This document shows, piece by piece, positions 1 to 64,000 of a stretch of DNA of 64,000 nt. Under the pieces are notes generated by a model. That model did not search any database. It was not told the origin of the DNA and was given only the letters and a program-made list of their open reading frames with translations. The position numbers and the translations under genes were made by a program. Source of the stretch: Armatimonadota bacterium (lineage in GTDB: Bacteria; Armatimonadota; UBA5829; DTJY01); contig OY760504.1 of assembly GCA_963663705.1 (NCBI GenBank), forward strand, positions 2,711,217-2,775,216. Direction: 5' to 3'. How positions within the stretch are numbered: position 1 is the first letter of the stretch; each line of letters opens with the position of its first letter.

Positions 1-1
1 C

Positions 2-310
2 GAACGAAACGGCATTACAGCGATAATGGCGCGTAACGATATATTAGCTATAGGCGCAGTCAAAGCCATCGTCGAAGCAGGCCTGTCGATACCGGGCGAT
101 ATCTCTGTGCTTGGCTACAACGACACGCTAGTGGCTCGGTGTGCTATGCCGGCGTTGACCTCTATACGCACCCCGATCGCCGAAGCAGGTGAGAGAGCGG
201 TAGAGGTCTTGATACAGGCTATCGAGGCGAAGGACAAGCGTGAAGACTTCCCCGGTGTGTCGTTCGCGCCGACGATTACTGAACGAGCGTCATGTGCGCC
301 TCCCAAATAG
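2..310 (+). CDS. LacI-family transcriptional regulator, C-terminal effector-binding domain; 5' end lies outside the window
   Basis: The reading frame is open from the window edge. The sequence TAIMARNDILAIGAVKAIVEAGLSIPGDISVLGYNDT is typical of the periplasmic-binding-protein-like domain of LacI/GalR repressors. Confidence 0.55.
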   Translation, partial: ERNGITAIMARNDILAIGAVKAIVEAGLSIPGDISVLGYNDTLVARCAMPALTSIRTPIAEAGERAVEVLIQAIEAKDKREDFPGVSFAPTITERASCAPPK

Positions 311-359
311 CGCATGACTATTATTGAAAATTTGGTCCTATAAGCTTTCTTGTGGGTGA

Positions 360-650
360 ATCTTCAGATTGCACTGATTCGGCCCTCGCCCCAACCAATT
401 TTGGGCGAGCGCGTTTTTGTTCCGCTTATCCCGAGTAGCCCACAGGGCATATCGAGGGACGGTACATGTCTACCAGGCTTCGGCAGCGGCGTCTTCGACT
501 CTGCAACCGAAGCATCTACGCACCCGTGAAGGGTGTGCCTACATATAGTCGGCGCAGGGCGGCTTCGTGTTTTTGTTGCCGCGAATTTATTCGCACGGTT
601 ATTGGAACACTGTCGCTATCCACAAACTTTCTTATAGAGCCTTAAATTGT
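360..650. repeat. About 290-bp non-coding element with a GC-rich hairpin and two conserved blocks; an inverted copy lies at 61340-61810
   Basis: Direct comparison: 420-512 matches the reverse complement of 61620-61712 over about 93 nt with 2 mismatches. 551-640 matches the reverse complement of 61341-61430 over about 88 nt with 4 mismatches. A hairpin ctcgccc...gggcgag sits at 386-414. Confidence 0.7.
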
Positions 651-687
651 TTAAACTGATATACAGATAAACGCAGAAAGGCACAAA

Positions 688-1827
688 ATGTCACTGATAA
701 GAATCGGCTTCATCGGCGCGGGCTGGATGGGGTCTGTGCAGATGAAGAGAATAACCGAGCGAAACGACGCAGAGATCGTCGCGCTCTATGAGGCCAACCA
801 GGAGCGAGGCAGAGAAGTGCTCACAAACCTCGGCCTCTCCCCCGACATACTCGTAGACAATTACGAAGCGATCATCAACAACTCGGATGTCGATGCTGTC
901 TGGGTAGTGAGCCCGAACGCCTTCCACGCAGGACAGGCCATCGCAGCCATGAGAGCCGGGAAGCACGTCTTCTGCGAGAAACCGGCCGCCACAACCTTTG
1001 CCGACTACTGCGCCGAGATAGAGGCGGAGCGTGCGCACCCCGAGCTCATAACCTACGTAGACTACATACTCTACTTCGACAGCATGGAAGATCACCTTCG
1101 CCGTATGGTCGCAGGCGGCGAGTTCGGGGACGTCACCCAGATACAGGTGAACTACCGCCACCCCATAAATATCTCCGGCGACAAGGTCTGGAAGCTCAAA
1201 AAAGAGATCATGGGCGACGCCATCGGCATGGGAATAAACCACTCCATCTCCGTAATGGTAAACGTCATGAGCTCCCAGGCTAAACCTGCAGCAGTCTATG
1301 CCACCAGTACCCCCGCAAAGGTGCGGGGCTTCGAAGCAGACCCGGTCTGGAACATCATGGTTAAGTTCGACAACGGGGCGACCGGCTTCTGTGCGGGAAA
1401 CATTGACAACGGCAACGGGTATGACGCCTACCACAACATCTTCGGGACAGACGGCGGCTTCGTCTTCGACTCACAGCTTGAGAGGACACACAAAGTGCGC
1501 TACTGGTCCGCCAAGTCCACCGAAGGCAAGTGGGTCTACCCGCTCGATCCCGAAAAGTGCAAAGTGGAGGGACAGGAGGCGCTCATCTGGCCTGCGGACA
1601 CAACCACACCAGACAGCGGAAACGTTGTAGAGCACCAGACCGGCGCATGCGTCGGGCACTTCATAGAGTGCGTGAAGAGCGGGCAGAAGTCGCCGCTTTC
1701 GTTCGTGAACTCGTCGATCATAGCAGAGATCGGCTGGGCAGCGCAGATCTCCGCCAAGACAGGCAGTGAAGTACCTCTTCCGCTCGACTGGGCTGCGGCG
1801 AAGAAGTTTTTCGAGGCACAGCAGTGA
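688..1827 (+). CDS. Gfo/Idh/MocA family NAD(P)-dependent oxidoreductase
   Basis: N-terminal Rossmann motif IGFIGAGWMG; downstream EKP motif (FCEKPAA) typical of the family; 379 aa. Confidence 0.8.
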   Translation: MSLIRIGFIGAGWMGSVQMKRITERNDAEIVALYEANQERGREVLTNLGLSPDILVDNYEAIINNSDVDAVWVVSPNAFHAGQAIAAMRAGKHVFCEKPAATTFADYCAEIEAERAHPELITYVDYILYFDSMEDHLRRMVAGGEFGDVTQIQVNYRHPINISGDKVWKLKKEIMGDAIGMGINHSISVMVNVMSSQAKPAAVYATSTPAKVRGFEADPVWNIMVKFDNGATGFCAGNIDNGNGYDAYHNIFGTDGGFVFDSQLERTHKVRYWSAKSTEGKWVYPLDPEKCKVEGQEALIWPADTTTPDSGNVVEHQTGACVGHFIECVKSGQKSPLSFVNSSIIAEIGWAAQISAKTGSEVPLPLDWAAAKKFFEAQQ

Positions 1828-3113
1828 TTCAGATAAGAAGAACCAACAGCAATTTCGAGAGAGAACCTCTCACCGCACCATTCGGCTTCAAAGGCGGCTA
1901 CCTCTCCGAACTCTGGCAGAGTGTAGCACTCCTGGAGAGCGAGAACGGGCTCAAAGGCCTCGGCCTTGGCACGCAGAGCACACTTTGGTCGGACGCGGGG
2001 ATATTCACAAGCACCGCAGAATCAGCAGGAAACAGCCTGATGTATCTCATGACCGCATACGCGCTGAAACAGGCAGAAGGCATGGAGTTCAACACTCCCA
2101 TCGACCTGCTCGAACGTCTCCTCCCGATAACCTACGAATACGGGCAGAAGATCACAGGGAGGGATGACCTCCGTCTCACATTCGCCTTGAACGCGCTAGT
2201 GGCAGTAGACAACGCCGCCTGGCAGCTCTACGCGGCAGAGGGAGGCATCGCAATTTTCGATGATATGATCCCCGCTGATATCCGCCCTGCGCTCTCGCAT
2301 AGACACAGGGAACTCGCCAGCATCCCGCTCATGAGCTATGGGGTGCCGCTTCCCGGCATAATGCAGGCAGTGGAAGACGGATACTTCTTCCTCAAGATAA
2401 AGATCGGCTCCGACCCGAAGAAGGACGGCGACCGCGATAAGATGCTCGAGTGGGACAAGGCGAGGCTTGAGTCGATCCACAACGCCGTAAAAGACATAGC
2501 AACCCCATACACAGAGCACGGGCATATCCCGTACTACCTCGACGCAAACGGCAGGTACGATAGCAAAGACCGCCTGATGAGGTTTCTGGATCACGCGGAG
2601 CGGATCGGAGCGCTAGAGCGCATAATGATCATGGAAGAGCCGTTCCCGGAAGAGTATAGTGAAGATGTGCGAGACATCCCTGTGCGGCTCGCGGCGGACG
2701 AGAGCGCGCATTCAGATAAGGATGCAGCCGAGCGGATAGAGATGGGCTATGGTGCAATCGCCCTGAAGCCCATCGCGAAGACCATGAGCATGAGCCTCTT
2801 GATCGCAAAGCTCGCGCACGAGAAGGGAATCCCGTGCTTCTGCGCAGACCTCACCGTGAACCCTATACTCGTGGATTGGAACAAGAACGTTGCCGCCCGA
2901 CTCGCGCCGCTCCCGGGGATGAAGATCGGAGTGCTCGAATCGAACGGCCACCAGAACTACGCCCGGTGGGATGAGATGAAGTCATACCACCCATGTGCAG
3001 GGGCATCGTGGATGAACGCAGATAGAGGACTGTTCCATGCAGACTATGATTTCTATGCCCACAGCGGCGGAATCTTTGAGATGAGCGAGCACTATTGGAG
3101 GTTTGGGAAATGA
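1824..3113 (+). CDS. Enolase-superfamily enzyme (mandelate racemase / muconate lactonizing enzyme fold), putative sugar-acid dehydratase or epimerase
   Basis: GTG start overlaps the upstream stop (GTGA). KxK motif (KIKIG), metal ligands DANG, EEP and ADES at the expected spacing; 429 aa. Confidence 0.65.
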   Translation: MIQIRRTNSNFEREPLTAPFGFKGGYLSELWQSVALLESENGLKGLGLGTQSTLWSDAGIFTSTAESAGNSLMYLMTAYALKQAEGMEFNTPIDLLERLLPITYEYGQKITGRDDLRLTFALNALVAVDNAAWQLYAAEGGIAIFDDMIPADIRPALSHRHRELASIPLMSYGVPLPGIMQAVEDGYFFLKIKIGSDPKKDGDRDKMLEWDKARLESIHNAVKDIATPYTEHGHIPYYLDANGRYDSKDRLMRFLDHAERIGALERIMIMEEPFPEEYSEDVRDIPVRLAADESAHSDKDAAERIEMGYGAIALKPIAKTMSMSLLIAKLAHEKGIPCFCADLTVNPILVDWNKNVAARLAPLPGMKIGVLESNGHQNYARWDEMKSYHPCAGASWMNADRGLFHADYDFYAHSGGIFEMSEHYWRFGK

Positions 3114-4747
3114 GAACTGTCAAAGGCATCACAATACTGTCTCTGGTACTGGCGGTACTGTTTGTTTTATCCTCGCCATGTTTTTCAAATGCTGTAATAT
3201 GGGTCAAGGCCGGCTCAAGCTGGAGCGTGACTGGTGGGGACGATCTTCAGCAGCTCAAGCATCTGGCTTCGGGTGTCGGTTGGGAGTTTGAGCCGAATGC
3301 CGATACGGATGCGGCTCTTCAGAGAGTCGGGATAAAGACGATCCGCTGCATCAACGTCGATCCGTTGGGCGGTAAGTTTGATGAGAAAGGCAATTTCATC
3401 GTCGGGACGAACGATAAGCTGGATGCACATCTGCGATTATGCCGCAAGATCGGGGCTAATCCGCATGTGATTATTGCGGTGACTCTGCACCCGGACCTAG
3501 CTCTGAAGGCGGAGGATGTTAAGGACAAGAGCGAGTCGATCATGGGATTGGTGAGTTCGGCTACGTTGGGTCCTACGAATTGGCCTAAGTTTCGGAACTA
3601 CATTGAGGCGTGCTTCGAGTATGTGATGGTCACTAACGGCTTCAAGGATGCGGAGTTCGAGGTGTCGAATGAGCCTGATACGGGTGGTAAAGTCTATCCA
3701 TATCCGCCTCTGCCCGCTCCCGGCTCAAGAGCGCTCTACGAAGCCTATTTCAACCTGTACAAGAACATTGCCATGGCTGCTGAGAGCTTTGAGGTGAAGC
3801 ATCAGGGGACGAATTTGAGGCTTGGCGGCCCGGCGCTGGCGTGGGCGTTTACTTATAAGTTCGGAGACTTCAACTGGGCAGAGCGGTTCATCCGTGATTG
3901 TGGCGAGCAGAAGGTAAAGCTCGACTTTGTCGGACTGCACTACTACGGCAATATATCTTCGCTGGATGGTCAGTATCCATCTATCTATCCTTCTTTCACG
4001 GATATGTACAGGGTCACCGAGAAGGCTCGGGATGAGTACTGTCCTGGGGTGCCTATATACTTCACGGAGTGGGGTCCGAGCTATATCACGGACAATTCCG
4101 AGCCCTCTGCCATAAATGCAAACAATATGGGTGCGGCGTGGTCGGCGGCGTTTCTGAACGTTATGCTCCAGTGCAAGGTGGACAGCGCGCTCTACCTTAC
4201 TACTACTGACTTGCGAGCGAGAGACAAAGATGGTAAGTGGGAGGATATCTGGGGATGGCCGACGATGTTCGTGAATCCGTCGGTATTGGGGACGTACCCC
4301 AAGGCTCCGTTCCATGTCTTTGACATGATATCGCGGATGCAAGGTCACCGGGTGGAGGCGACTCGCGGAAGCGACACAGTCAACTGCATCGCATCGGCCG
4401 ACGCAAATGAGAAGAAGGTCGCTATGCTCGTCTGGAACTACGGTGCCGTCATTCCCGAGCATGGTGCAGCCATAGAGAAGGCGAAGCAGGAAAAGGTGGC
4501 CGTGCGCATTCGTGATGCTGTCTCTTTCTTTGGCGCCAGGAACATTAAGGTCCAACGATGGCTTGTAAGCAAAGACACGAGCAATGCTCATTACCTTTTC
4601 AAGAAAGGCGTCAAGCTTGATGACACAAACACAGCGCTCAAGCAGATAGAGAACGTAACCTACAAGGTCAAGGATGGCAAGCTGGATTTCAGCATCGTGA
4701 TGCCACCATCGAGTGTGTCGCTGGTGACGCTAACGACAGCAAAATAA
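3110..4747 (+). CDS. Secreted clan GH-A glycoside hydrolase (GH39-like TIM barrel plus C-terminal beta-sandwich)
   Basis: ATG at 3110 overlaps the upstream stop (ATGA). Signal peptide ITILSLVLAVLFVLSSPCFSNA. Acid/base-like NEP (VSNEPDTG) and nucleophile-like FTEWG motifs about 115 aa apart. Confidence 0.5.
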   Translation: MRTVKGITILSLVLAVLFVLSSPCFSNAVIWVKAGSSWSVTGGDDLQQLKHLASGVGWEFEPNADTDAALQRVGIKTIRCINVDPLGGKFDEKGNFIVGTNDKLDAHLRLCRKIGANPHVIIAVTLHPDLALKAEDVKDKSESIMGLVSSATLGPTNWPKFRNYIEACFEYVMVTNGFKDAEFEVSNEPDTGGKVYPYPPLPAPGSRALYEAYFNLYKNIAMAAESFEVKHQGTNLRLGGPALAWAFTYKFGDFNWAERFIRDCGEQKVKLDFVGLHYYGNISSLDGQYPSIYPSFTDMYRVTEKARDEYCPGVPIYFTEWGPSYITDNSEPSAINANNMGAAWSAAFLNVMLQCKVDSALYLTTTDLRARDKDGKWEDIWGWPTMFVNPSVLGTYPKAPFHVFDMISRMQGHRVEATRGSDTVNCIASADANEKKVAMLVWNYGAVIPEHGAAIEKAKQEKVAVRIRDAVSFFGARNIKVQRWLVSKDTSNAHYLFKKGVKLDDTNTALKQIENVTYKVKDGKLDFSIVMPPSSVSLVTLTTAK

Positions 4748-4822
4748 TCCGCATTGTGCAAGGTAGACGCGAGCATTATTTGAACTTAGCGAAATAAGAA
4801 AACGGTAAGGAGTATATTTGGT

Positions 4823-7800
4823 ATGTCGCTATATTGGTTTAAGAGAAGTTTGGCGGTGGTACTCCTGGTACTCGCCGCATCCGCCTGCCTGGCGAGCCAG
4901 ACGGTAACTCTGGACAGATTTGAATATTCATCGCAGTGGTATTTCTCAAACGGCGGCGAGTTTCCCGGTGCGAATGGTTCTATTGCCTGCAAGTCTGACG
5001 GCAGGCTCTCGCTGAACTACGATTTCACGAAGGGCGGCGAGTACGTTGCTGCTGGATACAGCGGAAGTACGCCTCCCGAGATGCAGGAGTTCCGTGTAAA
5101 CATCTGGTCTACTAATGACTGCCGGATCTGCTACCGGATACTCGATGCAAACGGCAGGACGTTTCAGGGGGATTACAGGGACCTCAAGGCGAATACAAAG
5201 GTGGCTCTAACGCTTCCGGTATCGGGGCATTGGATAAATGCATGGGACGGCACTCCCACCCCACAGCCGGTGCTTCCCGTAAGACAGCTCTGCATAATGG
5301 CCTGCAATACCTCTGAGTACCCGAAAACTGGCGCCATCTTTCTTGGCAATCTGGAAGGTGTGAGCGCATCGGCCACAAAGCTCTACTCATCGCAGGAGAG
5401 GCGGGCGACTCCGCTCACTGCCGACAAGACCTCACGGCTCATGCAGAAGATGGCAAAGTCGCTCTACTACCCTGAGGCGAAGGTTGGAGAGATTTCCGCC
5501 ACCGTCGGGTACAACGGACCCGACGAAACGGTTGACGACGTCCGTGACTTGAGAGTCTACTGCAAGGACAAGCTCATCCTGGGTTACTGGGGGCGTATCG
5601 GGCTTACCGGCAAGACCGAGTACTACAATCCGATGAATATAAAGGTGCAATCCGCGAAGGTTAACGGCAGAGACGTTTGGCAGTGGGGGAACACCGACAG
5701 CCGGACCGGCTTTGCCCACATGTGCCGGACATCCATAGATGCAAAAGGCATCACATCTACAGTTTATTTTCGCTTTCTAAAAGCCCACGATGGAAAGGTT
5801 GTTCTGTCGTACTGCCCTCCCGAAGGCACGGTAAAGTACTTCGGCGGCACAGGTGCGGAAGGTGACGAGTACGGGCTCATCTTCCCGGAGGCCAATGCCT
5901 CCAAGGCAGAGTACGACCTGGGCGACCGGAAGCTTTCGTGCCTCTTCTCTGTTGCGAAGCCTGCGGGTATGACGTTGCACGACGGCGAGACGAGATGGTC
6001 GCACGTGATGGGAGGCTTTCACAAGTTCTCGTATATAGAAATCGCACCACCAAACGGTAAGGCATTTCCGGCCGGTTACGAGAACGCCGTGCAACTCCGT
6101 TCTGCGTGGGATGCATCTGCGAAGCACCCTGCATCCATTGAGGCGTGTACCTGGGATGATGGGGTGAATCTTTCCATCATGGAAAAAGACGGCGGAAAGT
6201 GGGTACTCCCGCAGACCCCTGAGCCGAGATATTTCTTCGCAGGCGACAAGAAAGAGATCGCGGTGATGCTTCACAACCTCTCTGACAAGTTCGGGCGGAG
6301 TGTGGTTCTCTCTTGCAGGGTGCGCGACAACCGAGATCGTGATACCTTTACGAAGACTCTGCGCGTATCTCTTGCTCCTTCCGAGATGCGGCAAGTGGTG
6401 ATCCCGCTGGCGGTCAAAGAGAAGGGCATCTACACCGTGATTCTATCTGCGGATAATGCGCAGAAGGTGAGCAGGTTTGCAGTGCTTCCGAAACCTGCCA
6501 CTGTTGCGGCGAAGGATTCGTTCTTTGGCGTGGACCCGGTTTTCTATCCCGGCACAGAAAAGGACATGGATATGCTTCGGGCGTTCGGTATCAGGATGCT
6601 GCGCCTCGGAGGAGGAGTGTGGCACCCCGGCAGCGTAGAGGATGCGAAGGCGTATCTGAGAAGCCTCGCAAAACACGACATAGACTACTTTCTACTCATT
6701 GCCGGCAGGGATGACGTCACGAGCGAATACAAGGAATTAGGAAAGAGTTGGGAGATCATAAACGAACCGAATAATGGCACTTGGCGGCCCGATCAGTACG
6801 CCGAAGAGGTGCGGGTGACGGTTGAGAAGATCAAAGCGGTCAACCCGAGTGCGATGGTGCTGGGCTGTGATGTGAGCGGCGGCGACAGTGACAGCGACTT
6901 CGCCTTCACCCGGAGGTTTCTCGTGTGTGGGGGTGGAAAGTACATCGACGTCATACCCTTCCATCCGTATTCGAGCATACGTCTCTTCGGCGATGGGCTA
7001 AATCCTATGAGCCCGGATGACAACCAGTTGCTTCCGAAGATGCTTCGTGCTCAGGAGTTGACTCGGGCGAACAACTTGCGGATGTGGATCGGGGAGGTCG
7101 GCTACATGCACCAGGGGATACTCGACTTTCCCGGTGCGAAGGTTGACGCGAACGAGCGTGTGATGGCAAACTACCTTGTGCGGCTCTACCTGCTTGCCCG
7201 ATGTGTTCCCGATATGGAGAAAGTCGTCTGGTTCGAGTTAAGCAAGGATGCTTCTACACAAGATTTTCATCCGGCAGAGAAGCTGAGCTACAGCCTGCTT
7301 GGTGCAGAGAACAACGTGACGCCGCAGATAGTCGCGTACGCCAACCTCGCGAGCCTGATCGACGGTGCGAAATTCGAGCGCAAGCTGAACTTCCCGATTG
7401 AGAGCTTATACGGTGTTCTGCATAGCCGGGGGGATAAGCAGATACTCGCCCTCTGGTCAGCGAGAGATCCCTACAGTCTGACCTTTGACAGCAAGAAGGC
7501 TCTCGACGTTACCTCGATAGTGGGTGCGGAGTCGAAAGTTAATCCCGTAAACGGGAAGATAACGCTCACACTCACCGGCGAGCCGTTCTACATCACAAGT
7601 GACGACGCGGGTCTGACTGAGCGGATAGAGAGGGCAGAGATCATCGTCAAAGAACCTGTCGAGATCGCTGACATCGCTATCGTCGGTACAAATCTTTCTG
7701 CCGTGCTCCGAAACAAAACGGCAAAGCCGCTCACCGCCAAGGTCGAGCTTGGGGACGAATCTTGGAGCGTCAAGTTAGCGGCAAGTGAACAGAAGGACTT

Positions 7801-8521
7801 CCTCTTCCCTGTGAAGCATGCCGGTCAGACGATAAAAGTCATCGTGGAGGCAGGAGGTAGCCGCATAGCAAAGACCAGGTCTGTATCGAAAGAGACGGTT
7901 AAGCCGGATATGGTCGCCTTACGAGCCGAAAAGCCCATCACAATCGACGGCGACTTGGTCGACTGGCAGGGTGCGTCTCCGATTGTCCTGGACAAGCACG
8001 AGCTCGTATCGCCACCGGATCCCGGGTTCTGGAAAGGACCGGAGGATCTCTCGGCTACCGGATACATTAAGTACGATGATCAGTACCTATACTTTGCCTG
8101 TGCCGTGAAGGATGACATGCAGACAAACGATGAACCCGCCGGAACGATTTGGGCGAAAGACAGCATCCAACTCGGGCTGGGGAACATGGAGTATCCAGAC
8201 GCATACACCGAGATCAGCTTCGGGCTCTCGTCTTCGGCAGGCGTTGTGCACTTCATGAACATGGGTGCTAATCAGGGAGTGCCGGTCGAGGGCATGAAGC
8301 TTGCCATCAAACGTAACCCTGGCGAGACCATCTACGAAGCCGCGATCCCGTTTACCGCGCTCAAAGGAGCCTTTATATACCCTGGATGCAATATCCGGCT
8401 TGCGTTCATAGTAAATGATGCCGATGACTTTGGCCGCAAGTGGATAGCCACCAAAGACCCATCGCTGATAGGCGGCACGAAGGATACGAAGGGCTTTCCA
8501 GTTCTCTACTTCAAACCTTAG
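4823..8521 (+). CDS. Large secreted multidomain glycoside hydrolase with a C-terminal CBM9-like carbohydrate-binding module
   Basis: Signal peptide LAVVLLVLAASACLA. Internal GH-A-like barrel (WEIINEPNNGTW ... IGEVGY). C-terminal DGDLVDWQGASPIVL ... YIKYDDQYLYFACAVKDD pattern is characteristic of CBM9/DOMON-like modules; 1232 aa. Confidence 0.5.
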   Translation: MSLYWFKRSLAVVLLVLAASACLASQTVTLDRFEYSSQWYFSNGGEFPGANGSIACKSDGRLSLNYDFTKGGEYVAAGYSGSTPPEMQEFRVNIWSTNDCRICYRILDANGRTFQGDYRDLKANTKVALTLPVSGHWINAWDGTPTPQPVLPVRQLCIMACNTSEYPKTGAIFLGNLEGVSASATKLYSSQERRATPLTADKTSRLMQKMAKSLYYPEAKVGEISATVGYNGPDETVDDVRDLRVYCKDKLILGYWGRIGLTGKTEYYNPMNIKVQSAKVNGRDVWQWGNTDSRTGFAHMCRTSIDAKGITSTVYFRFLKAHDGKVVLSYCPPEGTVKYFGGTGAEGDEYGLIFPEANASKAEYDLGDRKLSCLFSVAKPAGMTLHDGETRWSHVMGGFHKFSYIEIAPPNGKAFPAGYENAVQLRSAWDASAKHPASIEACTWDDGVNLSIMEKDGGKWVLPQTPEPRYFFAGDKKEIAVMLHNLSDKFGRSVVLSCRVRDNRDRDTFTKTLRVSLAPSEMRQVVIPLAVKEKGIYTVILSADNAQKVSRFAVLPKPATVAAKDSFFGVDPVFYPGTEKDMDMLRAFGIRMLRLGGGVWHPGSVEDAKAYLRSLAKHDIDYFLLIAGRDDVTSEYKELGKSWEIINEPNNGTWRPDQYAEEVRVTVEKIKAVNPSAMVLGCDVSGGDSDSDFAFTRRFLVCGGGKYIDVIPFHPYSSIRLFGDGLNPMSPDDNQLLPKMLRAQELTRANNLRMWIGEVGYMHQGILDFPGAKVDANERVMANYLVRLYLLARCVPDMEKVVWFELSKDASTQDFHPAEKLSYSLLGAENNVTPQIVAYANLASLIDGAKFERKLNFPIESLYGVLHSRGDKQILALWSARDPYSLTFDSKKALDVTSIVGAESKVNPVNGKITLTLTGEPFYITSDDAGLTERIERAEIIVKEPVEIADIAIVGTNLSAVLRNKTAKPLTAKVELGDESWSVKLAASEQKDFLFPVKHAGQTIKVIVEAGGSRIAKTRSVSKETVKPDMVALRAEKPITIDGDLVDWQGASPIVLDKHELVSPPDPGFWKGPEDLSATGYIKYDDQYLYFACAVKDDMQTNDEPAGTIWAKDSIQLGLGNMEYPDAYTEISFGLSSSAGVVHFMNMGANQGVPVEGMKLAIKRNPGETIYEAAIPFTALKGAFIYPGCNIRLAFIVNDADDFGRKWIATKDPSLIGGTKDTKGFPVLYFKP

Positions 8522-8526
8522 AAAAT

Positions 8527-8563
8527 ACTGTGGGGCATCCCATGTGGCGGGGTGTCCCACAGT
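8527..8563 (+). terminator. Possible hairpin terminator after the large hydrolase gene
   Basis: An 8-bp stem actgtggg / cccacagt with a 21-nt loop immediately 3' of the stop. It is followed by gtttcac, a weak T tract. Confidence 0.2.
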
Positions 8564-8743
8564 GTTTCACAAACATGCCCAAATAAGCGCTTGCAAGCCT
8601 GAGCTGTACAAACCTGAACCTGCTATTCTTTCTCTTGAATAGCAATATCGATTCACAGAGACGTCGACCCATATTGCGGGTTAAGTGAGGAGTTGTTCCT
8701 CATGGAGTAACAGATACCCTAACTTTTTATTTTGAGGTGCAAC

Positions 8744-9634
8744 ATGCAGATAATAACCGGGGCAACTGCCAATGATATAAAGCCTGCGAGCCTGATGATG
8801 TGGGAGGCGTTCAACTGCGCTGCCACGAATCGGGGGAAGGATTACTTCTACAACCTTATGACCAACGAGCCGTACTTCGAGCCGGAGCAATTGCGCCTGG
8901 TCAAGATTGATGGACGAATTGCGGCCACTGTTGTGGTGGCAATTCGTGCAGTCTTTACCGATGCGGAGATCCTGCTGCTTGGCGGAATCGGGAACGTCGC
9001 CGTCCATCCCGACTTTCGGGGGAGGGATCTCTCGCTCGTCATCCTGCAGAATGCGATAGAGTACATGACGCAGAGAGGCTTTCACGCCTCCATCCTATAT
9101 TCCGGGCACATCGGCCTCTACGAGAAGGTTAGATTTGAGCGCATGCAGCGGCACGGCCACGTCACCGGGCGTGTGCCAGGCGAGGCAGAGCCGCTTGTGA
9201 AGACAAAGGACTGGGCGCTCGCAAAGAGGCTCTACGATGGGAGTTTTGCAAGACTTTCGGGAGGGCTGGTTCGGTCCGAGGCATTTTGGGCGTCGTACAT
9301 AACCCGCCGCTGGCTCGCCGTTGCGGATATCGTTTACAGTAGTGACAGGAGCGCGTATGCGACGGTTGTTGTTGATTCTGAGGATGGTTCGGTCACTGTA
9401 GTAGATGCAGGATATAAAGACAACCCCGACCAGCTTACTAATCTCTTTGCGACCGAGTTTGCCGGTATGCGGATATCGACTACGTCCACCGATCTGACGA
9501 ACCCGCTGCTTGCTGCGATGGAGTCGGCAATCGGGGTGCCGTCGGTCGTGCCTTCGCAGGACATGATGGCGCGCGGTATAGGGGGAAACCCGGTGCCCGC
9601 ACATATCTTCGATATGGGCGTAGACCATTTCTAA
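8744..9634 (+). CDS. GNAT family N-acetyltransferase (Eis-like architecture)
   Basis: Acetyl-CoA binding core IGNVAVHPDFRGRDLSLVILQNAIEYMTQRGF. ATG at 8744 is preferred over TTG at 8732. Confidence 0.65.
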   Translation: MQIITGATANDIKPASLMMWEAFNCAATNRGKDYFYNLMTNEPYFEPEQLRLVKIDGRIAATVVVAIRAVFTDAEILLLGGIGNVAVHPDFRGRDLSLVILQNAIEYMTQRGFHASILYSGHIGLYEKVRFERMQRHGHVTGRVPGEAEPLVKTKDWALAKRLYDGSFARLSGGLVRSEAFWASYITRRWLAVADIVYSSDRSAYATVVVDSEDGSVTVVDAGYKDNPDQLTNLFATEFAGMRISTTSTDLTNPLLAAMESAIGVPSVVPSQDMMARGIGGNPVPAHIFDMGVDHF

Positions 9635-10194
9635 CTGGTAGAGGATCTGTTCAGCGGTGTACTTTTCTGCAACGTCCCCTGCCCATGTGGCGAATTGGCA
9701 TTGAAGGCGATAAGGGTGGCAAGCCTGTAGCTGTGTTAATGAGCAAGAAGAGGAATACTATTTTACGAATTGCTGCTCGATGAACTGGCTCTTTTGTCTG
9801 TAGCAATGGCGGCTCTTCAAGAAGCCGAGGAGACTCTATCCTGAGTCCCTGGGCCTTTTTTCGTGCCTCTCCGGATACACCGCCGTTTTCGGGTGTACTC
9901 AAACCGTATTTGACCTTTGCACCTGATATGAACACGCCAAATCACGTGACCGGACTTTGTCGGCAAAGGCACATCCTCCACACCTTTTCGATTTTGGAGG
10001 GTTCGCAAAATCGGCTATGCTTCCTCGGCCCTTTTAAGGATTGGGCATATTCCGTGGATGTAATGCGGTAATTACTTTTATCTTATAGCAATCATTTGAT
10101 TCATTGTACGTGCTAGCCAAGTGTCCGTAGAGAGTCCACTTTCCTAAACGACTCGAAACCTTTGGATAGGTTCCGAGTCGTTGCCTTGTGTGAA

Positions 10195-11154
10195 TTATAG
10201 ACCGTACATGAAGTCGAGTATCTTGTCGTCTACGCCGGGGAGACATTCGTGCCCGAAGTCGGGGTAGATCAGCATGTTTTTCTTCGATGTGATTTTGTTG
10301 TAGGCTGCGAATTGCGTGGATGGAGGGCAAATATCGTCTATCAATCCGGTTGTCATCAGCACTTCGGCTTTGATTCGGCTTGCCAGATGTTGATTGTCGA
10401 TATAACCTAGCTTTGTAAATATCTCATCTTTGTGTTCATGTAGGGGATCGGTCATCCTGAAGTACGTGCGCAGTTCCTCGTAAGCGTTTTTGTCCAGATC
10501 CATCTCCCATACACGCAAGTAATCGCAGAGAAACGGCATGAAAGGCGCTGCAAGTTTGATCCTGGGCTCGAGAGCAGCACAGGCGAGCGTGAGTCCGCCT
10601 CCCTGCGAACCGCCTGTCGCTCCTACTCTCGCAGGATCGACTTCCGGCATGCCCATCAGTATCCGAGCTAGTTCGGCGCAGTCCAGAAATACAGAGCGGA
10701 AGAAGAGCTTCTTAGGATCGCCGCTCAATCCACGGATTATGTGGCCTTTATAAGTGTTTCCTGTCACGCCGCCTATGTCTTCCGATAGACCGGCCTGACC
10801 CCGGCAGTCAAGCGCCGCTACGGAAAATCCCTGGCCTACCCAGCTCAGGTAGTTGATCCATTCTCCGCTGTCTCTCGTGTAGCCGTGAAAGAACAGTACT
10901 CCGGGATGAGGCTTGTCTGCTCCCTTGGGGCGGAGATACTTGGCGTGGATGCGCGCCCCGCCGACGCCGGTGAAGTAGAGATGATAGCCCTCTGCAAACG
11001 GATGCTTGTATTCGCTCGGCACCAACTCAACCTTGGGGTCTATGTTTTGCATTTCGGTAAGGCTGTCATCCCAGAACTTGTCGAAATCGGCCGGACGCGG
11101 ATTACGACCTTGATATTCCATCAATTCTTCGAGTGGCATGTCGATAATCGGCAT
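10195..11154 (-). CDS. axe: CE7 acetyl xylan esterase / cephalosporin-C deacetylase family
   Basis: N-terminus MPLEELMEYQGRNPRPADFDKFWDD and the nucleophile elbow GGSQGGGL are hallmarks of CE7 (AXE1) enzymes; 319 aa. Confidence 0.8.
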   Translation of the reverse strand: MPIIDMPLEELMEYQGRNPRPADFDKFWDDSLTEMQNIDPKVELVPSEYKHPFAEGYHLYFTGVGGARIHAKYLRPKGADKPHPGVLFFHGYTRDSGEWINYLSWVGQGFSVAALDCRGQAGLSEDIGGVTGNTYKGHIIRGLSGDPKKLFFRSVFLDCAELARILMGMPEVDPARVGATGGSQGGGLTLACAALEPRIKLAAPFMPFLCDYLRVWEMDLDKNAYEELRTYFRMTDPLHEHKDEIFTKLGYIDNQHLASRIKAEVLMTTGLIDDICPPSTQFAAYNKITSKKNMLIYPDFGHECLPGVDDKILDFMYGL

Positions 11155-11329
11155 TGGATAAGTTCCTCCATCATAATACCTATTGAATAGTAGTAAATAT
11201 TCTTAAACCATTATCGCTCGGTAGCCCGAATTCCTGCCAAATATAGAGCTTTTCTGAAAAATTAGTTACATGTCTATTCGGGGCCTTCTTCGGCGATGAA
11301 TATGGCTACATCAGTCAAAATGCAAGCGA

Positions 11330-11905
11330 AATTCTAGACGCTGTACTGTCCCTCGACGGTGATATTCAGCGGGATTTCTTTCAGCACTTGCAGGCCGGCT
11401 TTGTTGTATAAACTGCGGAAATCGGTAATAGCTGTAAGGGGGATGCTTGGGCTGTTGTACCATTCGCATGGTTACGATGACCATGGCGAACGTGGTCGAT
11501 AAAGGACAGTTGGTATTGGATCCGCGCTAAGTTCAGGATGCTGATTATGCATCCATTCCCACGCTCGACATTTCTTGAATTAGGGATAGCGGGCGGTGCA
11601 GCACTTGGATTGCGTTAGTGAGGTTTACATATGGATGTGTTGGTGCAGTCGGCGAGCCCTTAGTCCGTGAACTCCATTCTCCTCAAAGAACGGGATTACC
11701 CTATGCTCCTTACTCCCCCAGGTGAGATAAAGATGCCCTGTTTCTTCAACTCATTCGATACCCTAATCTGACCGCAGGCCGGTTTCTCAATAGCAAATAC
11801 AAGTACAGCCTCTTCGATGTAACCCTCTACTCGGTTCTTAAGAATCGGCTTCTTTCGGCTGATCTCAAGGAGCGCCATCTCACCGCCGGGCAACGTTTCC
11901 ATGTG
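11330..11905 (-). pseudogene. Degenerate DDE transposase remnant (IS481-like family), with multiple stops and frameshifts
   Basis: The N-terminal HTH segment is intact (MALLEISRKKP...IRVSNELKKQGIFISPGGVRSIG). Downstream frames carry recognisable but broken transposase segments (IQYQLSFIDHV ; LTAITDFRSLYNKAGLQVLKEI). Confidence 0.45.
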
Positions 11906-11959
11906 TTTTTGCCAATTCTATTAACCCGATTTTATTCCGTATTATCTTCTGTTCTGTTG

Positions 11960-12240
11960 TCATCTGACAAAACTTCAGCCTGATCAGGATTGACCGCAAA
12001 TATCCGACGGTCTTAGCAAGATATTACCCTTTACCGTTTGTATTATCCCCATTATAATTGTACATGTTAAGTGTTGATACCTAATCTATGTAGAAATGTT
12101 CACTGAAGAAGCCGCCCGACCGGAAGACATGGATTTCATCTCGATCGTTACCCCGAACTACATGCACTACCCGGTGGCGATCTCATCTCTCGATGCAGGG
12201 CTTTCCGTAGGGTGAGACAAACCGATGACGCTGACACTTT
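11960..12240 (+). pseudogene. Relic duplicate of the 19.5-20.9 kb locus: AraC 3' end, intergenic promoter region, and an internal fragment of a Gfo/Idh/MocA oxidoreductase
   Basis: 11976-12070 matches 19531-19620. Both encode ...PDQD-stop followed by ttagcaagatattaccctttacc. 12130-12216 encodes MDFISIVTPNYMHYPVAISSLDAGLSVG[12 protein letters not shown], matching [37 protein letters not shown] of the 20503..21654 gene. No start codon; there is an internal stop. Confidence 0.55.
12014..12058 (+). promoter_or_regulatory. Operator-like motif TAGCAAGATATTAC followed by a TTTACC-N17-TATAAT promoter (relic copy)
   Basis: Motif at 12014-12027, -35 at 12030-12035, -10 at 12053-12058. Confidence 0.4.
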
Positions 12241-12469
12241 GCGAGGCCAAGGGTGTTCGCAGAATGCAGATTGTCGACAGAAAAAGATATCTTGCCCGTC
12301 GAGCTTATCGTTCGAAAGTGCACAGGTTAGATTGGCTGATATATCGAAGAAAAGGTAATAGTTATGCCACAGATTTGTGGATGGTGTGTGGAGGAGGGAT
12401 GAAAATATGGCATAAGTAAAGTGTCCTGTTTCAAAGGTATTCCACATTTTATAATGAAAGGGCGGTTTT

Positions 12470-13174
12470 ATGATGAAAGAAAAAAGAGGTTTCACCCTGA
12501 TTGAATTGCTAGTTGTCATAGCTATAATAGCTATATTGGCAGCAATCCTGTTTCCTGTATTCGCAAAGGCAAGGGAGAAGGCACGGCAGGCATCATGCCA
12601 GAGCAATGTTAAGCAGTTGACTTTGGGCATGCTAATGTATACTCAGGATTATGATGAGACACTCCCTCCCTGGATTGTAGGAATGAGCGGTACATTTCCA
12701 AATGGTGACCCGGCAAGTAGTGGAGACCCGGCGGGCTATCAGATATGGCTGACATGTATCTATCCTTATGTTAAGAACAACAAAGTCTTTGTGTGCCCCA
12801 GCGCTGGCGGATTGGACTATACAGGAGGACAGTACTGGGGGGGAACGTTTGGGGCTAATAATCCGAAGATCGCTTCGTATGGTGCGAATTCGTGGATACT
12901 GTCGAGCATATACACCGGCGGTGTTACGATGTCAGATATAAAAATGCCGTCGGATACTCCTTTTATAGCCGATTGTGATTACTATATGGTTGGACCATAC
13001 ACGGGCGGCGATGCTTATAACACTAGGGTGCCTGCGGCACGGCACAATGATATGGTAAACATTGGGTTCGCGGATGGCCATGTAAAGACGTGTAAACAGG
13101 ATGCTTGGGTCACTTCGGGCGGTAAATCGTGGCGCGACCCTGTATGGGTGAAATGGTCGCCGGATCTTCAATAA
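12470..13174 (+). CDS. DUF1559 / H-X9-DG protein with a prepilin-type N-terminal cleavage-methylation domain
   Basis: N-terminus [40 protein letters not shown]; C-terminal GFADGHVKTC motif. Confidence 0.85.
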   Translation: MMKEKRGFTLIELLVVIAIIAILAAILFPVFAKAREKARQASCQSNVKQLTLGMLMYTQDYDETLPPWIVGMSGTFPNGDPASSGDPAGYQIWLTCIYPYVKNNKVFVCPSAGGLDYTGGQYWGGTFGANNPKIASYGANSWILSSIYTGGVTMSDIKMPSDTPFIADCDYYMVGPYTGGDAYNTRVPAARHNDMVNIGFADGHVKTCKQDAWVTSGGKSWRDPVWVKWSPDLQ

Positions 13175-13496
13175 TATTGTTCTGACACTAGATAAAGTGG
13201 TGATAGGTAAGCCTCCGGCAGATACGGGGGCTTACCTTCAAAGTAGTCCATCATACCAAACATGAACCTATCAACGTAAAGTGAAATCTGTTACAACCTC
13301 AATAGGCTAGTGGATGTTATTATGCAGGTCAGGGATAAGCGGGAAGACTTCTTCGGGCTGTTACTTGCAGACATGGATACCGGTAAAGGATCATCCCTCA
13401 TGTGATATGAAAACGAAAATGTAACAGACTGCACGAGCAGTCTATGGTAGTTGAGTAAAATACATACTTAAAGATACCCGATAGGAGCAATGATCA

Positions 13497-15539
13497 ATGG
13501 ATCTTAGATGCGAAAAATTGAGCCTTAGTGTAAACGGTCAAGGAATTGTGGAATCCGTACGACTTATCGATAAAGACTACGAGTTTATAACCGGTGCAGC
13601 AGGTTACTCGGCGGTCGAAGATTGCCTGCAGAATTCTATCAGCGGAGACCCTGATGGCGAGACTCCGCAGGCAGCGACCCGCGTAGAGAACGGCTCGATT
13701 TACGTCACGAGGTCATTTGCGAGCGGGCTTGTGATAGAAGATACCTTCTCATCCGATTCCGGTGCGGTCCGGTGGAGAGTGCATGTCTCTACTTCGGAAA
13801 AGACTCCTAGAACTGCGAATCTCTTTCTCGTTCTGCCGGTACTCGGGCAGGACCGGCACGTCTTCGTTACGCACAACGACGCACCGCTCTCGCCGGGGAA
13901 TTTCCGCCATGTGCGCTATGTGTACGGAGGCGATCAGTTCCGAGGCGAGCTGCACAGGGCTGTGGCTCTCCCAGTCGTTACGTTTTACAAGCGCGAGGCG
14001 GACGCCGGACTGACTTGTGCAGTACCCGCGGGCTTGCCTGTGCCTGCCATATGGTATTCGATGTTCCACGAGTCGGATAAGGTAGGCTTCGTGAGTAAAT
14101 TTGTGAACATGCGGCTCTCGGCCAAGCATCCGATCGAAGTTGAGATGCTCATACACGGGCATGGCGGCAACTGGCAGGACGGCTTGTCCTGGTATAGCGA
14201 CCGGTATCACGATTACTTCACGGTCAAGAACGAGGATGTCTACAGGACTGAGGGCGCTATGATCTGTTCGCACGTCCTGCACAGCGAAGATGAAATCAGG
14301 AGATGGAAGGCACAGGGCTTCGCATGGCAGGAACTTCATGCCAACATGCTCTCCTACTACGGAGAATACATGCCGGAGGGCGAGCGATGGGAGACGATCA
14401 ACTCCAAATACCTTGCCAAGAACTTGGACCTGCGGAAGCTCGCCGCTCTCGATCCCGTGGGCGTAGAGTACAACACGCTGACCCAGTGTGCGCCGGATCC
14501 GTATATGAGCAAGAACCGCCTGCGCGAGTACATCGATACTCTGCACAAGAACGGTGTGGCTGCTTTCATCTACTTTAACCCCGTACTCTGCGACAAACAG
14601 ATAGTGGGGAGGTTCGAGTCCGACATAGCTAGAAACGAAGACGGCACACCCTGTGCTAATGGATACTACTTTGGCGTAAGTATGAACCCGGACCCCAATG
14701 GAGGCTGGGGGCGTCATCTGATACAACAGGTCGAGCGCATGATGAGTGAGTTCCCGAACTGTGACGGCATATTCTACGATGAGGTGCATTACCGCCATTA
14801 CGATTTCGCCCACGACGACGGCATCACGATGGTTCACAACAAGCCATGCTCCATGATAGGCTTCGCGATGGCTGATCTGGCAGAGCGTATCTGCGGAATC
14901 GTGCATGCCGCCGGAAAAGTCGTTTGGGCAAACGGCCCGACAAGCCTGGAGGTTGTTAGATACCTGGACGGATGTATGGCCGAGCATAGCAGCACATGGA
15001 TGGGCACGGTGCAGTATTTCTGTCTGGAGAAGCCGATGGTGCTGCTCGCCGGCGGAGACCCTGTCGATAAGCTCTGGGACGGATTCAAAAAGTCATTGGT
15101 CTGCGGTGGGCAGCCGGACGTACTCTGGAAGCTCGATGAGCAGGCAATTTCCGGCGATAACAAGGAGAATCTCTCTCCGAAACCGGCCGACGATCCTGCT
15201 CGACAGGCGCTATGCACGGCGTTCAGACCTCTGCTCGATATGATCAAGGGGCGCAAGTGGGTGCTCCAGCCGAACGTGCTCGAACTACCTGAAGGCGTAG
15301 TCGGCAACTTTTTCGAACTCAGGGACGGCTCTATCGCCATACCTCTGGCTGTGGATCAGCCGCAGAGCAATGTAACGGTGAAGGTGAAGAATACACTTCT
15401 TCCCGAGTATGCAAAGGCTGAGGTAATTACAACGGAGGGCGCTATTGCATCAACTTTGCGTATCGGATCAGGGGATATGTATGCCTCGATAGACATACCT
15501 CTTCTCCAACATGCAGCAGTAATCCGTCTTAACAGCTGA
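13497..15539 (+). CDS. Conserved hypothetical cytoplasmic protein (680 aa), with a paralog at 62001
   Basis: Long ORF with a coding pattern and no signal peptide. It is highly similar to the 62001.. ORF. Conserved segments HGHGGNWQDG, YFNPVLCDK, VWANGPTS. No family assignable by eye. Confidence 0.6.
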   Translation: MDLRCEKLSLSVNGQGIVESVRLIDKDYEFITGAAGYSAVEDCLQNSISGDPDGETPQAATRVENGSIYVTRSFASGLVIEDTFSSDSGAVRWRVHVSTSEKTPRTANLFLVLPVLGQDRHVFVTHNDAPLSPGNFRHVRYVYGGDQFRGELHRAVALPVVTFYKREADAGLTCAVPAGLPVPAIWYSMFHESDKVGFVSKFVNMRLSAKHPIEVEMLIHGHGGNWQDGLSWYSDRYHDYFTVKNEDVYRTEGAMICSHVLHSEDEIRRWKAQGFAWQELHANMLSYYGEYMPEGERWETINSKYLAKNLDLRKLAALDPVGVEYNTLTQCAPDPYMSKNRLREYIDTLHKNGVAAFIYFNPVLCDKQIVGRFESDIARNEDGTPCANGYYFGVSMNPDPNGGWGRHLIQQVERMMSEFPNCDGIFYDEVHYRHYDFAHDDGITMVHNKPCSMIGFAMADLAERICGIVHAAGKVVWANGPTSLEVVRYLDGCMAEHSSTWMGTVQYFCLEKPMVLLAGGDPVDKLWDGFKKSLVCGGQPDVLWKLDEQAISGDNKENLSPKPADDPARQALCTAFRPLLDMIKGRKWVLQPNVLELPEGVVGNFFELRDGSIAIPLAVDQPQSNVTVKVKNTLLPEYAKAEVITTEGAIASTLRIGSGDMYASIDIPLLQHAAVIRLNS

Positions 15540-15818
15540 CTGTATGTCACTGATTCTGAATAGGGCCTCGATAAATAGACGCCATAAGGTAGGATGAAGA
15601 CAAAGCGCCGTGCAGAGGGCCTCGAGACTTTTGTCACGATAGATACCTGAGTGCTACATCATACAAAGTAAGTATGCTCAGGCTCTGATATGGCAAATGA
15701 ATGGATATAATTCGCCATAAGAATAGAAAACAACCATTTGCTAAGGTGAGGGCAAGACAAAAGAACTGCTTGCTAATTATGGAAGATATACAGCCTAAGT
15801 GCAATATATCGCCGGTTA

Positions 15819-15862
15819 TAGCAAGATATTACTCTTGAATCCCCACTGTGGAATGCTATACT
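15819..15862 (+). promoter_or_regulatory. Operator-like motif TAGCAAGATATTAC plus a TTGAAT-N16-TATACT promoter upstream of the aminotransferase operon
   Basis: Same 14-nt motif as at 12014 and 19565, abutting a putative -35. Confidence 0.4.
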
Positions 15863-15914
15863 TATTATGCAACAGCGAATCTGTATTTGCAACAAGATCA
15901 GGGGGATTACTAAA

Positions 15915-17189
15915 TTGGGTGATAAACTTGCACTTTTAGGTGGAAAACCGGCTGTAGACAAAGATGTAGAATTCAAAATATGGCCGGAAGTTACCAAAGA
16001 AGACGAAGAGTATGTGCTGGCATCTCTTCATCAGAACAATCATGCCTGGGGGCCCAACTGCATTGCGCTCCAGGATGAGTTTGCCGCATGGAATGGCAAC
16101 AAATTCTGCGCTGCCACAAACAGTGGCACGGCGGCGCTTCATATGGCGATAGCTGCATTTGGCATAGGCCCGGGCGATGAGGTGATTACCACCACACTCT
16201 CATGGACCTCCACTGCCACGTGTGTGATGCATCACAATGCCATCCCTATCTTTGTAGAAGTGGATTGGGATTCTATGCTGATAGATCCCAAAAAGATTGA
16301 AGCAGCCATCACCCCGAGGACCAAGGCCATTCTGCCAGTGCACTACTGGGGTGTGCCGTGCGACATGGACGCAATAATGGCAATTGCAAAGAAGCATGGG
16401 CTATATGTTTTGGAAGACGCGTGCCAGGGCCACGGTGCTACCTACAAGGGTCGGAAGACCGGTACTTTTGGGGAGTGTTCCGCCTTCAGTCTCAACCAGA
16501 ACAAAAACTTCTCCGCGGGTGAGGGCGGTCTATTTGTCACAGAGGATGAAAAACTGTTTGAGGCGGCACGTGCGCTGATGAGCTTTGGCGAGATGCGCGC
16601 TCCTGAATCGAATCGGGACTTCCACTCCTACGGCATGGGCTGGATGTATAGAACCGATGATATTTCAGCGGCATACGCCAGGAGTGCCCTTGCCAAACTG
16701 GATAAGACAAACGCGCAGGCCCGGGCAAATTTCGACCGTCTGCAAAACAGCCTGCAGGGCCTTAAGGGGATCGTACTGCCGTTTGACACCGAAGATCAGA
16801 AGAGTAACGGATATGCATATGTGATAAGGGTAGAACCGGAATCCGCAGGCTGGAACGGTAAAGCTTCGGAATTTCGCGATATCGTGATAAACGCACTTGC
16901 GGCCGAAGGCGTCCCGGTGGCGTCTGCCAGGTGGATGCTTCCCGCACATACGGTGTTTCAGGCGAAGAACGGTTACGGCAAAGGCTGCCCATGGGAGTGC
17001 CAGTACGCCCGGCAGGATATCGACTATTCTCTGGATCAGTATCCCATAACAAACCGCGTGGTGGACACCTGCATTCAGATAGCCATCAACGGGCATCGCC
17101 CCCCGAACGGCGGCGAACAGTTAGATGCGATAGCATCAGGTATCCGCAAAGTATTCGAGAACCTGGATCAGCTTCCGAGCGAAGCATAA
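15915..17189 (+). CDS. DegT/DnrJ/EryC1/StrS family PLP-dependent aminotransferase
   Basis: Family-typical blocks GDEVITTTLSW, AILPVHYWGVPCDMDAIMAIAKKHGLYVLEDACQGHG, SAFSLNQNKNFSAGEGG. TTG at 15915 has a GGGGG RBS and is preferred. The in-frame ATG at 15867 would sit at the predicted transcription start. Confidence 0.75.
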   Translation: MGDKLALLGGKPAVDKDVEFKIWPEVTKEDEEYVLASLHQNNHAWGPNCIALQDEFAAWNGNKFCAATNSGTAALHMAIAAFGIGPGDEVITTTLSWTSTATCVMHHNAIPIFVEVDWDSMLIDPKKIEAAITPRTKAILPVHYWGVPCDMDAIMAIAKKHGLYVLEDACQGHGATYKGRKTGTFGECSAFSLNQNKNFSAGEGGLFVTEDEKLFEAARALMSFGEMRAPESNRDFHSYGMGWMYRTDDISAAYARSALAKLDKTNAQARANFDRLQNSLQGLKGIVLPFDTEDQKSNGYAYVIRVEPESAGWNGKASEFRDIVINALAAEGVPVASARWMLPAHTVFQAKNGYGKGCPWECQYARQDIDYSLDQYPITNRVVDTCIQIAINGHRPPNGGEQLDAIASGIRKVFENLDQLPSEA

Positions 17190-17260
17190 AATATGCAGGC
17201 GGCGGAAGATACTCCTCGAAATCTTTCGCCGCTTACGTGAAAATAATGGGAGAGCACATC

Positions 17261-18556
17261 ATGAAAGTTGGAACCGCATGGGCGGATATCACCCCATCCG
17301 TCCCCATAGACATCGTAGGGCAAATGGTTGTGAGAAAAGGGAAGTACACCCACGACCCGATAACAGTGAATGCCGTAGTCTTTGAGAAAGATGACACAAA
17401 GGTGGCGCTGGTCTCCTGTGATCTCTGTTATATGGGGATTAATGTCATTGATGATGTTCAGACTTTGTGTGAAAAGGAACTAGGGATACCGGCGGCTTCG
17501 GTTATCATCGCCTGCACTCACACGCATCTGGCCCCTGCCACACGCGATACGTTGTATGGAGACGTAAACGAAAATTTTATAAAAACGTACAAAGAATCTG
17601 TGGTAGATATAGTCCGCAGAGCCCTGAAAAATGCAGAAGATGTCGATATCTACGCCGGAGCAGGATGGATCGATCAGATGGGATTCAACCGCCGGGGGAT
17701 TACCAAAGCCGGTCACGCGGAGATGTATTACGGCAGCTGGGAGGCAGACTTCGACAGGGTGGAAGGCCCGCGAGATGGTCAGGTCGGCGTTCTGTTTGCC
17801 CGCAGACCGGATGGTAGCATAAAAGCAGTGGTTACCTCATTCTCTACCCATCCGAATTCTATGGAAGGCGAAAGCTTCTACAGCGCAGATCTGGTAGGCG
17901 CTACAAGAAATTTCTTGCGGCAGAATCTCGGCGAAGATGTGGGCGTAGTCTATCTCACCGGCGCCGCAGGGGATACCGCTCCGAGCAAACTTGATGATAA
18001 CAAGAACGGTGAGATGCCGTGGCGTGGAGAGGAAGGATGGAAACGTTCGGGACTATATCTCGGCAGCGAGATACTAAAAACCATCGCAGGGACGATAAAA
18101 CCGATGCCTGATCCCCTCTTGCGTCTGGAGCAGGAGTCGGTACCCATAGCGATCCGTCCCTGGCCTAATTTGACCTGGATGTCGAACGACACCCTCAGCG
18201 ATGCCTTCCAGGACTTCTATAGTCTGGAGAAAGAACGCTGGCCCGAAGTCATACGCAAGGAAAGCCCAATGAAGGTTCGCATCAACGTTCTGCGCATAGG
18301 GGACGCGAGCATCTGTACAAACCCAGGAGAATTGTTCGTGGACTACGGGCTGCAGATCAAAAAGTCGTCCCCATCAAACATTACGCTCATCTCCGAGCTT
18401 ACGGACGGCAATGTCGGTTATGTTCCTACAGAAGAAGCTTTCCGGCACGGGGGATATGAAACAATGCCTGCAGAAAGCAGCTTACTTGACGAGCCCGCGG
18501 GAGGGATCATCGTACAAACCACCCTGAATCTACTGAACAAAGCCTTTACGGCATAA
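17261..18556 (+). CDS. Neutral/alkaline ceramidase-like N-terminal domain family hydrolase (putative)
   Basis: MKVGTAWADITPSVPIDIVGQMVVRKGKYTHDPITVNAVVFEKDDTKVALVSCDLCYM fits the G-A-x-DITPP...HDPL-A-A...LVSLDL pattern of bacterial ceramidase-like proteins. RBS GGAGAG 6 nt upstream. The listed ORF's 16931 start overlaps the previous gene. Confidence 0.45.
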   Translation: MKVGTAWADITPSVPIDIVGQMVVRKGKYTHDPITVNAVVFEKDDTKVALVSCDLCYMGINVIDDVQTLCEKELGIPAASVIIACTHTHLAPATRDTLYGDVNENFIKTYKESVVDIVRRALKNAEDVDIYAGAGWIDQMGFNRRGITKAGHAEMYYGSWEADFDRVEGPRDGQVGVLFARRPDGSIKAVVTSFSTHPNSMEGESFYSADLVGATRNFLRQNLGEDVGVVYLTGAAGDTAPSKLDDNKNGEMPWRGEEGWKRSGLYLGSEILKTIAGTIKPMPDPLLRLEQESVPIAIRPWPNLTWMSNDTLSDAFQDFYSLEKERWPEVIRKESPMKVRINVLRIGDASICTNPGELFVDYGLQIKKSSPSNITLISELTDGNVGYVPTEEAFRHGGYETMPAESSLLDEPAGGIIVQTTLNLLNKAFTA

Positions 18557-18683
18557 CACTTTCAAGAAGGAGATTTGCAGTCGAAGCTGGAAATTGGTTT
18601 TAGCAATAGAAAGTGCTAATCGACAGGAATCATCGCCGGCATCAACGGCGCTGACTGAGGTGCTTCCTCTTCGAGGAATGTAG

Positions 18684-19544
18684 ATGGCAGTAGATAAATT
18701 GGAATTCTTAACCGAAATGGGAGAATACCTCCCGGAAATCACATGCATCGGACGTTCTATCTTCGATCCTGTATATGCAGAGGAAGAACACGTTGATAAA
18801 TCGTCCGAGCTCATTCACTTTCTGCATGGGCGCGGGGAGGTTCGGACCCGTGATTTCACTATATACGGCAAAGAGGGTGATAGTATCTACCTGCCTGCCG
18901 ATGTGCCGCATCGCGACATATTTGAAAAAGGCTATGCATTTGAAGCGTACCTGGTCCAATTCCGCTGGGCAGGCGAAGAGAGTTTGCTCAAGGCGTTTCA
19001 TCCGTCGCAGCTGGCCGATATCTCGGAGCCGGGTAAGCTGCGGATCGCCGCGGAATTTCAAAGCCTCTTTAGCGATTTTTCCGATCATATGCCTTTTGGG
19101 GCAGAGATGACTAGCCTGAACATTCTGCGCATCATAGCCATCATGTGCAGAGAGGCTGGAAATATTGCAGGGATGGAAGATCTTCACTCAAGCGATGTGG
19201 GCAAACCGCGGCGCGTGCAGTTGATGATGCAGGCCAAGCGCATTATCATGGATAAGTTCAACGAACCCATAAACCTTGCTCTCATCGCATCGCAATTGAA
19301 TATCAGTTCATATTACCTCTCGAGAGTCTTCAGCGAAGAGAGCGGGTTCCGGCTGTCGAGCTATCTGACCCAGATTCGCATGGAAAAGGCTGTCGCGATG
19401 CTCGACGATTCCCGCCTCAACCTCGCTGAAGTCGGGCGGGCCGTTGGTTTTAGCGATAGCCACTACTTCGGGCAGGTCTTCAAGGCTTATTTTGGAATAT
19501 CCCCCAAAGTTTACAGGGCAAAACTTTTGCCTGATCAGGATTGA
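18684..19544 (+). CDS. AraC family transcriptional regulator
   Basis: C-terminal double HTH (SYYLSRVFSEESGFRLSSYLTQIRMEKAVAMLDDSRLNLAEVGRAVGFSDSHYFGQVFKAYFGISP) with an N-terminal sensing domain. Confidence 0.8.
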   Translation: MAVDKLEFLTEMGEYLPEITCIGRSIFDPVYAEEEHVDKSSELIHFLHGRGEVRTRDFTIYGKEGDSIYLPADVPHRDIFEKGYAFEAYLVQFRWAGEESLLKAFHPSQLADISEPGKLRIAAEFQSLFSDFSDHMPFGAEMTSLNILRIIAIMCREAGNIAGMEDLHSSDVGKPRRVQLMMQAKRIIMDKFNEPINLALIASQLNISSYYLSRVFSEESGFRLSSYLTQIRMEKAVAMLDDSRLNLAEVGRAVGFSDSHYFGQVFKAYFGISPKVYRAKLLPDQD

Positions 19545-19564
19545 CCGCAAATAACCAACCTTCT

Positions 19565-19609
19565 TAGCAAGATATTACCCTTTACCATATGTACCATCAA
19601 CACTATAAT
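19565..19609 (+). promoter_or_regulatory. Operator-like motif TAGCAAGATATTAC plus a TTTACC-N17-TATAAT promoter for the isomerase/oxidoreductase/xylA operon
   Basis: Motif at 19565-19578, -35 at 19581-19586, -10 at 19604-19609. The region starts inside the last codons of the AraC gene. Confidence 0.45.
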
Positions 19610-19666
19610 TATTGCATACCAAGCATTTTTTTGAGGCCTGCTTGCCAGGCGACTCTGGAGGAAACG

Positions 19667-20506
19667 ATGCGATATGCGATGATGTCTTACACAATGGCTA
19701 TTGGAGACTGGGGTAAAGATTGCGACGTTGCCGAACTGTGTCACATAACCTCAACGATGGGCATTGAAGGAATTGATTGGGTTACGACTTACGGTGTCTC
19801 CCCGCGAGAAGTGAAGATCCTCATGGATGATCATGGCCTGAAAACGGTCTGCTACACCTTCGATGTTGATGTGAACTTTCCCGAGAGGAGTGCACGACAG
19901 GCTGGTGTGGATGATATCAAACGTGGAATAGACACGGCGCTGATTCTGGGTACGGACAGGGTGATGCTGCCTTTTCCCGGCAAAGATGCGTTCTCCCGCG
20001 AGGAAAGCCGTGCGAATATCATTGCAGGGCTCAGCGATGCGATGGATTATGCCAAATCGTGCGGTGTAATGATAAGCACGGAGCACTTCTCAACGCCTAA
20101 TGCCCCATTCATAGTCTCGGCGGATATGAACGCCGCCATCCGCGAACTCCCCGACCTCAAGGTGACATTTGACAGTGGAAATGTCCTCATCGGTGGAGAG
20201 AACCCTGTTGATGGATTCCTCCGCAGCAAAGAGTCCATTGTGCATGTTCATTTCAAAGATTTCGCAGAGAACGGATGTCGCTTTACCGGGCTTGATGGGA
20301 GATTGTATGACGCTGCGCTGATAGGGGAAGGCATTGTCGATTACCCGCCGCTTGTTGCAGCCATGATAGACGCCGGATATGACGGCTGGATCAATATAGA
20401 GTACGAAAGCGGTGAATATCCCGCAGACAAGGCTGTGCGTAAAGCCATAGATTACCTGAAATCCATAGAAGACCGGCTCATGGAACCAGCTGGGAGCAAG
20501 CTATGA
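19667..20506 (+). CDS. Sugar phosphate isomerase/epimerase (xylose-isomerase-like TIM barrel)
   Basis: TIM-barrel family pattern. RBS GGAGGA before the ATG at 19667. The longer ORF start at 19589 lies upstream of the predicted -10. Confidence 0.65.
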   Translation: MRYAMMSYTMAIGDWGKDCDVAELCHITSTMGIEGIDWVTTYGVSPREVKILMDDHGLKTVCYTFDVDVNFPERSARQAGVDDIKRGIDTALILGTDRVMLPFPGKDAFSREESRANIIAGLSDAMDYAKSCGVMISTEHFSTPNAPFIVSADMNAAIRELPDLKVTFDSGNVLIGGENPVDGFLRSKESIVHVHFKDFAENGCRFTGLDGRLYDAALIGEGIVDYPPLVAAMIDAGYDGWINIEYESGEYPADKAVRKAIDYLKSIEDRLMEPAGSKL

Positions 20507-21654
20507 ATCGAAAGATCAGAATGGGTATGGTAGGCGGCGGAGTAGGTGCATTCATCGGTGGTGCACACCGCATGGCTGCGCAATTGGATGGACAGATAGA
20601 ACTGGTCTGCGGCGCGTTCAGCTCCGATCGCGATAAGTCGATGGCGAGCGGGCGTGCTTTGTATCTGCCTGATGACAGAATTTACGGTAGCTATCAGGAT
20701 ATGTTTGCGAAGGAATCAGCCCTGCCATCGAGTAAGCGGATGGATTTCGTCTCGATAGTCACTCCGAACCACATGCATTATCCGGTGGCAATGGCAGCCC
20801 TCGATGCAGGGTTTCCTGTGGTATGCGACAAGCCGATGACGCTGACTCTTGATGAGGCCAAAGCCCTCGCGAAAAAGGTTGAAGAGACAGGGCTCCTGTT
20901 CTGCCTCACCCATAATTATACGGGTTATCCTATGGTTAAAGAAGCTCGTGATCTGGTTAACGGCGGCGCATTAGGTGCAGTACGGCGCGTGGTGGTCGAG
21001 TACCCGCAGGGCTGGATGGCGACTTCCCTTGAATCGACTGGTCAGAAACAGGCAGATTGGAGAACCGACCCTGCACGTGCAGGCGCAAGCTTCACTATGG
21101 GCGATATAGGCAGCCACTGCGCAAATCTTGCCGAGTACATCACCGGTCTTGAGATTGAGCAGGTTTGCGCTGATCTCACATCGTTCGTGCCCGGCCGTGC
21201 GCTCGACGACGACGGCAGCGTGCTCCTTCGCCTGAGCGGTGGTGCAAAAGGCGTACTCTGGGCGAGCGATATTGCCGTTGGTGAAGAGAACGACCTGAAC
21301 ATCCGCGTCTACGCAGAAAAAGGCGCGATCGAGTGGCACCAGCATGATCCCAACACCCTCATCGTTCACTGGCTAGACAAGCCAAGTGAGATTCGGCGAA
21401 CATCCACCGGCTTCGTAGGCGCAAACGCAGCCTCGAACACGCGCCTTCCTGCCGGACATGTGGAAGGCTTCCTGGAAGCGTTCGGAAACATCTACAAAAA
21501 CTTCGCCGACACACTGACCAAGCGGCTTGAAGGCGATACATCCGCAACCGGCGACTTCCCCACTGTAGATGATGGCGTCCGTGGGATGGCCTTTATTCAA
21601 TCAGTGGTAGAGAGTTCGGCATCTAATCAAAAATGGATAAATATCAAAGCTTAA
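20503..21654 (+). CDS. Gfo/Idh/MocA family oxidoreductase
   Basis: [17 protein letters not shown] Rossmann N-terminus; CDKP motif; ATGA overlap with the upstream gene. Confidence 0.8.
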
Positions 21655-21665
21655 GGGGAATTGAA

Positions 21666-22661
21666 ATGAGCGCAAGATTAGTTACACTATTCACCGGACA
21701 ATTTGCAGATATACCGCTCGAGGAACTTGCAAAAAAGGCCTCTGGTTGGGGATTCGACGGGCTGGAACTGGCCTGCTGGGGTGATCACCTTGATGTCTTC
21801 CGAGCGGCAAGCGATAAGGACTATGCACAGGGACAGGTTGACCTCCTCGCTAAGCATGGGCTGAAGGTCAGGTCCATAAGCAACCATCTGGCAGGGCAGC
21901 TTATATGCGATTTGAACAACGACGCTCGATCAGACGCGTTTGCCCCCGCAGAGTACGCAGGCGATCCTGATGCAAAGCGTGCATGGGCTATCGAAAGCAT
22001 GAAATGCGCCGCCCGCGCAGCAAAGAATATGGGCGTCAAAGTGGTAAACGGCTTCACTGGATCATCCATCTGGCACCTCATCTACAGTTTTCCGCCAGTA
22101 AGCGAGGAGATGATACAGTCAGGTTTCGCCGACTTTGCAGCCAAGTGGAACCCGATTCTAGATGTATTCGATGAGTGTGGGGTCAAGTTTGCGCTTGAGG
22201 TACATCCTACAGAGATAGCGTTTGATATAGTTACCGCCAGGCGTGCACTGGCAGCAGTAGGGAACAGGGAAGCGTTCGGCTTCAACTTCGACCCAAGCCA
22301 TCTGCACTGGCAGATGGTCGATCCTGTAAAGTTCATACAGGCGTTTTCCGATCGTATATATCATGTGCATATGAAGGACGCAGCGCTTACTTTGGATGGA
22401 GAGGCCGGGATACTGGCGTCATACATGAACTTCGGCACGCCAGGCAGAGGCTGGGATTTCAGGAGCGTCGGGCGCGGTGAGGTCGACTTCGAATCGATCA
22501 TACGGGCGCTGAACGTCATAGGGTACGATGGTCCGCTGTCTGTTGAGTGGGAAGATGCTATGATGGACAGGGAGTTCGGCGCTGCCGAATCATGCCGTTT
22601 TACCAAGGACATCGACTTCCCGAAGTCTGACCGGGTATTTGACGAAGCCTTCGGTAAATAG
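21666..22661 (+). CDS. Sugar phosphate isomerase/epimerase (xylose-isomerase-like TIM barrel)
   Basis: RBS AAGGGG, then ATG at 21666. Family-typical His/Glu/Asp distribution (HVHMKD ; EWED). Confidence 0.65.
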
Positions 22662-22686
22662 GTTATCTAGCGCAGGAGAAGTTTAT

Positions 22687-23439
22687 ATGAAACCAATAGC
22701 AGTTCAATTGTATACCCTTCGTGCCGAAGCAGAGAAGGATTTCCCCGGCGTGCTTCGCAGGGTAGCGGATATCGGTTACAACGGCGTCGAAACAGCCGGA
22801 TTGCATGGCCATGATCCCAAAGAAATCGCCAAACTAATCAGCGATTTAGGGATGGTGGTGTGCAGTAGTCATACCGACCTTCCGAATCCAGACAACATAG
22901 GCGATATCGTGGAGACGGCACAGACCCTTGGTAACACAAGAATCGTAAGCGGTTTCGGCCCTGACGACTTTACGACACCGGATTCATGCAAGGAGATCGC
23001 AGCCAGATTCAGCCTTGCCGCCGAACTCCTCAAACCGTACGGCATGAGCTTTGGCTTCCATAATCACTGGTGGGAGTTCAGGTCCTTCGAAGGCAAATAC
23101 GCATACGACATCCTTATGGCCGAAGCCCCGAATGTGTTCAGCGAACTTGATGTATACTGGACGGCTTTCGCAAAAGCGGACCCGGTGAAGGTCGTCGCTA
23201 AGTATAAGTCCAGAATACCGCTTCTGCACCTTAAGGATGGCACGCTTCAGGAAGGTGTCCCCATGACGGCGGTCGGATCGGGAGTGGTTCCTATTCCCGA
23301 GATCGTAAATGCAGCCGATCCTGAATCACTCGAATGGTTGATAGTAGAGCTTGATGAATGTGCAAGCGACATGTTTGAAGCCGTTGAACAGAGCTACAAA
23401 TATCTTACTTCACAGAGGCTTGCATCAGGCATCAAATAG
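22687..23439 (+). CDS. Sugar phosphate isomerase/epimerase (xylose-isomerase-like TIM barrel)
   Basis: MKPIAVQLYTLRAE N-terminus typical of this family; RBS AGGAGAAG. Confidence 0.65.
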   Translation: MKPIAVQLYTLRAEAEKDFPGVLRRVADIGYNGVETAGLHGHDPKEIAKLISDLGMVVCSSHTDLPNPDNIGDIVETAQTLGNTRIVSGFGPDDFTTPDSCKEIAARFSLAAELLKPYGMSFGFHNHWWEFRSFEGKYAYDILMAEAPNVFSELDVYWTAFAKADPVKVVAKYKSRIPLLHLKDGTLQEGVPMTAVGSGVVPIPEIVNAADPESLEWLIVELDECASDMFEAVEQSYKYLTSQRLASGIK

Positions 23440-23538
23440 TACCAAATGGTAGCCCTGTATCGGCAGATTCACTCGATCAATGGCGCTCGTTTCGTTTCTG
23501 CCGATAAGGAAGCTATCTTAATGCAAACGGAGGTAATT

Positions 23539-24597
23539 ATGGCAGGGAAGTACAGATTTTCATTCGGACCTTGGAATATACATGAGGGGGCAGACCCATT
23601 CGGCCCTATGGTAAGGAGCCAGTTCTCGTTCAAAGAGAAGCTGGAATTTGCGGTAAAAGAAGGGTTTCAGGGCATCCAGTTCCACGACGACGATGCAGTT
23701 GATATAACACTCCCTATCGCAGAGCAGGACAAAAAGCTCGCGGAATTGAAGTCGATGCTGGACGGAATGGGGCTTGAGGCAGAGTTCCTTGCACCGAGAC
23801 TGTGGGAGCATCCGATGACAATCGACGGCGGCTGGACCTCAAACAGCGCCGCATGCAGACAGTATGCATACGATAGATCAAAGAGAACCGTCGATATCGC
23901 GAATGCGCTAGGCACAAAGCGGATAGTTCTTTGGCCGGCTAGAGAAGGCACATATATCCGCGAAGCCAAAGACCCAAAAGTAGCAATCGACAGATTTGTA
24001 GATTACATCAACATGCTCCTCGAGTATGACAAAGAGATAAAGGTCCTTGGTGAGATGAAACCGAACGAGCCCATGGACTCGACTTTCTGCCCGACGACCG
24101 GCCACTTCCTTGCGATCGGGTCAAGAACCATCGATCCTGAAAGGGTGGGGATTCTGATCGAGAGCGCGCATGCAATCCTCGCAAACCTCGAGCCGTCGGA
24201 AGAGATGGGATTTGCACTCTCCTTTGGCAAGCTATGGGGCGTTCACCTAAACGATCAGAACGGTCTCAAGTTCGACGAGGACAAGACCTTCGGCAGCGTG
24301 AACCTCGGTCGAGCGTTTTCTCAGGTATACATCCTCGATAAATACGGCTATGGACAGAACGGTGAATACGTAGGCCTCGACATCAAGGTGCTCAGAACAC
24401 AGGCGAAGGAAGTCTCAATGAAGCATCTCTCGAACAGCAAGAAGATATTCGAGATGCTTGTGGAGAAGGTTCATGCCTGCGATCACAATCTGATCGAGGA
24501 ACTTCGTGCGCAGCGTGACTACGAAGAGCTTAGTCTGTACATCACAAATATCCTGCTTGGGGCGGGGCCGGCCAATGCAGTTTTGCCGAAAGCATAG
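23539..24597 (+). CDS. xylA: Xylose isomerase, class I (short) type
   Basis: RFSFGPWNI...DPFG...IQFHDDD matches the class I XylA N-terminus RFTFGLWTV...DPFG...VTFHDDD. A catalytic KPNEP block (EMKPNEPMD) and an HLNDQNGLKFDEDKTFG metal-binding block are present; about 353 aa. Confidence 0.75.
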   Translation: MAGKYRFSFGPWNIHEGADPFGPMVRSQFSFKEKLEFAVKEGFQGIQFHDDDAVDITLPIAEQDKKLAELKSMLDGMGLEAEFLAPRLWEHPMTIDGGWTSNSAACRQYAYDRSKRTVDIANALGTKRIVLWPAREGTYIREAKDPKVAIDRFVDYINMLLEYDKEIKVLGEMKPNEPMDSTFCPTTGHFLAIGSRTIDPERVGILIESAHAILANLEPSEEMGFALSFGKLWGVHLNDQNGLKFDEDKTFGSVNLGRAFSQVYILDKYGYGQNGEYVGLDIKVLRTQAKEVSMKHLSNSKKIFEMLVEKVHACDHNLIEELRAQRDYEELSLYITNILLGAGPANAVLPKA

Positions 24598-24629
24598 TTC
24601 CCTCTGTAAAGTAGTTGGAGTCCAAAAAC

Positions 24630-24870
24630 ATTGATGCGTATGTCCTTCCCACCAGGCTCAAGCAGAGGAAGGCCGCAAGAAATACGGGGCTTCGCAAAGA
24701 GACTGTAGAGCCGGTCTTCGGGATAAAGGAATGCCGTGGTTTCCGCCGGCTTTTCGATGCGCGGAGTAGAGAAGTGTGAGAGGGAATGGAGTCTTGTCTG
24801 TACCGCGCACAATTTGCTGAAGTTGTTCCGCCATGGCGCCGCAGACAGGTTGAAGGCGGCAACGTCATGT
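24630..24870 (+). pseudogene. C-terminal remnant of an IS1182/IS5-like transposase (frameshifted)
   Basis: Frames encode KETVEPVFGIKECRGFRRLF and then, after a frame change, GVEKCEREWSLVCTAHNLLKL. This is the conserved C-terminal signature of IS1182-type transposases. No N-terminal part is present. Confidence 0.45.
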
Positions 24871-26385
24871 GGAAAACCAGCAAATATGATGCAATATCAA
24901 GCCTGCACCGCCTGATATTGCGTCTGCAGCAGACAAATTCACGCAGATTCGGACGATAGTCTCATGTTGGGCCTATCAAAAAAGAATCGGAATCTGTTCG
25001 GCTAGAGTATGGGAGGTATAGTATGAGGAACTCCGCCAATACTCGGACAGCCTCCTAGGGATACCACTGGAATCAATCCGGAATGCGTTACTACCGATGG
25101 GCTGGAATCATACCGCAGGGTGAAATGCCGAACATCGAACCAGCAAGTACATGGAACCATCGAATTGAACAGGATCACGAGGTATTAAATCATGCTATAA
25201 GCCTATGCTTGGTTTTAAGTCGTTCGTGTCTGCAGCCATATTTCGTCCGGCATATGATGTAGTACGTCAGTATTTTTCAACGTCTGTTTAAACGCAAGTC
25301 CTGCCGCCACACCGGCGCAATGGATATACGGAATCGGAATACACGTGTAACAAAAAAGTGAAAGGCCCATGTGCTTATTGATCCACACGGGGATGGGGGA
25401 TTATTTCGCCCCCAGCCCTCTGCGATCCGCCTGAGTGTCTCGTTAAGAGATGCAGTGTTCCACGAAGTATCCTCGAAACACCTATTCGTTGAAAACGCAA
25501 AGGGAAATGTCAGTAAGTGATCTGTTGTTGATGTGAAACTGTGCAAGAGCCCTGAATGAAGATCGGGTGATGCATCCCGGGCTACGGATTAAAGTGTACA
25601 AATCAAGGCGTGTTATTCTATGTCTAGCCTTGTTCGTTTGGTACTATTCATACTCTTCATCAAGTCTGTCCAGATAGTTGTTAAGGATTTGATCGTAGCA
25701 ATTATCAATTACTTCCTCGATACTTGCGAGTCTGCAATCAGCGCAGATCAAGCGGGTAATATGTGGAGGAGCTGACCCTTCATCCAAGAGTCTCCCCCTG
25801 ATATTTGTCGGTACTTGGCGCGGGGCTGATGCACGGACACATGGTGCCACGATTCGCTTTTGGGAAAGCTATTGGGCAATCGGTTGGCATAATCTTTATC
25901 TAGTAACAGGTAATATAGATTATTATTACTGCTTTTACAATACCCTTATGGCTTGTCTGAATTTGATTGATATTCAATCGGGGCGGGTGTATTTCTGCTA
26001 TACTCCAGAACCTGTAATTTATGACAATAGCCATCGTCAGGTAGCCGGTGAAACACATTTGCAGATTGCCGGCCCCGGATCGGGATTCGAGGCCGGCTGT
26101 GAGACGCATGAGGTCACAAAGCTTCTGGTGGATACAGTGTTATATAATGCCTACCTGTTTTGCGATAATGGGCACTGTAAAGGCTTGAATATCGAATGCG
26201 TAGAAGAAGGCGATTGTGTGAGTGTACGGCCGTTAAGCAAATTGCTCTCCAGTCTATTTATCAACAATTCATGCTTGGGTTATTCTTTGAATCTTGATGC
26301 TTGGGCAGGGAAAACGGTAATTTGGCATGGTTTGCCGGATCAGGATTAAGCAGGCTGGAGACAGATTGTGCTAATGTGTTTCGCG

Positions 26386-27984
26386 CTATAAACTCAGGAC
26401 ATGGCTTCTTGCGGCGTCTAGCCATTCTTCTGTTTTTGGAAAGTCATCATAGCCTTTAAGCGCAGAAAACAGATTGTCATCACGAGCAATCCCTGCCGTT
26501 TGCAGTAGAGAGTAGTCCTGCAAAGATTCGGCAAATATTTCCCATCGAATAGAGTCGATGGGACCATGCTCACCCGGATAGACCACGAATGTGTCTCCAT
26601 AAGGCCATTCGGGCCACGCCTGTCCTGATTGCTCCATAAACGGATCAATCAAACAATTTGCACCCCGCTTATACCAATAGTTATACCCCCAGTGTAAAAA
26701 ACCTTTGGCGCCCAGATGGTAGAATAACCATCCAGACATTCGTATTTTAGCCAGAGAAGTATCCATGAGGCGGTTCAGATAATTCCCCCGCGGCCCGCAG
26801 CAAAAGTAAGTCCAGGCTGGAATGCCCGCGTCTGCATAGTATCGAGCCGATTCTATGCTGGGGATAGGTATGTCAGTTAGTCCTTCTCTGCCGTAATTGA
26901 TATCGCTTAATGCATCTGCAATTTTCATCCAAGGCGCAAGTTCCTTCAGGATATTGCGTGCTTCTTTATAGTTTTGCAGATCATCTTTGCCCGGTTCATC
27001 GGAGAGATGGAAGAATGATTGTTCCACCAGGCGGTTAGATTGCAGAAATCTGTGAAACTCCGGTAGAAACTGAGCAAGAAATTTGCGGTAGGTTTCCGAG
27101 TTGGCTTCTGTTTCCGGTGGCCAGATCAGTGAATTGATATCCTGATTGTTGCGGTAGATACGTATACCGTACCGTGCGCCCCATTGCGAGAAGAGATGTG
27201 TCCATTCGAAGTATTTCGCTCCATGCTTTTTTGCCAACTGCACCCACCGCTGTACATCGCTGAAATCAAATAAATACTTGTCTGGTCCAGTGGTAGTAAC
27301 TCTGAGCAATTGTGTCGGACGTTTCACCCCGTCGGTGGGAGGCGTGAACAAGGGTACGTACAGGCAGTTGTTTCCATGCTCAACCAGATTTTTTAGATAT
27401 TGCTCAGCGATAGCCCAGAATCTTTCATCAAATGGCTCTGCGCTATACCAGTCGCAAATGGCATCTGCGTATATCCAATGAGTTACTGGAAAGTTATGGC
27501 TGGGCTGAGATGTGAACGGATATACAGTTATGTTAGCTGTTAATGTACATTCTACAGTGTCTCCATCGATAAATTGAATATTAAGCGTACGAATCCCGGG
27601 TTGCAAATTAGGAGGTATAGATACCGTAATCCAGAATGCATGAGATTCAAATGGGCCAAGAGTTGCAGTTTCTTCTGGAAACAAGGGGTCTGGCACGTAG
27701 CCTGGTATATGTCCAACCCCGTCAAGTTCCGATTCATTGGTATCCGTATTGTGGTGGCGTACCAGCACATAGCCTACTCGCCTAACCTGAATTCCCAAAT
27801 CTTTCGGTCCTGATACTGATATCCGTGTATTAATCTGCACTGGCGTTAGATTGCGCAGGCATGCTTGAAACGATATCCGTTCGTTGCCTGCTCCATGGAT
27901 GCAAATGTTTTTTTTGTTGGATGCAGGGGAGTTTGGAAAAACTCGCATCAACGAACTTTGTAACCAATAAACTATATTATCCAT
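26386..27984 (-). CDS. Putative glycoside hydrolase, DUF4091 / GH123-like
   Basis: 532 aa with an N-terminal beta-sandwich and a TIM-barrel-like region containing a HLSDEP block. GC and codon usage are visibly lower than in neighbouring genes. Confidence 0.4.
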   Translation of the reverse strand: MDNIVYWLQSSLMRVFPNSPASNKKNICIHGAGNERISFQACLRNLTPVQINTRISVSGPKDLGIQVRRVGYVLVRHHNTDTNESELDGVGHIPGYVPDPLFPEETATLGPFESHAFWITVSIPPNLQPGIRTLNIQFIDGDTVECTLTANITVYPFTSQPSHNFPVTHWIYADAICDWYSAEPFDERFWAIAEQYLKNLVEHGNNCLYVPLFTPPTDGVKRPTQLLRVTTTGPDKYLFDFSDVQRWVQLAKKHGAKYFEWTHLFSQWGARYGIRIYRNNQDINSLIWPPETEANSETYRKFLAQFLPEFHRFLQSNRLVEQSFFHLSDEPGKDDLQNYKEARNILKELAPWMKIADALSDINYGREGLTDIPIPSIESARYYADAGIPAWTYFCCGPRGNYLNRLMDTSLAKIRMSGWLFYHLGAKGFLHWGYNYWYKRGANCLIDPFMEQSGQAWPEWPYGDTFVVYPGEHGPIDSIRWEIFAESLQDYSLLQTAGIARDDNLFSALKGYDDFPKTEEWLDAARSHVLSL

Positions 27985-28575
27985 TATATTATTCCTTGAT
28001 GCGTGTGCAGGGTGATAAACTATGATATATCGGATTGAGGCGTTTGAGCGTCACAAAATTTCGCATGGAATTTGCACGAACATGCGGAAGCGTGTAAGCT
28101 CCCTCATGTTCGATTTGTAATCATAATTTGCTATGTATGCCAGGCGTCAATTATTAATCTATCGATGCCTTCTAAGGAACATTAGCCCTGGCTTAACGCT
28201 GCTTATTAACCCGTCGAGCATTACTATACTTAGTCCCGAGGGCTCAGGTACGGGTGCTGCCGGTGATATGGCGATAAAGGTAGGCGCACCCACCGGATGA
28301 TCTGCTATTGCGGTAATTATATACCATGGCAACAGGATATTGTCAAGTAATAATGCAATAAATTGTTACTGTCCAGCGACTTTGTCCCGGTTAATTGTCC
28401 AGCGATTATGTCCCATCCAGATACCGTGAAAAATCAAAAACAATGGTGAAATTCTCCATTCACACGGTGTGCTGAAGATGGTAAACTTTGCTCATGATAC
28501 AGCCTCGATGTGATGAGTGCTTATCTGCAAGCGGGTTTTGCGGTGATATTTCGTCAAAGAACGAGGAGGACTAAG

Positions 28576-29187
28576 GTGAAGAGCAGGAGAGGTTTTACGC
28601 TGATCGAACTCCTAGTCGTCATAGCTATAATAGCTATTCTGGCGGCGATATTGTTCCCGGTTTTCGCCAAAGCACGCGAGAAGGCTCGGCAGGTCACCTG
28701 CCTGAGCAATCTGAAGCAGATCGGCACTGCAACGATGATGTATGTGCAGGACTACGATGAGCACTTTCCTCTCTTTGGCGGAGCAATCCGTTTCCCCGGT
28801 ACGATAAGCTGGGCTACGGCGATCTCACCGTATGTTAAGAACACACAGGTCTTTCACTGCCCGAGCGATAATCTGCCTGGTTCTACCTGTACTTATGGCA
28901 ACAACTACCAGCTAGCCGCATACACCTATCCGGAACGGTCGGTAGGGTCGATAATGCGCCCATCTTCGGTGATACTCTGGTACGAGAGCAACTACACGGA
29001 TACGAACTACCGGAAAATCGAGCAGAACGATTGGTCCGAAGGGTTCGGATTCGTCAATGGAAATGCCCATGCGAACGGCGCGAACTTCTGTTTTGCAGAC
29101 GGACACGCGAAATGGTATCCGGCAAAGACCGAGGCCGCCTGGACGCAGAACGGCATAAGCTTCAACCCGGATAACGATAGCATTTAG
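28576..29187 (+). CDS. DUF1559 / H-X9-DG prepilin-type N-terminal domain protein
   Basis: GTG start after RBS AGGAGGA; [36 protein letters not shown]; C-terminal FADGHAKWY. Confidence 0.85.
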
Positions 29188-29335
29188 CCATTAGCGTTTA
29201 TCCGTTCACGGCCTGCCCGGCAGGTCATGAACGGATAATAAAGTCCCGGGACAAAGGCAAGCCGCCGGGGTATTCGGCCGGCGAGGTAATGAAGCAAGAC
29301 GTAGTGATGCTACGAACAAAACGAGGAGGATTATT

Positions 29336-29947
29336 ATGAGGAATAGGAAAGGTTTCACGCTGATCGAGCTCTTAGTAGTAATAGCCATAATAGCGATACT
29401 GGCGGCTATACTCTTCCCGGTCTTCGCGAAGGCTAGGGAGAAGGCCCGACAGACCGCTTGTGCGAGCAATCTGAAGCAGATCGCCACCGCTACGCTGATG
29501 TACGTGCAGGACTACGACGAGTCTTTCCCCCTGTTCGGTGCAGGGAATCGCTTCCCGACGACAATAAGCTGGGCTATGGCAGTCTCGCCTTATGTTAAGA
29601 ACAGACAGGTATTTAGATGTCCGAGCGACGGGCGCAGTGGTATTACATGCAGCTATGGCAATAATTACAATCTAGCGCCGTACAACTTGTCGGCTCGGAT
29701 GCTCGGTTCGGTGCTGCGTCCGTCTTCCATAATACTCTGGTACGAGAGCAACTTCTGGAATTCGGATTACTGGCTGATCGAGCAGCATGACTGGGCGAAT
29801 GATTTCTCGACCGTCAATACAACGATCCATTCGGACGGTGCGAACTTCGCTTTTGTCGACGGGCATGTGAAGTGGTATCGCGTCGGCAGAACCGGCGATT
29901 GGACGCAGAACGGCATCAGCTACAATCCCGACAACGACAGTCTCTAG
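29336..29947 (+). CDS. DUF1559 / H-X9-DG prepilin-type N-terminal domain protein (tandem paralog)
   Basis: [39 protein letters not shown]; C-terminal FVDGHVKWY. High similarity to 28576..29187. Confidence 0.85.
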   Translation: MRNRKGFTLIELLVVIAIIAILAAILFPVFAKAREKARQTACASNLKQIATATLMYVQDYDESFPLFGAGNRFPTTISWAMAVSPYVKNRQVFRCPSDGRSGITCSYGNNYNLAPYNLSARMLGSVLRPSSIILWYESNFWNSDYWLIEQHDWANDFSTVNTTIHSDGANFAFVDGHVKWYRVGRTGDWTQNGISYNPDNDSL

Positions 29948-30096
29948 TTTAGCAACTGTGGAGTATATCTGCCGGTGTCGGTTGGCGGATATACTCCACC
30001 ACCGAGTCACTTTGGCCAAAGTGCAGAAGATCGTATCGAAGAAACGGCAGCCATCATCTGAGATGCAAAGAGTTCTAAGGTAAACGGAGGATAAAA

Positions 30097-31167
30097 ATGA
30101 AGGAAATCAGAGTGGGCATTCTGGGACAGGGGCGTAGCGGCTATGGAATTCATGCCTGCGCTATTGCAAAACTTCCGGAGTGCTATGAGATCGTGGCCGT
30201 GGCGGATGCGATTCCCGAGCGGCGTGACAGGGCCAGGGCTGAGTTCGGATGCGACGTGTACGGCAAGCCGGAGGAACTGCTCGTTCGGAGCGATATAGAC
30301 CTGATCGTGAACGCTACGCCGAGCCAGATGCATGTTCCGCTATCGAAGAAGTTCCTCGATAACGGGTTTCATGTGCTCTGCGAGAAGCCGCTTACGGCCT
30401 GTCTTGCGGATGCCGAGAGTTTGGTCGCTAAGGGGCGGGAGAAGGGTAAGCTGCTCGCGGTGTTCCACCAGCACCGTTTCTCTCCGTACTTCCGGCAGAT
30501 GAAGAAGGTTATCGATTCTGGCGTGCTGGGTCGGGTGGTTATGTTCAAGGTTTACGAGACCTCGTTTGCGCGCCGGTGGGACTGGCAAACGCTTCGCGAG
30601 TTCAACGGCGGGAGTCTGCTGAATAACGGCGTGCACCTGCTCGATATGGCTCTGCAGATCTACGGGTCGAGCGATATGCCGATGGTGAAGTGCTGTATGG
30701 ATAGCGCCAACTCGTTCGGCGACGCCGAGGACCACGTGAAAGTGCTCCTGCAGCGCGAGAACCGTCCGGTCATCGACCTGGAGGTCTCGTCGTGCTGCGC
30801 GTACCCCGGCAGCACGTTCCAGATATACGCAACCTGCGGCGGACTCACCGGAAGCGATGAGCATATGGAGTGGAAGTACTTTAAGCCAGAGGAGGCGCCT
30901 GAGCAGAGGATTATCAAAACCGCCATGGATGGTTACTGCTCCGAAGATCTCAAATGGTACGAAGAGTCCTGGGATCTTCCCGCTGAGCAGGGAGACTGGG
31001 ACACGTCGATGAAGGTGGCATACTACGAGAACCTATACCGCGCCATTACAGAGGGGACTCCGCTCGAGGTGAAGCCCGAGCAGGTTCTCCAGCAAGTCGC
31101 CGCTCTTGAGGAGTGCTTAGCCCAGAACGGCGTGCGCTGCCTTGCATGTGCGGGAACTAACATCTGA
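30097..31167 (+). CDS. Gfo/Idh/MocA family oxidoreductase
   Basis: VGILGQGRSG Rossmann N-terminus; CEKP motif. Confidence 0.8.
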   Translation: MKEIRVGILGQGRSGYGIHACAIAKLPECYEIVAVADAIPERRDRARAEFGCDVYGKPEELLVRSDIDLIVNATPSQMHVPLSKKFLDNGFHVLCEKPLTACLADAESLVAKGREKGKLLAVFHQHRFSPYFRQMKKVIDSGVLGRVVMFKVYETSFARRWDWQTLREFNGGSLLNNGVHLLDMALQIYGSSDMPMVKCCMDSANSFGDAEDHVKVLLQRENRPVIDLEVSSCCAYPGSTFQIYATCGGLTGSDEHMEWKYFKPEEAPEQRIIKTAMDGYCSEDLKWYEESWDLPAEQGDWDTSMKVAYYENLYRAITEGTPLEVKPEQVLQQVAALEECLAQNGVRCLACAGTNI

Positions 31168-31191
31168 TTATAGATTCGGAGGAATAAGAAG

Positions 31192-32085
31192 TTGACCGGC
31201 AAAGATATCAAAGTCGCCCTGATAGGGTTGGACACAAGCCATACTATCGAGTTCGCTAAACGCATGCAGTCGCCGGACTGCCCGAAATCCGAGAGGGTGG
31301 ACGGAATGCGTGCAGTAAGCTGCCTACGGTTCTCGACGCCTTTCCAGAGCGAGGAGGGGCTGAACGCGCGCCAGCAGCAGCTCACGGCGTGGGGAATACC
31401 GGTAATGACGAGCTTCGATGAAGCCGTTGCCGATTGTGACGCCGTGATGCTCGAGATCAACGACCCATCGCTGCACCTGGAGTACGTGAAGAGGTGCGCA
31501 GATCTTGGGAAGCCTATCTTCCTGGACAAGCCGCTCGCAGACAACCTTGAAAACGGCAGGGAGATCGGCCGGATCGCATCCGAGCGGAATCTCCGCATGT
31601 TCACCTCGTCATCGCTCCGGTTCGTGCCGGAGGTCCGCACGGCGTGCGCGGCGATGCCGAATCCGTCGTATTCGTATGCGTATGGTATTCTCGGCAAGGC
31701 GGCGGCCGGAAGCTCTATCATCTGGTACGGCATACACTCGTTCGAGATGCTGCAGATGATGATGGGGAACGGTGCGGCGAAGGTGACGACGACACCGGAT
31801 TCGTCCGGGGTAGTCGTGGTCGTCGAGTACGTGGACGGGCGTCGCGGTGTGGTCGAGCTGACGGTAGGTGCTGGGATATTCGGCGGAATGCTCAAGACCG
31901 GCGAGCATGCGGTGCCGTTTGCTATCGTCGACGACGGGCGTGATTACACCGAACTTGTGAGAGCGGTAGCTAAGTTCTTCAGCGGTGGAGAAGCACCGGT
32001 CGGGCTCGAAGCGAGCCTCGAGATCATCGCCATGCTCGATGCGGCGGAGCGTTCTCTGCAGGAGAAGAAGAGCATCTCTCTCTAG
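31192..32085 (+). CDS. Divergent Gfo/Idh/MocA-like oxidoreductase
   Basis: TTG start after RBS GGAGGA; KVALIGLDTSHTIEF NAD-binding-like N-terminus; LDKP motif. Confidence 0.6.
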   Translation: MTGKDIKVALIGLDTSHTIEFAKRMQSPDCPKSERVDGMRAVSCLRFSTPFQSEEGLNARQQQLTAWGIPVMTSFDEAVADCDAVMLEINDPSLHLEYVKRCADLGKPIFLDKPLADNLENGREIGRIASERNLRMFTSSSLRFVPEVRTACAAMPNPSYSYAYGILGKAAAGSSIIWYGIHSFEMLQMMMGNGAAKVTTTPDSSGVVVVVEYVDGRRGVVELTVGAGIFGGMLKTGEHAVPFAIVDDGRDYTELVRAVAKFFSGGEAPVGLEASLEIIAMLDAAERSLQEKKSISL

Positions 32086-32116
32086 TGGAATTGGATATCA
32101 GGTGAGGAGTCGTAGA

Positions 32117-33265
32117 ATGATCGAATGTGTTCGTCTGGGAGTCGTAGGGCTTGGTGGCATGGGTGGTTATCATGCTTCCTATGTGGGCGACGGGGAGATA
32201 CAAGGGTGTAATCTCTCCGCCGTCTGCGATCCCGATCAGAAAAAGCTGAAGAAATTCGAGAACGTGCATACGTATATGGACAGCCGGGAGATGCTTCGCT
32301 CCGGCGAGGTCGATGCGGTGCTGATCGCGACTCCTCACTATCTCCACACGAGCATCGGCATAGATGCGCTCGAACACGGTCTGCACGTTCTTGTCGAGAA
32401 GCCGATCTCCGTGCACAAGGCGGACTGTAAGCGTCTGCTCTCCGCACATAAGGGGCAGGTCTTTGCGGCGATGTTCGATCTGCGTACTGACCCGTTGTAT
32501 GTGAAACTGAAAGACCTTATCCAAAAGGGTGAGCTTGGAAAGATAACGAGAGTCAACTGGATACTCACGGATTGGTTCCGAACGAACGCGTACTATGCGA
32601 GCAGCGCGTGGCGTGGGACCTGGGAGGGCGAGGGCGGGGGGGTGCTGATCAACCAGTGTCCGCATCAGCTCGATCTGCTCTGCTGGTTCTTCGGCATGCC
32701 GAGGCGCGTCCGGGCGTTCTGCGGGTTTGGGGCTTGCCACGATATCGAGGTCGAGGATGCGGTGACGGCCGTTCTGGAGTACCCCGATGGCGCAACCGGG
32801 GTTTTCATCGCCGGAACGGGAGAGTGCCCTGGCACCAACCGGCTGGAGATAGTCGGAGATATCGGCCGGTGCGTAGTTGAGGACGGAGAGATTTCCATGA
32901 TCCGAAATGAGGTCTCGTCGAGGGCGTACATCCGGAACTCACCTTCCGGGTTCGAGAAGCCCGACCGGTGGGACATACGGATACCGGTCGGCGGCAGAGT
33001 CGACGGGCAGAAGGCGATCACCCAGAACTTCGTCGATGCCATAACCGAGGGAGCAGAGTTGATAGCTCCGGCGAGAGACGGGATCAACTCCGTCGAGCTC
33101 GCCAACGCGATGGTCTACTCGTCGATGATCGACGATAACGTGGAGCTGCCGCTCGACGGAGAGAAGTACGAGCGCATGCTGAATGACCTTGTGGCGAAAT
33201 CGTGCTTCGTCAAAAAGACGATGACGGTGGAGACTTCCGACTTCACGAAGTCGTTTCACGGGTAG
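32117..33265 (+). CDS. Gfo/Idh/MocA family oxidoreductase
   Basis: LGVVGLGGMGGYH N-terminus and VEKP motif. The ATG at 32117 follows RBS GGTGAGGAG. The listed ORF's 31985 start overlaps the previous gene. Confidence 0.8.
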   Translation: MIECVRLGVVGLGGMGGYHASYVGDGEIQGCNLSAVCDPDQKKLKKFENVHTYMDSREMLRSGEVDAVLIATPHYLHTSIGIDALEHGLHVLVEKPISVHKADCKRLLSAHKGQVFAAMFDLRTDPLYVKLKDLIQKGELGKITRVNWILTDWFRTNAYYASSAWRGTWEGEGGGVLINQCPHQLDLLCWFFGMPRRVRAFCGFGACHDIEVEDAVTAVLEYPDGATGVFIAGTGECPGTNRLEIVGDIGRCVVEDGEISMIRNEVSSRAYIRNSPSGFEKPDRWDIRIPVGGRVDGQKAITQNFVDAITEGAELIAPARDGINSVELANAMVYSSMIDDNVELPLDGEKYERMLNDLVAKSCFVKKTMTVETSDFTKSFHG

Positions 33266-33291
33266 GAAGAGCATATAAGAAGGGTGAATAT

Positions 33292-34167
33292 ATGTACTAT
33301 ACAGGTTTTGCCGATGAGGCTGCGGACGATATCGACGGGCAGATACGCGCCACGTGTGAGCTCGGCTGGCGGCACATCGAGGCGAGAAGCATCAACGGCA
33401 CGAATATCAACGATATTCCCGAGCCGGAGTTCGATCGTGTCTGCGGCAAGCTGGTGGATGCCGGCATCAGCGTGAACTGCCTGGGTTCGACTATCGCCAA
33501 CTGGGGAAAGTGCGTCGATGCCCCGTTCGAGCTCTCGCTGGAAGAGGTCAAGCGTGCAATTCCCCGGATGCAGCGGCTCGGCACGAAGATGATCCGCATC
33601 ATGAGCTACGCCGTCATGCCTGACCGCGAGCCGAACGACCAGATGGAGAGAGAGCGGTTCAGGAAGCTCCGGGAGATTCAGAGCATCTTTACCGACGCGG
33701 GCATCACCCCCCTGCACGAGAACTGCATGAACTATGGCGGAATGGGTTGGCCGTACACGATCAAGCTGCTCGAAAACGTCGAAGGGCTGAAGCTGGTCTT
33801 CGACACCGGGAACCCAGTCTTTACCGATGACCGGAGCAAGCTGAAACCGTACCCCAAGCAGTCAGCGTGGGAGTTCTACCAGCATATCCGGTATCACGTG
33901 GCCTACATCCATATAAAAGACGGCTACTACGACGCTTCGATGGATAAAGAGGTCTTCACGTTTCCCGGCGAAGGGAAGGCAGAAGTGCGCCGAATCCTGG
34001 AAGACCTGCTGAAAAACGGCTATGATGGTGGTATATCAATCGAGCCGCACATGGCGGCCGTCTTTCACGACGCATCGGTTCGGTCGGAAGATGACGTCAG
34101 ATATGCAAACTATATCGAGTATGGCCGCAGGGTTATGCGGCTGGTCGAGTCCATAAAAGAAGGGTAA
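33292..34167 (+). CDS. Sugar phosphate isomerase/epimerase (xylose-isomerase-like TIM barrel)
   Basis: Family pattern; RBS AAGGGTG. Confidence 0.65.
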   Translation: MYYTGFADEAADDIDGQIRATCELGWRHIEARSINGTNINDIPEPEFDRVCGKLVDAGISVNCLGSTIANWGKCVDAPFELSLEEVKRAIPRMQRLGTKMIRIMSYAVMPDREPNDQMERERFRKLREIQSIFTDAGITPLHENCMNYGGMGWPYTIKLLENVEGLKLVFDTGNPVFTDDRSKLKPYPKQSAWEFYQHIRYHVAYIHIKDGYYDASMDKEVFTFPGEGKAEVRRILEDLLKNGYDGGISIEPHMAAVFHDASVRSEDDVRYANYIEYGRRVMRLVESIKEG

Positions 34168-34172
34168 GTAAT

Positions 34173-35656
34173 TTGAAACGATCGGTTGTACTCTGTGCAC
34201 TATCGGCTCTCCTGGCGACCTGCGGGTCTGCGCGGGCGGTGACGGTCAGGGATTTCCTCGGCACTAACCAGGCGGGCGGGAACTTCACGAACCTGGCCGA
34301 ACTCGGTCTGGGATGGGACAGGGAGCATTTCTACGACCAGGGCTGGCCGCTGGAGGCTGGAAGTGGTTACGACTTCTCCGTATCGGACAAGGAGATCCTT
34401 GCTGCGCAGAAAGAAGGCGTAGCGGTACTGCCGATCCTTGCGTACGTCGCACCCTGGGCGGCGCAGACGCACAGCTGCGACTTCGACTACAAAGGCATCC
34501 ACTACCGAGTGCTCGTCACAAAAGACCCGAATAGCCCCGGTGGATACAGGCGGGTGCGCATCGGCACAGACTCCACCGGCAAAGAAGTCAGCCGGCAGGT
34601 TATGAGCAACGAGCGGAGTTCGCCGCAACGGGAACTCTGGGAGGAGTACGTGGAGCGGCTCGTCTCCCACTACTCCAAACCGCCGTACAACGTCAAGTAC
34701 TGGCAGATATGGAACGAAGGGACGATGGAATCCGGCTGCTTCTGGGACGAGAACATCGAGAACTACGTGGACAACGTCCATATCCCGGCAGCGAAGATCA
34801 TCCGGAAGTACGGCGGCAAAGTGGTCTGGGGTGGTTGGCCGGACTGTAACCCGCTCTCCGAGTACGACAAGGCACTCGCGTGTCATGATGCATGGAAGTA
34901 CACCGACATCCTCGATGTCCACTACCTCCCGCCGGTGGCGTTCGACTACCTCTACAAACGCTGGGTAGGGAACGGCAAGTGCGAAGGGATATGGATGACG
35001 GAGATCGGCTTCACTCAGAACTTCAACCAGATAGCCAATACCTATCCACGGATGTTCTACTGGGCGCTGACGCACAAGTTCGACGACCCGGAGAAGTACA
35101 AAGTCTTCTGGTTCGCCAGATGGAGTCCGGACGACCCGAAGGCGTATGGGTACAACTGCAGCCTGATGAAAGGCCAGACACCTACCGACCACGGCCTGCA
35201 GATTCACCAGTTCTCAGAACTCTTGCGCGGGCAGAAGGTAGAGGCCTTCACGCAGTACAGCACTGACCTGAACATAGGCTTCAGCCTCGACGAGAGAGCG
35301 GCCCGGCCTCGGTCGAAGGTTTCCATGCTGACGACCGGTACGTCTTTGCATTCCATATTCCGGTCACCTCGTCCGGGCACTGGATAGACCGGAAAACCGG
35401 GGACACCCGCCACATGGCGTTCAACAACCACGCGAGGCTCGTGCTGAAACTGAAGCATCCGGGAGAGTACACGGCGAAAGCCCTCCCGCTGCAGGGGCGT
35501 GATGAGTATGCGGCGAAGACCACGATCACCGATTCGGGCGTAACGGTGGACTTCGACATGCCGATAGGTTGCGGCGACTCCGTGAAACGCCCGATGGGTG
35601 ATGAGGCGATTTTTTACGTGGTCGTCCAGCCGCAAACAGGCGGCGAGAAGCTGTAG
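34173..35656 (+). CDS. Secreted glycoside-hydrolase-like protein with an apparent -1 frameshift near 35290-35320
   Basis: Signal peptide VLCALSALLATCGSARA. GH-A-like WQIWNEG and IWMTEIGF blocks. Frame 0 ends at 35387 after unnatural sequence. The -1 frame is open from 35267 to 35656 and reads as natural protein (FHADDRYVFAFHIPVTSSGHWIDRK...). Confidence 0.5.
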
Positions 35657-36660
35657 TGAATGTGGGGAAGAATGTGGTTTGTGCTAAAAACGGATTTGTA
35701 GATTTGCAGGTCAACGGGCTTAAGAGGCTGGATATCTCACAGCCCGGCCTGACATTTGAAAGCGTTCGGTGGCTTACGGAGAGCCTGGTCGGGCTCGGCA
35801 CGGTGGCGTACTGCCCAACGCTGGTAACTGCTCCCATGGACGTCTACCGGGAGAACCTCTCGGTGCTCTCGAGCGCGATGGATTCCCCCGAACTCTCGCC
35901 GCACCTGCTCGGAATCCACCTGGAAGGCCCGTTCATCTCGCCGATGCCGGGTGCTCGAGGCGGACATCAGGCGGAGTACGTGCGGCTGCCATCCGTGGAG
36001 GATTTCGATCGCTTGCAGGAATGGGCTTGCGGGAAGATCAGAATGCTGACGGTAGCGCCGGAGATGCCCGATGCCGCCGCTCTGATCCGTCACGCGTCGT
36101 CACGCGGGGTGCTGGTCTCGCTTGGGCATCACTATGCGGACCGGGATGCGATGCAGCGGGCGGTCGATGCAGGTGCGAGGTGTGCCACGCACGTCGGCAA
36201 CGGCATCCCGAATGCGATCGACCGTCACCACAACCCCCTATGGTGGCAACTGGCGTGCGACGATCTGATGTGCACGTTTATAACCGACGGGCATCACCTG
36301 CCTGCCGATTTTATCAAAACGGCGCTGCGTACGAAGGGCGTGGAGCGGTTTGTGGCCGTGAGCGATGCGTCACCTCTCGCCGCCCTGCCTCCGGGAGAGT
36401 ACCAATATCTTGGGAAAAGGATGCAGATCGAGCTTACCGGCCGCATATTCTGCCCAGAGAGCGGCGGACTGGGAGGGTCTCACAGCACGATGCTCGAGTG
36501 CATGAACCATCTGGCGTCCTTGGGACTGCTGTCTGAAGATGAGCTGTGGCAGGTCGGTTACTCGAATCCACTCAGCCTTCTGGGCACTGCCCCCTGTGCC
36601 GCGAATGGAATAACGCCTCCCTCATTGACTTTTGGGAGTTGCGGATTTGCGTTTCTGTGA
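35656..36660 (+). CDS. nagA: NagA-family amidohydrolase (N-acetylglucosamine-6-phosphate deacetylase-like), N-terminally short
   Basis: DLQVNG, IHLEGPFISP...GARGGH, TVAPE, SLGHH, ATHVGNGI blocks match NagA motifs. The GTG start overlaps the upstream stop. About 40 N-terminal residues found in canonical NagA are missing. Confidence 0.55.
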   Translation: MNVGKNVVCAKNGFVDLQVNGLKRLDISQPGLTFESVRWLTESLVGLGTVAYCPTLVTAPMDVYRENLSVLSSAMDSPELSPHLLGIHLEGPFISPMPGARGGHQAEYVRLPSVEDFDRLQEWACGKIRMLTVAPEMPDAAALIRHASSRGVLVSLGHHYADRDAMQRAVDAGARCATHVGNGIPNAIDRHHNPLWWQLACDDLMCTFITDGHHLPADFIKTALRTKGVERFVAVSDASPLAALPPGEYQYLGKRMQIELTGRIFCPESGGLGGSHSTMLECMNHLASLGLLSEDELWQVGYSNPLSLLGTAPCAANGITPPSLTFGSCGFAFL

Positions 36661-36712
36661 TTAGAATGATGTATCCTACAACCCTTTCCACAAGATAGAG
36701 GAGGAAGCTGTT

Positions 36713-37555
36713 TTGCAAATATCAGAGATATCGGCTGTGGTACGTTCGGGCTGCGGCAAGCATATTTTGGAACTGATGACGAACAACGGCGTCGATCCTC
36801 ATATGAGAGACCATGACATCCAGCTGGTCTACAAAGGCCGCGGTAAGATGTTCATCGGGGATAGGGTGATACCTCTTGAAAAGGGGGATATCATCACAAT
36901 ATTTCCAGGCGAGTCCTTCTGTGTGGAGTCGACGAGCAACGAGCAACTCTGTCGATACTATATACACATGGACTTCTTCAGCGGCTCGGAAGAGCGTCTG
37001 ATTACGCCGACCCTCGATGACGGCTCTCGCTGGCCGAGGCTGGTGCATATGGTAGACGATGTCGATGCAAGGCTTCTCTGCGTCGATATAATTCTGCAGA
37101 GTCTGGACGACCACAATCCCGCAGCGTCACGGATAATCGCAAACGGAAAGCTTCTTACCCTGATCGGCCTGATACTCAAGCGGCATATGGATTCGCAGCC
37201 GGATATCAGACCCCAGCACATGAAGAGTCGCCGTGGGATTCTGAAGGCCCAGAAGCACATCATGGAGAACTACGCCATGGACCTCTCGCTCGAGACCCTC
37301 GCCGCGGTTGCCGGTCTTAGCCCGAGCTATTTCGGGAGCGTCTTCAAGGCGATTCTGGGTAAGTCTCCGATAGACTATCTTACGGATTACCGCATATCTC
37401 TCGCCAAGAAGTACCTGCTCGAGACCGGGTACAACGTCTGCCAGGTCGCCAACCTGGTTGGGTATGAGGACGTCTACTACTTCAGCAGCGTCTTCAAACA
37501 TCGGACGGGGATAAGCCCTTCACAGTTTATGGCAAGTATCATCGTCGATGAGTAG
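36713..37555 (+). CDS. AraC family transcriptional regulator
   Basis: TTG start after GAGGAGGAAG; cupin-like N-terminal domain; C-terminal AraC-type HTH (SPSYFGSVFKAILGKSPIDYLTDYRISLAKKYLLETGYNVCQVANLVGYED). Confidence 0.75.
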   Translation: MQISEISAVVRSGCGKHILELMTNNGVDPHMRDHDIQLVYKGRGKMFIGDRVIPLEKGDIITIFPGESFCVESTSNEQLCRYYIHMDFFSGSEERLITPTLDDGSRWPRLVHMVDDVDARLLCVDIILQSLDDHNPAASRIIANGKLLTLIGLILKRHMDSQPDIRPQHMKSRRGILKAQKHIMENYAMDLSLETLAAVAGLSPSYFGSVFKAILGKSPIDYLTDYRISLAKKYLLETGYNVCQVANLVGYEDVYYFSSVFKHRTGISPSQFMASIIVDE

Positions 37556-37578
37556 CATCGGAAAGGGAACGAGTAGAG

Positions 37579-39525
37579 ATGAGATTAGGCAGAATAGTCA
37601 ATGTTACGGCAGCTTTGGTACTGTTTTCCAGTATGGCGTTCGCTCAAGCGTCGCCTGCGAAGATCAAAGGGACGGAGTATTTCGACCCCGGGGTCGTCTG
37701 GTACACGCCGAAGGACAAAGATAAGATCGCAAGTGAGCTAGAGAAGGTCAAGGCGGATGGCTACAAGCACATCGCCATCTCTTCATGGATGTGGACTCTC
37801 CCGTCGCCCGGTTCTGATCTGCGCGAGAACACCGACTTTCTGCTCGACTGGTGTGACAAGAACGGCATCGGTGTGCTGCTGCATCACAACATCCAGTACA
37901 ACGAAGGCTGGAATTCCGAATATTTCGATAATATCTACGTCGATCCGGCCAAATATTTCCGGCAGCATCTCGTGGACTGGGTCGATACACTCAAAGGCCA
38001 TTCGTGTGTGATAGGGATGGAACTCGGAAACGAGGTCGGCATCGGGCGTGTGCCGGGTGATGCGGTGGACATACCTCACTATGCTGAAGGATTTCGCAAA
38101 TGGGTGGTCGACTACCACGGGAGTCTCGATAAGCTGAACGCCGCCTGGGGTACTCAGTACAAGATCCCCTCGGAGATCGATTTTCCGAACGAGAAAGCCC
38201 CCGGCTACGTCGATCTGCGGCGATTTCAGATGCTGCAGTTCGGCCGGTTCTATGGAGAGCTCTTCGATAAGGTCGTGAAGCCGGAACTCGGCGACAACCT
38301 GATATACACAACCAAGACGGGCCGAAACCCGTACTCGTACCGCGACTACCCGAGCGCCACGGTCATAGGGTGGGACGATCTGATGGCTAATTACCCGCTG
38401 TGGGGCATAAAGCTCACAGCGGATGTCGATCCGCGCCCCTCGTACAACTCGGAGCTGCATCTCTACCATGACGATTTCCAGTTCTTCCCTTCCATCGAGC
38501 TGGTGAGGTACAGGTATCTGACCAGTGTGCTGAATGGAGAGCTTACGACCGCGAGCTTCAGTTGGGGCAGCTGGAACAAGCCAGCGATCGCGAAGATCCA
38601 CAGCCAAACGCCGGATACTCTGAAGGAGGCAGATCGGCTGACTCCGTACCTCCAGCGCTTCCACGAGGCCGAGCTGAAGAGCCGCATCGGAGTACTGGTG
38701 ACTGAACCTCAGTACCGCGATTGCATGGAGAACTTCGCCGATGTGCGTGCCTATAACGGCATGGGAGTGAAAGAGACGAAGCACAGCACCGACATGAAGG
38801 GTGTGGACGACAAGACGGCCGCATACGGCCTTGCCTACGCTGCGCTCGGGTCTACTGGCCGTCCGTGGCGCTACGTGCTCGATCTCGATCTCTCCAAAGA
38901 GGCCTCGAGTTTGGACACGCTGGTCATCTGGACGAGCTCGCAGATGCCCGCAAGAACGCTTACACAGGTGCTGAATCTTCCGGCGAGTGTGAAGATCTAC
39001 TGGGTGGGTCCCTGGGCGAGCACCGACGAGTATGGGTATAAGCTTTCTGCAGCCGATTTCTCTGCACTGAAGAAGAGGGCGAAACAGCTCGACGATGGTG
39101 AGGAACTCACTGATGCCCTGCAAGATAAGGATCTGCCTGATTTCTACAATGCATACGGCAAAGTCTCCTACGGATGGTATGAACCGCAGAAAGGGCACTA
39201 CACATTCGACATGATCTACCCTCGTATAGAAGCGAGATACATCGACGGCCCTGACGGTGAGAAGGACGTTCTGCTCATCAACCACACCCGCGACATAGTC
39301 ACGCTTCCGTACGGCAACGTCCTGCCGTGGCTGAATGTCGATACCATGCAGGCCATCGACATCACGGGTGAATCTCCGACTTTGGCCTCGCCGAAGTACG
39401 TGCGGTTCGGGCAGGTCGCAGACAGGGAGAAGACGGAGCGGATAGTGATGGGTCCCTTCGACGTCCGCGTCTTCAGATACCTGCCGAAGGATAAGGTAGA
39501 TCTCGGCAGCTTTGCGTCGAAATAA
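37579..39525 (+). CDS. Secreted TIM-barrel glycoside-hydrolase-like protein (GH42/GH-A-like)
   Basis: Signal peptide AALVLFSSMAFAQA; GMELGNEVG block; 648 aa. Confidence 0.4.
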   Translation: MRLGRIVNVTAALVLFSSMAFAQASPAKIKGTEYFDPGVVWYTPKDKDKIASELEKVKADGYKHIAISSWMWTLPSPGSDLRENTDFLLDWCDKNGIGVLLHHNIQYNEGWNSEYFDNIYVDPAKYFRQHLVDWVDTLKGHSCVIGMELGNEVGIGRVPGDAVDIPHYAEGFRKWVVDYHGSLDKLNAAWGTQYKIPSEIDFPNEKAPGYVDLRRFQMLQFGRFYGELFDKVVKPELGDNLIYTTKTGRNPYSYRDYPSATVIGWDDLMANYPLWGIKLTADVDPRPSYNSELHLYHDDFQFFPSIELVRYRYLTSVLNGELTTASFSWGSWNKPAIAKIHSQTPDTLKEADRLTPYLQRFHEAELKSRIGVLVTEPQYRDCMENFADVRAYNGMGVKETKHSTDMKGVDDKTAAYGLAYAALGSTGRPWRYVLDLDLSKEASSLDTLVIWTSSQMPARTLTQVLNLPASVKIYWVGPWASTDEYGYKLSAADFSALKKRAKQLDDGEELTDALQDKDLPDFYNAYGKVSYGWYEPQKGHYTFDMIYPRIEARYIDGPDGEKDVLLINHTRDIVTLPYGNVLPWLNVDTMQAIDITGESPTLASPKYVRFGQVADREKTERIVMGPFDVRVFRYLPKDKVDLGSFASK

Positions 39526-39584
39526 TGCAGAAATATATCATTACTTGTACAATACAAACGCACGTGCCTCGGGGATCCTCGTCA

Positions 39585-39830
39585 AAGCAGTGCACCGACT
39601 TTCCCTGGTTTTTTGCACGCATCGGCTGCTCGTACGATCCGTGCCTTGTATGCCGCCGAGAATCTCCTGCGTCCACTCGTCGCCGATACCTTCGGATCGG
39701 GAGTGTTTACAGATGCCGGATTACCTGATGCATCTAACTTGTTTGAATCCATTCCATGCCTCCTCGCCCTCTACACTAATTATACACTGGAGGCTGTTTC
39801 ATATATATTGACACAGAGGGTAGGCCCGAT
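39585..39830 (-). repeat. 245-bp direct duplicate of the IS3 5' terminus plus the first 56 codons of orfA (a second copy is at 40983-41218)
   Basis: Near-identical nucleotide runs, aagcagtgcaccgact ... ggctgtttcatatatattgacacagaggg, in both places. Confidence 0.8.
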
Positions 39831-40773
39831 CAAGCGTTTCGTTGCGAGCCTGGCTGACCGATTCGGCCATGCCATAGTGAACCATCTCCGGCGTCAGCAG
39901 GGCTATCCTGGAGTGATGATGCTCCTGATTATACCAATCGAAGAAGGTACCGCAGAATCCTCGTGCATCTTCGATGCTGCCGAATCTCTCCGGAAACTCC
40001 GGCCGGTATTTCATCGTCTTGAAATGGCTCTCCGAGAACGGGTTGTCATTTGATGTATACGGTCGGCTGTGCGTCTTGGTCGCCCCAAGGTCCGAGGGTA
40101 GCATCGCTACACATTTCGATCTCATAGATGAGCCTCGATCGGCATGGAGCGTGAGCTGCTTCGGGTCTGCTTCCTGTTTCCGTATAGTTTCACTTATCAG
40201 ATGCTTTGCCAACTCTGCGTTCTCCCTATATGCGATCATCCAGCCCACTACGTATCTGCTGAATACGTCGATGATCACGTAGAGATAGAAGTAGGTCCAC
40301 TTTGCAGGGCCTTTGAGTTTGGTTATATCCCAACTCCAGAGCTCGTTCGGCCGGGTGGCAAGCAACTCGGGTTTGGCATATTCTCCATGCTTTGTCTGGT
40401 TTCTGCGTTCACGGACTTCTTCGTTCTTATTGAGAATCCGATACATCGTGCTGATCGAGCAGAGGTAGACGCCTTCATCGAGAAGTGTGGCGTAGATCTC
40501 TGATGGTGGCATGTCCACGAACCTCTCGGAGTGCAAAACATCCAGAATGTGATCCCTTTCATTGTCAGATAGGGCACGCTCAGGCGTGATCGACTCTCTT
40601 GGTGGGACTGGATTGTCTTTGCGCTTCCAGAACCGATATGCCGATGCACGTGCGATACCCAACGCCCGACAAGCCTTTGTCCAGTTTGTAATGGAAGCCA
40701 GTCTCTTCGCAGCTTCCATTATTTCTCCTCTTCGGTCGAGATGCTCGTCGGAGCTATTCCAAGAATCTCGCAC
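39799..40773 (-). CDS. IS3-family transposase OrfB (integrase core), expressed as an OrfAB fusion by -1 frameshifting
   Basis: 324 aa; DDE motif. It overlaps orfA by 55 nt in the -1 frame. Confidence 0.85.
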   Translation of the reverse strand: MRDSWNSSDEHLDRRGEIMEAAKRLASITNWTKACRALGIARASAYRFWKRKDNPVPPRESITPERALSDNERDHILDVLHSERFVDMPPSEIYATLLDEGVYLCSISTMYRILNKNEEVRERRNQTKHGEYAKPELLATRPNELWSWDITKLKGPAKWTYFYLYVIIDVFSRYVVGWMIAYRENAELAKHLISETIRKQEADPKQLTLHADRGSSMRSKCVAMLPSDLGATKTHSRPYTSNDNPFSESHFKTMKYRPEFPERFGSIEDARGFCGTFFDWYNQEHHHSRIALLTPEMVHYGMAESVSQARNETLDRAYPLCQYI

Positions 40774-41150
40774 AAGTTTTTTTGGAACTCGATGATGAGC
40801 TCTGCCCCTTTGAGCTTCCTCTGCGTCCGTTCAAGTTCTCGGCGCAGTTTTTCAACTTCGGGAAGAAGCGGGTTCTTCGTCGGCTTCCGCCCGCGCTTGT
40901 CGTCGGTGAGTGCGACTTCGGCTCCATGCCGATATTCTCTGCGCCATTTCGTCAGATTAGAAGAATACAGTCCTTCTCGCCGAAGCAGTGCACCGACTTC
41001 CCCTGGCTTTTTGCACGCATCGGCTGCTCGTACGATCCGCGCCTTGTATGCCGCCGAGAATCTCCTGCGCCCACTCGTCGCCGATACCTCCGGATCGGGA
41101 GCGTTTACACATGCCGGTTTACCTGACGTATCTAACTTGCTTGAATCCAT
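40719..41150 (-). CDS. IS3-family transposase OrfA (HTH)
   Basis: 143 aa; typical IS3/IS911 OrfA with a leucine-zipper-like C-terminus. Confidence 0.85.
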   Translation of the reverse strand: MDSSKLDTSGKPACVNAPDPEVSATSGRRRFSAAYKARIVRAADACKKPGEVGALLRREGLYSSNLTKWRREYRHGAEVALTDDKRGRKPTKNPLLPEVEKLRRELERTQRKLKGAELIIEFQKNLCEILGIAPTSISTEEEK

Positions 41151-41220
41151 TCCATGCCTCCTCGCCCTCTACACTAATTATACACTAGAGGCTGTTTCAT
41201 ATATATTGACACAGAGGGGA

Positions 41221-41340
41221 GTGCGCAGCATATGGCTCAGGAACGATCTTGAAACTTTCAAGAAAAGACTCGCAGCACTTTCCGCCAAAGTAGCCCAGGA
41301 GAACTACATTCTCACTGAAGATTGGACCGGCACTCTCAAA
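41221..41340 (+). pseudogene. Fragment of an IS481-like transposase, cut by the IS3 insertion
   Basis: It begins exactly at the IS3 end with GVRSIWLRNDLETFKKRLAALSAKVAQE. This continues the HTH region of the family represented at 11696..11902. Confidence 0.4.
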
Positions 41341-41344
41341 CGGA

Positions 41345-42490
41345 CACTTTATCAGGCAACTTTCACGGCATCGGCTTCAAACTCCACCGGGCTCTTGTAT
41401 CCAAGGTATGAGTGCATCCGTTGCCTGTTATAGAACACTTCTATAAAGTTGAAGATTTCCCTTCTTGCCTCATCTCGGGTAGTGAACTTCTTTCTGTATA
41501 TCAGTTCTTTTTTCAGGGTGCAGAAGAAGCTCTCTGCCACGGAATTGTCCCATGGATCTCCTTTCCTGCTCATAGAACACCTCATCTGGTGATTCTTAAG
41601 CAGTCTCTGATACTCCTTGCATGCATATTGGCCCCCTCGATCCGAATGGTGGATCAATCCTTCTTTCGGTCGCCGCGTTGTTACCGCCATTGCGAGCGCA
41701 TCCTGGGCGATCCTGCTCCTGAGACTTTTGCCCATAGACCAGCCGATTACCCGGCGTGAATACAGATCTATCACGCTCGAAAGAAACAGCCATCCTTCAT
41801 CTGTCCATATGTACGTGATATCGCTTACCCATACCTTGTTTGCGGCATCCACACGGAAGTCGCGCATCAGCAGGTTCGGATATACTTGGAATCTATGGTT
41901 TGAATCGGTTGTTATTCGGAAACGCCGCCGTCGCCTTGGGGCTATCCCAAGCTTACGCATAATCTTGCATATACGCCGCCTGCTGCAGTGTATGCATTCT
42001 CTTCGCATCTGTCGGCAAATTCTTCGGCTGCCGTACCTATCCCACTGTTTTTGAATATCGCAAGTACTTTGGAGCAAAGCATTTCTTCCTGTGCATCTTT
42101 TCGATTGGCAGCTATTGCCCATTGATAGTAGCCGCTTTTCGAAACTTTCAGCACTTTACACATGACGACGATATGGAACTGCTTGCTGTTTTGGCTGATG
42201 AACCGGTATCTCATCGCAGTTCCTTCGAGAAGATACCGATTGCTTTTTTTAGTATATCCCGCTCTTCAGTGACGCGGGCGAGCTTACGTCTCAGTCGAAT
42301 CAGTTCTTCGTGTTCGCTTGGCGCAATAGGCTTTTTGCCGTCCGGCCTTGTGCCGAACTCTCTCACCCATCGGCTCAGGACGTTCGGTGCGACCCCCAGT
42401 TCCCTGGCAATTTGGGATGTGCTCTGGTCACTTTGTTCTACAAGTCGGACCGATTCTGCTTTGAATTCATTTGTCTATTGTCTTTTTTTC
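41345..42490 (-). mobile_element. Second, different IS3-family element; degenerate (orfA start frameshifted, orfB split)
   Basis: orfB core 41352..42122 has DRGGQY and GDPWDNSVAESFFCTLKKE. The orfB N-terminal part (CKVLKVSKSGYYQW) is in another frame at 41942..42214. The orfA-like VEQSDQSTSQIARELGVAPNVLSRWVREFG lies at 42250-42455 and has no in-frame start. Confidence 0.7.
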
Positions 42491-42499
42491 ACTTGGTTT

Positions 42500-44003
42500 C
42501 CTCGCTCATATTATACGACTCTTTCCAAGTGTCCGTTTTAGGGGTTCCTTTCCAGAACTGACCGGTTTCCCTGGCGAGCCAAATCTTTTGTCGGTGGAAG
42601 GCCGGGTCATTTGCGATTCGTTGAGCCGTTCGGGAGATTTCTCATGCGCGGACAGCCTGGTCAATCAGATTTACCACAATATCTACTGGAGCGTCAGGGG
42701 TAACTACAGAAGCATACCGACAGATTGCCCTCAGAGAGATGAACGCCAGGGATGGTTTGGAGATAGATGCCAGGTATCCAGGGGGGAAATGTACCTTTTC
42801 GATACGGCGGCGATGCATACGAAATGGTTGAGAGACATAGAAGATTCTCAGCGTGAAGATGGTTCTCTTCCAGATCTGGCTCCGGCTTATTGGGCCATCT
42901 ACTCTGGCAGTATAACCTTCCCGGTTACCTTCGTGGCAATAGCGGGGCATCTGTATGATCTATATGGCGATACCCGCATCATTGAGACTCATTATCCTGC
43001 AATGAAAAAGTGGGTGGAGTCGATAAGTCTGAAAATGAAGGATTTCCTAATGCCGGATGACACCTATGGCGATTGGTGCGTTCCTCCGGAGTCTCTTGAC
43101 ATAATATGGTCAGAAGATCCGGAGCGAGTAACGGACAGGTCCTTGGTTTCTACCGCATATTTCTACAAAACCTTGAATTTGCTTTCTGGATATGCAAATA
43201 TTCTTGGAAAATCTGAAGACGCGGCGGAGTTCTCAGATTTGGCAGCAAAGGTCAAAGCCGCCTTTAACGGAAAGTATTTCAATAACGATGGGAATTTCTA
43301 CGGTAACAACAATACTCAGTCTTCAGGCATACTAACCTTGGCTTTTGGGCTTGTGAATGAGGAGCAGAAGCAAGCAGTTGTGGAAAATCTTGTAAGCAAT
43401 ATCCTGGTAAAGAATGAATGCCATATAGGCGCCGGTATGATGGGCGCTCAATGGATGATGCGCGCGCTCTCCGACAATGACAGGTCCGACATAGCTTGCA
43501 AGCTTCTATTCCAGACGACATATCCCGGCTGGGGATATATGCTTGGCGCAGGCGCGACCACCTTCTGGGAATTGTGGAATGGAGATAAGGGCGATCCGCT
43601 TATGAACTCCGGCAACCACGTTATGCAAATAGGCGACCTGTGCATTTGGTTGTACGAATACGTTGCAGGCATTGCGCCCGATAAATCAAAACCCGGTTTT
43701 AAACATATCATTATGAATCCCATAGCATTAGAGGAATTCAGTTCTGCAAAAGCTTCCCATAAATCCATGTATGGCAATATAACAAGCGAATGGAAGATCG
43801 TAAAGTCCTCTTTCGAGTGGGAAATCTGCATACCGGTGAATACATCGGCCACTGTCTATCTGCCAGCGAAAAATCCAGAATGCGTTGCCGAAAGCGGAAA
43901 CTCTTTAGCAGATGTGGAAGGCGTACGTTTTGTCGAAATGTCTGGAGACCGCAGTGTTCTTGAATTAGGCTCGGGTTGTTACTCATTCGTATCCGAATTT
44001 TAA
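42500..44003 (+). pseudogene. 5'-truncated GH78 alpha-L-rhamnosidase (C-terminal catalytic half only)
   Basis: The diagnostic SIPTDCPQRDERQGWFGD motif is present. Homology starts right at the IS3 boundary. The roughly 400-aa N-terminal part is absent. The ATG at 42471 is a spurious start. Confidence 0.7.
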
Positions 44004-44302
44004 TATAGACCTTGCCGGCGAATTGTCTGAATATTCTGCGATTTGCAGGCAATCATATGGAACCCCGCCCGCCTATGGGACGGCTTGCCCGGTCGGCAAC
44101 GTGAGTTCTTCTTACGCGGGAACTCTTCTGATCCACGCTGGATATGATCGCATACCAGTCGGCAATATTCAGAATCGCACCGTATCCATTAGGGATATAA
44201 GCATTATGCGGTCATACGGCCTTTGGAGTCGAAGGCCGGTAACCAAGCAAACTGTAATGGAATTTCATTTTGGCCGAAAAGCACACGATCTAAGATACTT
44301 CT

Positions 44303-45214
44303 CTACAGTTCGACCTTCAGCAGCCCTTCGAATGCCGGGTAGTTCTTCTTCACATGCAGTTCTTCCATCCACTTGCGCACGACTAGTGACAGCCATGGGC
44401 CTGTATTCACACCCTTGCCAGAATCGTTGTTCCACAGCCACTCGGGAGCAGGGGTAAGGCAGTACTTGGGGCTCACCGCCTTGTAAACATCTTGGAGCAC
44501 ACCGGTCTGTCCGTGGTGAGCCATCTGCACGTAATCAGATTTCAGGTATTTGGCATACGGACTTACTAAAAGCTTCTTACCACCCTCGACACCGAGGTCT
44601 CCGAGGAAGAGAACGGACTTCTTGCCTGCGATCATCTTCACGACAAGACTCGACTCGTTGTAGGCATTTCCGGTGAACTCAGGGTTCTTCGCACTGAGGA
44701 CCGTAAACCTTACACCGTCTACGACAAACTTCATGCCAGGCTGAACATCAGTGACCGGTATCCCTGATTTAGTAACGTTTGCGTAGAACTCTTCGGTGAA
44801 GGGCATGTATTCGGGCTCGACTTTCGTGTACCAGTCACGGTCGAAGATCGATTCGTAGATGCGGTCAATCTTGAGATCGTTCTGCGCTTTCAGGATATCG
44901 TTCAGAACCCCTGCGTGGTCGGGGTGCGGGTGGGTCACGATCCAAGCATCCACTCTGTTTCCCATCGCCGCTAGAAACCCGCGCAGGTAAAGTGCTTCCT
45001 GTGGGAAACCGCCGTCTACGACTACAATGCGGGCGTTTTCCGTGCGTATGACATACGACATAGATGGGCCCATTGGGCTGCTCTCCGGCAATTGCCACAT
45101 GGTTACCCCAGACTTTCCGCCGATTACCGGAGCACTGATAGCCAAAGATCCTAAGGAGGCTACGCAGGCTACAAACATGGCAACAAGCACTGCATATTTT
45201 GAAATCCGTCTCAT
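44303..45214 (-). CDS. Secreted MBL-fold metallo-hydrolase
   Basis: HxHxDH motif (THPHPDHAG). Signal peptide MRRISKYAVLVAMFVACVASLGSLAISA. Confidence 0.7.
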   Translation of the reverse strand: MRRISKYAVLVAMFVACVASLGSLAISAPVIGGKSGVTMWQLPESSPMGPSMSYVIRTENARIVVVDGGFPQEALYLRGFLAAMGNRVDAWIVTHPHPDHAGVLNDILKAQNDLKIDRIYESIFDRDWYTKVEPEYMPFTEEFYANVTKSGIPVTDVQPGMKFVVDGVRFTVLSAKNPEFTGNAYNESSLVVKMIAGKKSVLFLGDLGVEGGKKLLVSPYAKYLKSDYVQMAHHGQTGVLQDVYKAVSPKYCLTPAPEWLWNNDSGKGVNTGPWLSLVVRKWMEELHVKKNYPAFEGLLKVEL

Positions 45215-45325
45215 GTTTGTTCCTTCCACAAAGTCTCTACAGGCGCAAAGCATCTTTCTACAATTTTCTGATTCGTGTTTATAAGGCTCAGTTCTCATGG
45301 TGGGTCATATAACCCGCAAACACTG

Positions 45326-46159
45326 TTATTGTTTCATGCCGGTCATGGTCATGCCCTGGATAAACGTCTTTTGTGCGAAAAAGAAAATCACTATTATAGG
45401 GAGTACGAAGAGCGTCGACATAGCCATCAGCCGTCCGAAGTACGATCCGAATTGCCCCATGAACATCTGCAAGCCGAGCGTAAGAGGGTAGCGTGACTCG
45501 TCGAACAGGTATATCAACGGCTGCAGGAACTCGTTCCACATCCCCATGAACGTGAAGAGCCCAACCGTAGCGAGCGCCGGTTTTGCGAGCGGCAGCATAA
45601 TCAACCTGTATATCTGAAACTCGCTGCATCCGTCGAGCCTTGCGGCTTCGCTCAAGCCCTGTGGTATCGTCATAAAGAACTGCCGGAGCAGGAAGATGTA
45701 GAACGGAGTGCCGAAGAACGCAGGTACTATCATCGGCAGGTATGTGTCTACCCAACCCAGTTTTGTAAATATATTGAATAACGGCACCATAACTACCTGA
45801 TACGGAATAATCATCGTAGAGAGCAGTACCCAGAAGATCGGCTCCCGAGCCTTCCACTGTATTCGTGAAAGCCCGTAAGCGACTAGCGAACATGAGATCA
45901 GCGTCCCTATGACGGTCGGGATGCATATCAGCAGGGTGTTTGCGAGATACAGACCGAACGGTATGCTCTCGAGCCCCTTTTTGTAGTGTTCCATCGTAAC
46001 CGGATGAGGTACTATCTGCGGCGGCCAGATGTTTATGTTGGCATTGGTCTTGAAGGATGTCGACACCAGCCAGTAGAACGGTATCGCAAAGATAAGGCTC
46101 ATCAGTATGAGGGCTGTATATGAGCCGATTTTCGCGGAGAGGGACATCTTCCTGCCCAT
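45326..46159 (-). CDS. Carbohydrate ABC transporter permease (MalG-like)
   Basis: EAA loop GLSEAARLDGCSEFQIYRLIMLP; six TM-like hydrophobic stretches. Confidence 0.8.
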   Translation of the reverse strand: MGRKMSLSAKIGSYTALILMSLIFAIPFYWLVSTSFKTNANINIWPPQIVPHPVTMEHYKKGLESIPFGLYLANTLLICIPTVIGTLISCSLVAYGLSRIQWKAREPIFWVLLSTMIIPYQVVMVPLFNIFTKLGWVDTYLPMIVPAFFGTPFYIFLLRQFFMTIPQGLSEAARLDGCSEFQIYRLIMLPLAKPALATVGLFTFMGMWNEFLQPLIYLFDESRYPLTLGLQMFMGQFGSYFGRLMAMSTLFVLPIIVIFFFAQKTFIQGMTMTGMKQ

Positions 46160-47059
46160 TTAACTTCCCCCTTGATAGTAGATGTGTTTCGACGACGTCT
46201 TGAAGATGATGATAGTCGCGGCGAGCACCACCAGAAAGAGTAACCACGCCATCGCACAAGCATACCCCATTTTGAAGAAATGGAAGGCGTTCTGGAAGAG
46301 GTACATCGCATAAAAGAGAGTCGAGTTTGCAGGCGCTCCTGTCCCGGAGGTCATGACGTACGCTTGTGTGAAATACTGAAACGAACCGATGACTCCCATC
46401 ACGAATATAAAGAATATATGCGGGCTCATGAACGGAAGCGTTATGTGCCGCATCCGGCTGAACGAGGACGCACCGTCGAGTTCCGCCGCCTCGTAGAGCT
46501 CCTGAGGAACGTCCTGCAGCCCGGCAAGGAATATGATCATCGACGACCCGACACCCCAGGTGCTCATCAGTACAAGCGCCGGTTTCGCCCAGAGCGGGTC
46601 TGACATCCAGCCGGGGCCGCTGATATGTGCGAGGCGCAGCAGCCCGTTCAGTATCCCGTACTGCGGGTTCATCACCCACATCCAGAGCACCGAACTCGCG
46701 ACTATGGGTACGATGCTCGGCAGGTAGAATATCGTCCGAAAGAACGCGAGGCCTTTCACTCTCTGGTTGAGCAGGAGCGCGAGAAAAAAAGCCACTGCAA
46801 TCCCGAGCGGCACGGAGCCAATCGCATATATGAGAGTGTTCATGATCGACTTAACGATGAGTGGATCGTGAGTCATCTGCTTGTAGTTCGCCAGGCCGAT
46901 CCACGTAGGGGGCTTGAGCCCGGAGTAGTTGCAGAAGCTGTAGTAGATCGATATAGCTATCGGATAGACCATGAACACCAGCAAACCAATAATCGAAGGC
47001 ATGGTAAAAAGAAGTCCGTTTATCGTATTTCGGCGTTCGGTACTGGAGATCTTTGTCAT
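46160..47059 (-). CDS. Carbohydrate ABC transporter permease (MalF-like)
   Basis: EAA loop ELYEAAELDGASSFSRMRHITLPF. Confidence 0.8.
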   Translation of the reverse strand: MTKISSTERRNTINGLLFTMPSIIGLLVFMVYPIAISIYYSFCNYSGLKPPTWIGLANYKQMTHDPLIVKSIMNTLIYAIGSVPLGIAVAFFLALLLNQRVKGLAFFRTIFYLPSIVPIVASSVLWMWVMNPQYGILNGLLRLAHISGPGWMSDPLWAKPALVLMSTWGVGSSMIIFLAGLQDVPQELYEAAELDGASSFSRMRHITLPFMSPHIFFIFVMGVIGSFQYFTQAYVMTSGTGAPANSTLFYAMYLFQNAFHFFKMGYACAMAWLLFLVVLAATIIIFKTSSKHIYYQGGS

Positions 47060-47069
47060 TCTCTTCCTC

Positions 47070-48428
47070 TTATCGTCCGGAGAGCTTCAGGTCGAGTTCG
47101 TGCTGCGTCTCGACGGTAGCATCGTCTAGTGCCTGCTTCGGGGTCTTCAATCCATAGAGCGCAGCGCTCACTGCACGATCCAGCGCTCCGGTGTAGTATG
47201 CCTGAGCAGGCATCACCGGGCGCTGATGCTTGCATCGCTGCATTATCTCAATAAATCTAGCATATTTGGAGTTCGCATGGACCTCCGTGAAGTAGGGCGA
47301 TTTTCGGTAACCCGGAAGGATTGCCATAGATCGGCCTACAGTCGAAGTTCCCTTCGGGTCGGCGCACATCCAGCGGATGAACTCCCACCCGAGTTCCGGA
47401 TGCTTGCACCCCTTCGGCAGGGCAAGACACCACCCGCCAATCCAGGACGATCCCGTTTCGCCTCCCGCAGGACCAGGCACAAGCCCTAACCCGTAGTCGA
47501 GGTTCGGGGCGTAGATCTCGGCATCCTTTACGGAGCCCATCATATAGCAGGTCATAGCAACCTGCCCAATGCAGAACGGGTCTTTATCGAGAGTCCCGAA
47601 GCCCTGCTGCATGCTACTTACTTTCGTTACATCGTACTTCTTGGCGTAAGAGCACATCCAGGCCAACGCGCGGACGATCTTCGGATCGTTTGCGGTGATC
47701 TTGTGACGTTCCTCATCGTAGAAGCTCCCCACGAACGCCCAGCCCCACGTGTACAGCGAGTTAGCTAGTCCAGCTTGGTTCCACGGTATGATGGCCATCG
47801 ACTTCAGGTCGCTTGAATCTCTCCTAGTCAACCGATCGGATATGCGGTCGAGCTCTTCGATCGTCGCAGGCGGTTTATTCGGGTCAAGACCGGCTTTCCG
47901 AAACGATTCCTTGTTCCAGGCAAAAGCAAAGTTCGGATCAGCACAGAACGTTGCAGCCCAGGTGTGTCCGTTGTAGTTGCACTGCTTCCAGCAAGGTGGA
48001 AAATAGTCGTCGCTTGTTATGCCTTCCTTTGCCATGAAAGCATCAAGAGGTTGGATTGCGCCCTGTTCCGCCCACTCTGCTACCTGTGGGCCGTCTACAA
48101 AGGTAACATCCGGCGCTTTTCCCGCGGCTATCGCCGTAAAAAACTTCTGGCTGTTCGATGTGTCGTTTGGAGTAAAGACCAAACGTACCTTGATACCTGG
48201 ATGAGCGGCCTCAAAACCTCGAACCGCTTTCTCCAGGTTCTCTTTATACGTGCCGCCGAAGACCTGCCAGACCACTAGTTCGTTCGCTGGTGCTTCTCCT
48301 ATTCCAAGTAGCCGCGACGAAAGAAAGGATGATACCTCTGACCACCCAAACCGCAGAGTTATCATACTAAAAACGACTATTATGATGATCGGCCAGCAAT
48401 ATATCTTTGTTTTCATGAGCAACTCCAC
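47070..48428 (-). CDS. ABC transporter extracellular solute-binding protein (family 1, sugar)
   Basis: N-terminal hydrophobic anchor; 452 aa; sits upstream of the two permeases. Confidence 0.75.
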   Translation of the reverse strand: MELLMKTKIYCWPIIIIVVFSMITLRFGWSEVSSFLSSRLLGIGEAPANELVVWQVFGGTYKENLEKAVRGFEAAHPGIKVRLVFTPNDTSNSQKFFTAIAAGKAPDVTFVDGPQVAEWAEQGAIQPLDAFMAKEGITSDDYFPPCWKQCNYNGHTWAATFCADPNFAFAWNKESFRKAGLDPNKPPATIEELDRISDRLTRRDSSDLKSMAIIPWNQAGLANSLYTWGWAFVGSFYDEERHKITANDPKIVRALAWMCSYAKKYDVTKVSSMQQGFGTLDKDPFCIGQVAMTCYMMGSVKDAEIYAPNLDYGLGLVPGPAGGETGSSWIGGWCLALPKGCKHPELGWEFIRWMCADPKGTSTVGRSMAILPGYRKSPYFTEVHANSKYARFIEIMQRCKHQRPVMPAQAYYTGALDRAVSAALYGLKTPKQALDDATVETQHELDLKLSGR

Positions 48429-48601
48429 GAATTGAGCATAATCGCTATTTCACGCTGCCAAGTGAGTTGAAACGGTCCTCTGGTCAACCATCAAGGACAA
48501 AGATGGCTCACTTCTGCGCTGACACAACTGATCAGGTTGAAGGCAAATTCCAGACCGGCGCAAGCAGTATTGAGACATCGCCTTACGCACAGGAAGATGG
48601 G

Positions 48602-49351
48602 TTATAGCCAGCTTGCCAGTACAGCTGCGTCCTGAAGAAACATTGCAGGATCGTCATCTTTGACAAATTCTATCAAAGCAAAATGATCCTGGTCGTCGGA
48701 TACAAGTTCTGAGAGGTAAGTTTGCCATTCAGTCTGTCCTTCTCCAAGCATGAGGCGAGTGCAATCGTATTCCCAGGAGAAAACATGCACATTCGTAAGC
48801 CAGGGTAGAACTGTTCTCAAACCATCCAGACGGTATTCGAATCCCTTCCCGACCGGTGGCTGCCAGTATGCCTTGACGGCACGATGATCGATTGATGTCA
48901 ACAACCTTACAGCCGAAGCGTTTGTATCGGTCAGCGTATTTCCGTGGAATTCAAAGGAAACCGTGATACCCAGAGCCGCCGCCATATCTCCAATCCTGCG
49001 AGATTCGGCGACTATGGTATTCCAATACGCCTCATCTGCTTGGGCCGAACTCCGGTCTCCCGCCCAGACGCGTATGGTAGGAGCATTAAGCTCAGCCGCC
49101 GTCTCAAGCACAGCATCAAACGATATACTTGATTCGCTTCCCACACAATAGTAGGAGCCATAGGCTGCCACGCGAAGCCCGGCATGCTGGGTCATGAGGC
49201 CTACTTCACGCGCAGTATGTAAATCACCGTGCGGAACATGGATATCTCCACCCCACTCAATCGCCGACAATCCTGATGTTGAAACCAGATCCACTATTTC
49301 GGCTGATGATAGCTGTCGAAATGTTACCGAAACCAGGCCTGCTTTTACCAT
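48602..49351 (-). CDS. Sugar phosphate isomerase/epimerase (xylose-isomerase-like TIM barrel)
   Basis: Family pattern, 249 aa. Confidence 0.65.
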   Translation of the reverse strand: MVKAGLVSVTFRQLSSAEIVDLVSTSGLSAIEWGGDIHVPHGDLHTAREVGLMTQHAGLRVAAYGSYYCVGSESSISFDAVLETAAELNAPTIRVWAGDRSSAQADEAYWNTIVAESRRIGDMAAALGITVSFEFHGNTLTDTNASAVRLLTSIDHRAVKAYWQPPVGKGFEYRLDGLRTVLPWLTNVHVFSWEYDCTRLMLGEGQTEWQTYLSELVSDDQDHFALIEFVKDDDPAMFLQDAAVLASWL

Positions 49352-49366
49352 AATAGCTAATCACTC

Positions 49367-50359
49367 TCACGCAAGTATTTTTGACTTCTCTCTATCAATA
49401 GACCAGATTAGCTTCTTGCCGTTCAGGTAACGCTTCAATTCTTCCACCATATAGCGTCCCATGCGTCTGCACTCCGCACCTAGTGAACCTGCGATGTGTG
49501 GAGTGAGAACCACATTAGGCAGCGTATAGAGAAGCGAACCATCCGTCGGAGGCTCAGGCCATGTCACATCCAGCACGGCTACGATATCCTGACGATTCTT
49601 CAGTACCTCGATCATCTCTTCCTCACGAACCACGGCGCCTCTTGCTGTGTTTATAAAACTGGCATAGGGTTTCATGGATTCAAAATGTCGTCCTGAGATC
49701 ATTCCTTCCGTATCTTTAATCCACGGGGTGTGGACAGAGACAACATCAGATGTCTCGAAGACTTCGTCAAGTGAACCCAGCTTGGCCTTCGAATTCGGGA
49801 GATCTCTTTCGCTTGCATACGGATCGAATGCGATTATATTCACATCGAAGTTTGAGAGTAGTTCGCAAACACGACGGCCGATCATACCCAGTGAGAGAAT
49901 CCCTACGGTACTCCCATATGCTCCGGCAGTTTGAATCGAAATGGGGTACTTATGATCTCGTTTAATGGCAAGCATATGATGCCAGCCGCACTTAAGGCAA
50001 AAGAGAATCTGTGACAGCGCGAACTCGGCGACTGGCAAGGCGTTCGCAGCATAGGCACTCGTAATTACTACACCCCTGTTCCAGAACGCTTCAGAGACCA
50101 TATCCCGTATCGACCCTGCACCATAGAATACCGCCTTGAGGTTTGGGGCTGCGTTCAGAAACTCTTCGTCTATGGGCGGAGCACTCCATGTTGTGAAAAT
50201 AAGCTCCACATCTCGCAGAACCAAAGGATCTTTCTTGATAGAATAACTATTCTGAACTGGGGCGTAAATATCGACCAAGCTTTCTATTTCTTCTCTTTCA
50301 GCTTTTCCATACACGAGGTCAAATATATCGGAATTCATTATATAGAGGGCCTTAAGCAT
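49367..50359 (-). CDS. D-isomer-specific 2-hydroxyacid dehydrogenase family, NAD-binding
   Basis: GILSLGMIGRRV Rossmann motif; catalytic-domain pattern. Confidence 0.8.
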   Translation of the reverse strand: MLKALYIMNSDIFDLVYGKAEREEIESLVDIYAPVQNSYSIKKDPLVLRDVELIFTTWSAPPIDEEFLNAAPNLKAVFYGAGSIRDMVSEAFWNRGVVITSAYAANALPVAEFALSQILFCLKCGWHHMLAIKRDHKYPISIQTAGAYGSTVGILSLGMIGRRVCELLSNFDVNIIAFDPYASERDLPNSKAKLGSLDEVFETSDVVSVHTPWIKDTEGMISGRHFESMKPYASFINTARGAVVREEEMIEVLKNRQDIVAVLDVTWPEPPTDGSLLYTLPNVVLTPHIAGSLGAECRRMGRYMVEELKRYLNGKKLIWSIDREKSKILA

Positions 50360-50402
50360 AACATATCTCCTTGCAGTACTGCCAGGAATCTTTCTCTGGA
50401 GT

Positions 50403-51044
50403 CTATATTTGACTAACCTTGGCTGAATCTAGTAGAGACATAATTTCAACTGCTAATGTCCGTATGCTGGCGTAATCTTCACGGGCAATCGATTCTTTGG
50501 GAGCAAGATTTGTTCCTAAGCCAACAGCCATTGCTCCAGCCGCAAACCACTCCCTGATGTTATTTCTGTCTACTCCGCCGGTTGGCACTATATTGATTCC
50601 TGGGAACGGTCCACGGAGCGACTTCATATGCCCGATACATCCAGTAGAACCGGGGAACAACTTATAGACTTTCGTCTCAAGCCTCATCGCTTGGTAGACC
50701 TCTGTCGGAGTAAACACACCCGGCATCACCAGGATGTTGTTGTCATTCCCCCACGTCACTATCTCTGGAACTAAACACGGGCTTACGATATACTTCGCCC
50801 CAGCAGCTACTGCATCCTTTGCATCTTTGAGGTTAAGCACAGTTCCTGCCCCGATTACTATATCATCACAGCCTGCACACTTCTCGATAATTCTCAACGG
50901 GGCTTCGTTTGTGAATGTCACCTCTATAAGATTCACTCCACCGTCGATAAGTGCATCGACGGTTCGTATCACCTTTTCCGTCGAATTTCCTCGCAACACA
51001 GCGATTATTTTTCCATGCTTTATCAGTTTAATAATGTTTTCCAT
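50403..51044 (-). CDS. eda: KDPG / 4-hydroxy-2-oxoglutarate aldolase (Eda family)
   Basis: IIAVLRG ... GVNLIEVTF ... IGAGTVL ... SPGL-like blocks. The alternative start at 51077 would overlap the upstream gene. Confidence 0.75.
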   Translation of the reverse strand: MENIIKLIKHGKIIAVLRGNSTEKVIRTVDALIDGGVNLIEVTFTNEAPLRIIEKCAGCDDIVIGAGTVLNLKDAKDAVAAGAKYIVSPCLVPEIVTWGNDNNILVMPGVFTPTEVYQAMRLETKVYKLFPGSTGCIGHMKSLRGPFPGINIVPTGGVDRNNIREWFAAGAMAVGLGTNLAPKESIAREDYASIRTLAVEIMSLLDSAKVSQI

Positions 51045-51048
51045 AGTA

Positions 51049-53016
51049 TTATTTATATATCCAGATTTCTCCTTCACGGTAATCTATCCAAGCGGTCTCA
51101 AACCAGCTTACATCCTCGGGTATAGGCTTGATATTTTCATCGACAACAGAAATATCGGGTCCAATCACCTTTACTCTTTGCTTGCGATCCGCCATGCGTT
51201 CCATGCGATAGGAAAAGAGTATCCCGGCACTGCTCTCAACAGGAATCATATTTGGCCCCACATCTTTTACTAAGTACGAACCCCTGCTTCCACCGCCATT
51301 CTCAATATACCGGTCTGCTGAGGAGAGGAAGGCCAGATGAGCGAGCATCAGATTCTTCGTTATCCATGCCTCTACCAAATGCGAGCAGTTTTCTGCTGAG
51401 ATTTTGATATTTTGCTCGAGTTGTGCTTCAGCAAGTGTAGATCGGAGGGTTTCCGGCTCACGGATGAACCCACAGGCACTGTTCATCCTGCTCTGTATAT
51501 TGGCGCGAATGGAGACATGATTCGTTCCGCCGGCGCCAAGCATCCTGCGGCTTTCATTGAGAGCAGCCTTTGCCGCTTCTTCTATTATGGAAGACGTATC
51601 TTCGGCATGAGTCTCATTCTTCCGACTGCTGATATACTGTGCAACCCTTATACCACCTACCTGCCCGGAGTTCAGCGCTGATCCTCCCGGACGTGCCACC
51701 CCGTGTACTCCTGCCACTTCACCTATGGCGAAAAGGTTTGCGATATCGGTCTGGTAAAGGCTGTTTACCCTAAGTCCGCCATTGTTGTGTTGGAAAGATA
51801 CAGCTATCTCAAGCGGTTCGCGCAGGTCGATGCCATTCTCACTATAGATGTCGATGCTCATGGGGTTCATATGCAGTAGACGCTCGTACGGAGTTGGCTG
51901 CAGGGCTCCGGACGCGCTAAGGTAGTCTCTAGCCTCGGGGACCATGGCTTGTATATCGAAGATCTCATCGCCATATTTCGGATTTTCCATGAAGTCCATG
52001 TATACACGCCTGCCTGCTCGGAGTTCTAGCTCTACCGCAATATCCACGAGTGATGAACCGAAGTTATGGGCTCGGTTGGCCGAGAACGGCCACTGATAGC
52101 CTTTAAGGAAGATGTTTGACGCCATTTCGGGGAGGTCACGGTAGTAGTCTGCAAGGAAGTTGTAGCATCGTCCTTCCGAGTCTTCACTGAAGTAGGATGG
52201 TACGACCTGCTGATACGTGCCGGACAGGTTCCACCGGAACTTTGCGGATGTTATTCCAAATTGAGACTCGCCGAGGTTTACTGCGCTGGCGCCTGCCTCA
52301 AGCGCGACCCCATGTAAGCTTACCTGGCCACGCGGATATACGGATGATGAGTAAAGTTCGCCCGGTCCACCGGTAGCCAGTATGATATTCTCAGCGCAAA
52401 ATAGCGTCATCCCCATGTGTTCTCTATCAACTTCCTTTGAGTTGATTGCAACCAGTCCGCAGATCCGCTTGTCTTTTTCTCCTGTGGTCACCAGCTTTAC
52501 GACTGTCATATCTTCAAGCACAGGGATGTTGCTCTCCCGGGTTTTGCGAAGGGATGTTTCTACCATAAATTTTGATGTTTTGGGCCCGGCACTTGTTGCT
52601 CTCTGCCTGGGGTCATGATCGGTCTTGTAGCCTACGAATGCCCCATAGGAGTTGAATGGGAATGGCACGCCATTCTCCACAAGGTGAAAGAACGCAGGGA
52701 GTGAGTAAAGGCTTTCGATGTATGCTAGATCCCCATCCATACATCCGCCATCGAAGAGACTATGCGCCATCTCAGCGGGGCTGTCCGTCACATCTCCAAA
52801 GACGCTCATTTTGTAATATGTTTGCTTGTCTGAACCTGAACAGTAAGATGTTCCACCGTACAGGTTGGATGTGATAATGACAACATCTGTTACTCCGGCA
52901 TTATACAACCGTTCGGCACAGTTCAATCCGGCTGCACCACTGCCTACCACCAGGGTATGGCACGTGTACATATCGAGCCACAGTCCATTCTCCAATTCAA
53001 TTCGAATCTTTTCCAT
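51049..53016 (-). CDS. FAD-dependent oxidoreductase, succinate dehydrogenase / fumarate reductase flavoprotein-like
   Basis: HTLVVGSGAAGLNCA dinucleotide-binding motif; 655 aa with FrdA/SdhA/NadB-like architecture. Confidence 0.6.
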   Translation of the reverse strand: MEKIRIELENGLWLDMYTCHTLVVGSGAAGLNCAERLYNAGVTDVVIITSNLYGGTSYCSGSDKQTYYKMSVFGDVTDSPAEMAHSLFDGGCMDGDLAYIESLYSLPAFFHLVENGVPFPFNSYGAFVGYKTDHDPRQRATSAGPKTSKFMVETSLRKTRESNIPVLEDMTVVKLVTTGEKDKRICGLVAINSKEVDREHMGMTLFCAENIILATGGPGELYSSSVYPRGQVSLHGVALEAGASAVNLGESQFGITSAKFRWNLSGTYQQVVPSYFSEDSEGRCYNFLADYYRDLPEMASNIFLKGYQWPFSANRAHNFGSSLVDIAVELELRAGRRVYMDFMENPKYGDEIFDIQAMVPEARDYLSASGALQPTPYERLLHMNPMSIDIYSENGIDLREPLEIAVSFQHNNGGLRVNSLYQTDIANLFAIGEVAGVHGVARPGGSALNSGQVGGIRVAQYISSRKNETHAEDTSSIIEEAAKAALNESRRMLGAGGTNHVSIRANIQSRMNSACGFIREPETLRSTLAEAQLEQNIKISAENCSHLVEAWITKNLMLAHLAFLSSADRYIENGGGSRGSYLVKDVGPNMIPVESSAGILFSYRMERMADRKQRVKVIGPDISVVDENIKPIPEDVSWFETAWIDYREGEIWIYK

Positions 53017-53049
53017 TTTCTACCTTACTAATCTGCTTTTTCGATATGC

Positions 53050-53817
53050 CTAAAGCCGTCTCAGATGAAACCCGCCATCTATGTTGAAAACCTGCCCGGT
53101 GGAGTAGGCGAACGCCTCGCGAGCGATTGCCAGAACTGCCTCAGCGATGTCCTCCGGTTCGCCCCACCGGCGTATAGGGAGCAAGTTCTCCTCACCAATT
53201 AATTCGTCGTACCTGGCGCTGACTGTATCGGTCATAGGGGTTCGTATTATTCCCGGTCGAAGCTCGTAGACGTTTATTCCATATTCTGCAAGACGGTCGG
53301 CAAAGAGCTTTGTCATCATGCTCACGCCTGCTTTGGAGATACAGTATTCGCCTCTTGATACCGACGATGTGTATGCGGACATGGAGGATATGTTGACGAT
53401 TTTTGGATTCGTCACTATTTGACCTGCCACTAATTCGATCATGCATTTCGAAAGGAGTTGTGTCAGGAAGAACGGACCTTTCAGGTTGATTGCCATGACC
53501 CGATCGTAGCTTTCCTCTATCATCGCAAGGATGTCCATTCGCTTTGCTGGCGCTACTCCGGCGTTGTTGACGAGGAGATCGAGCCTGCCAAAGTTATCCA
53601 TGATCTCCCCGGCAATTCTTTCTCTGTCCTCGCTGCTGCTTATATCCGCATGGATGTAGACATGTTTTTCTCCGGCAATCTCTTTCAGAGTGCCTGCGAT
53701 CTCAGATTCATCTCTCAAATCGACTATCGCTATGTGAAATCCATCGGCGGCTAGTGCCTTTGCAATGGCAAATCCGATCCCTGATGCTGCACCCGTAACG
53801 CATGCTACCTTATTCAT
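53050..53817 (-). CDS. SDR family short-chain dehydrogenase/reductase
   Basis: [20 protein letters not shown] cofactor motif; YxxxK (YCISK) catalytic motif. Confidence 0.85.
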
Positions 53818-54940
53818 TCCAGTGGCCTTCCTTCAATATGCAGGCAACAAGCCCATCATATGGGTCTAGTATCAACTTATGGAAGACTTTCTCCAATTTC
53901 GAACCACTCGATTTCGCAAATGGTTTGTCAACCCTGCCCATGACATAGCTCAAGATCTGAACATTCTCTGCTCCAGCCTTCATATACTCATAGACATCTC
54001 TACCGGAGTAGACTCCTCCTGTTGCGGAGATCGGTAATTTTGGAAAACTATCTCTTATCGTACGAATCTGTTTAAGATTCCTTTGTCTCAATTCTTCACC
54101 ACCATGCCCCGACTTGTACTCGGGATTGTATATTCTGTTGCCAACCACCAGCCCATCTGCTCCACCTTCGATAGCGGCTTCAGCCATACTGGTCTGAAAT
54201 CCTATGCCCCACTCAAGGTTCAGGATTTTGGGAAAGACTTTCATATCGGGAACTGCGCGTTTGATGTATGATGTACATGTTCTGTACCAGCGAAGTACAT
54301 TTTCCTGGTCTGCTGTATAGTTATCGCCGAGGAGAAACGGGCAGAAGTCGATCTCTACATGCTTGTATCCGATTTCCCGATACAACGCACTCGTATATGT
54401 CCATTCGTCCTCGATAAAGTCTTCACCCGGGAACGGCAGGTGGCACAAGAAGGATGCTATCACGAAGAACCTGTTTGACTCTTCGTGAGCTTTTGCATTC
54501 CCTGCGAATTCCTTGTACTCATGCAAGCACCGGTCGTCGAGCCTCCCATCCCAATGAATTATCGGGCGTTCTCCGGCAGTATCACCTGGATTGAAGAATG
54601 TACGGACGACACTGGGTTTCTTTCGCTGGACGATCATCGAGCATCTGCCGTCTGCTCCCTCGCCGACCACGGACTTGAGTACGGCGCCCGCATATCCGGA
54701 ATGTTTGATAGCTTGCATCTGCGTTAGATTGACTGTCATAGATCCTGGAGCGATAAGCAGGGGGTTCCTGATTGGGATATCCAGGTACCTGCTTCCCAGA
54801 GAAATTCCGTATGCCTGCTCGACGGCATCGACGCAGCCATCTAACGGGTGCACGGTGTAGTATCTAAACAAATCTTTTAAAAACCTGATGTTCCTCGACA
54901 TATAAAACGCCAAAATCGGCAATTGGCCGATCTCCTCCAA
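53810..54940 (-). CDS. Dihydroorotate dehydrogenase / dihydropyrimidine dehydrogenase-like flavin TIM-barrel oxidoreductase
   Basis: [28 protein letters not shown] (compare the NLSCPN motif) and [28 protein letters not shown] blocks mirror class 1 DHOD/PreA. Confidence 0.55.
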
Positions 54941-54967
54941 TGTTTTGCTAGTAACCCATGTTACGCG

Positions 54968-55017
54968 CCAGCCGTAAGTTCTTAAAGCTACTTGTAAGCG
55001 CTTGCTAGTGCAGAGCG
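54968..55017. promoter_or_regulatory. Conserved about 50-nt intergenic block containing the AAGCGCTT palindrome (paralogous block at 59721-59770)
   Basis: gccagccgtaagttcttRaagctRNttgtaagcgcttgctagYgcaga is shared by the two sites. The core TAAGCGCTTGC also occurs at 8583-8593. Confidence 0.4.
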
Positions 55018-55251
55018 GTACAGCTTGGCCTTCACGGCAAAATGGTTCAACCTGTGCGCTGTGCTAAGAATTGCCAGCTTTGCGTAAGCGTATATGCTGG
55101 CGAAGAAATGGTTGCCTTGAGTCGTCACCGTTTTTGTCGGTGATTTTGCAAACGATGCGTTGGATTTTTTGGAGTTGTGATACTCTTCGACCTTATCGCA
55201 ACCCCCATCGGCTTGTTCGAACCTATTTTCCAGTCATTACATATCGCCTGC

Positions 55252-55288
55252 TGGTTGGCTAACCTGCAGGCGATATGCGCAACGTGAG
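55252..55288. promoter_or_regulatory. Perfect 12-bp inverted repeat, catatcgcctgc-N13-gcaggcgatatg; a degenerate copy lies at 59894-59930
   Basis: Seen directly. It lies 32 nt 3' of the minus-strand 55320 gene stop and about 310 nt upstream of the 54940 operon start. Confidence 0.4.
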
Positions 55289-55319
55289 TTACCTCATTCT
55301 TAGAGATCGTTCAATCTTT

Positions 55320-58300
55320 CTACAAACGTGTGAGCGATACATCATGCAGGCCATGCAAGTCCAGTTGGAACGAAATATTACCTCCCGCACCGGCAGTGAT
55401 CCGCTTTGCAACGCCATCGACGGTCAGCGTGTATTCGGCCTTCGGTTTCACGGAGAAGTCTCCGGTTTTGACCGTGAGATTCGCCCTGTCCTTCCCGTTC
55501 AGCTGAATCTTGATTCCCCTGTCGTCGTACTGAGTGCAGGAGACATTCACCCTGCCGTCCGTCTTCATGGAGATGGGGATCTTCTTCACCACTGCTGATT
55601 CGGAGTCCTTCAGTGCAACCATCGTGCGGACGCCCTTGCGGTCTGCGGTCGTCACGAAGTCGGGAGTGACGGAAACGCCCCGCGGGTCGTACTTGTAGCC
55701 AAAGTGAAGGCTGTTGTCGCCCGGCCATCCGTAGACTCCCGAGTTCATGGTGACTATCCGCTCCCGGCCCTTCACACAGCCGGAGTGTATCTCCTCGAAA
55801 GTGATCGGGAACATCTGCTGTGCAAGCGATGGGTATTTAAGTATGTTATCGCCTGTAGCATACAAAAACATGAGCTCGCCCCACTTGAGCTTGTCGAGCG
55901 CATCTCGGTAGATATCGACATCGTTCTGGATATTGTACATATTCGAGAGAGCGATCGATGTGGGGGCGAGATGCGTATCGGGATTTGCAACCACTTCCTT
56001 GTCATGGATGATCTTCTGCTTGCCGATGGTACGGGTGATCACGGAGTTGTTCGCTATCACCGTCGCACCCTTCGCGTGCACCTTATCTACGAACTGAACC
56101 AGCGAAGGCTGTGACAGGAGGAGCACCGAGCCCATCTTGCGCTTTATGGTCTTGGTCGCTGGGTCGATCTCCACCGAGTGGTTGTCCCAGCGGTCGTAGG
56201 TATACTTGCCCGTGTAGCCCACCATATATCCATCCAGGAAGAAGCAGTTGTAGCCACACTCGTCCATGTACACGTCGGCGCTCTTCATCAGCGCATTGTG
56301 GAAGCTGTTGCCCGGAGTCGGATAGTATGTATAAGCGTTCCAGCCCTCGTCAAGTCTCTTCTGACTTATCCACGGCGGATTCTCAGGCCATAGCGCCTGG
56401 TTCCCGGACTTATCGATCACCCGTGAATCCGCGAACGTCTCGCTCGGCTTGTTTGTGATATACAGGCTGTGCGCTATGTGGAAGAAGCACTCCATTCCCG
56501 GATGCGCTTTCGTCGTCTTGTCGGCCAACTCCCTGTTGAACTGAATAGCCTTGGGGTAGTTCATAAAATCGATCCCCTCTAACGAAAGCTCTGGATCATC
56601 AGCCAACCCGGCGAATGAACCGGGACCGAAGTATTTGATATTCCCATTTTCAAAGAACTCATCGCTCGGCAATTTTCCAGACTTGTCGAACGGGCCGTTC
56701 GGCCAGCATGCCCACTGCCCCTCGACCGTCACGCCGTTTCGGCCTTCGTCTCTCCGCACAGCGTTTATAAAGTCGTAGTAGTCGCCGGTGCTGTTCGGAT
56801 AGACTGCCCATTCGAGCGTGTACGATGCCTTGCCGGCGAGTCCGAACTTGTTTGAGCTGACACCAATCCGTCCATTCTGATTGAAAACCTGAGACTGAAT
56901 AACATAAACATCGTCCAGAGGAAGGATACCAATCCCCAGATCTTTTCTTCCCACGAAGACACTCGGGCTGAGAGTCTCCTCCTGCATTCCGGCACCTTTG
57001 TAGCCGGAGAGGTACGAGTTGCTGAACTCCTGCCTCGACAGGCCCATATGGTTGCTAAGTATTATACCGATGTCTTCCGAGGTGTTGTTGGTGATCCTGT
57101 CCTTCACCGACACTCTATTCTGGAAGAGCTGGATATTCCGCTCTATCGTGTAGTACGCACCCTTCGCGACGACCCTGTAGTGTGAGTCATCAAGCCGCTT
57201 TGTGGAGACATTCCAGGAGGATTCGCCGTCGCTGCTTGCTCCGGTAACGGCCAGACGGTTCTCTCCGCCCCTGGGGTACGAATACGTTGACTCTACAGGG
57301 TACTTGGTGCCGTCAATATTAAGATCGAAACCTCCACCGGTGGATAGGTCGAACTTGTACTTCGCCGTTTTCGAAAGTTTTGGGAGGATCGGCGCATAGC
57401 GTGTGTCCGGCGACGCCAGCTTGACCGCCGATCTCGTGTACGGGAAGGAGACCCTCTCCTCGGGACGCACGCCCCGGTCATCGGTGAAGACTGCACGCGC
57501 CTCATATGTCCCGGGCTGGAAGCCTGCAGTATCGAAGGAGGCTTCCTTCTCGCCCTTGCGCGTCAGGCCCGACAGCTCGGCGGTTCGAATGGCGGTCTGC
57601 TCTCCCGGCTTCGCCAGCTGTACCTGCACGCGGCAATCTCCCGCGAGAGGGAGAAGCCCCCTGTAGTCGACGTCTACGACGATCTGTCCTCTGTCGGGAT
57701 ATGCGTAAGGGATCAGACGCACGCGGTTGAACCAGACGGGGTCGGAGAACTTCTTGAGCCCGTCCCTGAAATGGGCGGTAACTTCATCCGGCAAGAGCGC
57801 CCGGTTGTAGACCTTCACGCCGCCGATCATCCCGAGAAACGGGCGAACGACCCCATAAGCCGGGTCGGGAGCATCCGGATTGGCGAGTATCTTACCGATA
57901 TAGAAGTTCTTTCCGGGATTTGCGGAAGGGATCTTGGTCGGGGATTCGGCGATTTTCACCCCGTCGGCGTACAGCTTCAACACTTTCCCGTCGAATGTGC
58001 CGATTATGTGCACCCACTTATCGAACTCGATCAGGCCGAAGCAGCCGTTGCAGCCGCTGGAGATGTACCACCACGCGCCGCCCTCGCGCCCGTAGGTCAG
58101 CGCGTAGTTGTCGTAGTACTTGCCGACGATGCCTGCGGCGTCGCTGGGCTTGGCGGCAGCCCGCATCCAGACCTCGAGACTCAGCTGATCCTTGAGGTTC
58201 AGACTCGGCGTGTCCCCGCAATCGACGCAATCGTCCTCACCGTCGAATTTCAATGCATAGCCGTTTCCGACCTTCACCCATTCGGCGCCCTGTATCCTGC

Positions 58301-58451
58301 CGTCGTTTCCGTTTCCGCTCGAATCCTTCAGCACCGAGCCAGAACCTTCGCCGAAGGTGTAGTCGGCGATCAGTCCATCGTCAGCTCTCACAGCGCTCAT
58401 TCCCGCGACAAGCATACAGATCAAAATACCCCAAAAGATGCGCACACGCAT
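55320..58451 (-). CDS. Large secreted protein with an N-terminal LamG/concanavalin-A-like lectin domain
   Basis: Signal peptide MRVRIFWGILICMLVAGMSAVRA. LamG-like stretch DGRIQGAEWVKVGNGYALKFDGEDDCVDCGD...LSLEVWM...GKYYD. The remaining about 800 aa are unassigned. Confidence 0.5.
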   Translation of the reverse strand: MRVRIFWGILICMLVAGMSAVRADDGLIADYTFGEGSGSVLKDSSGNGNDGRIQGAEWVKVGNGYALKFDGEDDCVDCGDTPSLNLKDQLSLEVWMRAAAKPSDAAGIVGKYYDNYALTYGREGGAWWYISSGCNGCFGLIEFDKWVHIIGTFDGKVLKLYADGVKIAESPTKIPSANPGKNFYIGKILANPDAPDPAYGVVRPFLGMIGGVKVYNRALLPDEVTAHFRDGLKKFSDPVWFNRVRLIPYAYPDRGQIVVDVDYRGLLPLAGDCRVQVQLAKPGEQTAIRTAELSGLTRKGEKEASFDTAGFQPGTYEARAVFTDDRGVRPEERVSFPYTRSAVKLASPDTRYAPILPKLSKTAKYKFDLSTGGGFDLNIDGTKYPVESTYSYPRGGENRLAVTGASSDGESSWNVSTKRLDDSHYRVVAKGAYYTIERNIQLFQNRVSVKDRITNNTSEDIGIILSNHMGLSRQEFSNSYLSGYKGAGMQEETLSPSVFVGRKDLGIGILPLDDVYVIQSQVFNQNGRIGVSSNKFGLAGKASYTLEWAVYPNSTGDYYDFINAVRRDEGRNGVTVEGQWACWPNGPFDKSGKLPSDEFFENGNIKYFGPGSFAGLADDPELSLEGIDFMNYPKAIQFNRELADKTTKAHPGMECFFHIAHSLYITNKPSETFADSRVIDKSGNQALWPENPPWISQKRLDEGWNAYTYYPTPGNSFHNALMKSADVYMDECGYNCFFLDGYMVGYTGKYTYDRWDNHSVEIDPATKTIKRKMGSVLLLSQPSLVQFVDKVHAKGATVIANNSVITRTIGKQKIIHDKEVVANPDTHLAPTSIALSNMYNIQNDVDIYRDALDKLKWGELMFLYATGDNILKYPSLAQQMFPITFEEIHSGCVKGRERIVTMNSGVYGWPGDNSLHFGYKYDPRGVSVTPDFVTTADRKGVRTMVALKDSESAVVKKIPISMKTDGRVNVSCTQYDDRGIKIQLNGKDRANLTVKTGDFSVKPKAEYTLTVDGVAKRITAGAGGNISFQLDLHGLHDVSLTRL

Positions 58452-58886
58452 ATGCCTTACCCTCCCAAATGCATATCTATCAAGAAGCTTATGTAGTACG
58501 GAGCGTGAATCGCAAGGAGATTGCTGCCCCTGCGCCTCATAGAAACATTGTACCACTTGACACGGCCGTCACCCAAAACACATTGTCGCACCCATTGTGC
58601 CTGTCACCCTGCGGAAGATATCAACGGCATTCCTCACATCGTTTCCACACATGCTGCATTTCTCCGATCTCGGTCTCAAGGGTTCCGGTGCGGTGGAGTA
58701 AAGGGTACAAAACCTCCACCGCACCGAACTATCATATATTACGGCTTTGTAGCCGCACCATCGTACGACGGAGTCATGCTTATGGGAAAAATCCGCCGTT
58801 TGGATGATTGCTTTCGTCCTAAATTCGAATGCTGCCGGCCACCCAGCCGGGCCGGCAGCAGAGAGTCCAACTAAGGAGGGTCAGTT

Positions 58887-59549
58887 CTAGTCCCCCTCAT
58901 AGTTGATCAGGAAGCTTATGTGGTACGGAGCGTGAATCGTTGCGTCGGTACGGGGATCGTTGATAACTCCCTGTGCCTCAGCGAGATTTTTGTACCATTT
59001 GACATGACCGTCACCGAAGACGATATTGTCGCCGCCGCTGTGCCTGTCCCCCTGGCAGTAAGCGAAATTGTTACAGTAGTTTGGCATGTCCAATGTGTTC
59101 GCCCAACGCCACCACGGCTCGTCGTCTTCCAGCATCACTACCCACTGCGCGGGGCATTTGACGGCCGAAAGGGGCACCCCGTCAATAGCCACACCCATGG
59201 GGAACTGTCCGACGCTCTGGTTCGGAAGATAACTCAGGTAGCCGCTCGAATCTGTTGCATAAGGATCGCTCGGGCAGCGTTTTAAGCCCTTGCTTTTTAT
59301 GTACGGTTCGAGAACGACCGCCCACGACGGGCTGGAGCCACCGCAGGGGAAGAACTTCTCGTCGTAATCCTGCAGGTACATCATGGTAGCAGTACCTATC
59401 TGCTTCATGTTGCTCTGACAACTCACTTGCCTTGCCTTCTCTCTGGCCTTGGCAAATACAGGGAAGAGAATTGCTGCCAGGATTGCTATAATAGCAATTA
59501 CGACTAGCAACTCAATGAGAGTGAAACCTTTTCTTCTTGTACACTTCAT
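58887..59549 (-). CDS. DUF1559 / H-X9-DG prepilin-type N-terminal domain protein
   Basis: [41 protein letters not shown]; C-terminal FGDGHVKWY. Confidence 0.85.
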
Positions 59550-60073
59550 TTCTTTTCCTCCATTTCGTAGTGTGAATTACTGTTCCGAAAAACCATTACT
59601 ATGCCGGTTTTTTCTACTCTGCCACCCCCTTTCCCAAAACCTTGCCATATCCTTTGCCGAATCGTTTTGGCAAAAATAGCTAAATAACTTACGTTAAGCG
59701 CCAGATAGGTTCGTAGTCATGCCAGCCGTAAGTTCTTGAAGCTGATTGTAAGCGCTTGCTAGCGCAGAAAGCCCTGTGGCCGTAGTGGCGTCAAAGGAAC
59801 AGATAAGATAGTCAGAGTATAGATCGAGCATGTGTGCTTCATATAACTATTTTATCACAACGCCAACTGGCTGTTCCACCGATTTTCTAGTCATTACATA
59901 TCGCCTGCTGCTGGCTAACCTGCCAGACAGGTGCGTAGCGAGCTAGTAAATCAATTATAGGTTCATATCGCTATATGCACAATAGTCGATATTTAGTTTG
60001 GACATATTTTTTGTTTGTTGACTAATCTTCATTTTTGTCTATAATTTACATAGGTGTTTTGAAGAGAGTTTAT

Positions 60074-60919
60074 ATGGAGAGAAAGACCATGTTGAAAGCA
60101 AGCACGGCTTGGGATGATTTGCTTTTGGAATTTCGAAATCCCACCTTCATCTTCGGAGAAGAGATCCTGCAAGAGCGGATGCACAGTATAGCTGAGCATA
60201 AGCACGATTATTATCAAATGGATTACTTCAATCACGGTCGAGGCAGGATTGCTATTGCAGGCAAAGAGTATATTGTCATGGCGGGCGACATCTTTATCTG
60301 TAACCCAGGAGACAGACATGAGATTTGTTGTTTCAAGTCAGAGCCTGTCGAACGCATTATGGTAAAATTCAATCCATCGGTGGGTGACGCTAAGAATCAT
60401 GTTTTTCCAAACTATATCGGCAACTTGGGTCTACTGCCGCACGACCAGCAGAAGGAATTGGAACACAATCTGCGTCGGGCATGTATAGAGGCAAATAAGG
60501 ATAATGTCTTATTATCCATAGCTCTTTTCACCGTATTCTTCCTGTCCATGATCAGTTACCTCCGAGATGCCTCTCTATTGGTGAAGTCGGGTTGCATCGA
60601 GGGCCGAAACCATCGCATCATGGATTACCTGAAACGAAATTACAACAGACCGATTACTCTTTCAGACCTGTCAAATCTGACCGGCTTGCATCCTCAATAT
60701 CTCTGTCACCAGTTCTCTATGGAGATGGGTATCCCTCCGATGGCTGCACTCACCAGACACAGGATACAGGTCTCCAAGAAACTACTTATCAATACCAATC
60801 TGCCGATCAACGAGATAGCTGTCAGAGTTGGCTGCGAAGATGTGTACAACTTTTCCAAACGATTCAAGATGATAGAGGGTCTTTCTCCACTAAACTGGAG
60901 AAAAAAACATTCCAGTTGA
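60074..60919 (+). CDS. AraC family transcriptional regulator (cupin plus HTH)
   Basis: C-terminal AraC HTH (LTGLHPQYLCHQFSMEMGIPPMAALTRHRIQVSKKLLINTNLPINEIAVRVGCED). GC is lower than in surrounding genes. Confidence 0.75.
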   Translation: MERKTMLKASTAWDDLLLEFRNPTFIFGEEILQERMHSIAEHKHDYYQMDYFNHGRGRIAIAGKEYIVMAGDIFICNPGDRHEICCFKSEPVERIMVKFNPSVGDAKNHVFPNYIGNLGLLPHDQQKELEHNLRRACIEANKDNVLLSIALFTVFFLSMISYLRDASLLVKSGCIEGRNHRIMDYLKRNYNRPITLSDLSNLTGLHPQYLCHQFSMEMGIPPMAALTRHRIQVSKKLLINTNLPINEIAVRVGCEDVYNFSKRFKMIEGLSPLNWRKKHSS

Positions 60920-61339
60920 ACCATTTTATACTCATTGCTGGGATAATCTAACGTTTCTGCTTTGTCTGAGCCGCTACTAGATGAAAGAGCCTTCTCCCCC
61001 GAACTTCGGTTTACATAAACGGCAGCACAAGCTGTTTCCAAGATGTCTCGGCATTCTGTCGATATGCTCGTCTTGAGCGTGCGATGAAATTCACCATCGG
61101 CATATTGTCCATCCTATGGCAACTTTCGTCCGTACTATCACCCCTGAAGAAGACTCCAAACTCAAGGGACTCATGGTTTCTGACGACCTGACAAGCTGGC
61201 ATGCCCACCGCATCCTCCTGTCGGCCAAGGGAAAGACTACTATCCAAATCGCTGAGATGCCTGGAATCTCGGAAGAATAGCAAAGGAGTGACTGATTAAG
61301 CCACCCCTTTGTACACCGCAAATATCCGATTTTGACGCC

Positions 61340-61810
61340 TGATTCTTAATAAAAAAATGGCTCCATAAGAAAGTTTGTGGATAGCGACAGTGTTCCGACA
61401 ACCGTGCGAGTAAATTCGCGGCAACAAAAACACGAAGCCGCCCTGCGCAGACTCAAAAATACCCCAACTGTATCATAGCTGTCCAAAATCCCCTCACCCC
61501 AACCCTCTCCCGAAATCGGGCGAGGGAGAAGTCTTATCGATATGAGTTCGTACTTCACACTTTCCCCATACCAAACAATGTCATTCTGAGCGTAGCGAAT
61601 CTTCTTCCTAATGAGATCCTTTGAGGTTGATGCTTCGGTTGCAGAGTCGACGACGCCGCTGCCGAAGCCTGGCAGACATGTACCGTCCCTCGATATGCCC
61701 TGTGGGCTACTCGGGATAAGCGGCATCTCCCCTCGCCCGAAATCGGGAGAGGGCGAATCAGATTCACCCACAAGAAAGCTAATAGAGCCATTGAATTTAT
61801 GGTGGCCGGT
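61340..61810. repeat. Inverted, expanded copy of the 360-650 element, carrying two GC-rich hairpins
   Basis: Blocks A and B are conserved. There is an about 190-nt insertion between them. Hairpins ccctctcccgaaatcgggcgaggg (61513-61536) and ccctcgcccgaaatcgggagaggg (61727-61750). Confidence 0.7.
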
Positions 61811-62000
61811 CATTATTCAAGGTTGGTGGAACTAGAGAAGTCATGGCAGACAATATTATAACAAGTGTGAGGGATGTTACCTGGGGGTTGCCATCGAGAA
61901 TTTGGAATAAAAGAATCTAAGGAGAATACTAAACTGTTGTCGGTTTCCAAATATGTCAGATTAACGCTATGCATGCTTAATTCGTGGGGAGGAATTATCT

Positions 62001-64000
62001 ATGGAACTTAAAAGTGAAAACCTAAGCATTTCTGTAAGTGAGTTGGGAATTGTGGAGTCTATCCGGCTCATTGATAGAGAATATGAATTTATCTCGGGAG
62101 CTCCGGGTTATTCGGCGGTTGAAGATTGCATGAAGGAACGTATCATCGGGGGGCCAGACTGCGAAACTCCGCAGGTGGAGACTCGAGTGGAAAATAGCGC
62201 GATTTTCATTTCGAGGCTCTTCCCGAGCAGCGGACTGACTATAGAAGATATCTTTTCATGTGATTCAGGAGCCATAAGGTGGAAAGTACGTGTATCTACT
62301 TGCGATGAAGTTCCTCGAACTGCACATGTCTATATGGTTCTGCCTGTATTGGGACAGGACCGCCATGTCTTCGTTGCTCACAATGATGCTCCACTGGCGC
62401 CACAGAATTTTCGCCATCTGCGGTATGTATACGGCGGAGATATGTTCAGAGGCGAACTGCATAGGGCTGTCGCATTACCTGTCGTTACGTTTTATCAGCC
62501 CCAAGCAGATGCGGGTTTGACGTGCGCCGTACCTGCGGGATCGTCTGTGCCGATCATATGGTATTCTATGTTCCACGAGTCAGATAAGGTCGGTTTTGTG
62601 AGCAAGTTTACCAATATGCGGCTCTCTGCCAATTGTCAGATCGAGATTGATATGCTCATACATGGGCATGGTGGAAACTGGCAGGATGGTTTGGCATGGT
62701 ACAGCGAAAGATATCACGACTACTTCACGGTCAAGAACGAGGATGTCTACAAATCAGAGGGAGCTATGCTCTGCTCTCATGTTTTGCACACCGAGGACGA
62801 GATCAAGAGATGGAATCGGCAGGGATTTGCATGGCAGGAATTGCATGCTAACATGCTCTCTTTCTATGGTGAATATATGCCGGAGGAAGATTCTTGGGAG
62901 ACAATCAACTCCCGATACCTGGCTAGAAACCTTGACCTCGGAAAATTGGCTCTCCTTGATCCTCTCGGCGGAGAGTATGACGCGTTAGTTCAGGATGCGC
63001 CCGATCCGTATCTGAGCAAAGACAGGCTGCGCGACTATATCGATCTTCTGCACAAAAACGGCGTGGCTGCTTTCATCTACTTTAACCCCGTTCTCTGCGA
63101 TAAACATATCGTCGGACAATTTGAGTCCGATATCGCCAGAAACTAAGATGGTACTCCTTGCGGTGATGGATACTACTTTGGCGTAAGCATGAACCCTGAT
63201 CCGAACGGATGCTGGGGTCGGTACTTGATCGCACAGGTAGAGCGTATGATGCTCGAGTTCCCGAACTGCGATGGCATATTCTACGATGAGGCACATTACC
63301 GCCACTACGATTTCGCCCATGATGATGGCATCACCATGGTTCATAACAAATCATGCTGTATGCTAGGCTTTCCCATGGTTGAAATGGCCGAGCGTATCTG
63401 CGGAATCGTCCATGCTGCAGGAAAGGTTGTATGGGCTAACGGCCCGACGAGTATTGAGATAGCCAAATATTTGGATGGATTCATGGCCGAGCACAGCAGT
63501 GTATGGATGGGTACAGTTCAGTATTTTGGCTTGGAGAAACCGATGGTGCTGCTTGCCGGTGGAGATTCTATCGATGAACTCTGGAACGGATTCAAAAAAG
63601 CGCTGATATGTGGAGGACAGCCGGACGTACTGTGGCAACTTGATGAGAGCGCCATTCCTGGCGATTCTAAGGAAAGCTTTGCACCTAAACCGGCCGATGA
63701 TCCTGATCGCCAGGCGCTTTGCATGGCTTTCAGGCCTCTACTGGATCTGATTAAAGGACGCAAATGGATACTCCTGCCAAGCCTACTCGAATTACCGGAA
63801 GGCGTAATCGGCAATTGTTTCAAACTTAGGGATGGCTCTATTGCGATACCGTTGGCGGTGGACCGGCCGCTGAGCAATATAACGATAAGGCTCAAGAATA
63901 CGCTTCTGTCTGATCATGCGAAAGCTGAGATTATTACAACGGAGGATGCATTTGCATCGAATGTATCGATTATATCTGGTGATAGATATGCATCGATCGA
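62001..64000 (+). pseudogene. Paralog of 13497..15539 interrupted by an in-frame TAA at 63144-63146; 3' end lies beyond the window
   Basis: DIARN-TAA-DGTPCGDGYYFGVSMN here against DIARNEDGTPCANGYYFGVSMN in the paralog. Homology continues in the same frame to the window end. Confidence 0.55.

Follow-up and report, generated by a model that had tools for sequence, protein, structure and literature searches.

A probable modular MITE family carrying BoxC-type motif modules, known from a single bacterial strain

In this study we identify a repeat that stands in two inverted copies near the ends of a 64-kb stretch of DNA (the window, meaning all 64,000 nucleotides analysed) as, very probably, a modular MITE, that is, a non-autonomous DNA transposon whose two copies entered the window as independent insertions in opposite orientation. 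The identification follows from terminal inverted repeats (TIRs) that coincide exactly with the repeat's boundaries, a target-site duplication (TSD) of fixed 8-bp length, the many dispersed intergenic copies and the lack of a transposase gene. The family is new and modular and is known from one strain, but elements of this kind are themselves well known; MITEs are common, and the core finding is therefore an ordinary one that explains a conspicuous repeat. The first-pass annotation of the window had put forward a structured small RNA, a MITE or REP-like mobile repeat, and a recombination substrate bracketing about 61 kb as possible readings. It is the mobile MITE that is borne out, by the TIRs, by 8-bp TSDs at two other copies, by at least 18 dispersed intergenic loci and by the absence of coding capacity.

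An inverted-repeat search of all 64 kb returned three collinear matches between the window ends (Table 1), and 24-26-nt probes drawn from each block occurred exactly twice in the window, as against 0 occurrences from shuffles. In pairwise alignment the similarity between the copies starts abruptly at GG(T/C)(C/T)CTAT and stops as abruptly at ..TTAT(A/G)GAGCC. The two inverted copies, initially placed at 360-650 and 61340-61810, are thereby confirmed with true limits that differ slightly from those positions, and the two conserved blocks are near-identical as described. The variable insert between the blocks is likewise present, although its sizes are 27 and 172 nt rather than the estimated ~40 and ~190 nt. 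An ORF of 155 aa (61346..61813, minus strand) does span copy 2 and is unpreserved in copy 1.

Table 1. Inverted matches between the window ends and features of the two copies (window coordinates).
Feature	Position	Strand	Details
Match 1	333-363 vs 61760-61790	inverted	31 nt, 90%
Match 2 (block A)	422-519 vs 61626-61723	inverted	98 nt, 97%
Match 3	547-654 vs 61346-61453	inverted	108 nt, 90%; inside the element 95 nt, 94.7%
Copy 1 of the probable MITE, short form	334..641	+	308 bp; repeat search, alignment, nhmmer E 1.9e-91
Copy 1 neighbours	310; 688		LacI-family gene stop at 310; Gfo/Idh/MocA gene (Gfo/enolase operon) start at 688
Copy 1 8-bp flanks	326..333; 642-649		left GAAAATTT, right TTAAATTG; 5/8 identical; decayed or uncertain target-site duplication
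Copy 1 left TIR	334..361	+	GGTCCTATAAGCTTTCTTGTGGGTGAAT; 16/30 positions equal the reverse complement of the right end
Copy 1 H1, degenerate BoxC-type hairpin	379..413	-	CTCGCCC..GGGGCGAGGG, then a T-run on the plus strand
Copy 1 block A	422..519	+	predicted stem-loops GCCC-ACA-GGGC and GCTTCGG..CCGAAGC
Copy 1 short linker	520..546	+	27 nt; CACCC-GTGAA-GGGTG hairpin; replaced by 172 nt in copy 2
Copy 1 block B	547..641	+	includes right TIR ..GCTATCCACAAACTTTCTTATAGAGCC at 615-641
Copy 2 of the probable MITE, long form	61359..61789	-	431 bp; nhmmer E 1.4e-157
Copy 2 neighbours	60035-60919; 62001		AraC-family gene 60035-60919; disrupted gene starting 62001
Copy 2 left TIR	61762..61789	-	GGCTCTATTAGCTTTCTTGTGGGTGAAT
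Copy 2 H1	61730..61753	+	hairpin CCCTCGCCCGAAATCGGGAGAGGG; blocks 1 and 2 of the BoxC pattern, without the third block
Copy 2 block A	61626..61723	-	97% identical to 422-519
Copy 2 long-form insert	61454..61625	-	172 nt, between blocks A and B
Copy 2 H2, complete triplex motif	61491..61526	-	CCCTCGCCC-GATTTC-GGGAGAGGG-TTG-GGGTGAGGG
Copy 2 block B	61359..61453	-	includes right TIR 61359-61385

A multiple alignment that includes copies from elsewhere in the genome (L numbers denote loci recovered as DNA and P numbers homologues of a spanning ORF, both introduced below) gives the following order of modules: a left end GGNNCTATAAGCTTTCTTGTGGRTGAATC, a GC-rich module termed H1, block A, a variable linker, and block B ending in ..CTATCCACAAACTTTCTYATAGAGCC. 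The linker consists of a 27-nt hairpin in the short forms (copy 1 and L007) and extends to ~170-220 nt in the long forms (copy 2 and L005), where it houses a second GC-rich module, H2. The long insert of copy 2 is common to the copies L005, L004, P0123, P0124, P0125 and P0128. Other rearrangements are seen as well: L004 is without block A, with its junction in the CCCGATTTCGGG core common to H1 and H2, and in P0126 and P0127 the first half of block A is joined to the end of block B. Copy sizes range from 298 to 540 bp, and there is no transposase gene inside.

The limits of similarity among the copies, GGNNCTATAAG... on the left and ...CTYATAGAGCC on the right, coincide with imperfect TIRs of ~26 bp, which read GGNNCTATAAG..TTGTGGRT at one end and ..CCACAAACTTTCTYATAGAGCC at the other. 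When one end is inverted against the other, 16-17 of the first 26-30 positions match, a level equalled by none of 20,000 shuffles. The parts common to both ends are an outer GG..CTATAAG and an inner TTGTGGAT; in copy 1 they comprise the same outer part together with a TTGTGG core.

Target-site duplications were sought directly outside these limits. Perfect 8-bp duplications abut the ends on both sides of the copies at L005 (6850-7389; AAAGCGGT) and L007 (9879-10176; TTTTTGTT), whereas the background for identical 8-mers at such spacing in the same sequences is 5e-5. The flanks of the window copies are decayed and match at only 5/8 positions for copy 1 and 4/8 for copy 2. The duplication looked for at the copy edges is thus found in full at two loci outside the window, and is at best an uncertain one within it. 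At L004 the ends are damaged, with AAAATG on either side.

Access to further copies came through the ORF that spans copy 2, which we used as a protein query. Homologues were found on the window's own 3,780,622-bp contig (seven, P0123-P0129), on which a protein 100% identical to the Gfo/Idh/MocA neighbour of copy 1 is also recorded, and on an ENA metagenome contig (one), and an exhaustive HMMER search added seven more (P0131-P0137), six of them in the window's genome. These homologues all translate one common set of DNA modules, combined variously and read in differing frames; neither the frame nor the module content of the spanning ORFs is constant between copies, and none has a Pfam match at E up to 10, in agreement with the original call that the element is non-coding. 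They are artefacts of gene calling and serve as markers of further copies, which accounts for a group of short ORFs listed as hypothetical in the public genome: these were called across the repeat. At the DNA level, contigs from ENA sample ERZ21878447 and Logan run ERR12015701 proved to be from the same strain as the window: L003 aligns to window positions 58441-64000 with 0 mismatches and indels only, and L006 is 100% identical to 1464-4497. The DNA of five further loci was recovered in this way (L004, L005, L007 and both ends of L002). The family breaks short-read assemblies, and the L002 assembly is broken within the repeat at both contig ends.

When the ORF-marked and DNA copies are counted together, one genome of 3.78 Mb has at least 18 distinct loci. 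All copies of known context are intergenic, their orientation to neighbouring genes varies, and pairwise identity over shared columns is 82-91%. A profile search of the window and the other loci yielded no further copies or fragments, and a six-frame concatenated pseudo-protein query for called ORFs returned nothing. Exact 22-24-mers from block A and from block B with its TIR gave 0 matches in genome, metagenome and viral contig collections from which the source genome is absent. At this stringency the family is visible in one strain only, and the evidence thus comes from a single genome. The accessible contigs, all of one strain, showed no polymorphism between filled and empty sites. L001, in which a 50-nt spacer precedes a Gfo gene, was considered as an empty site and rejected; its upstream gene is different and its identity is only 80%, which makes it a paralogous locus. 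L006 begins within the Gfo gene, short of copy 1.

Several other explanations of the repeat were weighed. That the copies are structured small RNA genes or cis-regulatory RNAs, with the hairpins acting as functional RNA helices, is the best placed of these and still very improbable. The plus strand does fold much more stably than its shuffled counterparts (-118.3 kcal/mol, z -4.6), and only 47 nt separate copy 1 from the start of the gene downstream. However, folding of the other strand is almost as strong (z -3.4), and such similar folding of both strands is attributable to DNA palindromes and TIRs. Across the available copies there are 0 compensatory changes in 57 predicted pairs, and substitutions in L005 break seven pairs of block A (the covariation term being positive). 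Rfam contains no family that matches at its gathering score, with one chance-level match (E 6.6) up to E 10, and a simple scan for promoters and terminators gave nothing above shuffle expectation. Moreover, the orientation of the element relative to neighbouring genes is inconsistent and whole blocks have been lost in some copies. The suggestion of a structured small RNA is therefore not upheld: it is opposed by the lack of an Rfam match and of compensatory change, by the seven broken pairs and by the similar folding of both strands.

The idea of a cluster of REP- or BIME-like extragenic palindromes, spread by a RAYT (an IS200/IS605-like tyrosine transposase), is even harder to credit. It draws on the GC-rich imperfect palindromes of 24-36 nt and on a mosaic organisation reminiscent of BIMEs. 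REPs create no target-site duplications, however, and the unit repeated here is 300-540 bp long, has defined TIR ends and is bounded at two copies by perfect 8-bp duplications. REPs are palindromes of 20-40 bp, associated with a RAYT, whose two superfamilies are defined by GTAG/CGTC head tetranucleotides (PMC3733652). The present palindromes start with CCCTC, without GTAG/CGTC heads, and within 129 kb are found solely inside the element. On size, TIRs and TSDs alike, the REP-like alternative fails.

Equally hard to sustain is a functional link between the two window copies, either as arms of a 61-kb composite transposon or as junctions of a recombination-driven inversion. The inverted copies share a 98-nt and a 95-nt block at 95-97%, enough for homologous recombination, and IS3-family transposases lie between them. 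Against this, the outer flanks GAAAATTT (326-333) and ATTGAATT (61790-61797) agree at 3/8 positions, and there is thus no composite TSD. The flank pairs predicted by an inversion agree at 3/8 and 0/8 positions in a comparison by hand, worse than the direct pairs (5/8 and 4/8), and the L003 contig has the same junctions on either side of copy 2. It should also be noted that 3.78 Mb of genome hold at least 18 copies, which gives a copy a chance of ~0.4 of having a neighbour within 61 kb. For the proposed recombination substrate, the flank-swap and the composite-transposon tests are thus both negative. Given these negative tests and a neighbour expectation of about 40%, the bracketing of 61 kb looks coincidental; the inverted pair is a potential substrate for homologous inversion, with no sign that one occurred or that the arrangement is functional. 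Finally, a simple local duplication of two copies without mobility, which the presence of only two copies inside the 64-kb window might have suggested and which the first-pass annotation had kept as its null case, is as good as ruled out by at least 16 further loci in the same genome, five of them seen as DNA.

The MITE reading having been preferred over these alternatives, we turn to the GC-rich modules that it contains. BoxC, also called PIT, is an intrastrand-triplex motif of the form CCCTCNCCC-N3-6-GGGNGAGGG-N3-GGGNGAGGG (Holder et al. 2015, PMC4666352). Under the name TM_ECO it has 3,610 occurrences in 262 proteobacterial genomes, and the E. coli motif is reported to be solitary, intergenic, unassociated with transposons, phages or plasmids, and tied to local deletions (PMC4666352). 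Exact matches to this pattern were found in the window (61491-61526, minus strand) and at L002 (1-36), L003 (10267-10302), L005 (7204-7239) and L007 (9915-9950), and throughout the ~129 kb examined (the window and L001-L007) every match lies inside a copy of the MITE. By pattern the GC-rich modules are BoxC/TM_ECO motifs, with triplex formation putative.

This also clarifies the CCCTC(T/G)CCCG-AAAT-CGGG(C/A)GAGGG hairpins, which had been described as flanking the blocks in two arm-swapped versions. The hairpins exist at 61503-61526 and 61730-61753, but both are inside copy 2 and do not flank it. In copy 1 the hairpin survives only in degenerate form, at about 383-411, and was recognised as H1 by alignment with L007 and L002, where the triplex motif is full. 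The arm-swapping was correctly observed, and its single mismatch (CCCTCGCCC opposite GGGAGAGGG) corresponds to the 'mm' feature that marks the type most frequent in E. coli (PMC4666352). H1 is opposite in orientation to H2. Every copy with a preserved left part has it in intact, truncated or decayed form, and for this reason H1 seems to have belonged to the family from the start.

Sequence comparison outside the genome leads to the same modules. When copy 2 was compared by blastn with plasmids and phages, matches were confined to the triplex module; among plasmids only a 45-nt stretch matched (E. coli, Pantoea, Enterobacter, Variovorax and others). The 48-nt module has matches of 86-90% identity in 4,573 complete E. 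coli genomes out of 5,426, at a median of four places per genome, one example being the phnD-phnE spacer; the same range of identity applies to H2 against other proteobacterial copies. The exact pattern of the triplex variant had 0 matches in viral contigs.

These observations raise a further possibility, which we consider improbable but worth stating, namely that the BoxC/TM_ECO motif is not always solitary and immobile and that here it belongs to a transposable element as one of its integral modules, present since the element's origin. In the same vein, the data suggest, though they do not show, that MITEs can multiply such motifs as their cargo. If this is true, hitch-hiking on MITEs would be one route by which this strikingly conserved motif is multiplied within genomes and perhaps carried between phyla, and the MITE as a vehicle would offer a testable mechanism for that multiplication. 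Internal deletions, and with them the diversity of the MITE, would then be driven by the motif; the L004 deletion, with its junction between two motifs, is a concrete case of the instability attributed to them. In a stronger form, the motif might aid transposition, for example by forming a structure that the transposase recognises or exploits, or one that is exploited when the DNA is replicated. A literature search returned no paper that links the triplex motif to MITEs, and a 2024 review of prokaryotic MITEs (PMC10969869) makes no mention of triplex motifs, ISL3 or Planctomycetes. The nearest named relatives of the window's Gfo/Idh/MocA protein are from Phycisphaerae/Sedimentisphaerales MAGs; neither our literature searches nor the same review held a MITE from Planctomycetes/Phycisphaerae.

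How such an element could be mobilised can be outlined as follows. A DDE transposase encoded elsewhere in the genome would bind the imperfect ~26-bp TIRs and move the MITE in trans. Insertion into AT-rich intergenic DNA would proceed by a staggered 8-bp cut, the repair of which would yield the 8-bp TSD, and the dispersed copies may then diversify by internal deletions and insertions at the palindromes. On the family of the transposase, on continued mobility and on effects on neighbouring genes we infer rather than observe. The GGCTCT termini and the 8-bp duplication favour an ISL3-like candidate partner. This assignment is favoured and goes no further, since the TIR is about as similar to the end of IS26 (IS6 family, 8-bp TSD), GGCACTGTTGCAAAGTT. 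The IS6, IS1595 and IS256 families also have 8-bp TSDs and GG ends and are candidates as well.

A cognate autonomous element would be expected to have the end signature GGNNCTATAAG..TTGTGGRTGAAT. No matching end belonging to such an element was found in the window or at the L001-L007 loci, and the called genes of L001-L007 include no ISL3 transposase. Two minus-strand transposase genes in the window (39799-40773 and 41352-42122) are of the IS3 family and were rejected as partners; their surroundings have no match to the MITE ends, and IS3 elements make duplications of 3-5 bp. The ORF at 61116-61280 had been guessed to be an IS630 helix-turn-helix (HTH) remnant, and Pfam and NCBIfam give that guess no support.

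Among known systems, the closest in overall form is a MITE of Microcystis aeruginosa PCC 7806, which is 187 bp long, has GGCTCTTCG ends and 8-nt duplications, and is attributed to ISL3 transposases (PMC11448079). Like the present MITE, it is small and non-coding and occurs in multiple copies, most of them between genes; the two also share predicted stem-loops, imperfect TIRs starting GGCTCT and 8-nt TSDs. Sequence likeness is nevertheless limited to the first 6 nt of the end, and the present MITE exceeds the other in size (300-540 bp), is built of modules in a long and a short form, and carries triplex motifs. For the Microcystis element, matching ISL3 copies were found in the same host (PMC11448079). 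An autonomous counterpart for comparison is ISArsp7 of the ISL3 family, with inverted repeats GGCTCTTCGCGGTTGGTGGTGAAT and 8-bp direct repeats (PMC6305408). It resembles the MITE in its GGCTCT start, in an inner GTGG(G)TGAAT (GGCTCTTCGCGGTTGGTGGTGAAT versus GGCTCTATTAGCTTTCTTGTGGGTGAAT) and in its 8-bp direct repeats; the MITE differs in having no transposase gene and at positions 7-18, and the likeness covers ~15 positions only.

The GC-rich modules can be set beside E. coli BoxC, with which they share the exact pattern, 86-90% identity, an arrangement in oppositely oriented pairs and associated deletions. They differ from it in that each instance seen here lies within an element bounded by TIRs and TSDs, and in a non-proteobacterial host. 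In its overall architecture the MITE recalls the BOX element of Streptococcus pneumoniae (boxA-boxB(n)-boxC), since both have conserved end modules that form inverted repeats around a variable middle, and both are multi-copy, intergenic, strong in predicted secondary structure and often spanned by ORFs (PMC10969869). There is no sequence relationship between the two, and whereas BOX varies by the copy number of one module, the present MITE varies by unrelated insertions and deletions. In contrast to BOX, its 8-bp TSD points to a defined DDE transposition mechanism.

ORFs called where copies of the MITE lie, a non-coding repeat of 300-540 bp, account for at least 15 short 'hypothetical proteins' in this genome's public annotation (P0121-P0137, together with the ORF at 61346-61813 on the minus strand). 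These entries are annotation artefacts, and they could seed a false protein family. Within the variable insert that separates the two conserved blocks in long-form copies lies the motif ..GATTCGCTACGCTCAGAATGAC.. (reverse complement GTCATTCTGAGCGTAGCGAATC), found at 61560-61600 (-) in the window and at 7125-7150 in L005, a metagenome contig carrying another long-form copy. We take this short motif to be one that occurs in intergenic DNA of many unrelated bacteria.

The gene adjoining MITE copy 2 contains an in-frame TAA at 63144-63146 (..FESDIARN*DGTPC..) where its paralog in the window reads E (..FESDIARNEDGTPC..), and on the strength of this alignment it is probably a pseudogene. Neither gene matched a family in Pfam or NCBIfam.

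Coordinates of the genes and gene pairs discussed
Feature	Position	Strand	Remark
Gene adjoining MITE copy 2	62001-64000
Its paralog	13497-15539		680 aa
IS3-family transposase gene 1	39799-40773	-
IS3-family transposase gene 2	41352-42122	-
Gfo/Idh/MocA oxidoreductase + enolase-superfamily (MR_MLE) pair	688-3113
Paralogous Gfo/Idh/MocA + MR_MLE pair	L003 5148-7573		shortly beyond right end
Prepilin-type N-terminal methylation motif + DUF1559, paralogous genes	12129-12803, 19519-20861, 28510-29947, 58887-59549		DUF1559 from Pfam for 58887-59549

Several Gfo/Idh/MocA and MR_MLE pairs are adjoined by MITE copies, namely at copy 1 and at both ends of the metagenome contig L002. The pair recurs as paralogs of about 80% nucleotide identity past the right end of the window and in the paralogous locus L001, and at least three paralogs are present in the same genome (P0001, P0002 and P0028). 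The adjacency may be due to chance, the genome being rich in sugar-utilisation genes.

On L003, which overlaps the window's right end and derives from the same strain, two tyrosine-recombinase (Phage_integrase) genes occupy 1-1848, some 8 kb past that end, and hint that an integrated element lies close by.

Directly downstream of each IS3-family transposase gene lies one arm of a 246-nt direct repeat (arms 39578-39823 and 40976-41221, 94%), and 39578-42122 probably represents two IS3-family insertions, either related to each other or nested; the ends bear no likeness to those of the MITE. Two further, short direct repeats between 54967-55253 and 59721-59910 (48 nt, 92%; 33 nt, 94%), equally spaced at about 4.7 kb, flank a gene for a 1078-aa Laminin_G_3 protein (55320-58556) and the DUF1559 gene, and may have arisen by duplication of intergenic or regulatory sequence. 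Repeat families D1, D4-D7 and D10 are explained by the prepilin-type/DUF1559 paralogs, a class of genes typical of Planctomycetes.

Follow-up and report, generated by a model that had tools for sequence, protein, structure and literature searches.

In an Armatimonadota bacterium, the interval that separates the genes for an acetyl-xylan esterase and a DUF1559 protein contains adjoining pieces of a transposase, a regulatory gene and an oxidoreductase gene. The interval raises the questions of where these pieces came from, how they were brought together and whether any of them is still in use. It was analysed within a stretch of 64,000 nucleotides (GCA_963663705.1 OY760504.1:2711217-2775216), referred to here as the window, and all positions are counted from its first nucleotide. 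The preferred reading, with a probability of about 0.8, is that the interval is a scar composed of the remnants of four genes joined by deletions, and that these include a decayed, old in-lineage paralogue of a sugar-catabolic operon with AraC, TIM-barrel and Gfo/Idh/MocA oxidoreductase (GFO) genes. Since the paralogous locus lies 7.5 kb away, the window by itself suffices to reconstruct the loss.

Organization of the scar

The four remnants are arranged, from left to right, as the last two-thirds of a MetW-like methyltransferase gene and three pieces from the 5' third of an IS481-family transposase gene (both on the minus strand), the tail of an AraC-family gene with its operator and promoter, and codons of a GFO gene (both on the plus strand). 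The last two are referred to as the relic. The coordinates of the scar and of the features compared with it are given in Table 1. The scar was found at 100% identity in four independent metagenome assemblies (three from Logan and one from ENA) and is therefore not an assembly artefact. Its GC content is 44-46%, compared with approximately 52% in the flanking genes. No RNA family was found by an Rfam search of 10800-12800, and when 11155-11700 and 12240-12470 were compared with the remainder of the window by tblastx, the matches did not exceed chance level. Each boundary in the scar is a deletion joint. The minimum number of events comprises two nonsense mutations, several small indels and at least six larger deletions, and approximately 1 kb is left of approximately 4.8 kb of genes.

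Table 1. Positions of the scar, its components and the related features of the window
Feature	Position	Strand	Description
Acetyl-xylan esterase gene	10195-11154	-	AXE1 match, E 7e-125; adjoins the scar
Composite non-coding scar	11262-12263		~1 kb; remnants of four unrelated genes, end to end
MetW-like SAM-methyltransferase pseudogene	11262-11631	-	Residues ~99-220 only
Probable transposase residues ~215-229	11658-11702	-	RVIPFFEENGVHGLR; E 0.01 (tblastn, 561 nt searched); marginal
Transposase residues 48-109, HTH region	11702-11887	-	Other frame than residues 1-26; 68-aa ORF at 11696-11902
Transposase residues 1-26	11886-11963	-	ATG 11963-11961; MTTEQKIIRNKIGLIELAKTHGNVAR vs MTQEQKVIRAKVGMLELAKQLGNVSQ, 62%
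AraC-family regulator paralogue tail	11966-11993	+	Last 8-9 codons, aligned to 19517-19544
Candidate AraC-type operator	11996-12027	+	Two direct half-sites, 20 nt apart
Relic sigma-70-type promoter	12030-12058	+	TTTACC, 17 nt spacer, TATAAT; 10/12 consensus
Joint	12060-12085		26 unassignable nt in place of ~1.08 kb; homology of neither flank crosses
GFO fragment	12078-12263	+	Residues 61-124 of 383; tblastn 59% over 64 residues, E 9e-18
Third operator copy and promoter	15801-15862	+	TTGAAT, 16 nt spacer, TATACT
Intact AraC-family gene	18684-19544	+	286 aa, PF12833 E 1e-19
Intact operator	19547-19578	+	Upstream of the TIM-barrel/GFO operon
Intact promoter	19581-19609	+	Promoter scan
Xylose-isomerase-like TIM-barrel gene	ORF 19589-20506	+	Pfam/NCBIfam scans
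Intact GFO gene	20503-21654	+	Pfam/NCBIfam scans
Three further TIM-barrel genes	up to 24597	+	Continuation of the intact partner locus (18684-21654)

Homology with the intact locus

The initial annotation held that the scar repeats the 3' end of the AraC gene with the promoter behind it, followed by an internal Gfo/Idh/MocA piece with an internal stop. Both elements were recovered by pairwise alignment, which gave significant nucleotide identity in two collinear blocks when 11200-12480 was used as a blastn query against the whole window and a repeat search covered 10-23 kb. The first direct repeat pairs 11968-12059 with 19519-19610 (92 nt, 86% identity, E 3e-25; repeat search and blastn) and contains the last AraC codons and the intergenic promoter of the operon, so that the homology includes non-coding sequence. 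The second pairs 12129-12250 with 20740-20861 (122 nt, 80% identity, E 7e-27; repeat search and blastn) and contains an internal GFO piece, residues 80-121. To call this piece nearly identical to the intact gene was an overstatement, given 80% nucleotide identity and 76% amino acid identity in the 42-residue core.

The AraC tail reads ..KLQPDQD and ends at a TGA stop codon (11991-11993). In the GFO fragment, an in-frame TGA (12213-12215) stands where the intact gene has Cys108, a 6-nt gap is present near 12120, and the homology ends abruptly at approximately 12263. The gene caller gives the fragment as a 39-aa ORF (12097-12216). The fragment matches NCBIfam oxidoreductase models and represents part of the Rossmann-fold domain only, with no full open frame containing the C-terminal alpha/beta domain; the intact paralogue carries all three Pfam domains and is only distantly levoglucosan dehydrogenase-like (115 bits against a 650-bit cut-off). 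The two blocks are separated in the intact locus by approximately 1.08 kb that the relic has lost, comprising the 5'UTR, the entire isomerase gene and GFO codons 1-62.

The 10-nt sequence CCTGATCAGG, a perfect palindrome, is present at 11979-11988 and 19530-19539, overlapping the last AraC codons. It belongs to a stretch of 25 nt in which the relic and the intact copy do not differ, although coding constraint no longer acts on the relic there. The palindrome may serve as an additional binding site for a protein or mark a gene-conversion tract.

Transposase and methyltransferase remnants

A degenerate IS481-like transposase had been placed at 11330-11905. A remnant of such a gene is indeed present, but it extends from 11658 or 11702 to 11963 on the minus strand, and the lower part of the interval first assigned to it is the MetW-like pseudogene. 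The piece with residues 48-109 is 65-69% identical to transposases annotated as IS481 family on plasmids of Neochlamydia and Bradyrhizobium, and together with residues 1-26 it gives a joint tblastn E of 4e-25 to annotated IS481 transposases. The 68-aa ORF matches NF033577 at positions 40-101 with an E of 5.6e-6, far under the 224-bit cut-off because only a fragment is left, and 48 database relatives of this ORF bear HTH_29, HTH_28 or HTH_32 domains. For the marginal piece at 11658-11702, the transposase score was 42 (reached by 0.2% of shuffles), against a MetW score of 22 (reached by 7.6%). A reading of 11632-11703 as the upstream continuation of MetW scored below the transposase reading and was rejected; the joint between the IS and the MetW-like sequence lies within 11632-11657.

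Residues 27-47, residues 110-214 and everything after approximately 229 (of approximately 360) are missing from the transposase. Apart from the marginal 15-residue piece, no significant match was found for residues 110-360, and no rve (DDE) domain was detected by Pfam in six-frame translations. The repeat search revealed no inverted repeat flanking the relic within 10000-23000, and the 64-kb window holds no second copy of the IS481-family fragment.

The 3' side of the transposase has been replaced by the MetW-like pseudogene, whose identity was settled by a full-library phmmer search. Searching 11337-11471 (minus strand) against 1.84e9 proteins returned P0175, P0177 and P0179 with E values of 2.5e-4 to 9e-4, all three of which are Pfam MetW members. 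By tblastn of P0179 against the whole window, amino acids 99-123 were aligned with 11631-11557 (60%) and amino acids 155-218 with 11471-11283; the alignment has an E of 3.9e-14 and reads through an in-frame TAG at 11336-11334. A frameshift with the loss of approximately 8 nt lies between 11557 and 11471. Single-frame HMM matches to MetW were obtained with TIGR02081 (E 8.4e-5) and PF07021 (E 1.2e-3), and stitching the frames raised the TIGR02081 score only modestly. No match was found against PDB sequences and the fetched loci. The N-terminal 98 residues, including the SAM-binding half, are absent, and the pseudogene is no evidence for methionine biosynthesis at this locus.

Operator and promoter

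Sites of AraC/XylS activators consist of two direct half-sites approximately two helical turns apart, and the proximal half-site borders on the -35 element or overlaps it (araBAD, rhaBAD and XylS Pm). In the relic, the half-sites are GCAAATAT at 11996 and GCAAGATAT at 12016, and the proximal 14-mer TAGCAAGATATTAC (12014-12027) ends 2 nt before the -35 hexamer. This 14-mer occurs exactly three times in the 64 kb, at 12014, 15819 and 19565, against 0.28 matches expected even with up to two mismatches. The pattern of two half-sites is present at 11996 and 15801 (0.005 expected), and the distal half-site of the intact operon is a degenerate form, GCAAATAAC, with the 20-nt spacing kept. The geometry of operator and -35 is the same at 12014/12030, 15819/15835 and 19565/19581, and the hexamers of the relic promoter are identical to those at 19581-19609. 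The third copy is located upstream of an operon with DegT-type aminotransferase and ceramidase-like genes. The true start of the DegT-type gene is probably TTG 15916, after AGGGGG, and that of the TIM-barrel gene probably ATG 19667, after GGAGG.

At 15801-15862 and 19547-19609 the shared operator and promoter are held in fixed register. The mechanical ORF starts (19589-19667 and 15867-15916) fall inside or just past the predicted promoters.

The operons behind these sites form a candidate regulon of the AraC-family gene at 18684-19544, and the GCAA-N-ATAT repeats with TAGCAAGATATTAC two bases before the -35 hexamer would define it. A metagenome scan for the degenerate operator returned nothing.

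When the relic and the intact copy are compared, 1 of the 35 half-site, -35 and -10 positions differs (within the half-sites), against 10 of the 31 other non-coding positions, including 7 of the 17 in the spacer (Fisher p 0.0015, with the categories chosen post hoc). The non-coding block is also far more similar than the third codon positions (p 2e-4). This footprint is proof of past constraint or of gene conversion, not of present function, and the high identity of the block could be the result of gene conversion rather than of selection. The regulatory module is the sole part of the scar that still looks functional.

The relic promoter faces the GFO fragment, followed by the DUF1559 prepilin-type gene (12470) and the GHL6-like gene (13497). 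Among the alternatives to simple decay is that the promoter and operator are a working AraC-dependent promoter captured for the genes at 12470-15539, or are kept as a site that titrates the regulator. Both conservation contrasts described above (the first of them with its post hoc categories) speak for such a role, as does the distal half-site of the relic, whose match to the DegT copy is closer than that of the distal half-site in the intact operon. No terminator was predicted between 12058 and 12470, the genes from 12.5 to 24.6 kb all lie on the plus strand in one sugar-related block, and an N_methyl gene is found beside a related cluster in another organism. Set against this, the conservation could date wholly from the lifetime of the operon or from gene conversion, and a 400-nt leader of pseudogene sequence would be unusual; capture or titration is considered unlikely. 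The narrower proposal that the relic promoter still drives or regulates the DUF1559 and GHL6-like genes through this leader is likewise considered unlikely. If it were true, these two genes would join the sugar-responsive regulon of the two downstream operons, an instance of rewiring by promoter capture.

Age and origin of the lost copy

The relic and the GFO gene of the window differ with a pS of 0.52 and a pN of 0.117 (Nei-Gojobori, 42 codons). Over the same codons, the pS and pN are 0.105 and 0.010 between the window gene and a copy on ENA contig L035, 0.78 and 0.056 between the window gene and its nearest foreign homologue, P0051, and 0.82 and 0.18 between the relic and P0051, respectively. 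Because the relic has a pS of 0.52 to its own genome's gene and of 0.82 to the foreign one, duplication within the lineage is favoured. The comparison, in which 42-55 codons are comparable and the dating rests on just 42 codons and 92 non-coding bases, favours an old in-lineage paralogue, which would be far older than the duplicate with 95.7% identity described below.

A second alternative is that the lost operon was a horizontally acquired xenologue that decayed later. The protein of the relic is no closer to the GFO copies of this genome (36-37 of 55 residues identical) than to foreign homologues (38 of 55), and an IS lies adjacent. That the protein distances are equal is accounted for by additional substitutions unique to the branch of the relic. 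Moreover, the synonymous sites and the 86% identical, largely non-coding block link the relic to its own genome's copy, and the same operator is found at two other native promoters, which makes foreign acquisition improbable.

Within the 122-nt block, differences between the relic and the intact gene number 7, 2 and 15 at codon positions 1, 2 and 3, respectively (chi-square p 0.004), and the dN/dS of the relic is approximately 0.14. This pattern suggests, on very few sites, that most of the divergence arose while both copies worked. The simple scheme in which the locus was duplicated and then eroded is accordingly not upheld by these differences, and the copy was probably functional for long. 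If the copy had always been a pseudogene, approximately 16 of 26 differences would be expected to be non-synonymous, and 11 of 26 were observed (p approximately 0.03 by a rough, uncomputed binomial estimate); as a test for past selection on the relic this is weak. Of the 11 core positions at which the relic and the intact copy differ, 9 show a residue in the relic that is absent from the family sample, and several of these changes affect sites that are otherwise invariant (V83I, F104L, V107G and C108stop). The elevated pN and these novel residues would be consistent with a final phase in which the sequence was free of constraint.

The searches identified no relative that retains the lost locus intact or has the same neighbourhood, and the ancestral arrangement was not observed. 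In a scan with the acetyl-xylan esterase, using one genome per species, there was no close relative (best 70% amino acid identity) and no conserved neighbourhood. The relic GFO peptide retrieved only the 39-aa ORF itself from a set of 5.8 billion proteins, and a metagenome scan with the back-translated peptide retrieved nothing.

Other copies of the module

The suggested check for additional copies of the locus in the genome proved fruitful: the GFO module is present there at least twice more, in copies of much younger age. Three proteins make up the 90% cluster of the window GFO, and a single contig of 3,780,622 nt encodes all of them: the window protein, P0050 and a 185-aa fragment on ENA contig L035. 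P0050 is a full-length GFO, 97% identical to the window protein (11 substitutions) and distinct from the L035 copy. The region L035:7871-9705 (ENA ERZ21878447 ctg30060l) has 95.7% nucleotide identity to window 20499-22352 over 1854 nt. The homology starts 4 nt before the GFO start codon and covers the GFO gene and the next TIM-barrel gene to the end of the contig. A 19-nt deletion splits this GFO into ORFs of 195 and 185 aa. The upstream context is different and contains amylase, divergent AraC and DegT genes; the only operator match in this paralogous region has 3 mismatches and is not above chance. Copies of the module are being placed in other sugar loci under AraC control, where they again break down. 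The scar, L035 and P0050 together indicate that a GFO/TIM-barrel sugar-oxidation module has been repeatedly duplicated and lost in this organism.

A foreign cluster, L037/L038:627-7149 (GCA_002398225.1, ENA ERZ27283048), shares most genes of window 15.9-21.7 kb, namely a divergent AraC gene and genes encoding the DegT aminotransferase, ceramidase-like protein, TIM barrel, a 206-aa protein and GFO. From this shared gene set, the genes at 15.9-24.6 kb form a functional unit. A small N_methyl prepilin-like gene adjoins the foreign cluster. Its AraC-DegT intergenic region contains GCAA repeats 21 nt apart, as judged by eye only.

Neighbouring genes

The 5' part of the GHL6-like gene (680 aa), at 13497-14243, has a 75% identical paralogous stretch at 61988-62750, which was seen in mapping L001 and is another sign of gene-family expansion. 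Logan contig L003 (ERR12035211) agrees fully with the window as far down as 9026, a position within a GNAT acetyltransferase gene, and the 94 nt beyond this point (L003:3848-3941) have no match in the window; the break is either a structural variant or the product of chimeric assembly. The best relatives of the acetyl-xylan esterase (66-70% amino acid identity) belong to Armatimonadota, Bacillota, Chloroflexia and Phycisphaerae and share no neighbourhood, a scatter compatible with horizontal spread of the gene.

Role of the IS and proposed history

The initial annotation described a segmental duplication that had eroded beside a dead IS481-family transposase, probably through the action of the IS. 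An eroded paralogous copy is supported here, whereas the role given to the IS finds no support. Deletions mediated by an IS in adjacent DNA keep the IS end intact at the joint, and no IS terminus is present at any joint of the scar. Only 2-4 nt separate the transposase ATG (11963-11961) from the point where homology to the AraC tail begins (11966-11968). The reference element of Neochlamydia is present in two inverted copies, whose common sequence extends upstream of the ATG for at least 24, and probably approximately 150, nt; the IS end is therefore missing from the scar. The IS itself suffered from the deletions, and nothing points to it as their cause.

The corresponding alternative, in which the 18.7-21.6 kb locus was duplicated recently as a segment and the copy then eroded via IS481-mediated deletion, draws on the dead transposase directly abutting the AraC tail and on the collinearity of the relic with the intact locus. 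An identity of only 80-86% and a pS of approximately 0.5 speak against its recency, as a truly recent duplicate in this genome has 95.7% identity; against its mechanism speaks the absence of the intact IS end expected at the joint, with no terminus at any of the joints and three internal or terminal deletions in the IS itself. It is regarded as very improbable. That the similarity is due to chance or to convergent protein motifs can be dismissed, being refuted by the nucleotide E values obtained within the window (3e-25 and 7e-27) for two collinear blocks, one of them mostly non-coding.

For the preferred reading of a decayed in-lineage paralogue, the order of events, as we infer it, would be as follows. 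The operon module would have been duplicated in the lineage long ago (synonymous divergence approximately 0.5-0.9), and the second copy may have been functional for most of that time. An IS481-family element would then have been inserted nearby, and at least six deletions and two nonsense mutations would finally have removed approximately 80% of the approximately 4.8 kb.

The scar is a case of ordinary deletion-biased pseudogene decay of dispensable bacterial DNA and holds no surprise for the specialist. Its value lies in annotation, in the history of the GFO family and in the candidate operator motif. For annotation it matters that the 68-aa and 39-aa ORFs called by gene callers in the scar are pseudogene fragments.

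Comparison with known systems

The operators resemble AraC/XylS sites in having direct GCAA-N-ATAT half-sites 20 nt apart and an AraC-family gene in the cluster. At all three promoters the proximal half-site ends 2 nt before the -35 hexamer, as in the AraC/XylS layout, and binding is predicted. Unlike sites of the araBAD type, one of the three fronts a destroyed operon.

The N-terminal HTH region of the transposase is 62-69% identical to those of IS481 elements (Neochlamydia pS13 and Bradyrhizobium pBel61; NF033577), but the remnant lacks the DDE catalytic domain and both terminal inverted repeats and is a fragment. Similarly, the C-terminal 120 residues of the methyltransferase pseudogene align with MetW (PF07021/TIGR02081) at 44-60%, but the pseudogene has a stop and a frameshift, its SAM-binding half is gone and no metX partner is nearby.

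Pseudogene decay with a deletional bias, in which dispensable genes are hit by nonsense mutations and frameshifts and then by many deletions, is described by Kuo & Ochman (PMC2817411, PMC2916853) and Danneels et al. (PMC6054270). The scar resembles such decay in its short collinear fragments and lowered GC content. Nothing essential differs from known decay, and the scar packs the remnants of four genes into 1 kb.

Follow-up and report, generated by a model that had tools for sequence, protein, structure and literature searches.

The glycosidases that most resemble the protein described here fall into several glycoside hydrolase (GH) families. Its nearest kin in GH36 (clan GH-D) are FpGalNase, the alpha-galactosaminidase of Flavonifractor plautii (PDB 8x1b / 9awt), and the AgaA-type alpha-galactosidases. 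The nucleophile motif of FpGalNase is a K-x-D on beta4 (K461/D463), and D463 and D532, which are 69 residues apart, are both essential (PMC11762096). The kin in GH129, to which GH101 is related, are NagBb, an alpha-N-acetylgalactosaminidase (PDB 5wzn) for which a Ca2+ site has been described (PMC8106489), and ZgGH129, a 3,6-anhydro-D-galactosidase (PDB 5opq/8rzk). Further points of comparison are the YicI alpha-xylosidase and YihQ-type sulfoquinovosidases of GH31, and the dextranases and cycloisomaltooligosaccharide glucanotransferase of GH66 (PDB 8iu8, 3wnk, 5axg). Here we analyzed a gene whose predicted product shares features of fold with these enzymes, together with a second copy of it in the window, by which we mean the whole 64,000-nucleotide stretch of DNA that was analyzed.

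Copy 1, its classification and its predicted fold

An earlier note on this DNA had reported a 680-aa ORF with no recognisable family signature, possibly an undescribed glycoside-hydrolase-like enzyme. The ORF, which we call copy 1, is as reported:

13497..15539, + strand: copy 1, GH-like family gene; intact ORF of 680 aa with an ATG start

The lack of a signature also holds at curated thresholds, since copy 1 had no match at threshold in Pfam-A (2025), NCBIfam 20 (June 2026) or PDB sequences (to 2026). Its sole Pfam signal was GHL6 (PF14871), with 19.2 bits against a gathering cutoff of 35 bits, while NCBIfam and a phmmer search of PDB sequences returned 0 matches each. When 33 family members were each scanned singly against Pfam, none was confidently placed in a known family, and the weak sequence echoes of the family in Pfam were to TIM-barrel GH families only (GHL6, GH29, and GH66). 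Family profiles of 33 and 125 sequences matched nothing in the PDB other than the N-domain of ZgGH129 and the CBM66-like module of long homologues, and the 125-sequence profile, run against 5.8 billion proteins at E<=1, recovered family members only, with no Pfam-annotated bridge sequence. Among the listed relatives, 10 of 34 have a precomputed Pfam domain, which is solely PF06439 and lies within an extension; the few names given by the sources read "hypothetical protein," and a literature search gave nothing matching the family. By these searches the family is unclassified, a term that here refers to Pfam, NCBIfam, and PDB sequences. We think it unlikely that the family falls inside an existing CAZy GH family, possibly a recent one that has neither a Pfam model nor a solved structure, and so consists of ordinary CAZymes. 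Each of the database, profile, domain, name, and literature results above argues against this, as does the finding that all 80 genome loci are metagenome-assembled genomes (MAGs) from many phyla, so that no cultured source organism is evident.

We found no signal-peptide-like segment at the N terminus of copy 1, where the first strand of the N-domain begins directly, as it does in close relatives, and we therefore infer that the product is cytoplasmic. A promoter and terminator scan around copy 1 gave counts that were not above shuffled expectation, and Rfam gave 0 matches over the whole window.

The AF2 model of copy 1 (pLDDT 93.3, pTM 0.92) is divided into three domains:

13497..14162, + strand: N-terminal beta-supersandwich domain, galactose-mutarotase-like (aa 1-222)
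14163..15260, + strand: central (beta/alpha)8 barrel (aa ~223-588)
15261..15536, + strand: C-terminal beta-sandwich domain (aa ~589-680), all-beta in the model

The barrel strands are b1 254-258, b2 275-280, b3 355-360, b4 424-427, b5 475-479, b6 492-496, b7 514-517, and b8 ~544-546. The layout of N-terminal beta-sandwich, (beta/alpha)8 barrel, and C-terminal beta-sandwich is shared with GH36, GH129, and GH31, and the best full-length structural neighbours in a fold search were an alpha-galactosaminidase and an alpha-GalNAc-ase. Structure prediction, which the earlier note had suggested as a check, thus gives a fold of the GH36/GH129/GH31 type; together with the absence of a confident Pfam-A, NCBIfam, or PDB-sequence match, it lends support to an undescribed glycoside-hydrolase-like enzyme. 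On the strength of the model, the family belongs structurally in the alpha-galactosidase / GH-D-like superfamily (GH36, GH31, GH129, GH101, GH66, and GH13).

Three carboxylates stand out as candidate active-site residues:

14778..14780, + strand: codon (GAT) of D428, candidate nucleophile, at the C-terminal end of beta4 in the motif DG-I-F-Y-D
14817..14819, + strand: codon of D441, an invariant Asp in the beta4-alpha4 loop, motif DFAHDDG
14982..14984, + strand: codon (GAG) of E496, candidate general acid/base, at the C-terminal end of beta6

D428 is conserved in 156/156 homologues, E496 in 152/153, and D441 in 145/145, and further conservation among the 156 homologues is seen at Y359 (99%) and N479 (96%). 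D428 and E496 are separated by 68 residues and both lie at strand C-termini, and the family therefore has the carboxylate at the C-terminal end of beta4 and the second at the end of beta6 by which retaining glycosidases of this superfamily are recognized. From secondary-structure position (model DSSP), conservation, and spacing, we propose D428 and E496 as the catalytic pair, while D441 is probably a substrate-binding or transition-state residue. In the subclade to which the window belongs, the family-typical D/C225 and R227 are replaced by N/S and Q, respectively, so the specificity of this subclade may differ from that of the rest of the family.

The reading that we favour, at a probability of about 0.6, is that the product of copy 1 is a retaining alpha-glycosidase, located in the cytoplasm, whose family is unclassified and whose substrates are imported oligosaccharides. 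Such an enzyme would cleave an alpha-linked (axial) glycoside by double displacement with retention, in which D428, at the end of beta4, would attack the anomeric carbon to form a glycosyl-enzyme intermediate and E496, at the end of beta6, would act as general acid first and as general base next. The -1 subsite would be shaped by residues at the remaining strand ends, namely, D441, Y359, E279, and N479.

Genomic contexts of the family

The genes that flank copy 1, with a gene pair near the start of the window, are as follows:

688..3113, + strand: GFO/IDH/MocA oxidoreductase and enolase-superfamily (MR_MLE) gene pair (Pfam)
12470..13174, + strand: prepilin-type N-methyl / DUF1559 protein, upstream of copy 1 (Pfam PF07596, PF07963)
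15867..17189, + strand: DegT/DnrJ/EryC1-type PLP sugar aminotransferase, downstream of copy 1 (Pfam E=8e-91)
17264..18556, + strand: neutral-ceramidase-like (amidase) gene, start codon uncertain (PF04734, 35.1 bits against a 32.1-bit cutoff)
18684..19544, + strand: AraC-family regulator near copy 1 (Pfam)

As the earlier note had it, the setting is one of carbohydrate genes: the window is a glycan island with GH39, a CBM9 protein, CE7/AXE1, GH123, GH78, a GH42-like gene, and a sugar-binding protein, as well as many GFO/MocA and xylose-isomerase-like TIM genes. As part of this glycan-utilisation island, which takes up the window, the product of copy 1 would most likely trim imported oligosaccharides inside the cell. 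DUF1559/N-methyl proteins are numerous in the window and may hint at a PVC-type affiliation.

The family is sparse, with 409 homologous representatives among 1.84 billion, and its ~400 sequence clusters, all of them "hypothetical," come nearly all from uncultured Acidobacteriota, Planctomycetota, Lentisphaerota, Kiritimatiellota, and Clostridia. The comparison of gene neighbourhoods across genomes that the earlier note had recommended bears out a glycan-related context, yet a loosely conserved one, with many non-glycan genes (e.g., DUF885 in 12/74 loci) and no strongly conserved family-wide operon among the genome loci. At two loci of a Clostridiales MAG, a CUT1 sugar ABC importer is followed by the family gene and then by Amidohydro_2, GNAT, and CN_hydrolase genes, and other homologues adjoin GH42-like, GH2/GH106, GH29, GH31, or BNR genes. 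Long homologues have a C-terminal PF06439/CBM66-like module, often together with a signal peptide. Homologues of the DUF1559 protein upstream of copy 1 occur near family genes in 5 other loci, those of the DegT aminotransferase are near or adjoin family genes in 4 other loci from different phyla, and ceramidase-like homologues are <8 kb from family genes in 4 loci, again from different phyla. A signature-motif hunt for GH31/GH36/GH13/GH66 genes in the fetched loci gave two candidates, one in L061, which had no PDB match, and a GH13-like one in L081; phmmer with YicI on the same loci found one GH31 gene, in L075.

There is a small but real chance that copy 1 belongs to a new GH family whose substrates are alpha-glycosides of amino sugars or N-acyl amino sugars, perhaps the head groups of glycolipids, and that works as a module with the adjacent DegT aminotransferase and ceramidase-like amidase. 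We raise this reading because the best structural neighbours are enzymes for galactosamine and GalNAc glycosides, because homologues of both of these neighbours turn up repeatedly close to family genes, because the closest Clostridiales relatives have their amidohydrolase-, GNAT-, and CN_hydrolase-type genes behind a sugar importer, and because a GH123 gene, of what we take to be the glycosphingolipid beta-GalNAc-ase family, lies 11 kb away. The contexts also bear on the kind of reaction. Transglycosylases are found in kin families, among them the GH66 cycloisomaltooligosaccharide glucanotransferase and the GH31 transglucosylases, and the same fold and catalytic residues could serve an enzyme that is mainly a transglycosylase or glycan-remodelling enzyme and not a hydrolase; we consider this rather unlikely in view of contexts that are catabolic, with sugar importers, exo-glycosidases, and downstream sugar oxidoreductases.

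Copy 2, a paralogue with an in-frame stop codon

The second copy lies at the end of the window:

58887..59549, - strand: DUF1559/N-methyl protein near copy 2 (Pfam)
60035..60919, + strand: AraC-family regulator (cupin + HTH), upstream of copy 2 (Pfam)
62001..64000, + strand: copy 2, paralogue with 77% aa identity to copy 1, cut by the window end
63144..63146, + strand: in-frame TAA, codon 382 of copy 2 (GAA in copy 1)

A tblastn comparison of the two copies gave one in-frame HSP at 62001-63998 with 77.2% aa identity over 666 aa (E=0), and the nucleotide identity is 76.4% over 2019 nt. This similarity is far beyond chance. The earlier note's two paralogs with extended identity are therefore confirmed as far as the identity goes, but the ORF of the second is broken by the TAA. 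Likewise, of the three shared blocks that it listed, YFNPVLCDK and VWANGPTS do not differ between the copies, whereas the 30-aa block agrees at 28/30 positions and reads HGHGGNWQDGLAWYSERYHDYFTVKNEDVY in copy 2. The candidate catalytic residues are all kept in copy 2, as D429, D442, and E497 in its own numbering. Beyond the window, the C terminus of copy 2 is known solely from P0033 and the ENA contig L008.

The TAA is a genuine nonsense mutation, since it is present in three assemblies, namely, the window, the ENA contig L008, and the Logan contig L091 (100% identical). A sequencing error was rejected on the grounds that L008 and L091 have the same codon and that the source genome annotation splits copy 2 into CDSs of 381 aa and 266 aa. 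Reassignment of the stop codon was also rejected, as TAA is the commonest stop in the window (13/28 genes). A frameshift at codon 117 (P0108) is a homopolymer error of the noisy contig L008 and is absent from the window. Between the copies dS is about 1.5, and dN/dS is 0.095 for the part upstream of the stop and 0.079 for the part downstream, with no sign of relaxed selection in the latter; within the window copy 2 has no further stops or frameshifts. The low dN/dS on either side and the lack of further lesions fit a very recent inactivation.

It is quite improbable that copy 2 is still functional, either as two polypeptides that reassemble (aa 1-381 and about 396/415 to the end) or by readthrough of the TAA. 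All candidate catalytic residues after the stop are intact, dN/dS there is as low as noted above, and separate CDSs that begin at M396 or M415 are annotated in the source genome and in other assemblies. However, dN/dS between old paralogues stays low even when constraint has been lost recently, the stop interrupts the barrel itself (between beta3 and beta4), and TAA is the commonest genuine stop in the window. We read copy 2 as an old paralogue, long under purifying selection, that was very recently inactivated or split by a GAA->TAA change.

Directly after copy 2, beyond the window end, there is a second GFO-MR_MLE pair, with 79.4% identity between L008 5791-8206 and window positions 688-3103; the block of family gene, GFO, and MR_MLE has therefore been duplicated. 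A 155-aa ORF at 61346-61813 (- strand) was rejected as a gene because the frame is lost in the second copy of it, at 338-641.

Comparison with known glycosidase families

It is very improbable that the glycosidase-like scaffold of copy 1 has another chemistry, such as that of a phosphorylase or of a lyase (alpha-glucan lyases occur in GH31), or that it serves without catalysis in sugar binding or regulation. Amide or amine chemistry is suggested by the DegT and ceramidase-like neighbours and, in relatives, by Amidohydro_2 or CN_hydrolase genes, but the near-absolute Asp/Glu pair at the canonical beta4/beta6 ends is the signature of an active retaining glycosidase, and non-catalytic derivatives usually lose such residues. 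Biochemical confirmation of a retaining alpha-glycosidase would establish a new GH family within the alpha-galactosidase superfamily. In that case a gene that keeps appearing, as an unknown, in the glycan-degradation loci of MAGs from soil, sediment, and gut would gain a function, and a new alpha-glycosidase specificity might come to light. Its nearest structural relatives include enzymes of biotechnological interest, e.g., for blood-group A-to-O conversion. In practice the gain is concrete and modest, since the structure is predicted with confidence, two residues are proposed as catalytic, and copy 1 is an intact gene that can be expressed as it stands; it has no bearing on a long-standing open question.

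Among known families, GHL6, an uncharacterised "hypothetical glycoside hydrolase-like" family, touches residues 325-428 of copy 1, ending at D428, and was seen in 3/33 members at E<0.1; judged by its score, copy 1 is not a GHL6 member. The GH29 model Alpha_L_fucos matched 4/33 members weakly (best E=6.4e-5) and did not match copy 1. With the GH66 enzymes the barrel alone aligns, and Pfam Glyco_hydro_66 was found in 1/33 members (E=0.015). GH66 enzymes are secreted endo-dextranases, whereas the product of copy 1 is apparently cytoplasmic.

Pfam GH31 had no match in copy 1 or the 33 members. With hhalign and a two-sequence GH31 template (E. coli YicI and the L075 GH31 gene), residues 342-428 of the family profile gave a statistically weak alignment to YicI 328-416, at P=0.0098 and a probability of 4%, with D428 on D416, which we take to be the YicI nucleophile. 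The acid/base would be Glu in the family, in contrast to Asp in GH31. The Pfam model of GH129 (GHL1-3) did not match the family, nor was there a sequence-level match for the catalytic domain; the family profile found ZgGH129 in the PDB through its N-domain only (residues 12-132, E=0.0034), and a search of a large protein database with the ZgGH129 fragment returned a single 163-aa fragment.

GH36 has about 11% identity to copy 1, and Pfam Melibiase/GH36 was absent from the scans of copy 1 (E<=10) and the 33 members (E<=0.1). On beta4, where GH36 has K-x-D, the family has F426-x-D428 (F 92%, D 100%) and no Lys, and its second carboxylate is Glu (E496) and not the Asp of GH36. The spacing of the two carboxylates is nevertheless closely matched, at 68 residues for D428-E496 in copy 1 and 69 for D463-D532 in FpGalNase.

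Sequence and distribution of the family

The 680-aa gene at 13497..15539(+) (copy 1) that the earlier note had proposed is a genuine ORF with an ATG start, and the description of its product as having no recognizable family signature was borne out, since nothing reached threshold in Pfam-A, NCBIfam, or PDB sequences. The sole Pfam-A match was GHL6 (PF14871) at residues 325-428, with 19.2 bits against a 35-bit cutoff, and copy 1 had zero matches in NCBIfam or among PDB sequences. When 33 members were scanned singly, all sub-threshold matches were to TIM-barrel glycosidase families (GH29 in 4 of 33, best E = 6.4e-5; GHL6 in 3; GH66 in 1), except for PF06439, which matched the extension at the C terminus of 9 long homologues. 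When profiles built from 33 and from 125 sequences were searched against the PDB, the only matches were to the N-terminal domain of the GH129 enzyme ZgGH129 (E = 0.0034) and to CBM66 of Bacillus subtilis levanase, the latter through the same extension that carries PF06439. At E <= 1, the 125-sequence profile retrieved nothing outside the family from 5.8 billion proteins.

A word-indexed search found 32 relatives (the closest at 53% identity), and an exhaustive HMMER search of 1.84 billion representatives found 409 at E <= 1e-3, of which 109 passed E <= 1e-30. With each of 185,579 species represented by a single genome, 87 loci contained a relative, and the 80 that we retained are all from metagenome-assembled genomes (MAGs). 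Many of these 80 are from Acidobacteriota, with others from Planctomycetota/Phycisphaerae, Lentisphaerota, Kiritimatiellota, Verrucomicrobiota, Firmicutes/Clostridiales, Gemmatimonadales, Glassbacteria, Stahlbacteria, WOR-3, and a few archaeal MAGs. Thus, the family spans phyla. The closest relatives of the window's genes (52-54%) lie on Clostridia-like contigs bearing SpoIID and SpoIIID genes. Signal peptides are absent from close relatives and present in ~38% of long CBM-fused forms.

A second copy with a premature stop codon

Homology supports the paralogue reported from 62001(+) (copy 2), with one in-frame tblastn HSP at 62001-63998 (77.2% identity over 666 aa), but it is not open throughout, as the ORF listing stops at 63146. 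The copies are 76.4% identical over 2019 nt. Two of the three sequence blocks said to be shared are the same in both copies, but the 30-residue block has 2 mismatches. Codon 382 is TAA in copy 2 (ending at 63146) and GAA in copy 1, and we found no second stop and no frameshift in copy 2 up to the window end.

Reassignment of TAA as a sense codon is ruled out, because TAA is the stop codon of 13 of the window's 28 well-supported genes. As for assembly error, three public fragments of copy 2 all lie on ENA contig ERZ21878447:ctg36551l (L008): P0035 terminates exactly at ...SDIARN, P0033 begins at M415 and provides the C terminus missing from the window, and P0108 carries an additional frameshift. 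L008 is 99.75% identical to 58441-64000, and the 14 differences are single-base indels (once 2 nt), most of them in homopolymer runs, and a single substitution next to the 2-bp indel. At 12 of 13 indel sites (58441-62351) the surplus bases are in L008, several of them disrupting the DUF1559 gene there. This pattern indicates that L008 is the same strain in a noisier assembly and that the frameshift, at codon 117, is an L008 error. The window looks like a polished version of a long-read assembly, and homopolymer errors may remain elsewhere in it. A Logan contig (L091; run ERR12015701, found in 3 samples) matches 62722-64000 at 100% identity, including the TAA, and the source-genome annotation (NCBI/ENA) splits copy 2 into CDSs of 381 and 266 aa. 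Comparison of the two copies by the Nei-Gojobori method gave a dN/dS of 0.095 upstream of the stop and 0.079 downstream, at a dS of ~1.5, which argues that the duplication is old, that both copies were long under selection, and that the nonsense mutation is recent. Copy 2 keeps every proposed catalytic residue.

Past the window end, on L008, copy 2 is followed directly by a 379-aa GFO/IDH/MocA oxidoreductase gene and a 429-aa MR_MLE (enolase-superfamily) gene, which are 79.4% identical in DNA to 688-3103 of the window. Since this divergence resembles that of the family genes, we infer that all three genes were duplicated as a block and rearranged later. Both copies also have a DUF1559/N-methyl gene in their vicinity, as well as an AraC regulator. 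The L008 segment 3' of copy 2 (5791-13636) holds the GFO and MR_MLE genes, a 522-aa gene of unknown function, and genes for two tyrosine integrases of phage type, so the copy-2 block adjoins a region that is possibly mobile or variable.

Just upstream of copy 2 is a ~430-nt element (61370-61797) with an inverted counterpart at 338-641, immediately before the paralogous GFO gene that starts at 688; the two match at 95% identity across 95 nt and at 81% across 182 nt. The element contains internal 24- to 28-nt direct and inverted repeats, had no Rfam match, and may have a regulatory role or be a small mobile repeat. A 155-aa ORF there, 61346-61813(-), is improbable as a gene, the element copies having no shared reading frame.

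Genomic setting

Copy 1 was said to sit among carbohydrate genes, and the window is indeed a glycan-utilization island:

3095-4747, GH39
4823-8521, 1232-aa CBM9 protein
8732-9634, GNAT
10195-11154 (-), CE7/AXE1
26386-27984 (-), GH123
37579-39525, GH42-like
42471-44003, GH78
47070-48428 (-), sugar-binding protein

Two clusters (19589-24597 and 30097-34167) alternate GFO/IDH/MocA with xylose-isomerase-like TIM (AP_endonuc_2) genes; such clusters, together with the PF06439 (3-keto-disaccharide hydrolase/DUF1080-type) modules carried by the long homologues of the family, recall the oxidative 3-keto-glycoside cleavage route. The single recognizable domain of the CBM9 protein is C-terminal (CBM9-like, E = 9e-7), leaving ~1000 N-terminal residues unannotated, and this protein is an additional candidate uncharacterized glycan-active enzyme. 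Window positions 2-307, judged by their translation, encode the C-terminal portion of a LacI-type regulator (periplasmic-binding fold) truncated by the window start. A 246-nt direct repeat (39578-39823 and 40976-41221, 94% identity) might mark an insertion or recent local duplication; the 3' end of ORF 39799-40773(-) overlaps the first copy, and the second lies within ORF 40741-41433(+), overlapping ORF 41352-42122(-).

Copy 1 is preceded by a DUF1559 gene and followed on the same strand by genes for a DegT sugar aminotransferase (15867-17189), a neutral-ceramidase-like protein, and AraC. The longest ceramidase-like ORF, 16931-18556 (GTG at 16931), overlaps DegT by ~260 nt; the Pfam match begins at residue 2 of the version with ATG at 17264, which is thus the likelier start. 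Four prepilin-type N-methyl/DUF1559 genes occur in the 64 kb (12470-13174, 28510-29187, 29336-29947, and 58887-59549(-)), as is typical of PVC-group genomes; two form a tandem pair of paralogues (73% nt identity), and one member of this pair is related to the gene on the copy-2 side. Such genes adjoin family members at 5 further loci.

Immediate neighbors are only loosely conserved family-wide (upstream, BNR at 8 of 65 loci; downstream, DUF885 at 12 of 74 loci; and Amidohydro_2 at 4). A Clostridiales MAG has two loci in which a solute-binding protein (SBP) and 2 permeases precede the family gene and Amidohydro_2, GNAT, and CN_hydrolase follow it, and one MAG has a GH42-like gene directly upstream at two loci. 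Other homologues adjoin GH2/GH106, GH2 with BNR, or GH29, or form part of a PUL-like series of Bacteroidota genes that includes GH31, DUF5107, and DUF4832. Homologues of the window's DegT lie near family genes at 4 loci, adjacent at 2. Homologues of the neutral-ceramidase-like gene 17264-18556 are found no more than 8 kb from family genes at L020, L025, L071, and L075, in four unrelated lineages (Kiritimatiellota, Bryobacteraceae, Prolixibacteraceae, and an unclassified chromosome), a recurrence that is suggestive for a gene type that is probably rare in bacteria. These homologues score under Pfam detection and may thus form a distinct uncharacterized amidase-like family.

Predicted fold and comparison with known glycosidases

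An AlphaFold2 model of copy 1 built on a 33-sequence alignment (pLDDT 93.3, pTM 0.92) has an all-beta N-domain (aa 1-222), an alpha/beta barrel (aa ~223-588), and an all-beta C-domain (aa ~589-680). In Foldseek searches of the PDB, the GH36 enzyme FpGalNase ranked first (E = 1.4e-20, TM 0.61), followed by ZgGH129, GH36 alpha-galactosidases, NagBb (GH129), GH66 dextranases, GH31 sulfoquinovosidases, and GH101, all at 8-11% identity.

Structural comparison with the model (values from two unlabelled columns)
GH66 (barrel only): 22.0 / 21.5 / 20.1; about 370
FpGalNase: 20.9; 553
NagBb: 19.8; 502
ZgGH129: 18.8; 508
GH31 YicI: 18.2; 477

Residue conservation (MAFFT alignment, 156 homologues; copy 1 numbering)
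D428 and D441: 100%
E496 and Y359: 99%
N479 and R227: 96%
D491: 95%
D436: 92%
E279: 91%

In the model, D428 closes strand 424-427 (motif DG-I-F-Y-D) and E496 closes strand 492-496, with a single strand (475-479) in between. Their spacing of 68 residues compares with 69 for D463 and D532 of FpGalNase, both essential (PMC11762096). With hhalign, the family profile against Escherichia coli YicI (GH31) alone gave negligible probability but still aligned the canonical beta3-to-beta4 segment (KICVWINPY...LLKRPDG...FTNPD with AAFIYFNPV...IARNEDG...MNPDP). With a second GH31 sequence in the template, 342-428 aligned weakly with YicI 328-416 (P = 0.0098), placing D428 exactly on D416, which we take to be the YicI nucleophile. 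This register would make strand 393-396 an additional element in the beta3-alpha3 loop and put D428 on beta4 and E496 on beta6. A nucleophile on beta4 and a second carboxylate on beta6 is the arrangement of clan GH-D and GH66. For the putative D428/E496 assignment, conservation, topology, and spacing give solid support and the profile alignment weak support.

Copy 1 is most likely a cytoplasmic retaining alpha-glycosidase, with a predicted activity of trimming imported oligosaccharides, with D428 proposed as nucleophile and E496 as acid/base. Both window copies (14169-14177; 62676-62684) and their closest relatives, P0001-P0003, have N/S225 and Q227; the remaining family has R227 (96%) with D225 (63%) or C225 (19%). 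This paired change, at the N-domain/barrel junction, may define a subclade whose specificity is altered, and it hints that the specificity is particular to this clade. Action on amino-sugar or N-acyl-sugar substrates, an idea drawn from the structural neighbors FpGalNase and NagBb and from the neighboring DegT, ceramidase-like, Amidohydro_2, GNAT, and CN_hydrolase genes, is unlikely.

We found nothing covering these proteins in Pfam, NCBIfam, the PDB, or the searchable literature, and relative to these sources they probably form a new GH family in a well-known superfamily with a well-known mechanism. Such a family would be of use to CAZyme specialists, although its kind is unsurprising. Where GH36 enzymes have the hallmark K-x-D, this family has F-x-D and is therefore distinct from GH36.

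Follow-up and report, generated by a model that had tools for sequence, protein, structure and literature searches.

AraC of Escherichia coli acts at pBAD through two half-sites, araI1 and araI2, which are direct repeats separated by two helical turns; the proximal repeat lies over the -35 element. RhaS/RhaR and MelR of E. coli respond to effectors and activate neighbouring catabolic operons locally, from sites that abut the -35. Class II activation has been described for AraC at araI1-I2, for XylS at Pm and for RhaS; to our knowledge, AraC proteins that combine a cupin with a double helix-turn-helix (HTH) and occupy direct repeats abutting the -35 are nearly always activators (AraC, RhaS, XylS, MelR). 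At Pm of the Pseudomonas putida TOL plasmid, XylS recognizes two direct repeats, both built from a box A and a box B, and each repeat takes one monomer (PMC5481539).

Here we analyse a locus of comparable layout within the window, the whole 64-kb stretch of DNA under study. A gene for an AraC/XylS-family regulator (18684-19544) lies between two live operons, where the first-pass annotation had placed it, and the 14-mer TAGCAAGATATTAC probably forms the core of the half nearer the promoter in a two-part candidate operator for this regulator (Table 1).

Table 1. Features of the regulator locus and of its relic copy (positions are those of the window)
Feature	Position	Strand	Basis or remark
Relic copy: last 27 nt of AraC gene, half-sites 11996 and 12016, -35 TTTACC (12030-12035), 17-nt spacer, -10 TATAAT (12053-12058)	11968..12059	+	86% identical to 19519-19610
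Pseudogene fragment, Gfo/Idh/MocA oxidoreductase residues 61-124, in-frame stop	12078..12264	+	tblastn 59% identity, E = 4e-19
Distal half-site, DegT operon, GCAATATATCGCCG	15801..15814	+	GCAA 20 nt upstream of proximal GCAA
Proximal half-site, DegT operon, GCAAGATATTACTCTTGAAT	15821..15840	+	most of the 14-mer, into predicted -35 TTGAAT (15835-15840)
-10-like TATACT, DegT operon	15857..15862	+	after TGc (extended -10); 16-nt spacer
DegT/DnrJ/EryC1-family PLP aminotransferase, start TTG 15915	15915..17189	+	PF01041 E = 8e-91; N-terminal alignment with 7 orthologs
Ceramidase-like hydrolase, start ATG 17261, not GTG 16931	17261..18556	+	PF04734 N-terminal domain, 34 bits
AraC/XylS-family regulator, N-terminal cupin and C-terminal double HTH	18684..19544	+	Pfam
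Distal half-site, TIM-barrel/oxidoreductase operon, GCAAATAACCAACC	19547..19560	+	3 nt past AraC stop codon
Proximal half-site, TIM-barrel/oxidoreductase operon, GCAAGATATTACCCTTTACC	19567..19586	+	includes predicted -35 TTTACC (19581-19586)
-10 hexamer TATAAT, TIM-barrel/oxidoreductase operon	19604..19609	+	17-nt spacer
Five-gene operon	19667..24597	+	Pfam, NCBIfam; genes overlapping or at most 6 nt apart
TIM barrel, first gene	19667-20506	+	
Gfo/Idh/MocA oxidoreductase	20503-21654	+	
Two further TIM barrels	21633-22661 and 22639-23439	+	
Xylose-isomerase-like protein	23446-24597	+	

Results

A repeated 14-mer is one half of a bipartite element

Exact matches to TAGCAAGATATTAC were found at 12014-12027, 15819-15832 and 19565-19578, all on the + strand, at the three places reported by the first-pass annotation; a search for stray copies in the 64-kb window gave no further match, even with 2 mismatches allowed (0.28 expected). 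It is the sole 14-mer present at least three times in the window, and a 14-mer repeated this often occurred in 0 of 200 block shuffles of the window. Between the end of each copy and a -35-like hexamer lie 2 nt, and a -10-like hexamer follows, in line with the earlier placement of the motif abutting or overlapping the -35. While all three copies exist, only two are independent of each other: the copy at 12014 does not count as separate evidence because the 92-nt segment around it matches the 19565 region at 86% identity, and this copy is part of a decayed second copy of the locus. The copy at 15819 has only 27 nt in common with the other two (85-89% identity).

The single 14-mer of the earlier description was replaced by a direct repeat, a composite of about 40 nt. 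Each of the three copies has a further GCAA exactly 20 nt upstream (at 11996, 15801 and 19547), and the element consists of two repeats of about 13-17 nt each, a distal GCAAnnnAnTnC and, 20 nt downstream, a proximal GCAAGATATTAC(C/T)CTT, with GCAAnnnAnTnC common to both. The proximal repeat extends into the predicted -35 with the -10-like hexamer 16-17 nt beyond, such that all three copies in the window follow the register GCAA, 16 nt, GCAAGATATTAC, 2 nt, -35, 16-17 nt, -10. The 20 nt between the GCAA motifs correspond to two helical turns, the arrangement of a direct-repeat AraC/XylS-type operator. A matrix of the composite scored the three window sites at 32-38 bits and the next best position on either strand at 4.9 bits; the 19547/19567 composite reached 38.5 bits with fixed and 34.6 bits with variable spacing, and the relic composite 33.1 and 30.1 bits, respectively.

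The composite recurs beside orthologs and homologs of the regulator

The composite was sought throughout the window and across about 0.3 Mb of related loci. It adjoins AraC orthologs of 40-50% identity in Phycisphaerae, where about eight lineages carry it (L004, L092-94, L009, L011, L089, L088, L014 with two sites, L016, L091, L012 and L010), and in Kiritimatiellia and Verrucomicrobiota it adjoins regulator homologs of 31-33% identity, at sites that lay outside the training set. The consensus across genomes is GCAAnnnAnTcCaC, a short linker and GCAAaAtaTTcCCcTTg; the GCAA-GCAA distance is 20 nt in the window and most orthologs, and 21 nt in one clade (L088 and L010). Strong sites outside the window are all intergenic or lie over the AraC stop codon, each pointing at the downstream gene. 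The comparison of orthologous loci proposed in the first-pass annotation therefore bears out its operator reading, as the same site is found in the same -35 register beside AraC orthologs and homologs, before the same kinds of genes.

As a control, 1.06 Mb of non-orthologous AraC loci was scanned on both strands (2.1 million positions), where maxima were 20-24 bits. The untrained sites of L018 (two sites), L019 and L022 scored 27-30 bits and that of L021 scored 19.3 bits, against a control maximum of 22.2 bits. Leave-one-out scores of the ortholog sites ranged from 19 to 44 bits. With both window sites left out of the matrix, 19547 scored 21.4 bits and 15801, ahead of DegT, 10.6 bits, a value that seven control positions also reach; the DegT site draws its support mainly from where it lies and from its identity with the other site of the window. 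Homolog loci L003, L005/6/8, L013, L015, L090, L017 and L020 showed no site in their available sequence; several of them are on short contigs.

Two sets of candidate matches were discarded. A metagenome-wide search for GCAA-N14-TAGCAAGATATTAC gave 25 matches that were rejected as chance because they lie in low-GC (mostly 32-48%), unrelated sequence, group into about eight repeated families and do not continue into CYCTT/-35. A match at position 348 of L019 (20.7 bits with the proximal matrix), apparently intragenic and without a distal repeat, was also taken as chance.

Variation between closely related copies was compared with the conserved columns. One of 20 differences (strain versus strain, relic versus live) fell in columns conserved across species or in the -10, where about 5 were expected (pooled P = 0.02); for relic-versus-live mismatches alone the count in conserved columns was one of 13, not significant by itself (P = 0.15), and no selection on the relic promoter is claimed. 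Synteny with the variant strain (L001) starts at 15793, 8 nt before the distal repeat.

Promoters and start codons

A promoter scan of the window was not enriched overall over shuffles (21 found, 17.6 expected), and the status of the promoters in Table 1 therefore rests on conserved register rather than on the scan. Transcription would be expected to start near 15869 and 19616, and near 12065 at the relic promoter, ahead of a DUF1559 gene at 12470. All aligned sites, which are predicted promoters throughout, keep the same register from the proximal repeat to a TTG-type hexamer; in the alignment, read by eye, the GC-rich ortholog sites L088, L091 and L012 have no convincing -10. Conservation of the register suggests that these bacteria use sigma-70-type -35/-10 promoters with activators overlapping the -35. 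An Rfam scan of 11000-25000 returned no family at the gathering score, and hence no known riboswitch or leader.

Three start codons were corrected (15915, 17261 and 19667). Two of them, TTG 15915 and ATG 19667, had been argued for from the promoter predictions, and both agree with the homologs: DegT orthologs start 1-6 residues ahead of a conserved KLAxxGG, with 423-434 aa versus the 424 aa encoded from TTG 15915, and the TIM-barrel protein aligns from M27, encoded by ATG 19667 (MRYAMMSY versus MNYAMMTY). With its new start, the ceramidase-like hydrolase matches the L088 ortholog from its first residue on (E = 3e-43).

The regulator and the genes behind its candidate sites

The 286-aa regulator carries the C-terminal two-HTH domain of the AraC/XylS family (PF12833, 71 bits, cut-off 33.6, residues 201-279; PF00165, 51 bits), and its PDB matches are the DNA-binding domains of AraC, MarA, Rns and SoxS. 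An N-terminal cupin is present, yet the match is weak because the scores sit close to the cut-offs, AraC_binding lying barely over (22.1 bits, cut-off 21.1) and Cupin_2 barely under (25.1 bits, cut-off 27.2). Homologs have these domains in their precomputed annotation as well. None of the NCBIfam equivalogs (AraC, RhaS/R, MelR, PocR, FeaR, others) was reached, the best scores being those of PocR (72 bits, cut-off 500) and AraC (67 bits), whose model covers residues 121-281. Conservation within the regulator family peaks at the two HTH recognition-helix motifs, SPYYLSRVF and DSHYFxxVFK, consistent with a conserved DNA target. The window also holds a second, distant AraC-family gene at 36713-37555, 17 kb away and with 30% identity in the DNA-binding domain.

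The genes that recur downstream of the site encode a DegT aminotransferase, a ceramidase-like hydrolase, TIM-barrel enzymes and a Gfo/Idh/MocA oxidoreductase. DegT is the predicted target in the window, L088, L014, L016, L091, L012 and L010, a TIM barrel in the window and L004, and the ceramidase-like gene in L089; the last is also found inside operons of the window, L004, L009, L088 and L010. In both L004 and L009 the TIM barrel, ceramidase-like and DegT genes form one operon behind one site, and in the window a gene set of this type is split around the regulator with one site per part. In Kiritimatiellia the same operator lies ahead of N-acetylhexosaminidase-like and other glycan-degrading genes, which hints at an amino-sugar effector.

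Some gene assignments were withdrawn or narrowed. The label xylA given earlier to the last gene of the five-gene operon is kept only as xylose-isomerase-like, because the score against the XylA equivalog TIGR02631 (183.6 bits) is far under the cut-off of 447. In L009 and L092, the gene that comes first behind the site gave no significant BLASTP match to the URO-D protein of L004; a URO-D identity was dropped and its family left unassigned. A 680-aa protein encoded upstream of DegT was rejected as a conserved regulon member, since it resembles none of the large neighbouring proteins of L016 and L009.

Discussion

The architecture of the repeats, their conservation and their association with both the regulator and a recurrent set of genes were observed directly. 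They are most likely explained by a dimeric AraC/XylS-type activator acting over the -35, with the direction of control, binding, transcription starts and effector all putative. According to this model, a regulator dimer would place one double-HTH domain on each direct repeat, the cupin domain would bind an effector, presumably a substrate or intermediate of the encoded pathway, and the regulator would then recruit or stabilize RNA polymerase from its position overlapping the -35 (class II activation). It would thereby control both flanking operons, that of DegT with the ceramidase-like gene and that of the TIM barrel, the Gfo/Idh/MocA oxidoreductase and three more TIM-barrel proteins.

The same regulator and operator could instead act in repression, blocking RNA polymerase at the -35 until an effector frees the site. 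Occlusion would be possible there, as the proximal repeat covers the -35, and the good -10 elements of the window (TATAAT; TGcTATACT) might function without an activator. However, the -35 hexamers are imperfect throughout the lineages (TTTACC, TTGTCG, TTGGCC and others), which is typical of activator-dependent promoters, and comparable family members (AraC, RhaS, XylS, MelR) nearly always activate (for XylS, PMC5481539); we consider repression unlikely. That the motif is functional but bound by some other protein, such as a transcription factor encoded elsewhere, with the AraC linkage incidental, appears distinctly improbable. The site directly adjoins the AraC ortholog in about a dozen genomes of two phyla despite differing neighbour genes, and direct repeats at two-turn spacing are a signature of the AraC family; the additional AraC-family gene of the window offers an alternative source of such a protein, but its divergent DNA-binding domain and its distance argue against it. 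Finally, although the 12014 and 19565 copies do stem from one duplicated segment, the notion that the repeats are leftovers of sequence duplication without a regulatory role is scarcely tenable, since the 15819 copy shares the operator alone, without flanks, and the intergenic motif is kept where regulators are 31-50% identical and neutral sequence would be randomized.

One tentative possibility, less likely than not, is that the regulator-operator pair represents an old AraC subfamily, spread from Phycisphaerae to Kiritimatiellia with its operator nearly unchanged, which in Phycisphaerae activates an undescribed catabolism of an N-acylated amino-sugar or aminocyclitol-like compound. Judged from domain content, the ceramidase-like amidase might take off the acyl group and the DegT aminotransferase the amino group, following which the Gfo/Idh/MocA and TIM-barrel enzymes might process the keto-sugar formed. 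DegT-family aminotransferases are normally seen in biosynthesis. The DegT, ceramidase-like, TIM-barrel and Gfo/Idh/MocA proteins make up a candidate co-regulated unit that deserves characterization.

Full-text literature searches returned nothing relevant on AraC-type regulons or promoters of planctomycetes or Phycisphaerae; how Planctomycetota and Kiritimatiellia regulate transcription appears to have received little study, and regulon inferences such as this one are rare. The regulator and its predicted operator form a testable pair with about 15 aligned natural variants, and they offer a candidate inducible promoter for the genetics of bacteria that are hard to manipulate.

Compared with known systems, this is a solid but ordinary regulator-operator pair, whose mechanism would not surprise a specialist in local activators of the AraC family. 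RhaS/RhaR and MelR resemble the regulator through weak matches in the DNA-binding domain; they differ in that these matches reach 38-45 bits against equivalog cut-offs of 253-525, and operator sequence and gene content are unlike. AraC at araI1-araI2 shares the cupin-type N-terminal domain joined to an AraC DNA-binding domain, whereas the window regulator scores 66.6 bits against the AraC model cut-off of 208, no distant O2-like looping site was identified for it, its gene stands in tandem with its targets with the operator 3 nt past the stop codon, and those targets are not arabinose genes. In comparison with XylS at Pm, the half-site sequence is unrelated, the type of sensor and the effector differ, and the window protein has no named equivalog. 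In both systems, however, the half-sites are a pair of direct repeats. The 5′ box of each half-site reads TGCA at Pm and GCAA in the window, and a 3′ box follows it after a few bp (PMC5481539); the proximal site reaches the -35, and the regulator joins an N-terminal sensor to a C-terminal double HTH; as read here, one monomer would likewise sit on each repeat.

A direct-repeat site precedes three predicted promoters

The first-pass annotation had placed a shared 14-mer before three sigma70-like promoters, and an AraC-family regulator gene between two operons that each carry a site; both arrangements are borne out by the sequence and the gene order. TAGCAAGATATTAC occurs in the window as three exact forward-strand matches (Table), with no further match when up to two mismatches are allowed. 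It is the sole 14-mer with at least three copies, and none of 200 shuffles gave such a 14-mer. In every copy a 2-nt gap separates the 14-mer from a -35-like hexamer on its 3′ side, and a -10-like hexamer follows after a further 16-17 nt. The promoter scan was unenriched overall (21 found, 17.6 expected), and the hexamers by themselves therefore prove little. All three copies are present, but those at 12014 and 19565 belong to one duplicated segment and are not independent.

The 14-mer is one portion of a larger site. Exactly 20 nt 5′ of the GCAA within each of the three 14-mers stands another GCAA, giving a direct repeat of distal GCAA(T/A)ATA(T/A)C and proximal GCAAGATATTAC(C/T)CTT, the latter extending into the -35. 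Composite scores are 32-38 bits at the three sites, against 4.9 bits at the runner-up position in the window, so that similar motifs are not scattered within genes in the available sequence. The predicted 5′UTR of DegT contains another GCAA-N16-GCAA pair, GCAACAGCGAATCTGTATTTGCAACAAGAT (15869-15898), immediately 3′ of the -10. This pair departs from the extended pattern at one position and shows no obvious conservation among orthologs; it may be an auxiliary site or a chance match. Separately, intergenic ACCGCAAATATCCG (61315-61328) matches the distal half-site plus flank of a decayed duplicate (relic) at the 12014 copy and lacks a partner GCAA 20 nt 3′ of it; it is probably a chance match, because about eight chance 14-mer duplicates are expected in the window.

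Sites and genes. Domain assignments are from profile matches; gene coordinates use revised starts.
Feature	Position	Details
14-mer, relic copy	12014 (+)	distal GCAA 11996; predicted -35 TTTACC, spacer 17 nt, -10 TATAAT
14-mer, DegT copy	15819 (+)	distal GCAA 15801; predicted -35 TTGAAT, spacer 16 nt, -10 TGcTATACT
14-mer, TIM-barrel copy	19565 (+)	distal GCAA 19547; predicted -35 TTTACC, spacer 17 nt, -10 TATAAT
DUF1559/prepilin-type gene	12470-13174	
DegT/DnrJ/EryC1-family aminotransferase	15915-17189	
Ceramidase-like protein	17261-18556	weak neutral-ceramidase N-terminal domain
AraC-family regulator	18684-19544	cupin and double HTH
Xylose-isomerase-like TIM barrel	19667-20506	
Gfo/Idh/MocA oxidoreductase	20503-21654	
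TIM barrel	21633-22661	
TIM barrel	22639-23439	
Xylose-isomerase-like protein	23446-24597	score well under XylA cut-off
Composite in L018	9931(-), 1504(-)	Kiritimatiellia/Verrucomicrobiota set
Composite in L019	3877(-)	same set
Composite in L022	510(-)	same set
Composite in L021	3773(-)	same set

Gene starts and neighbourhood

The TTG start proposed earlier for the DegT gene is supported by ortholog N-terminal alignment, as is the ATG at 19667 by an ortholog. For the ceramidase-like gene, ortholog alignment favours ATG 17261 (MKVGTAWADITP) over GTG 16931, from which the mechanical ORF would overlap DegT by 259 nt. The DUF1559/prepilin-type gene, together with homologs labelled Phycisphaeraceae, was taken to put the host with Phycisphaerae-like planctomycetes. 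No Rfam family matches the region.

In a variant strain (L001; ENA ERZ21878447 ctg35430l, compared with 15793-21223) the AraC protein is identical. Most of the ceramidase-like gene is gone (window 17236-18518), leaving a 76-aa ORF, and a MatE gene replaces a 680-aa gene 5′ of the DegT promoter; synteny starts at 15793, 8 nt ahead of the distal repeat. The 680-aa protein (13497-15539) has no firm family, its sole match being faint and GHL6 glycosyl-hydrolase-like, and its gene has a 76% identical DNA paralog at ~61988-64000, near the window end. Elsewhere, adjacent ~200-aa genes (28510-29187 and 29336-29947) have many 14-mers in common, offset by 760 nt, and a ~200-nt stretch is repeated 1.4 kb apart (39585-39800 and 40983-41200).

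The composite site accompanies regulator homologs

Regulator homologs were collected, their loci (L-numbers) fetched and site matrices, initially built from L004, L009 and the window sites, run on all loci. In L004 (50% identity) GCAAACAATTCCccctcttcGCAAAATATTGCCCTTTACC directly follows the AraC stop and precedes an ATG that aligns with window 19667; L009 (49% identity) holds GCAAGCAAGTCCacttcttcGCAAAAAGTTCACCTTGTCG at the equivalent place after AraC. The matrix scan added sites in L011, L014 (two) and L016, and later-fetched loci yielded sites in L088, L089, L091, L092-94 and L012 and a weaker one in L010. The cross-genome consensus is GCAAnnnanTcCaCntnaTcGCAAaAtaTTcCCcTTgtc. Across the alignment the register of the proximal repeat to the TTG-type hexamer is constant and a -10-like hexamer follows 16-17 nt later at most sites, a convincing -10 being absent at a few GC-rich ones (L088, L091, L012). 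Leave-one-out scores were 19-44 bits for ortholog sites, and 21.4 and 10.6 bits for the window sites with both left out; unrelated Firmicutes AraC loci (1.06 Mb, both strands), used as control, gave maxima of 20-24 bits.

A variable-spacing scan found untrained sites adjoining 31-33%-identical homologs in Kiritimatiellia and Verrucomicrobiota, where the composite GCAATAAATTCCACCAAAACGCAATATTTTTCAGTTGGCA lies divergently upstream of AraC homologs (27-30 bits for the two L018 sites, L019 and L022, and 19.3 bits for L021, against a control maximum of 22.2 bits). The pairing of regulator and operator thus occurs in two PVC phyla, and the motif search, with matching sites beside orthologs and these distant homologs, upheld the operator reading. 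Several homolog loci had no site within the sequence available, and a metagenome scan with the site pattern returned chance matches only. Conservation within the regulator family is highest in two stretches, SPYYLSRVF and DSHYFxxVFK, which are its HTH recognition-helix motifs.

The closest homolog (L003, 58% identity, from the metagenome of L001) has a degenerate ATCAAATATTACCGGATTACA at 1370-1400, one base shorter and 40 nt past the stop codon, with no same-strand downstream gene; this may be a decayed site. In L092-L094 an inserted IS-like gene with transposase-type domains (HTH_23/28/29/32) separates the AraC ortholog from the conserved operator and its target gene.

DegT genes lie downstream of sites in the window, L088, L014, L016, L091, L012 and L010, TIM barrels in the window and L004, and a ceramidase-like gene in L089. 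Sites also precede an EamA transporter, Gfo/Idh/MocA and then AraC itself (L011), an alanine-dehydrogenase-like N-terminus assigned by reading, without family search (L014), and unknown-family proteins (L009, L092). The case for one regulon covering both window copies rests most strongly on L004 and L009, where the TIM-barrel, ceramidase-like and DegT genes form one operon with one site in front; in the window, genes of these kinds are divided between two operons flanking the regulator, each with its own site. Targets differ in L018 (Kiritimatiellia), including NAGidase/GH20b-like, FG-GAP, GH42-like and S15-peptidase genes.

A probable decayed second copy

The stretches 11968-12059 and 19519-19610 are a single duplication, 86% identical, that starts within the final 27 nt of the AraC gene; no other part of that gene survives upstream of the relic. 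Some 19 nt past it lies a Gfo/Idh/MocA pseudogene fragment (12078-12264, residues 61-124) with an in-frame stop. The relic, at 80-86% identity, has diverged much further than the two strains have from one another (97-99%), and is probably, judging from these alignments, the remnant of a second, diverged locus copy. Divergence affects its linker and spacer, leaving the two half-sites, -35 and -10 intact. Pooling strain and relic differences, 1 of 20 falls in conserved operator columns or the -10 against ~5 expected (P = 0.02); for relic differences alone, avoidance of conserved columns gives P = 0.15. The DUF1559 and 680-aa genes follow on the same strand, with no terminator predicted between the relic promoter and them.

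Proposed regulation and comparison with known systems

The composite is probably, on sequence grounds, the operator of the AraC-family regulator, and we lean towards activation rather than repression as its direction. Given the architecture of AraC/XylS-type activators, effector-dependent class II activation by a dimer is favoured: one monomer would occupy each direct repeat, the proximal one reaching the -35, and both operons would be activated. The operator starts 3 nt past the AraC stop codon (overlapping it in L089), so basal expression of the downstream operon probably comes from read-through from the regulator gene. The 127-nt gap between the DegT operon and the AraC gene contains no predicted promoter or terminator, and AraC may be co-transcribed with that operon. 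The enzyme set and the hexosaminidase-like Kiritimatiellia targets point loosely to an amino-sugar-type effector.

The original observation is thus confirmed, and its interpretation as an AraC regulon supported and extended. A literature search found no relevant paper on AraC-type regulation in planctomycetes, Phycisphaerae included, and the pair is a previously undescribed example of a well-known type. AraC I1-I2 and RhaS have a comparable architecture. The described example of XylS at Pm has direct repeats of two boxes each, bound by one monomer per repeat with the proximal repeat reaching the -35 (PMC5481539), and the window operator resembles it in its direct repeats and in the placement of the proximal repeat at the -35.
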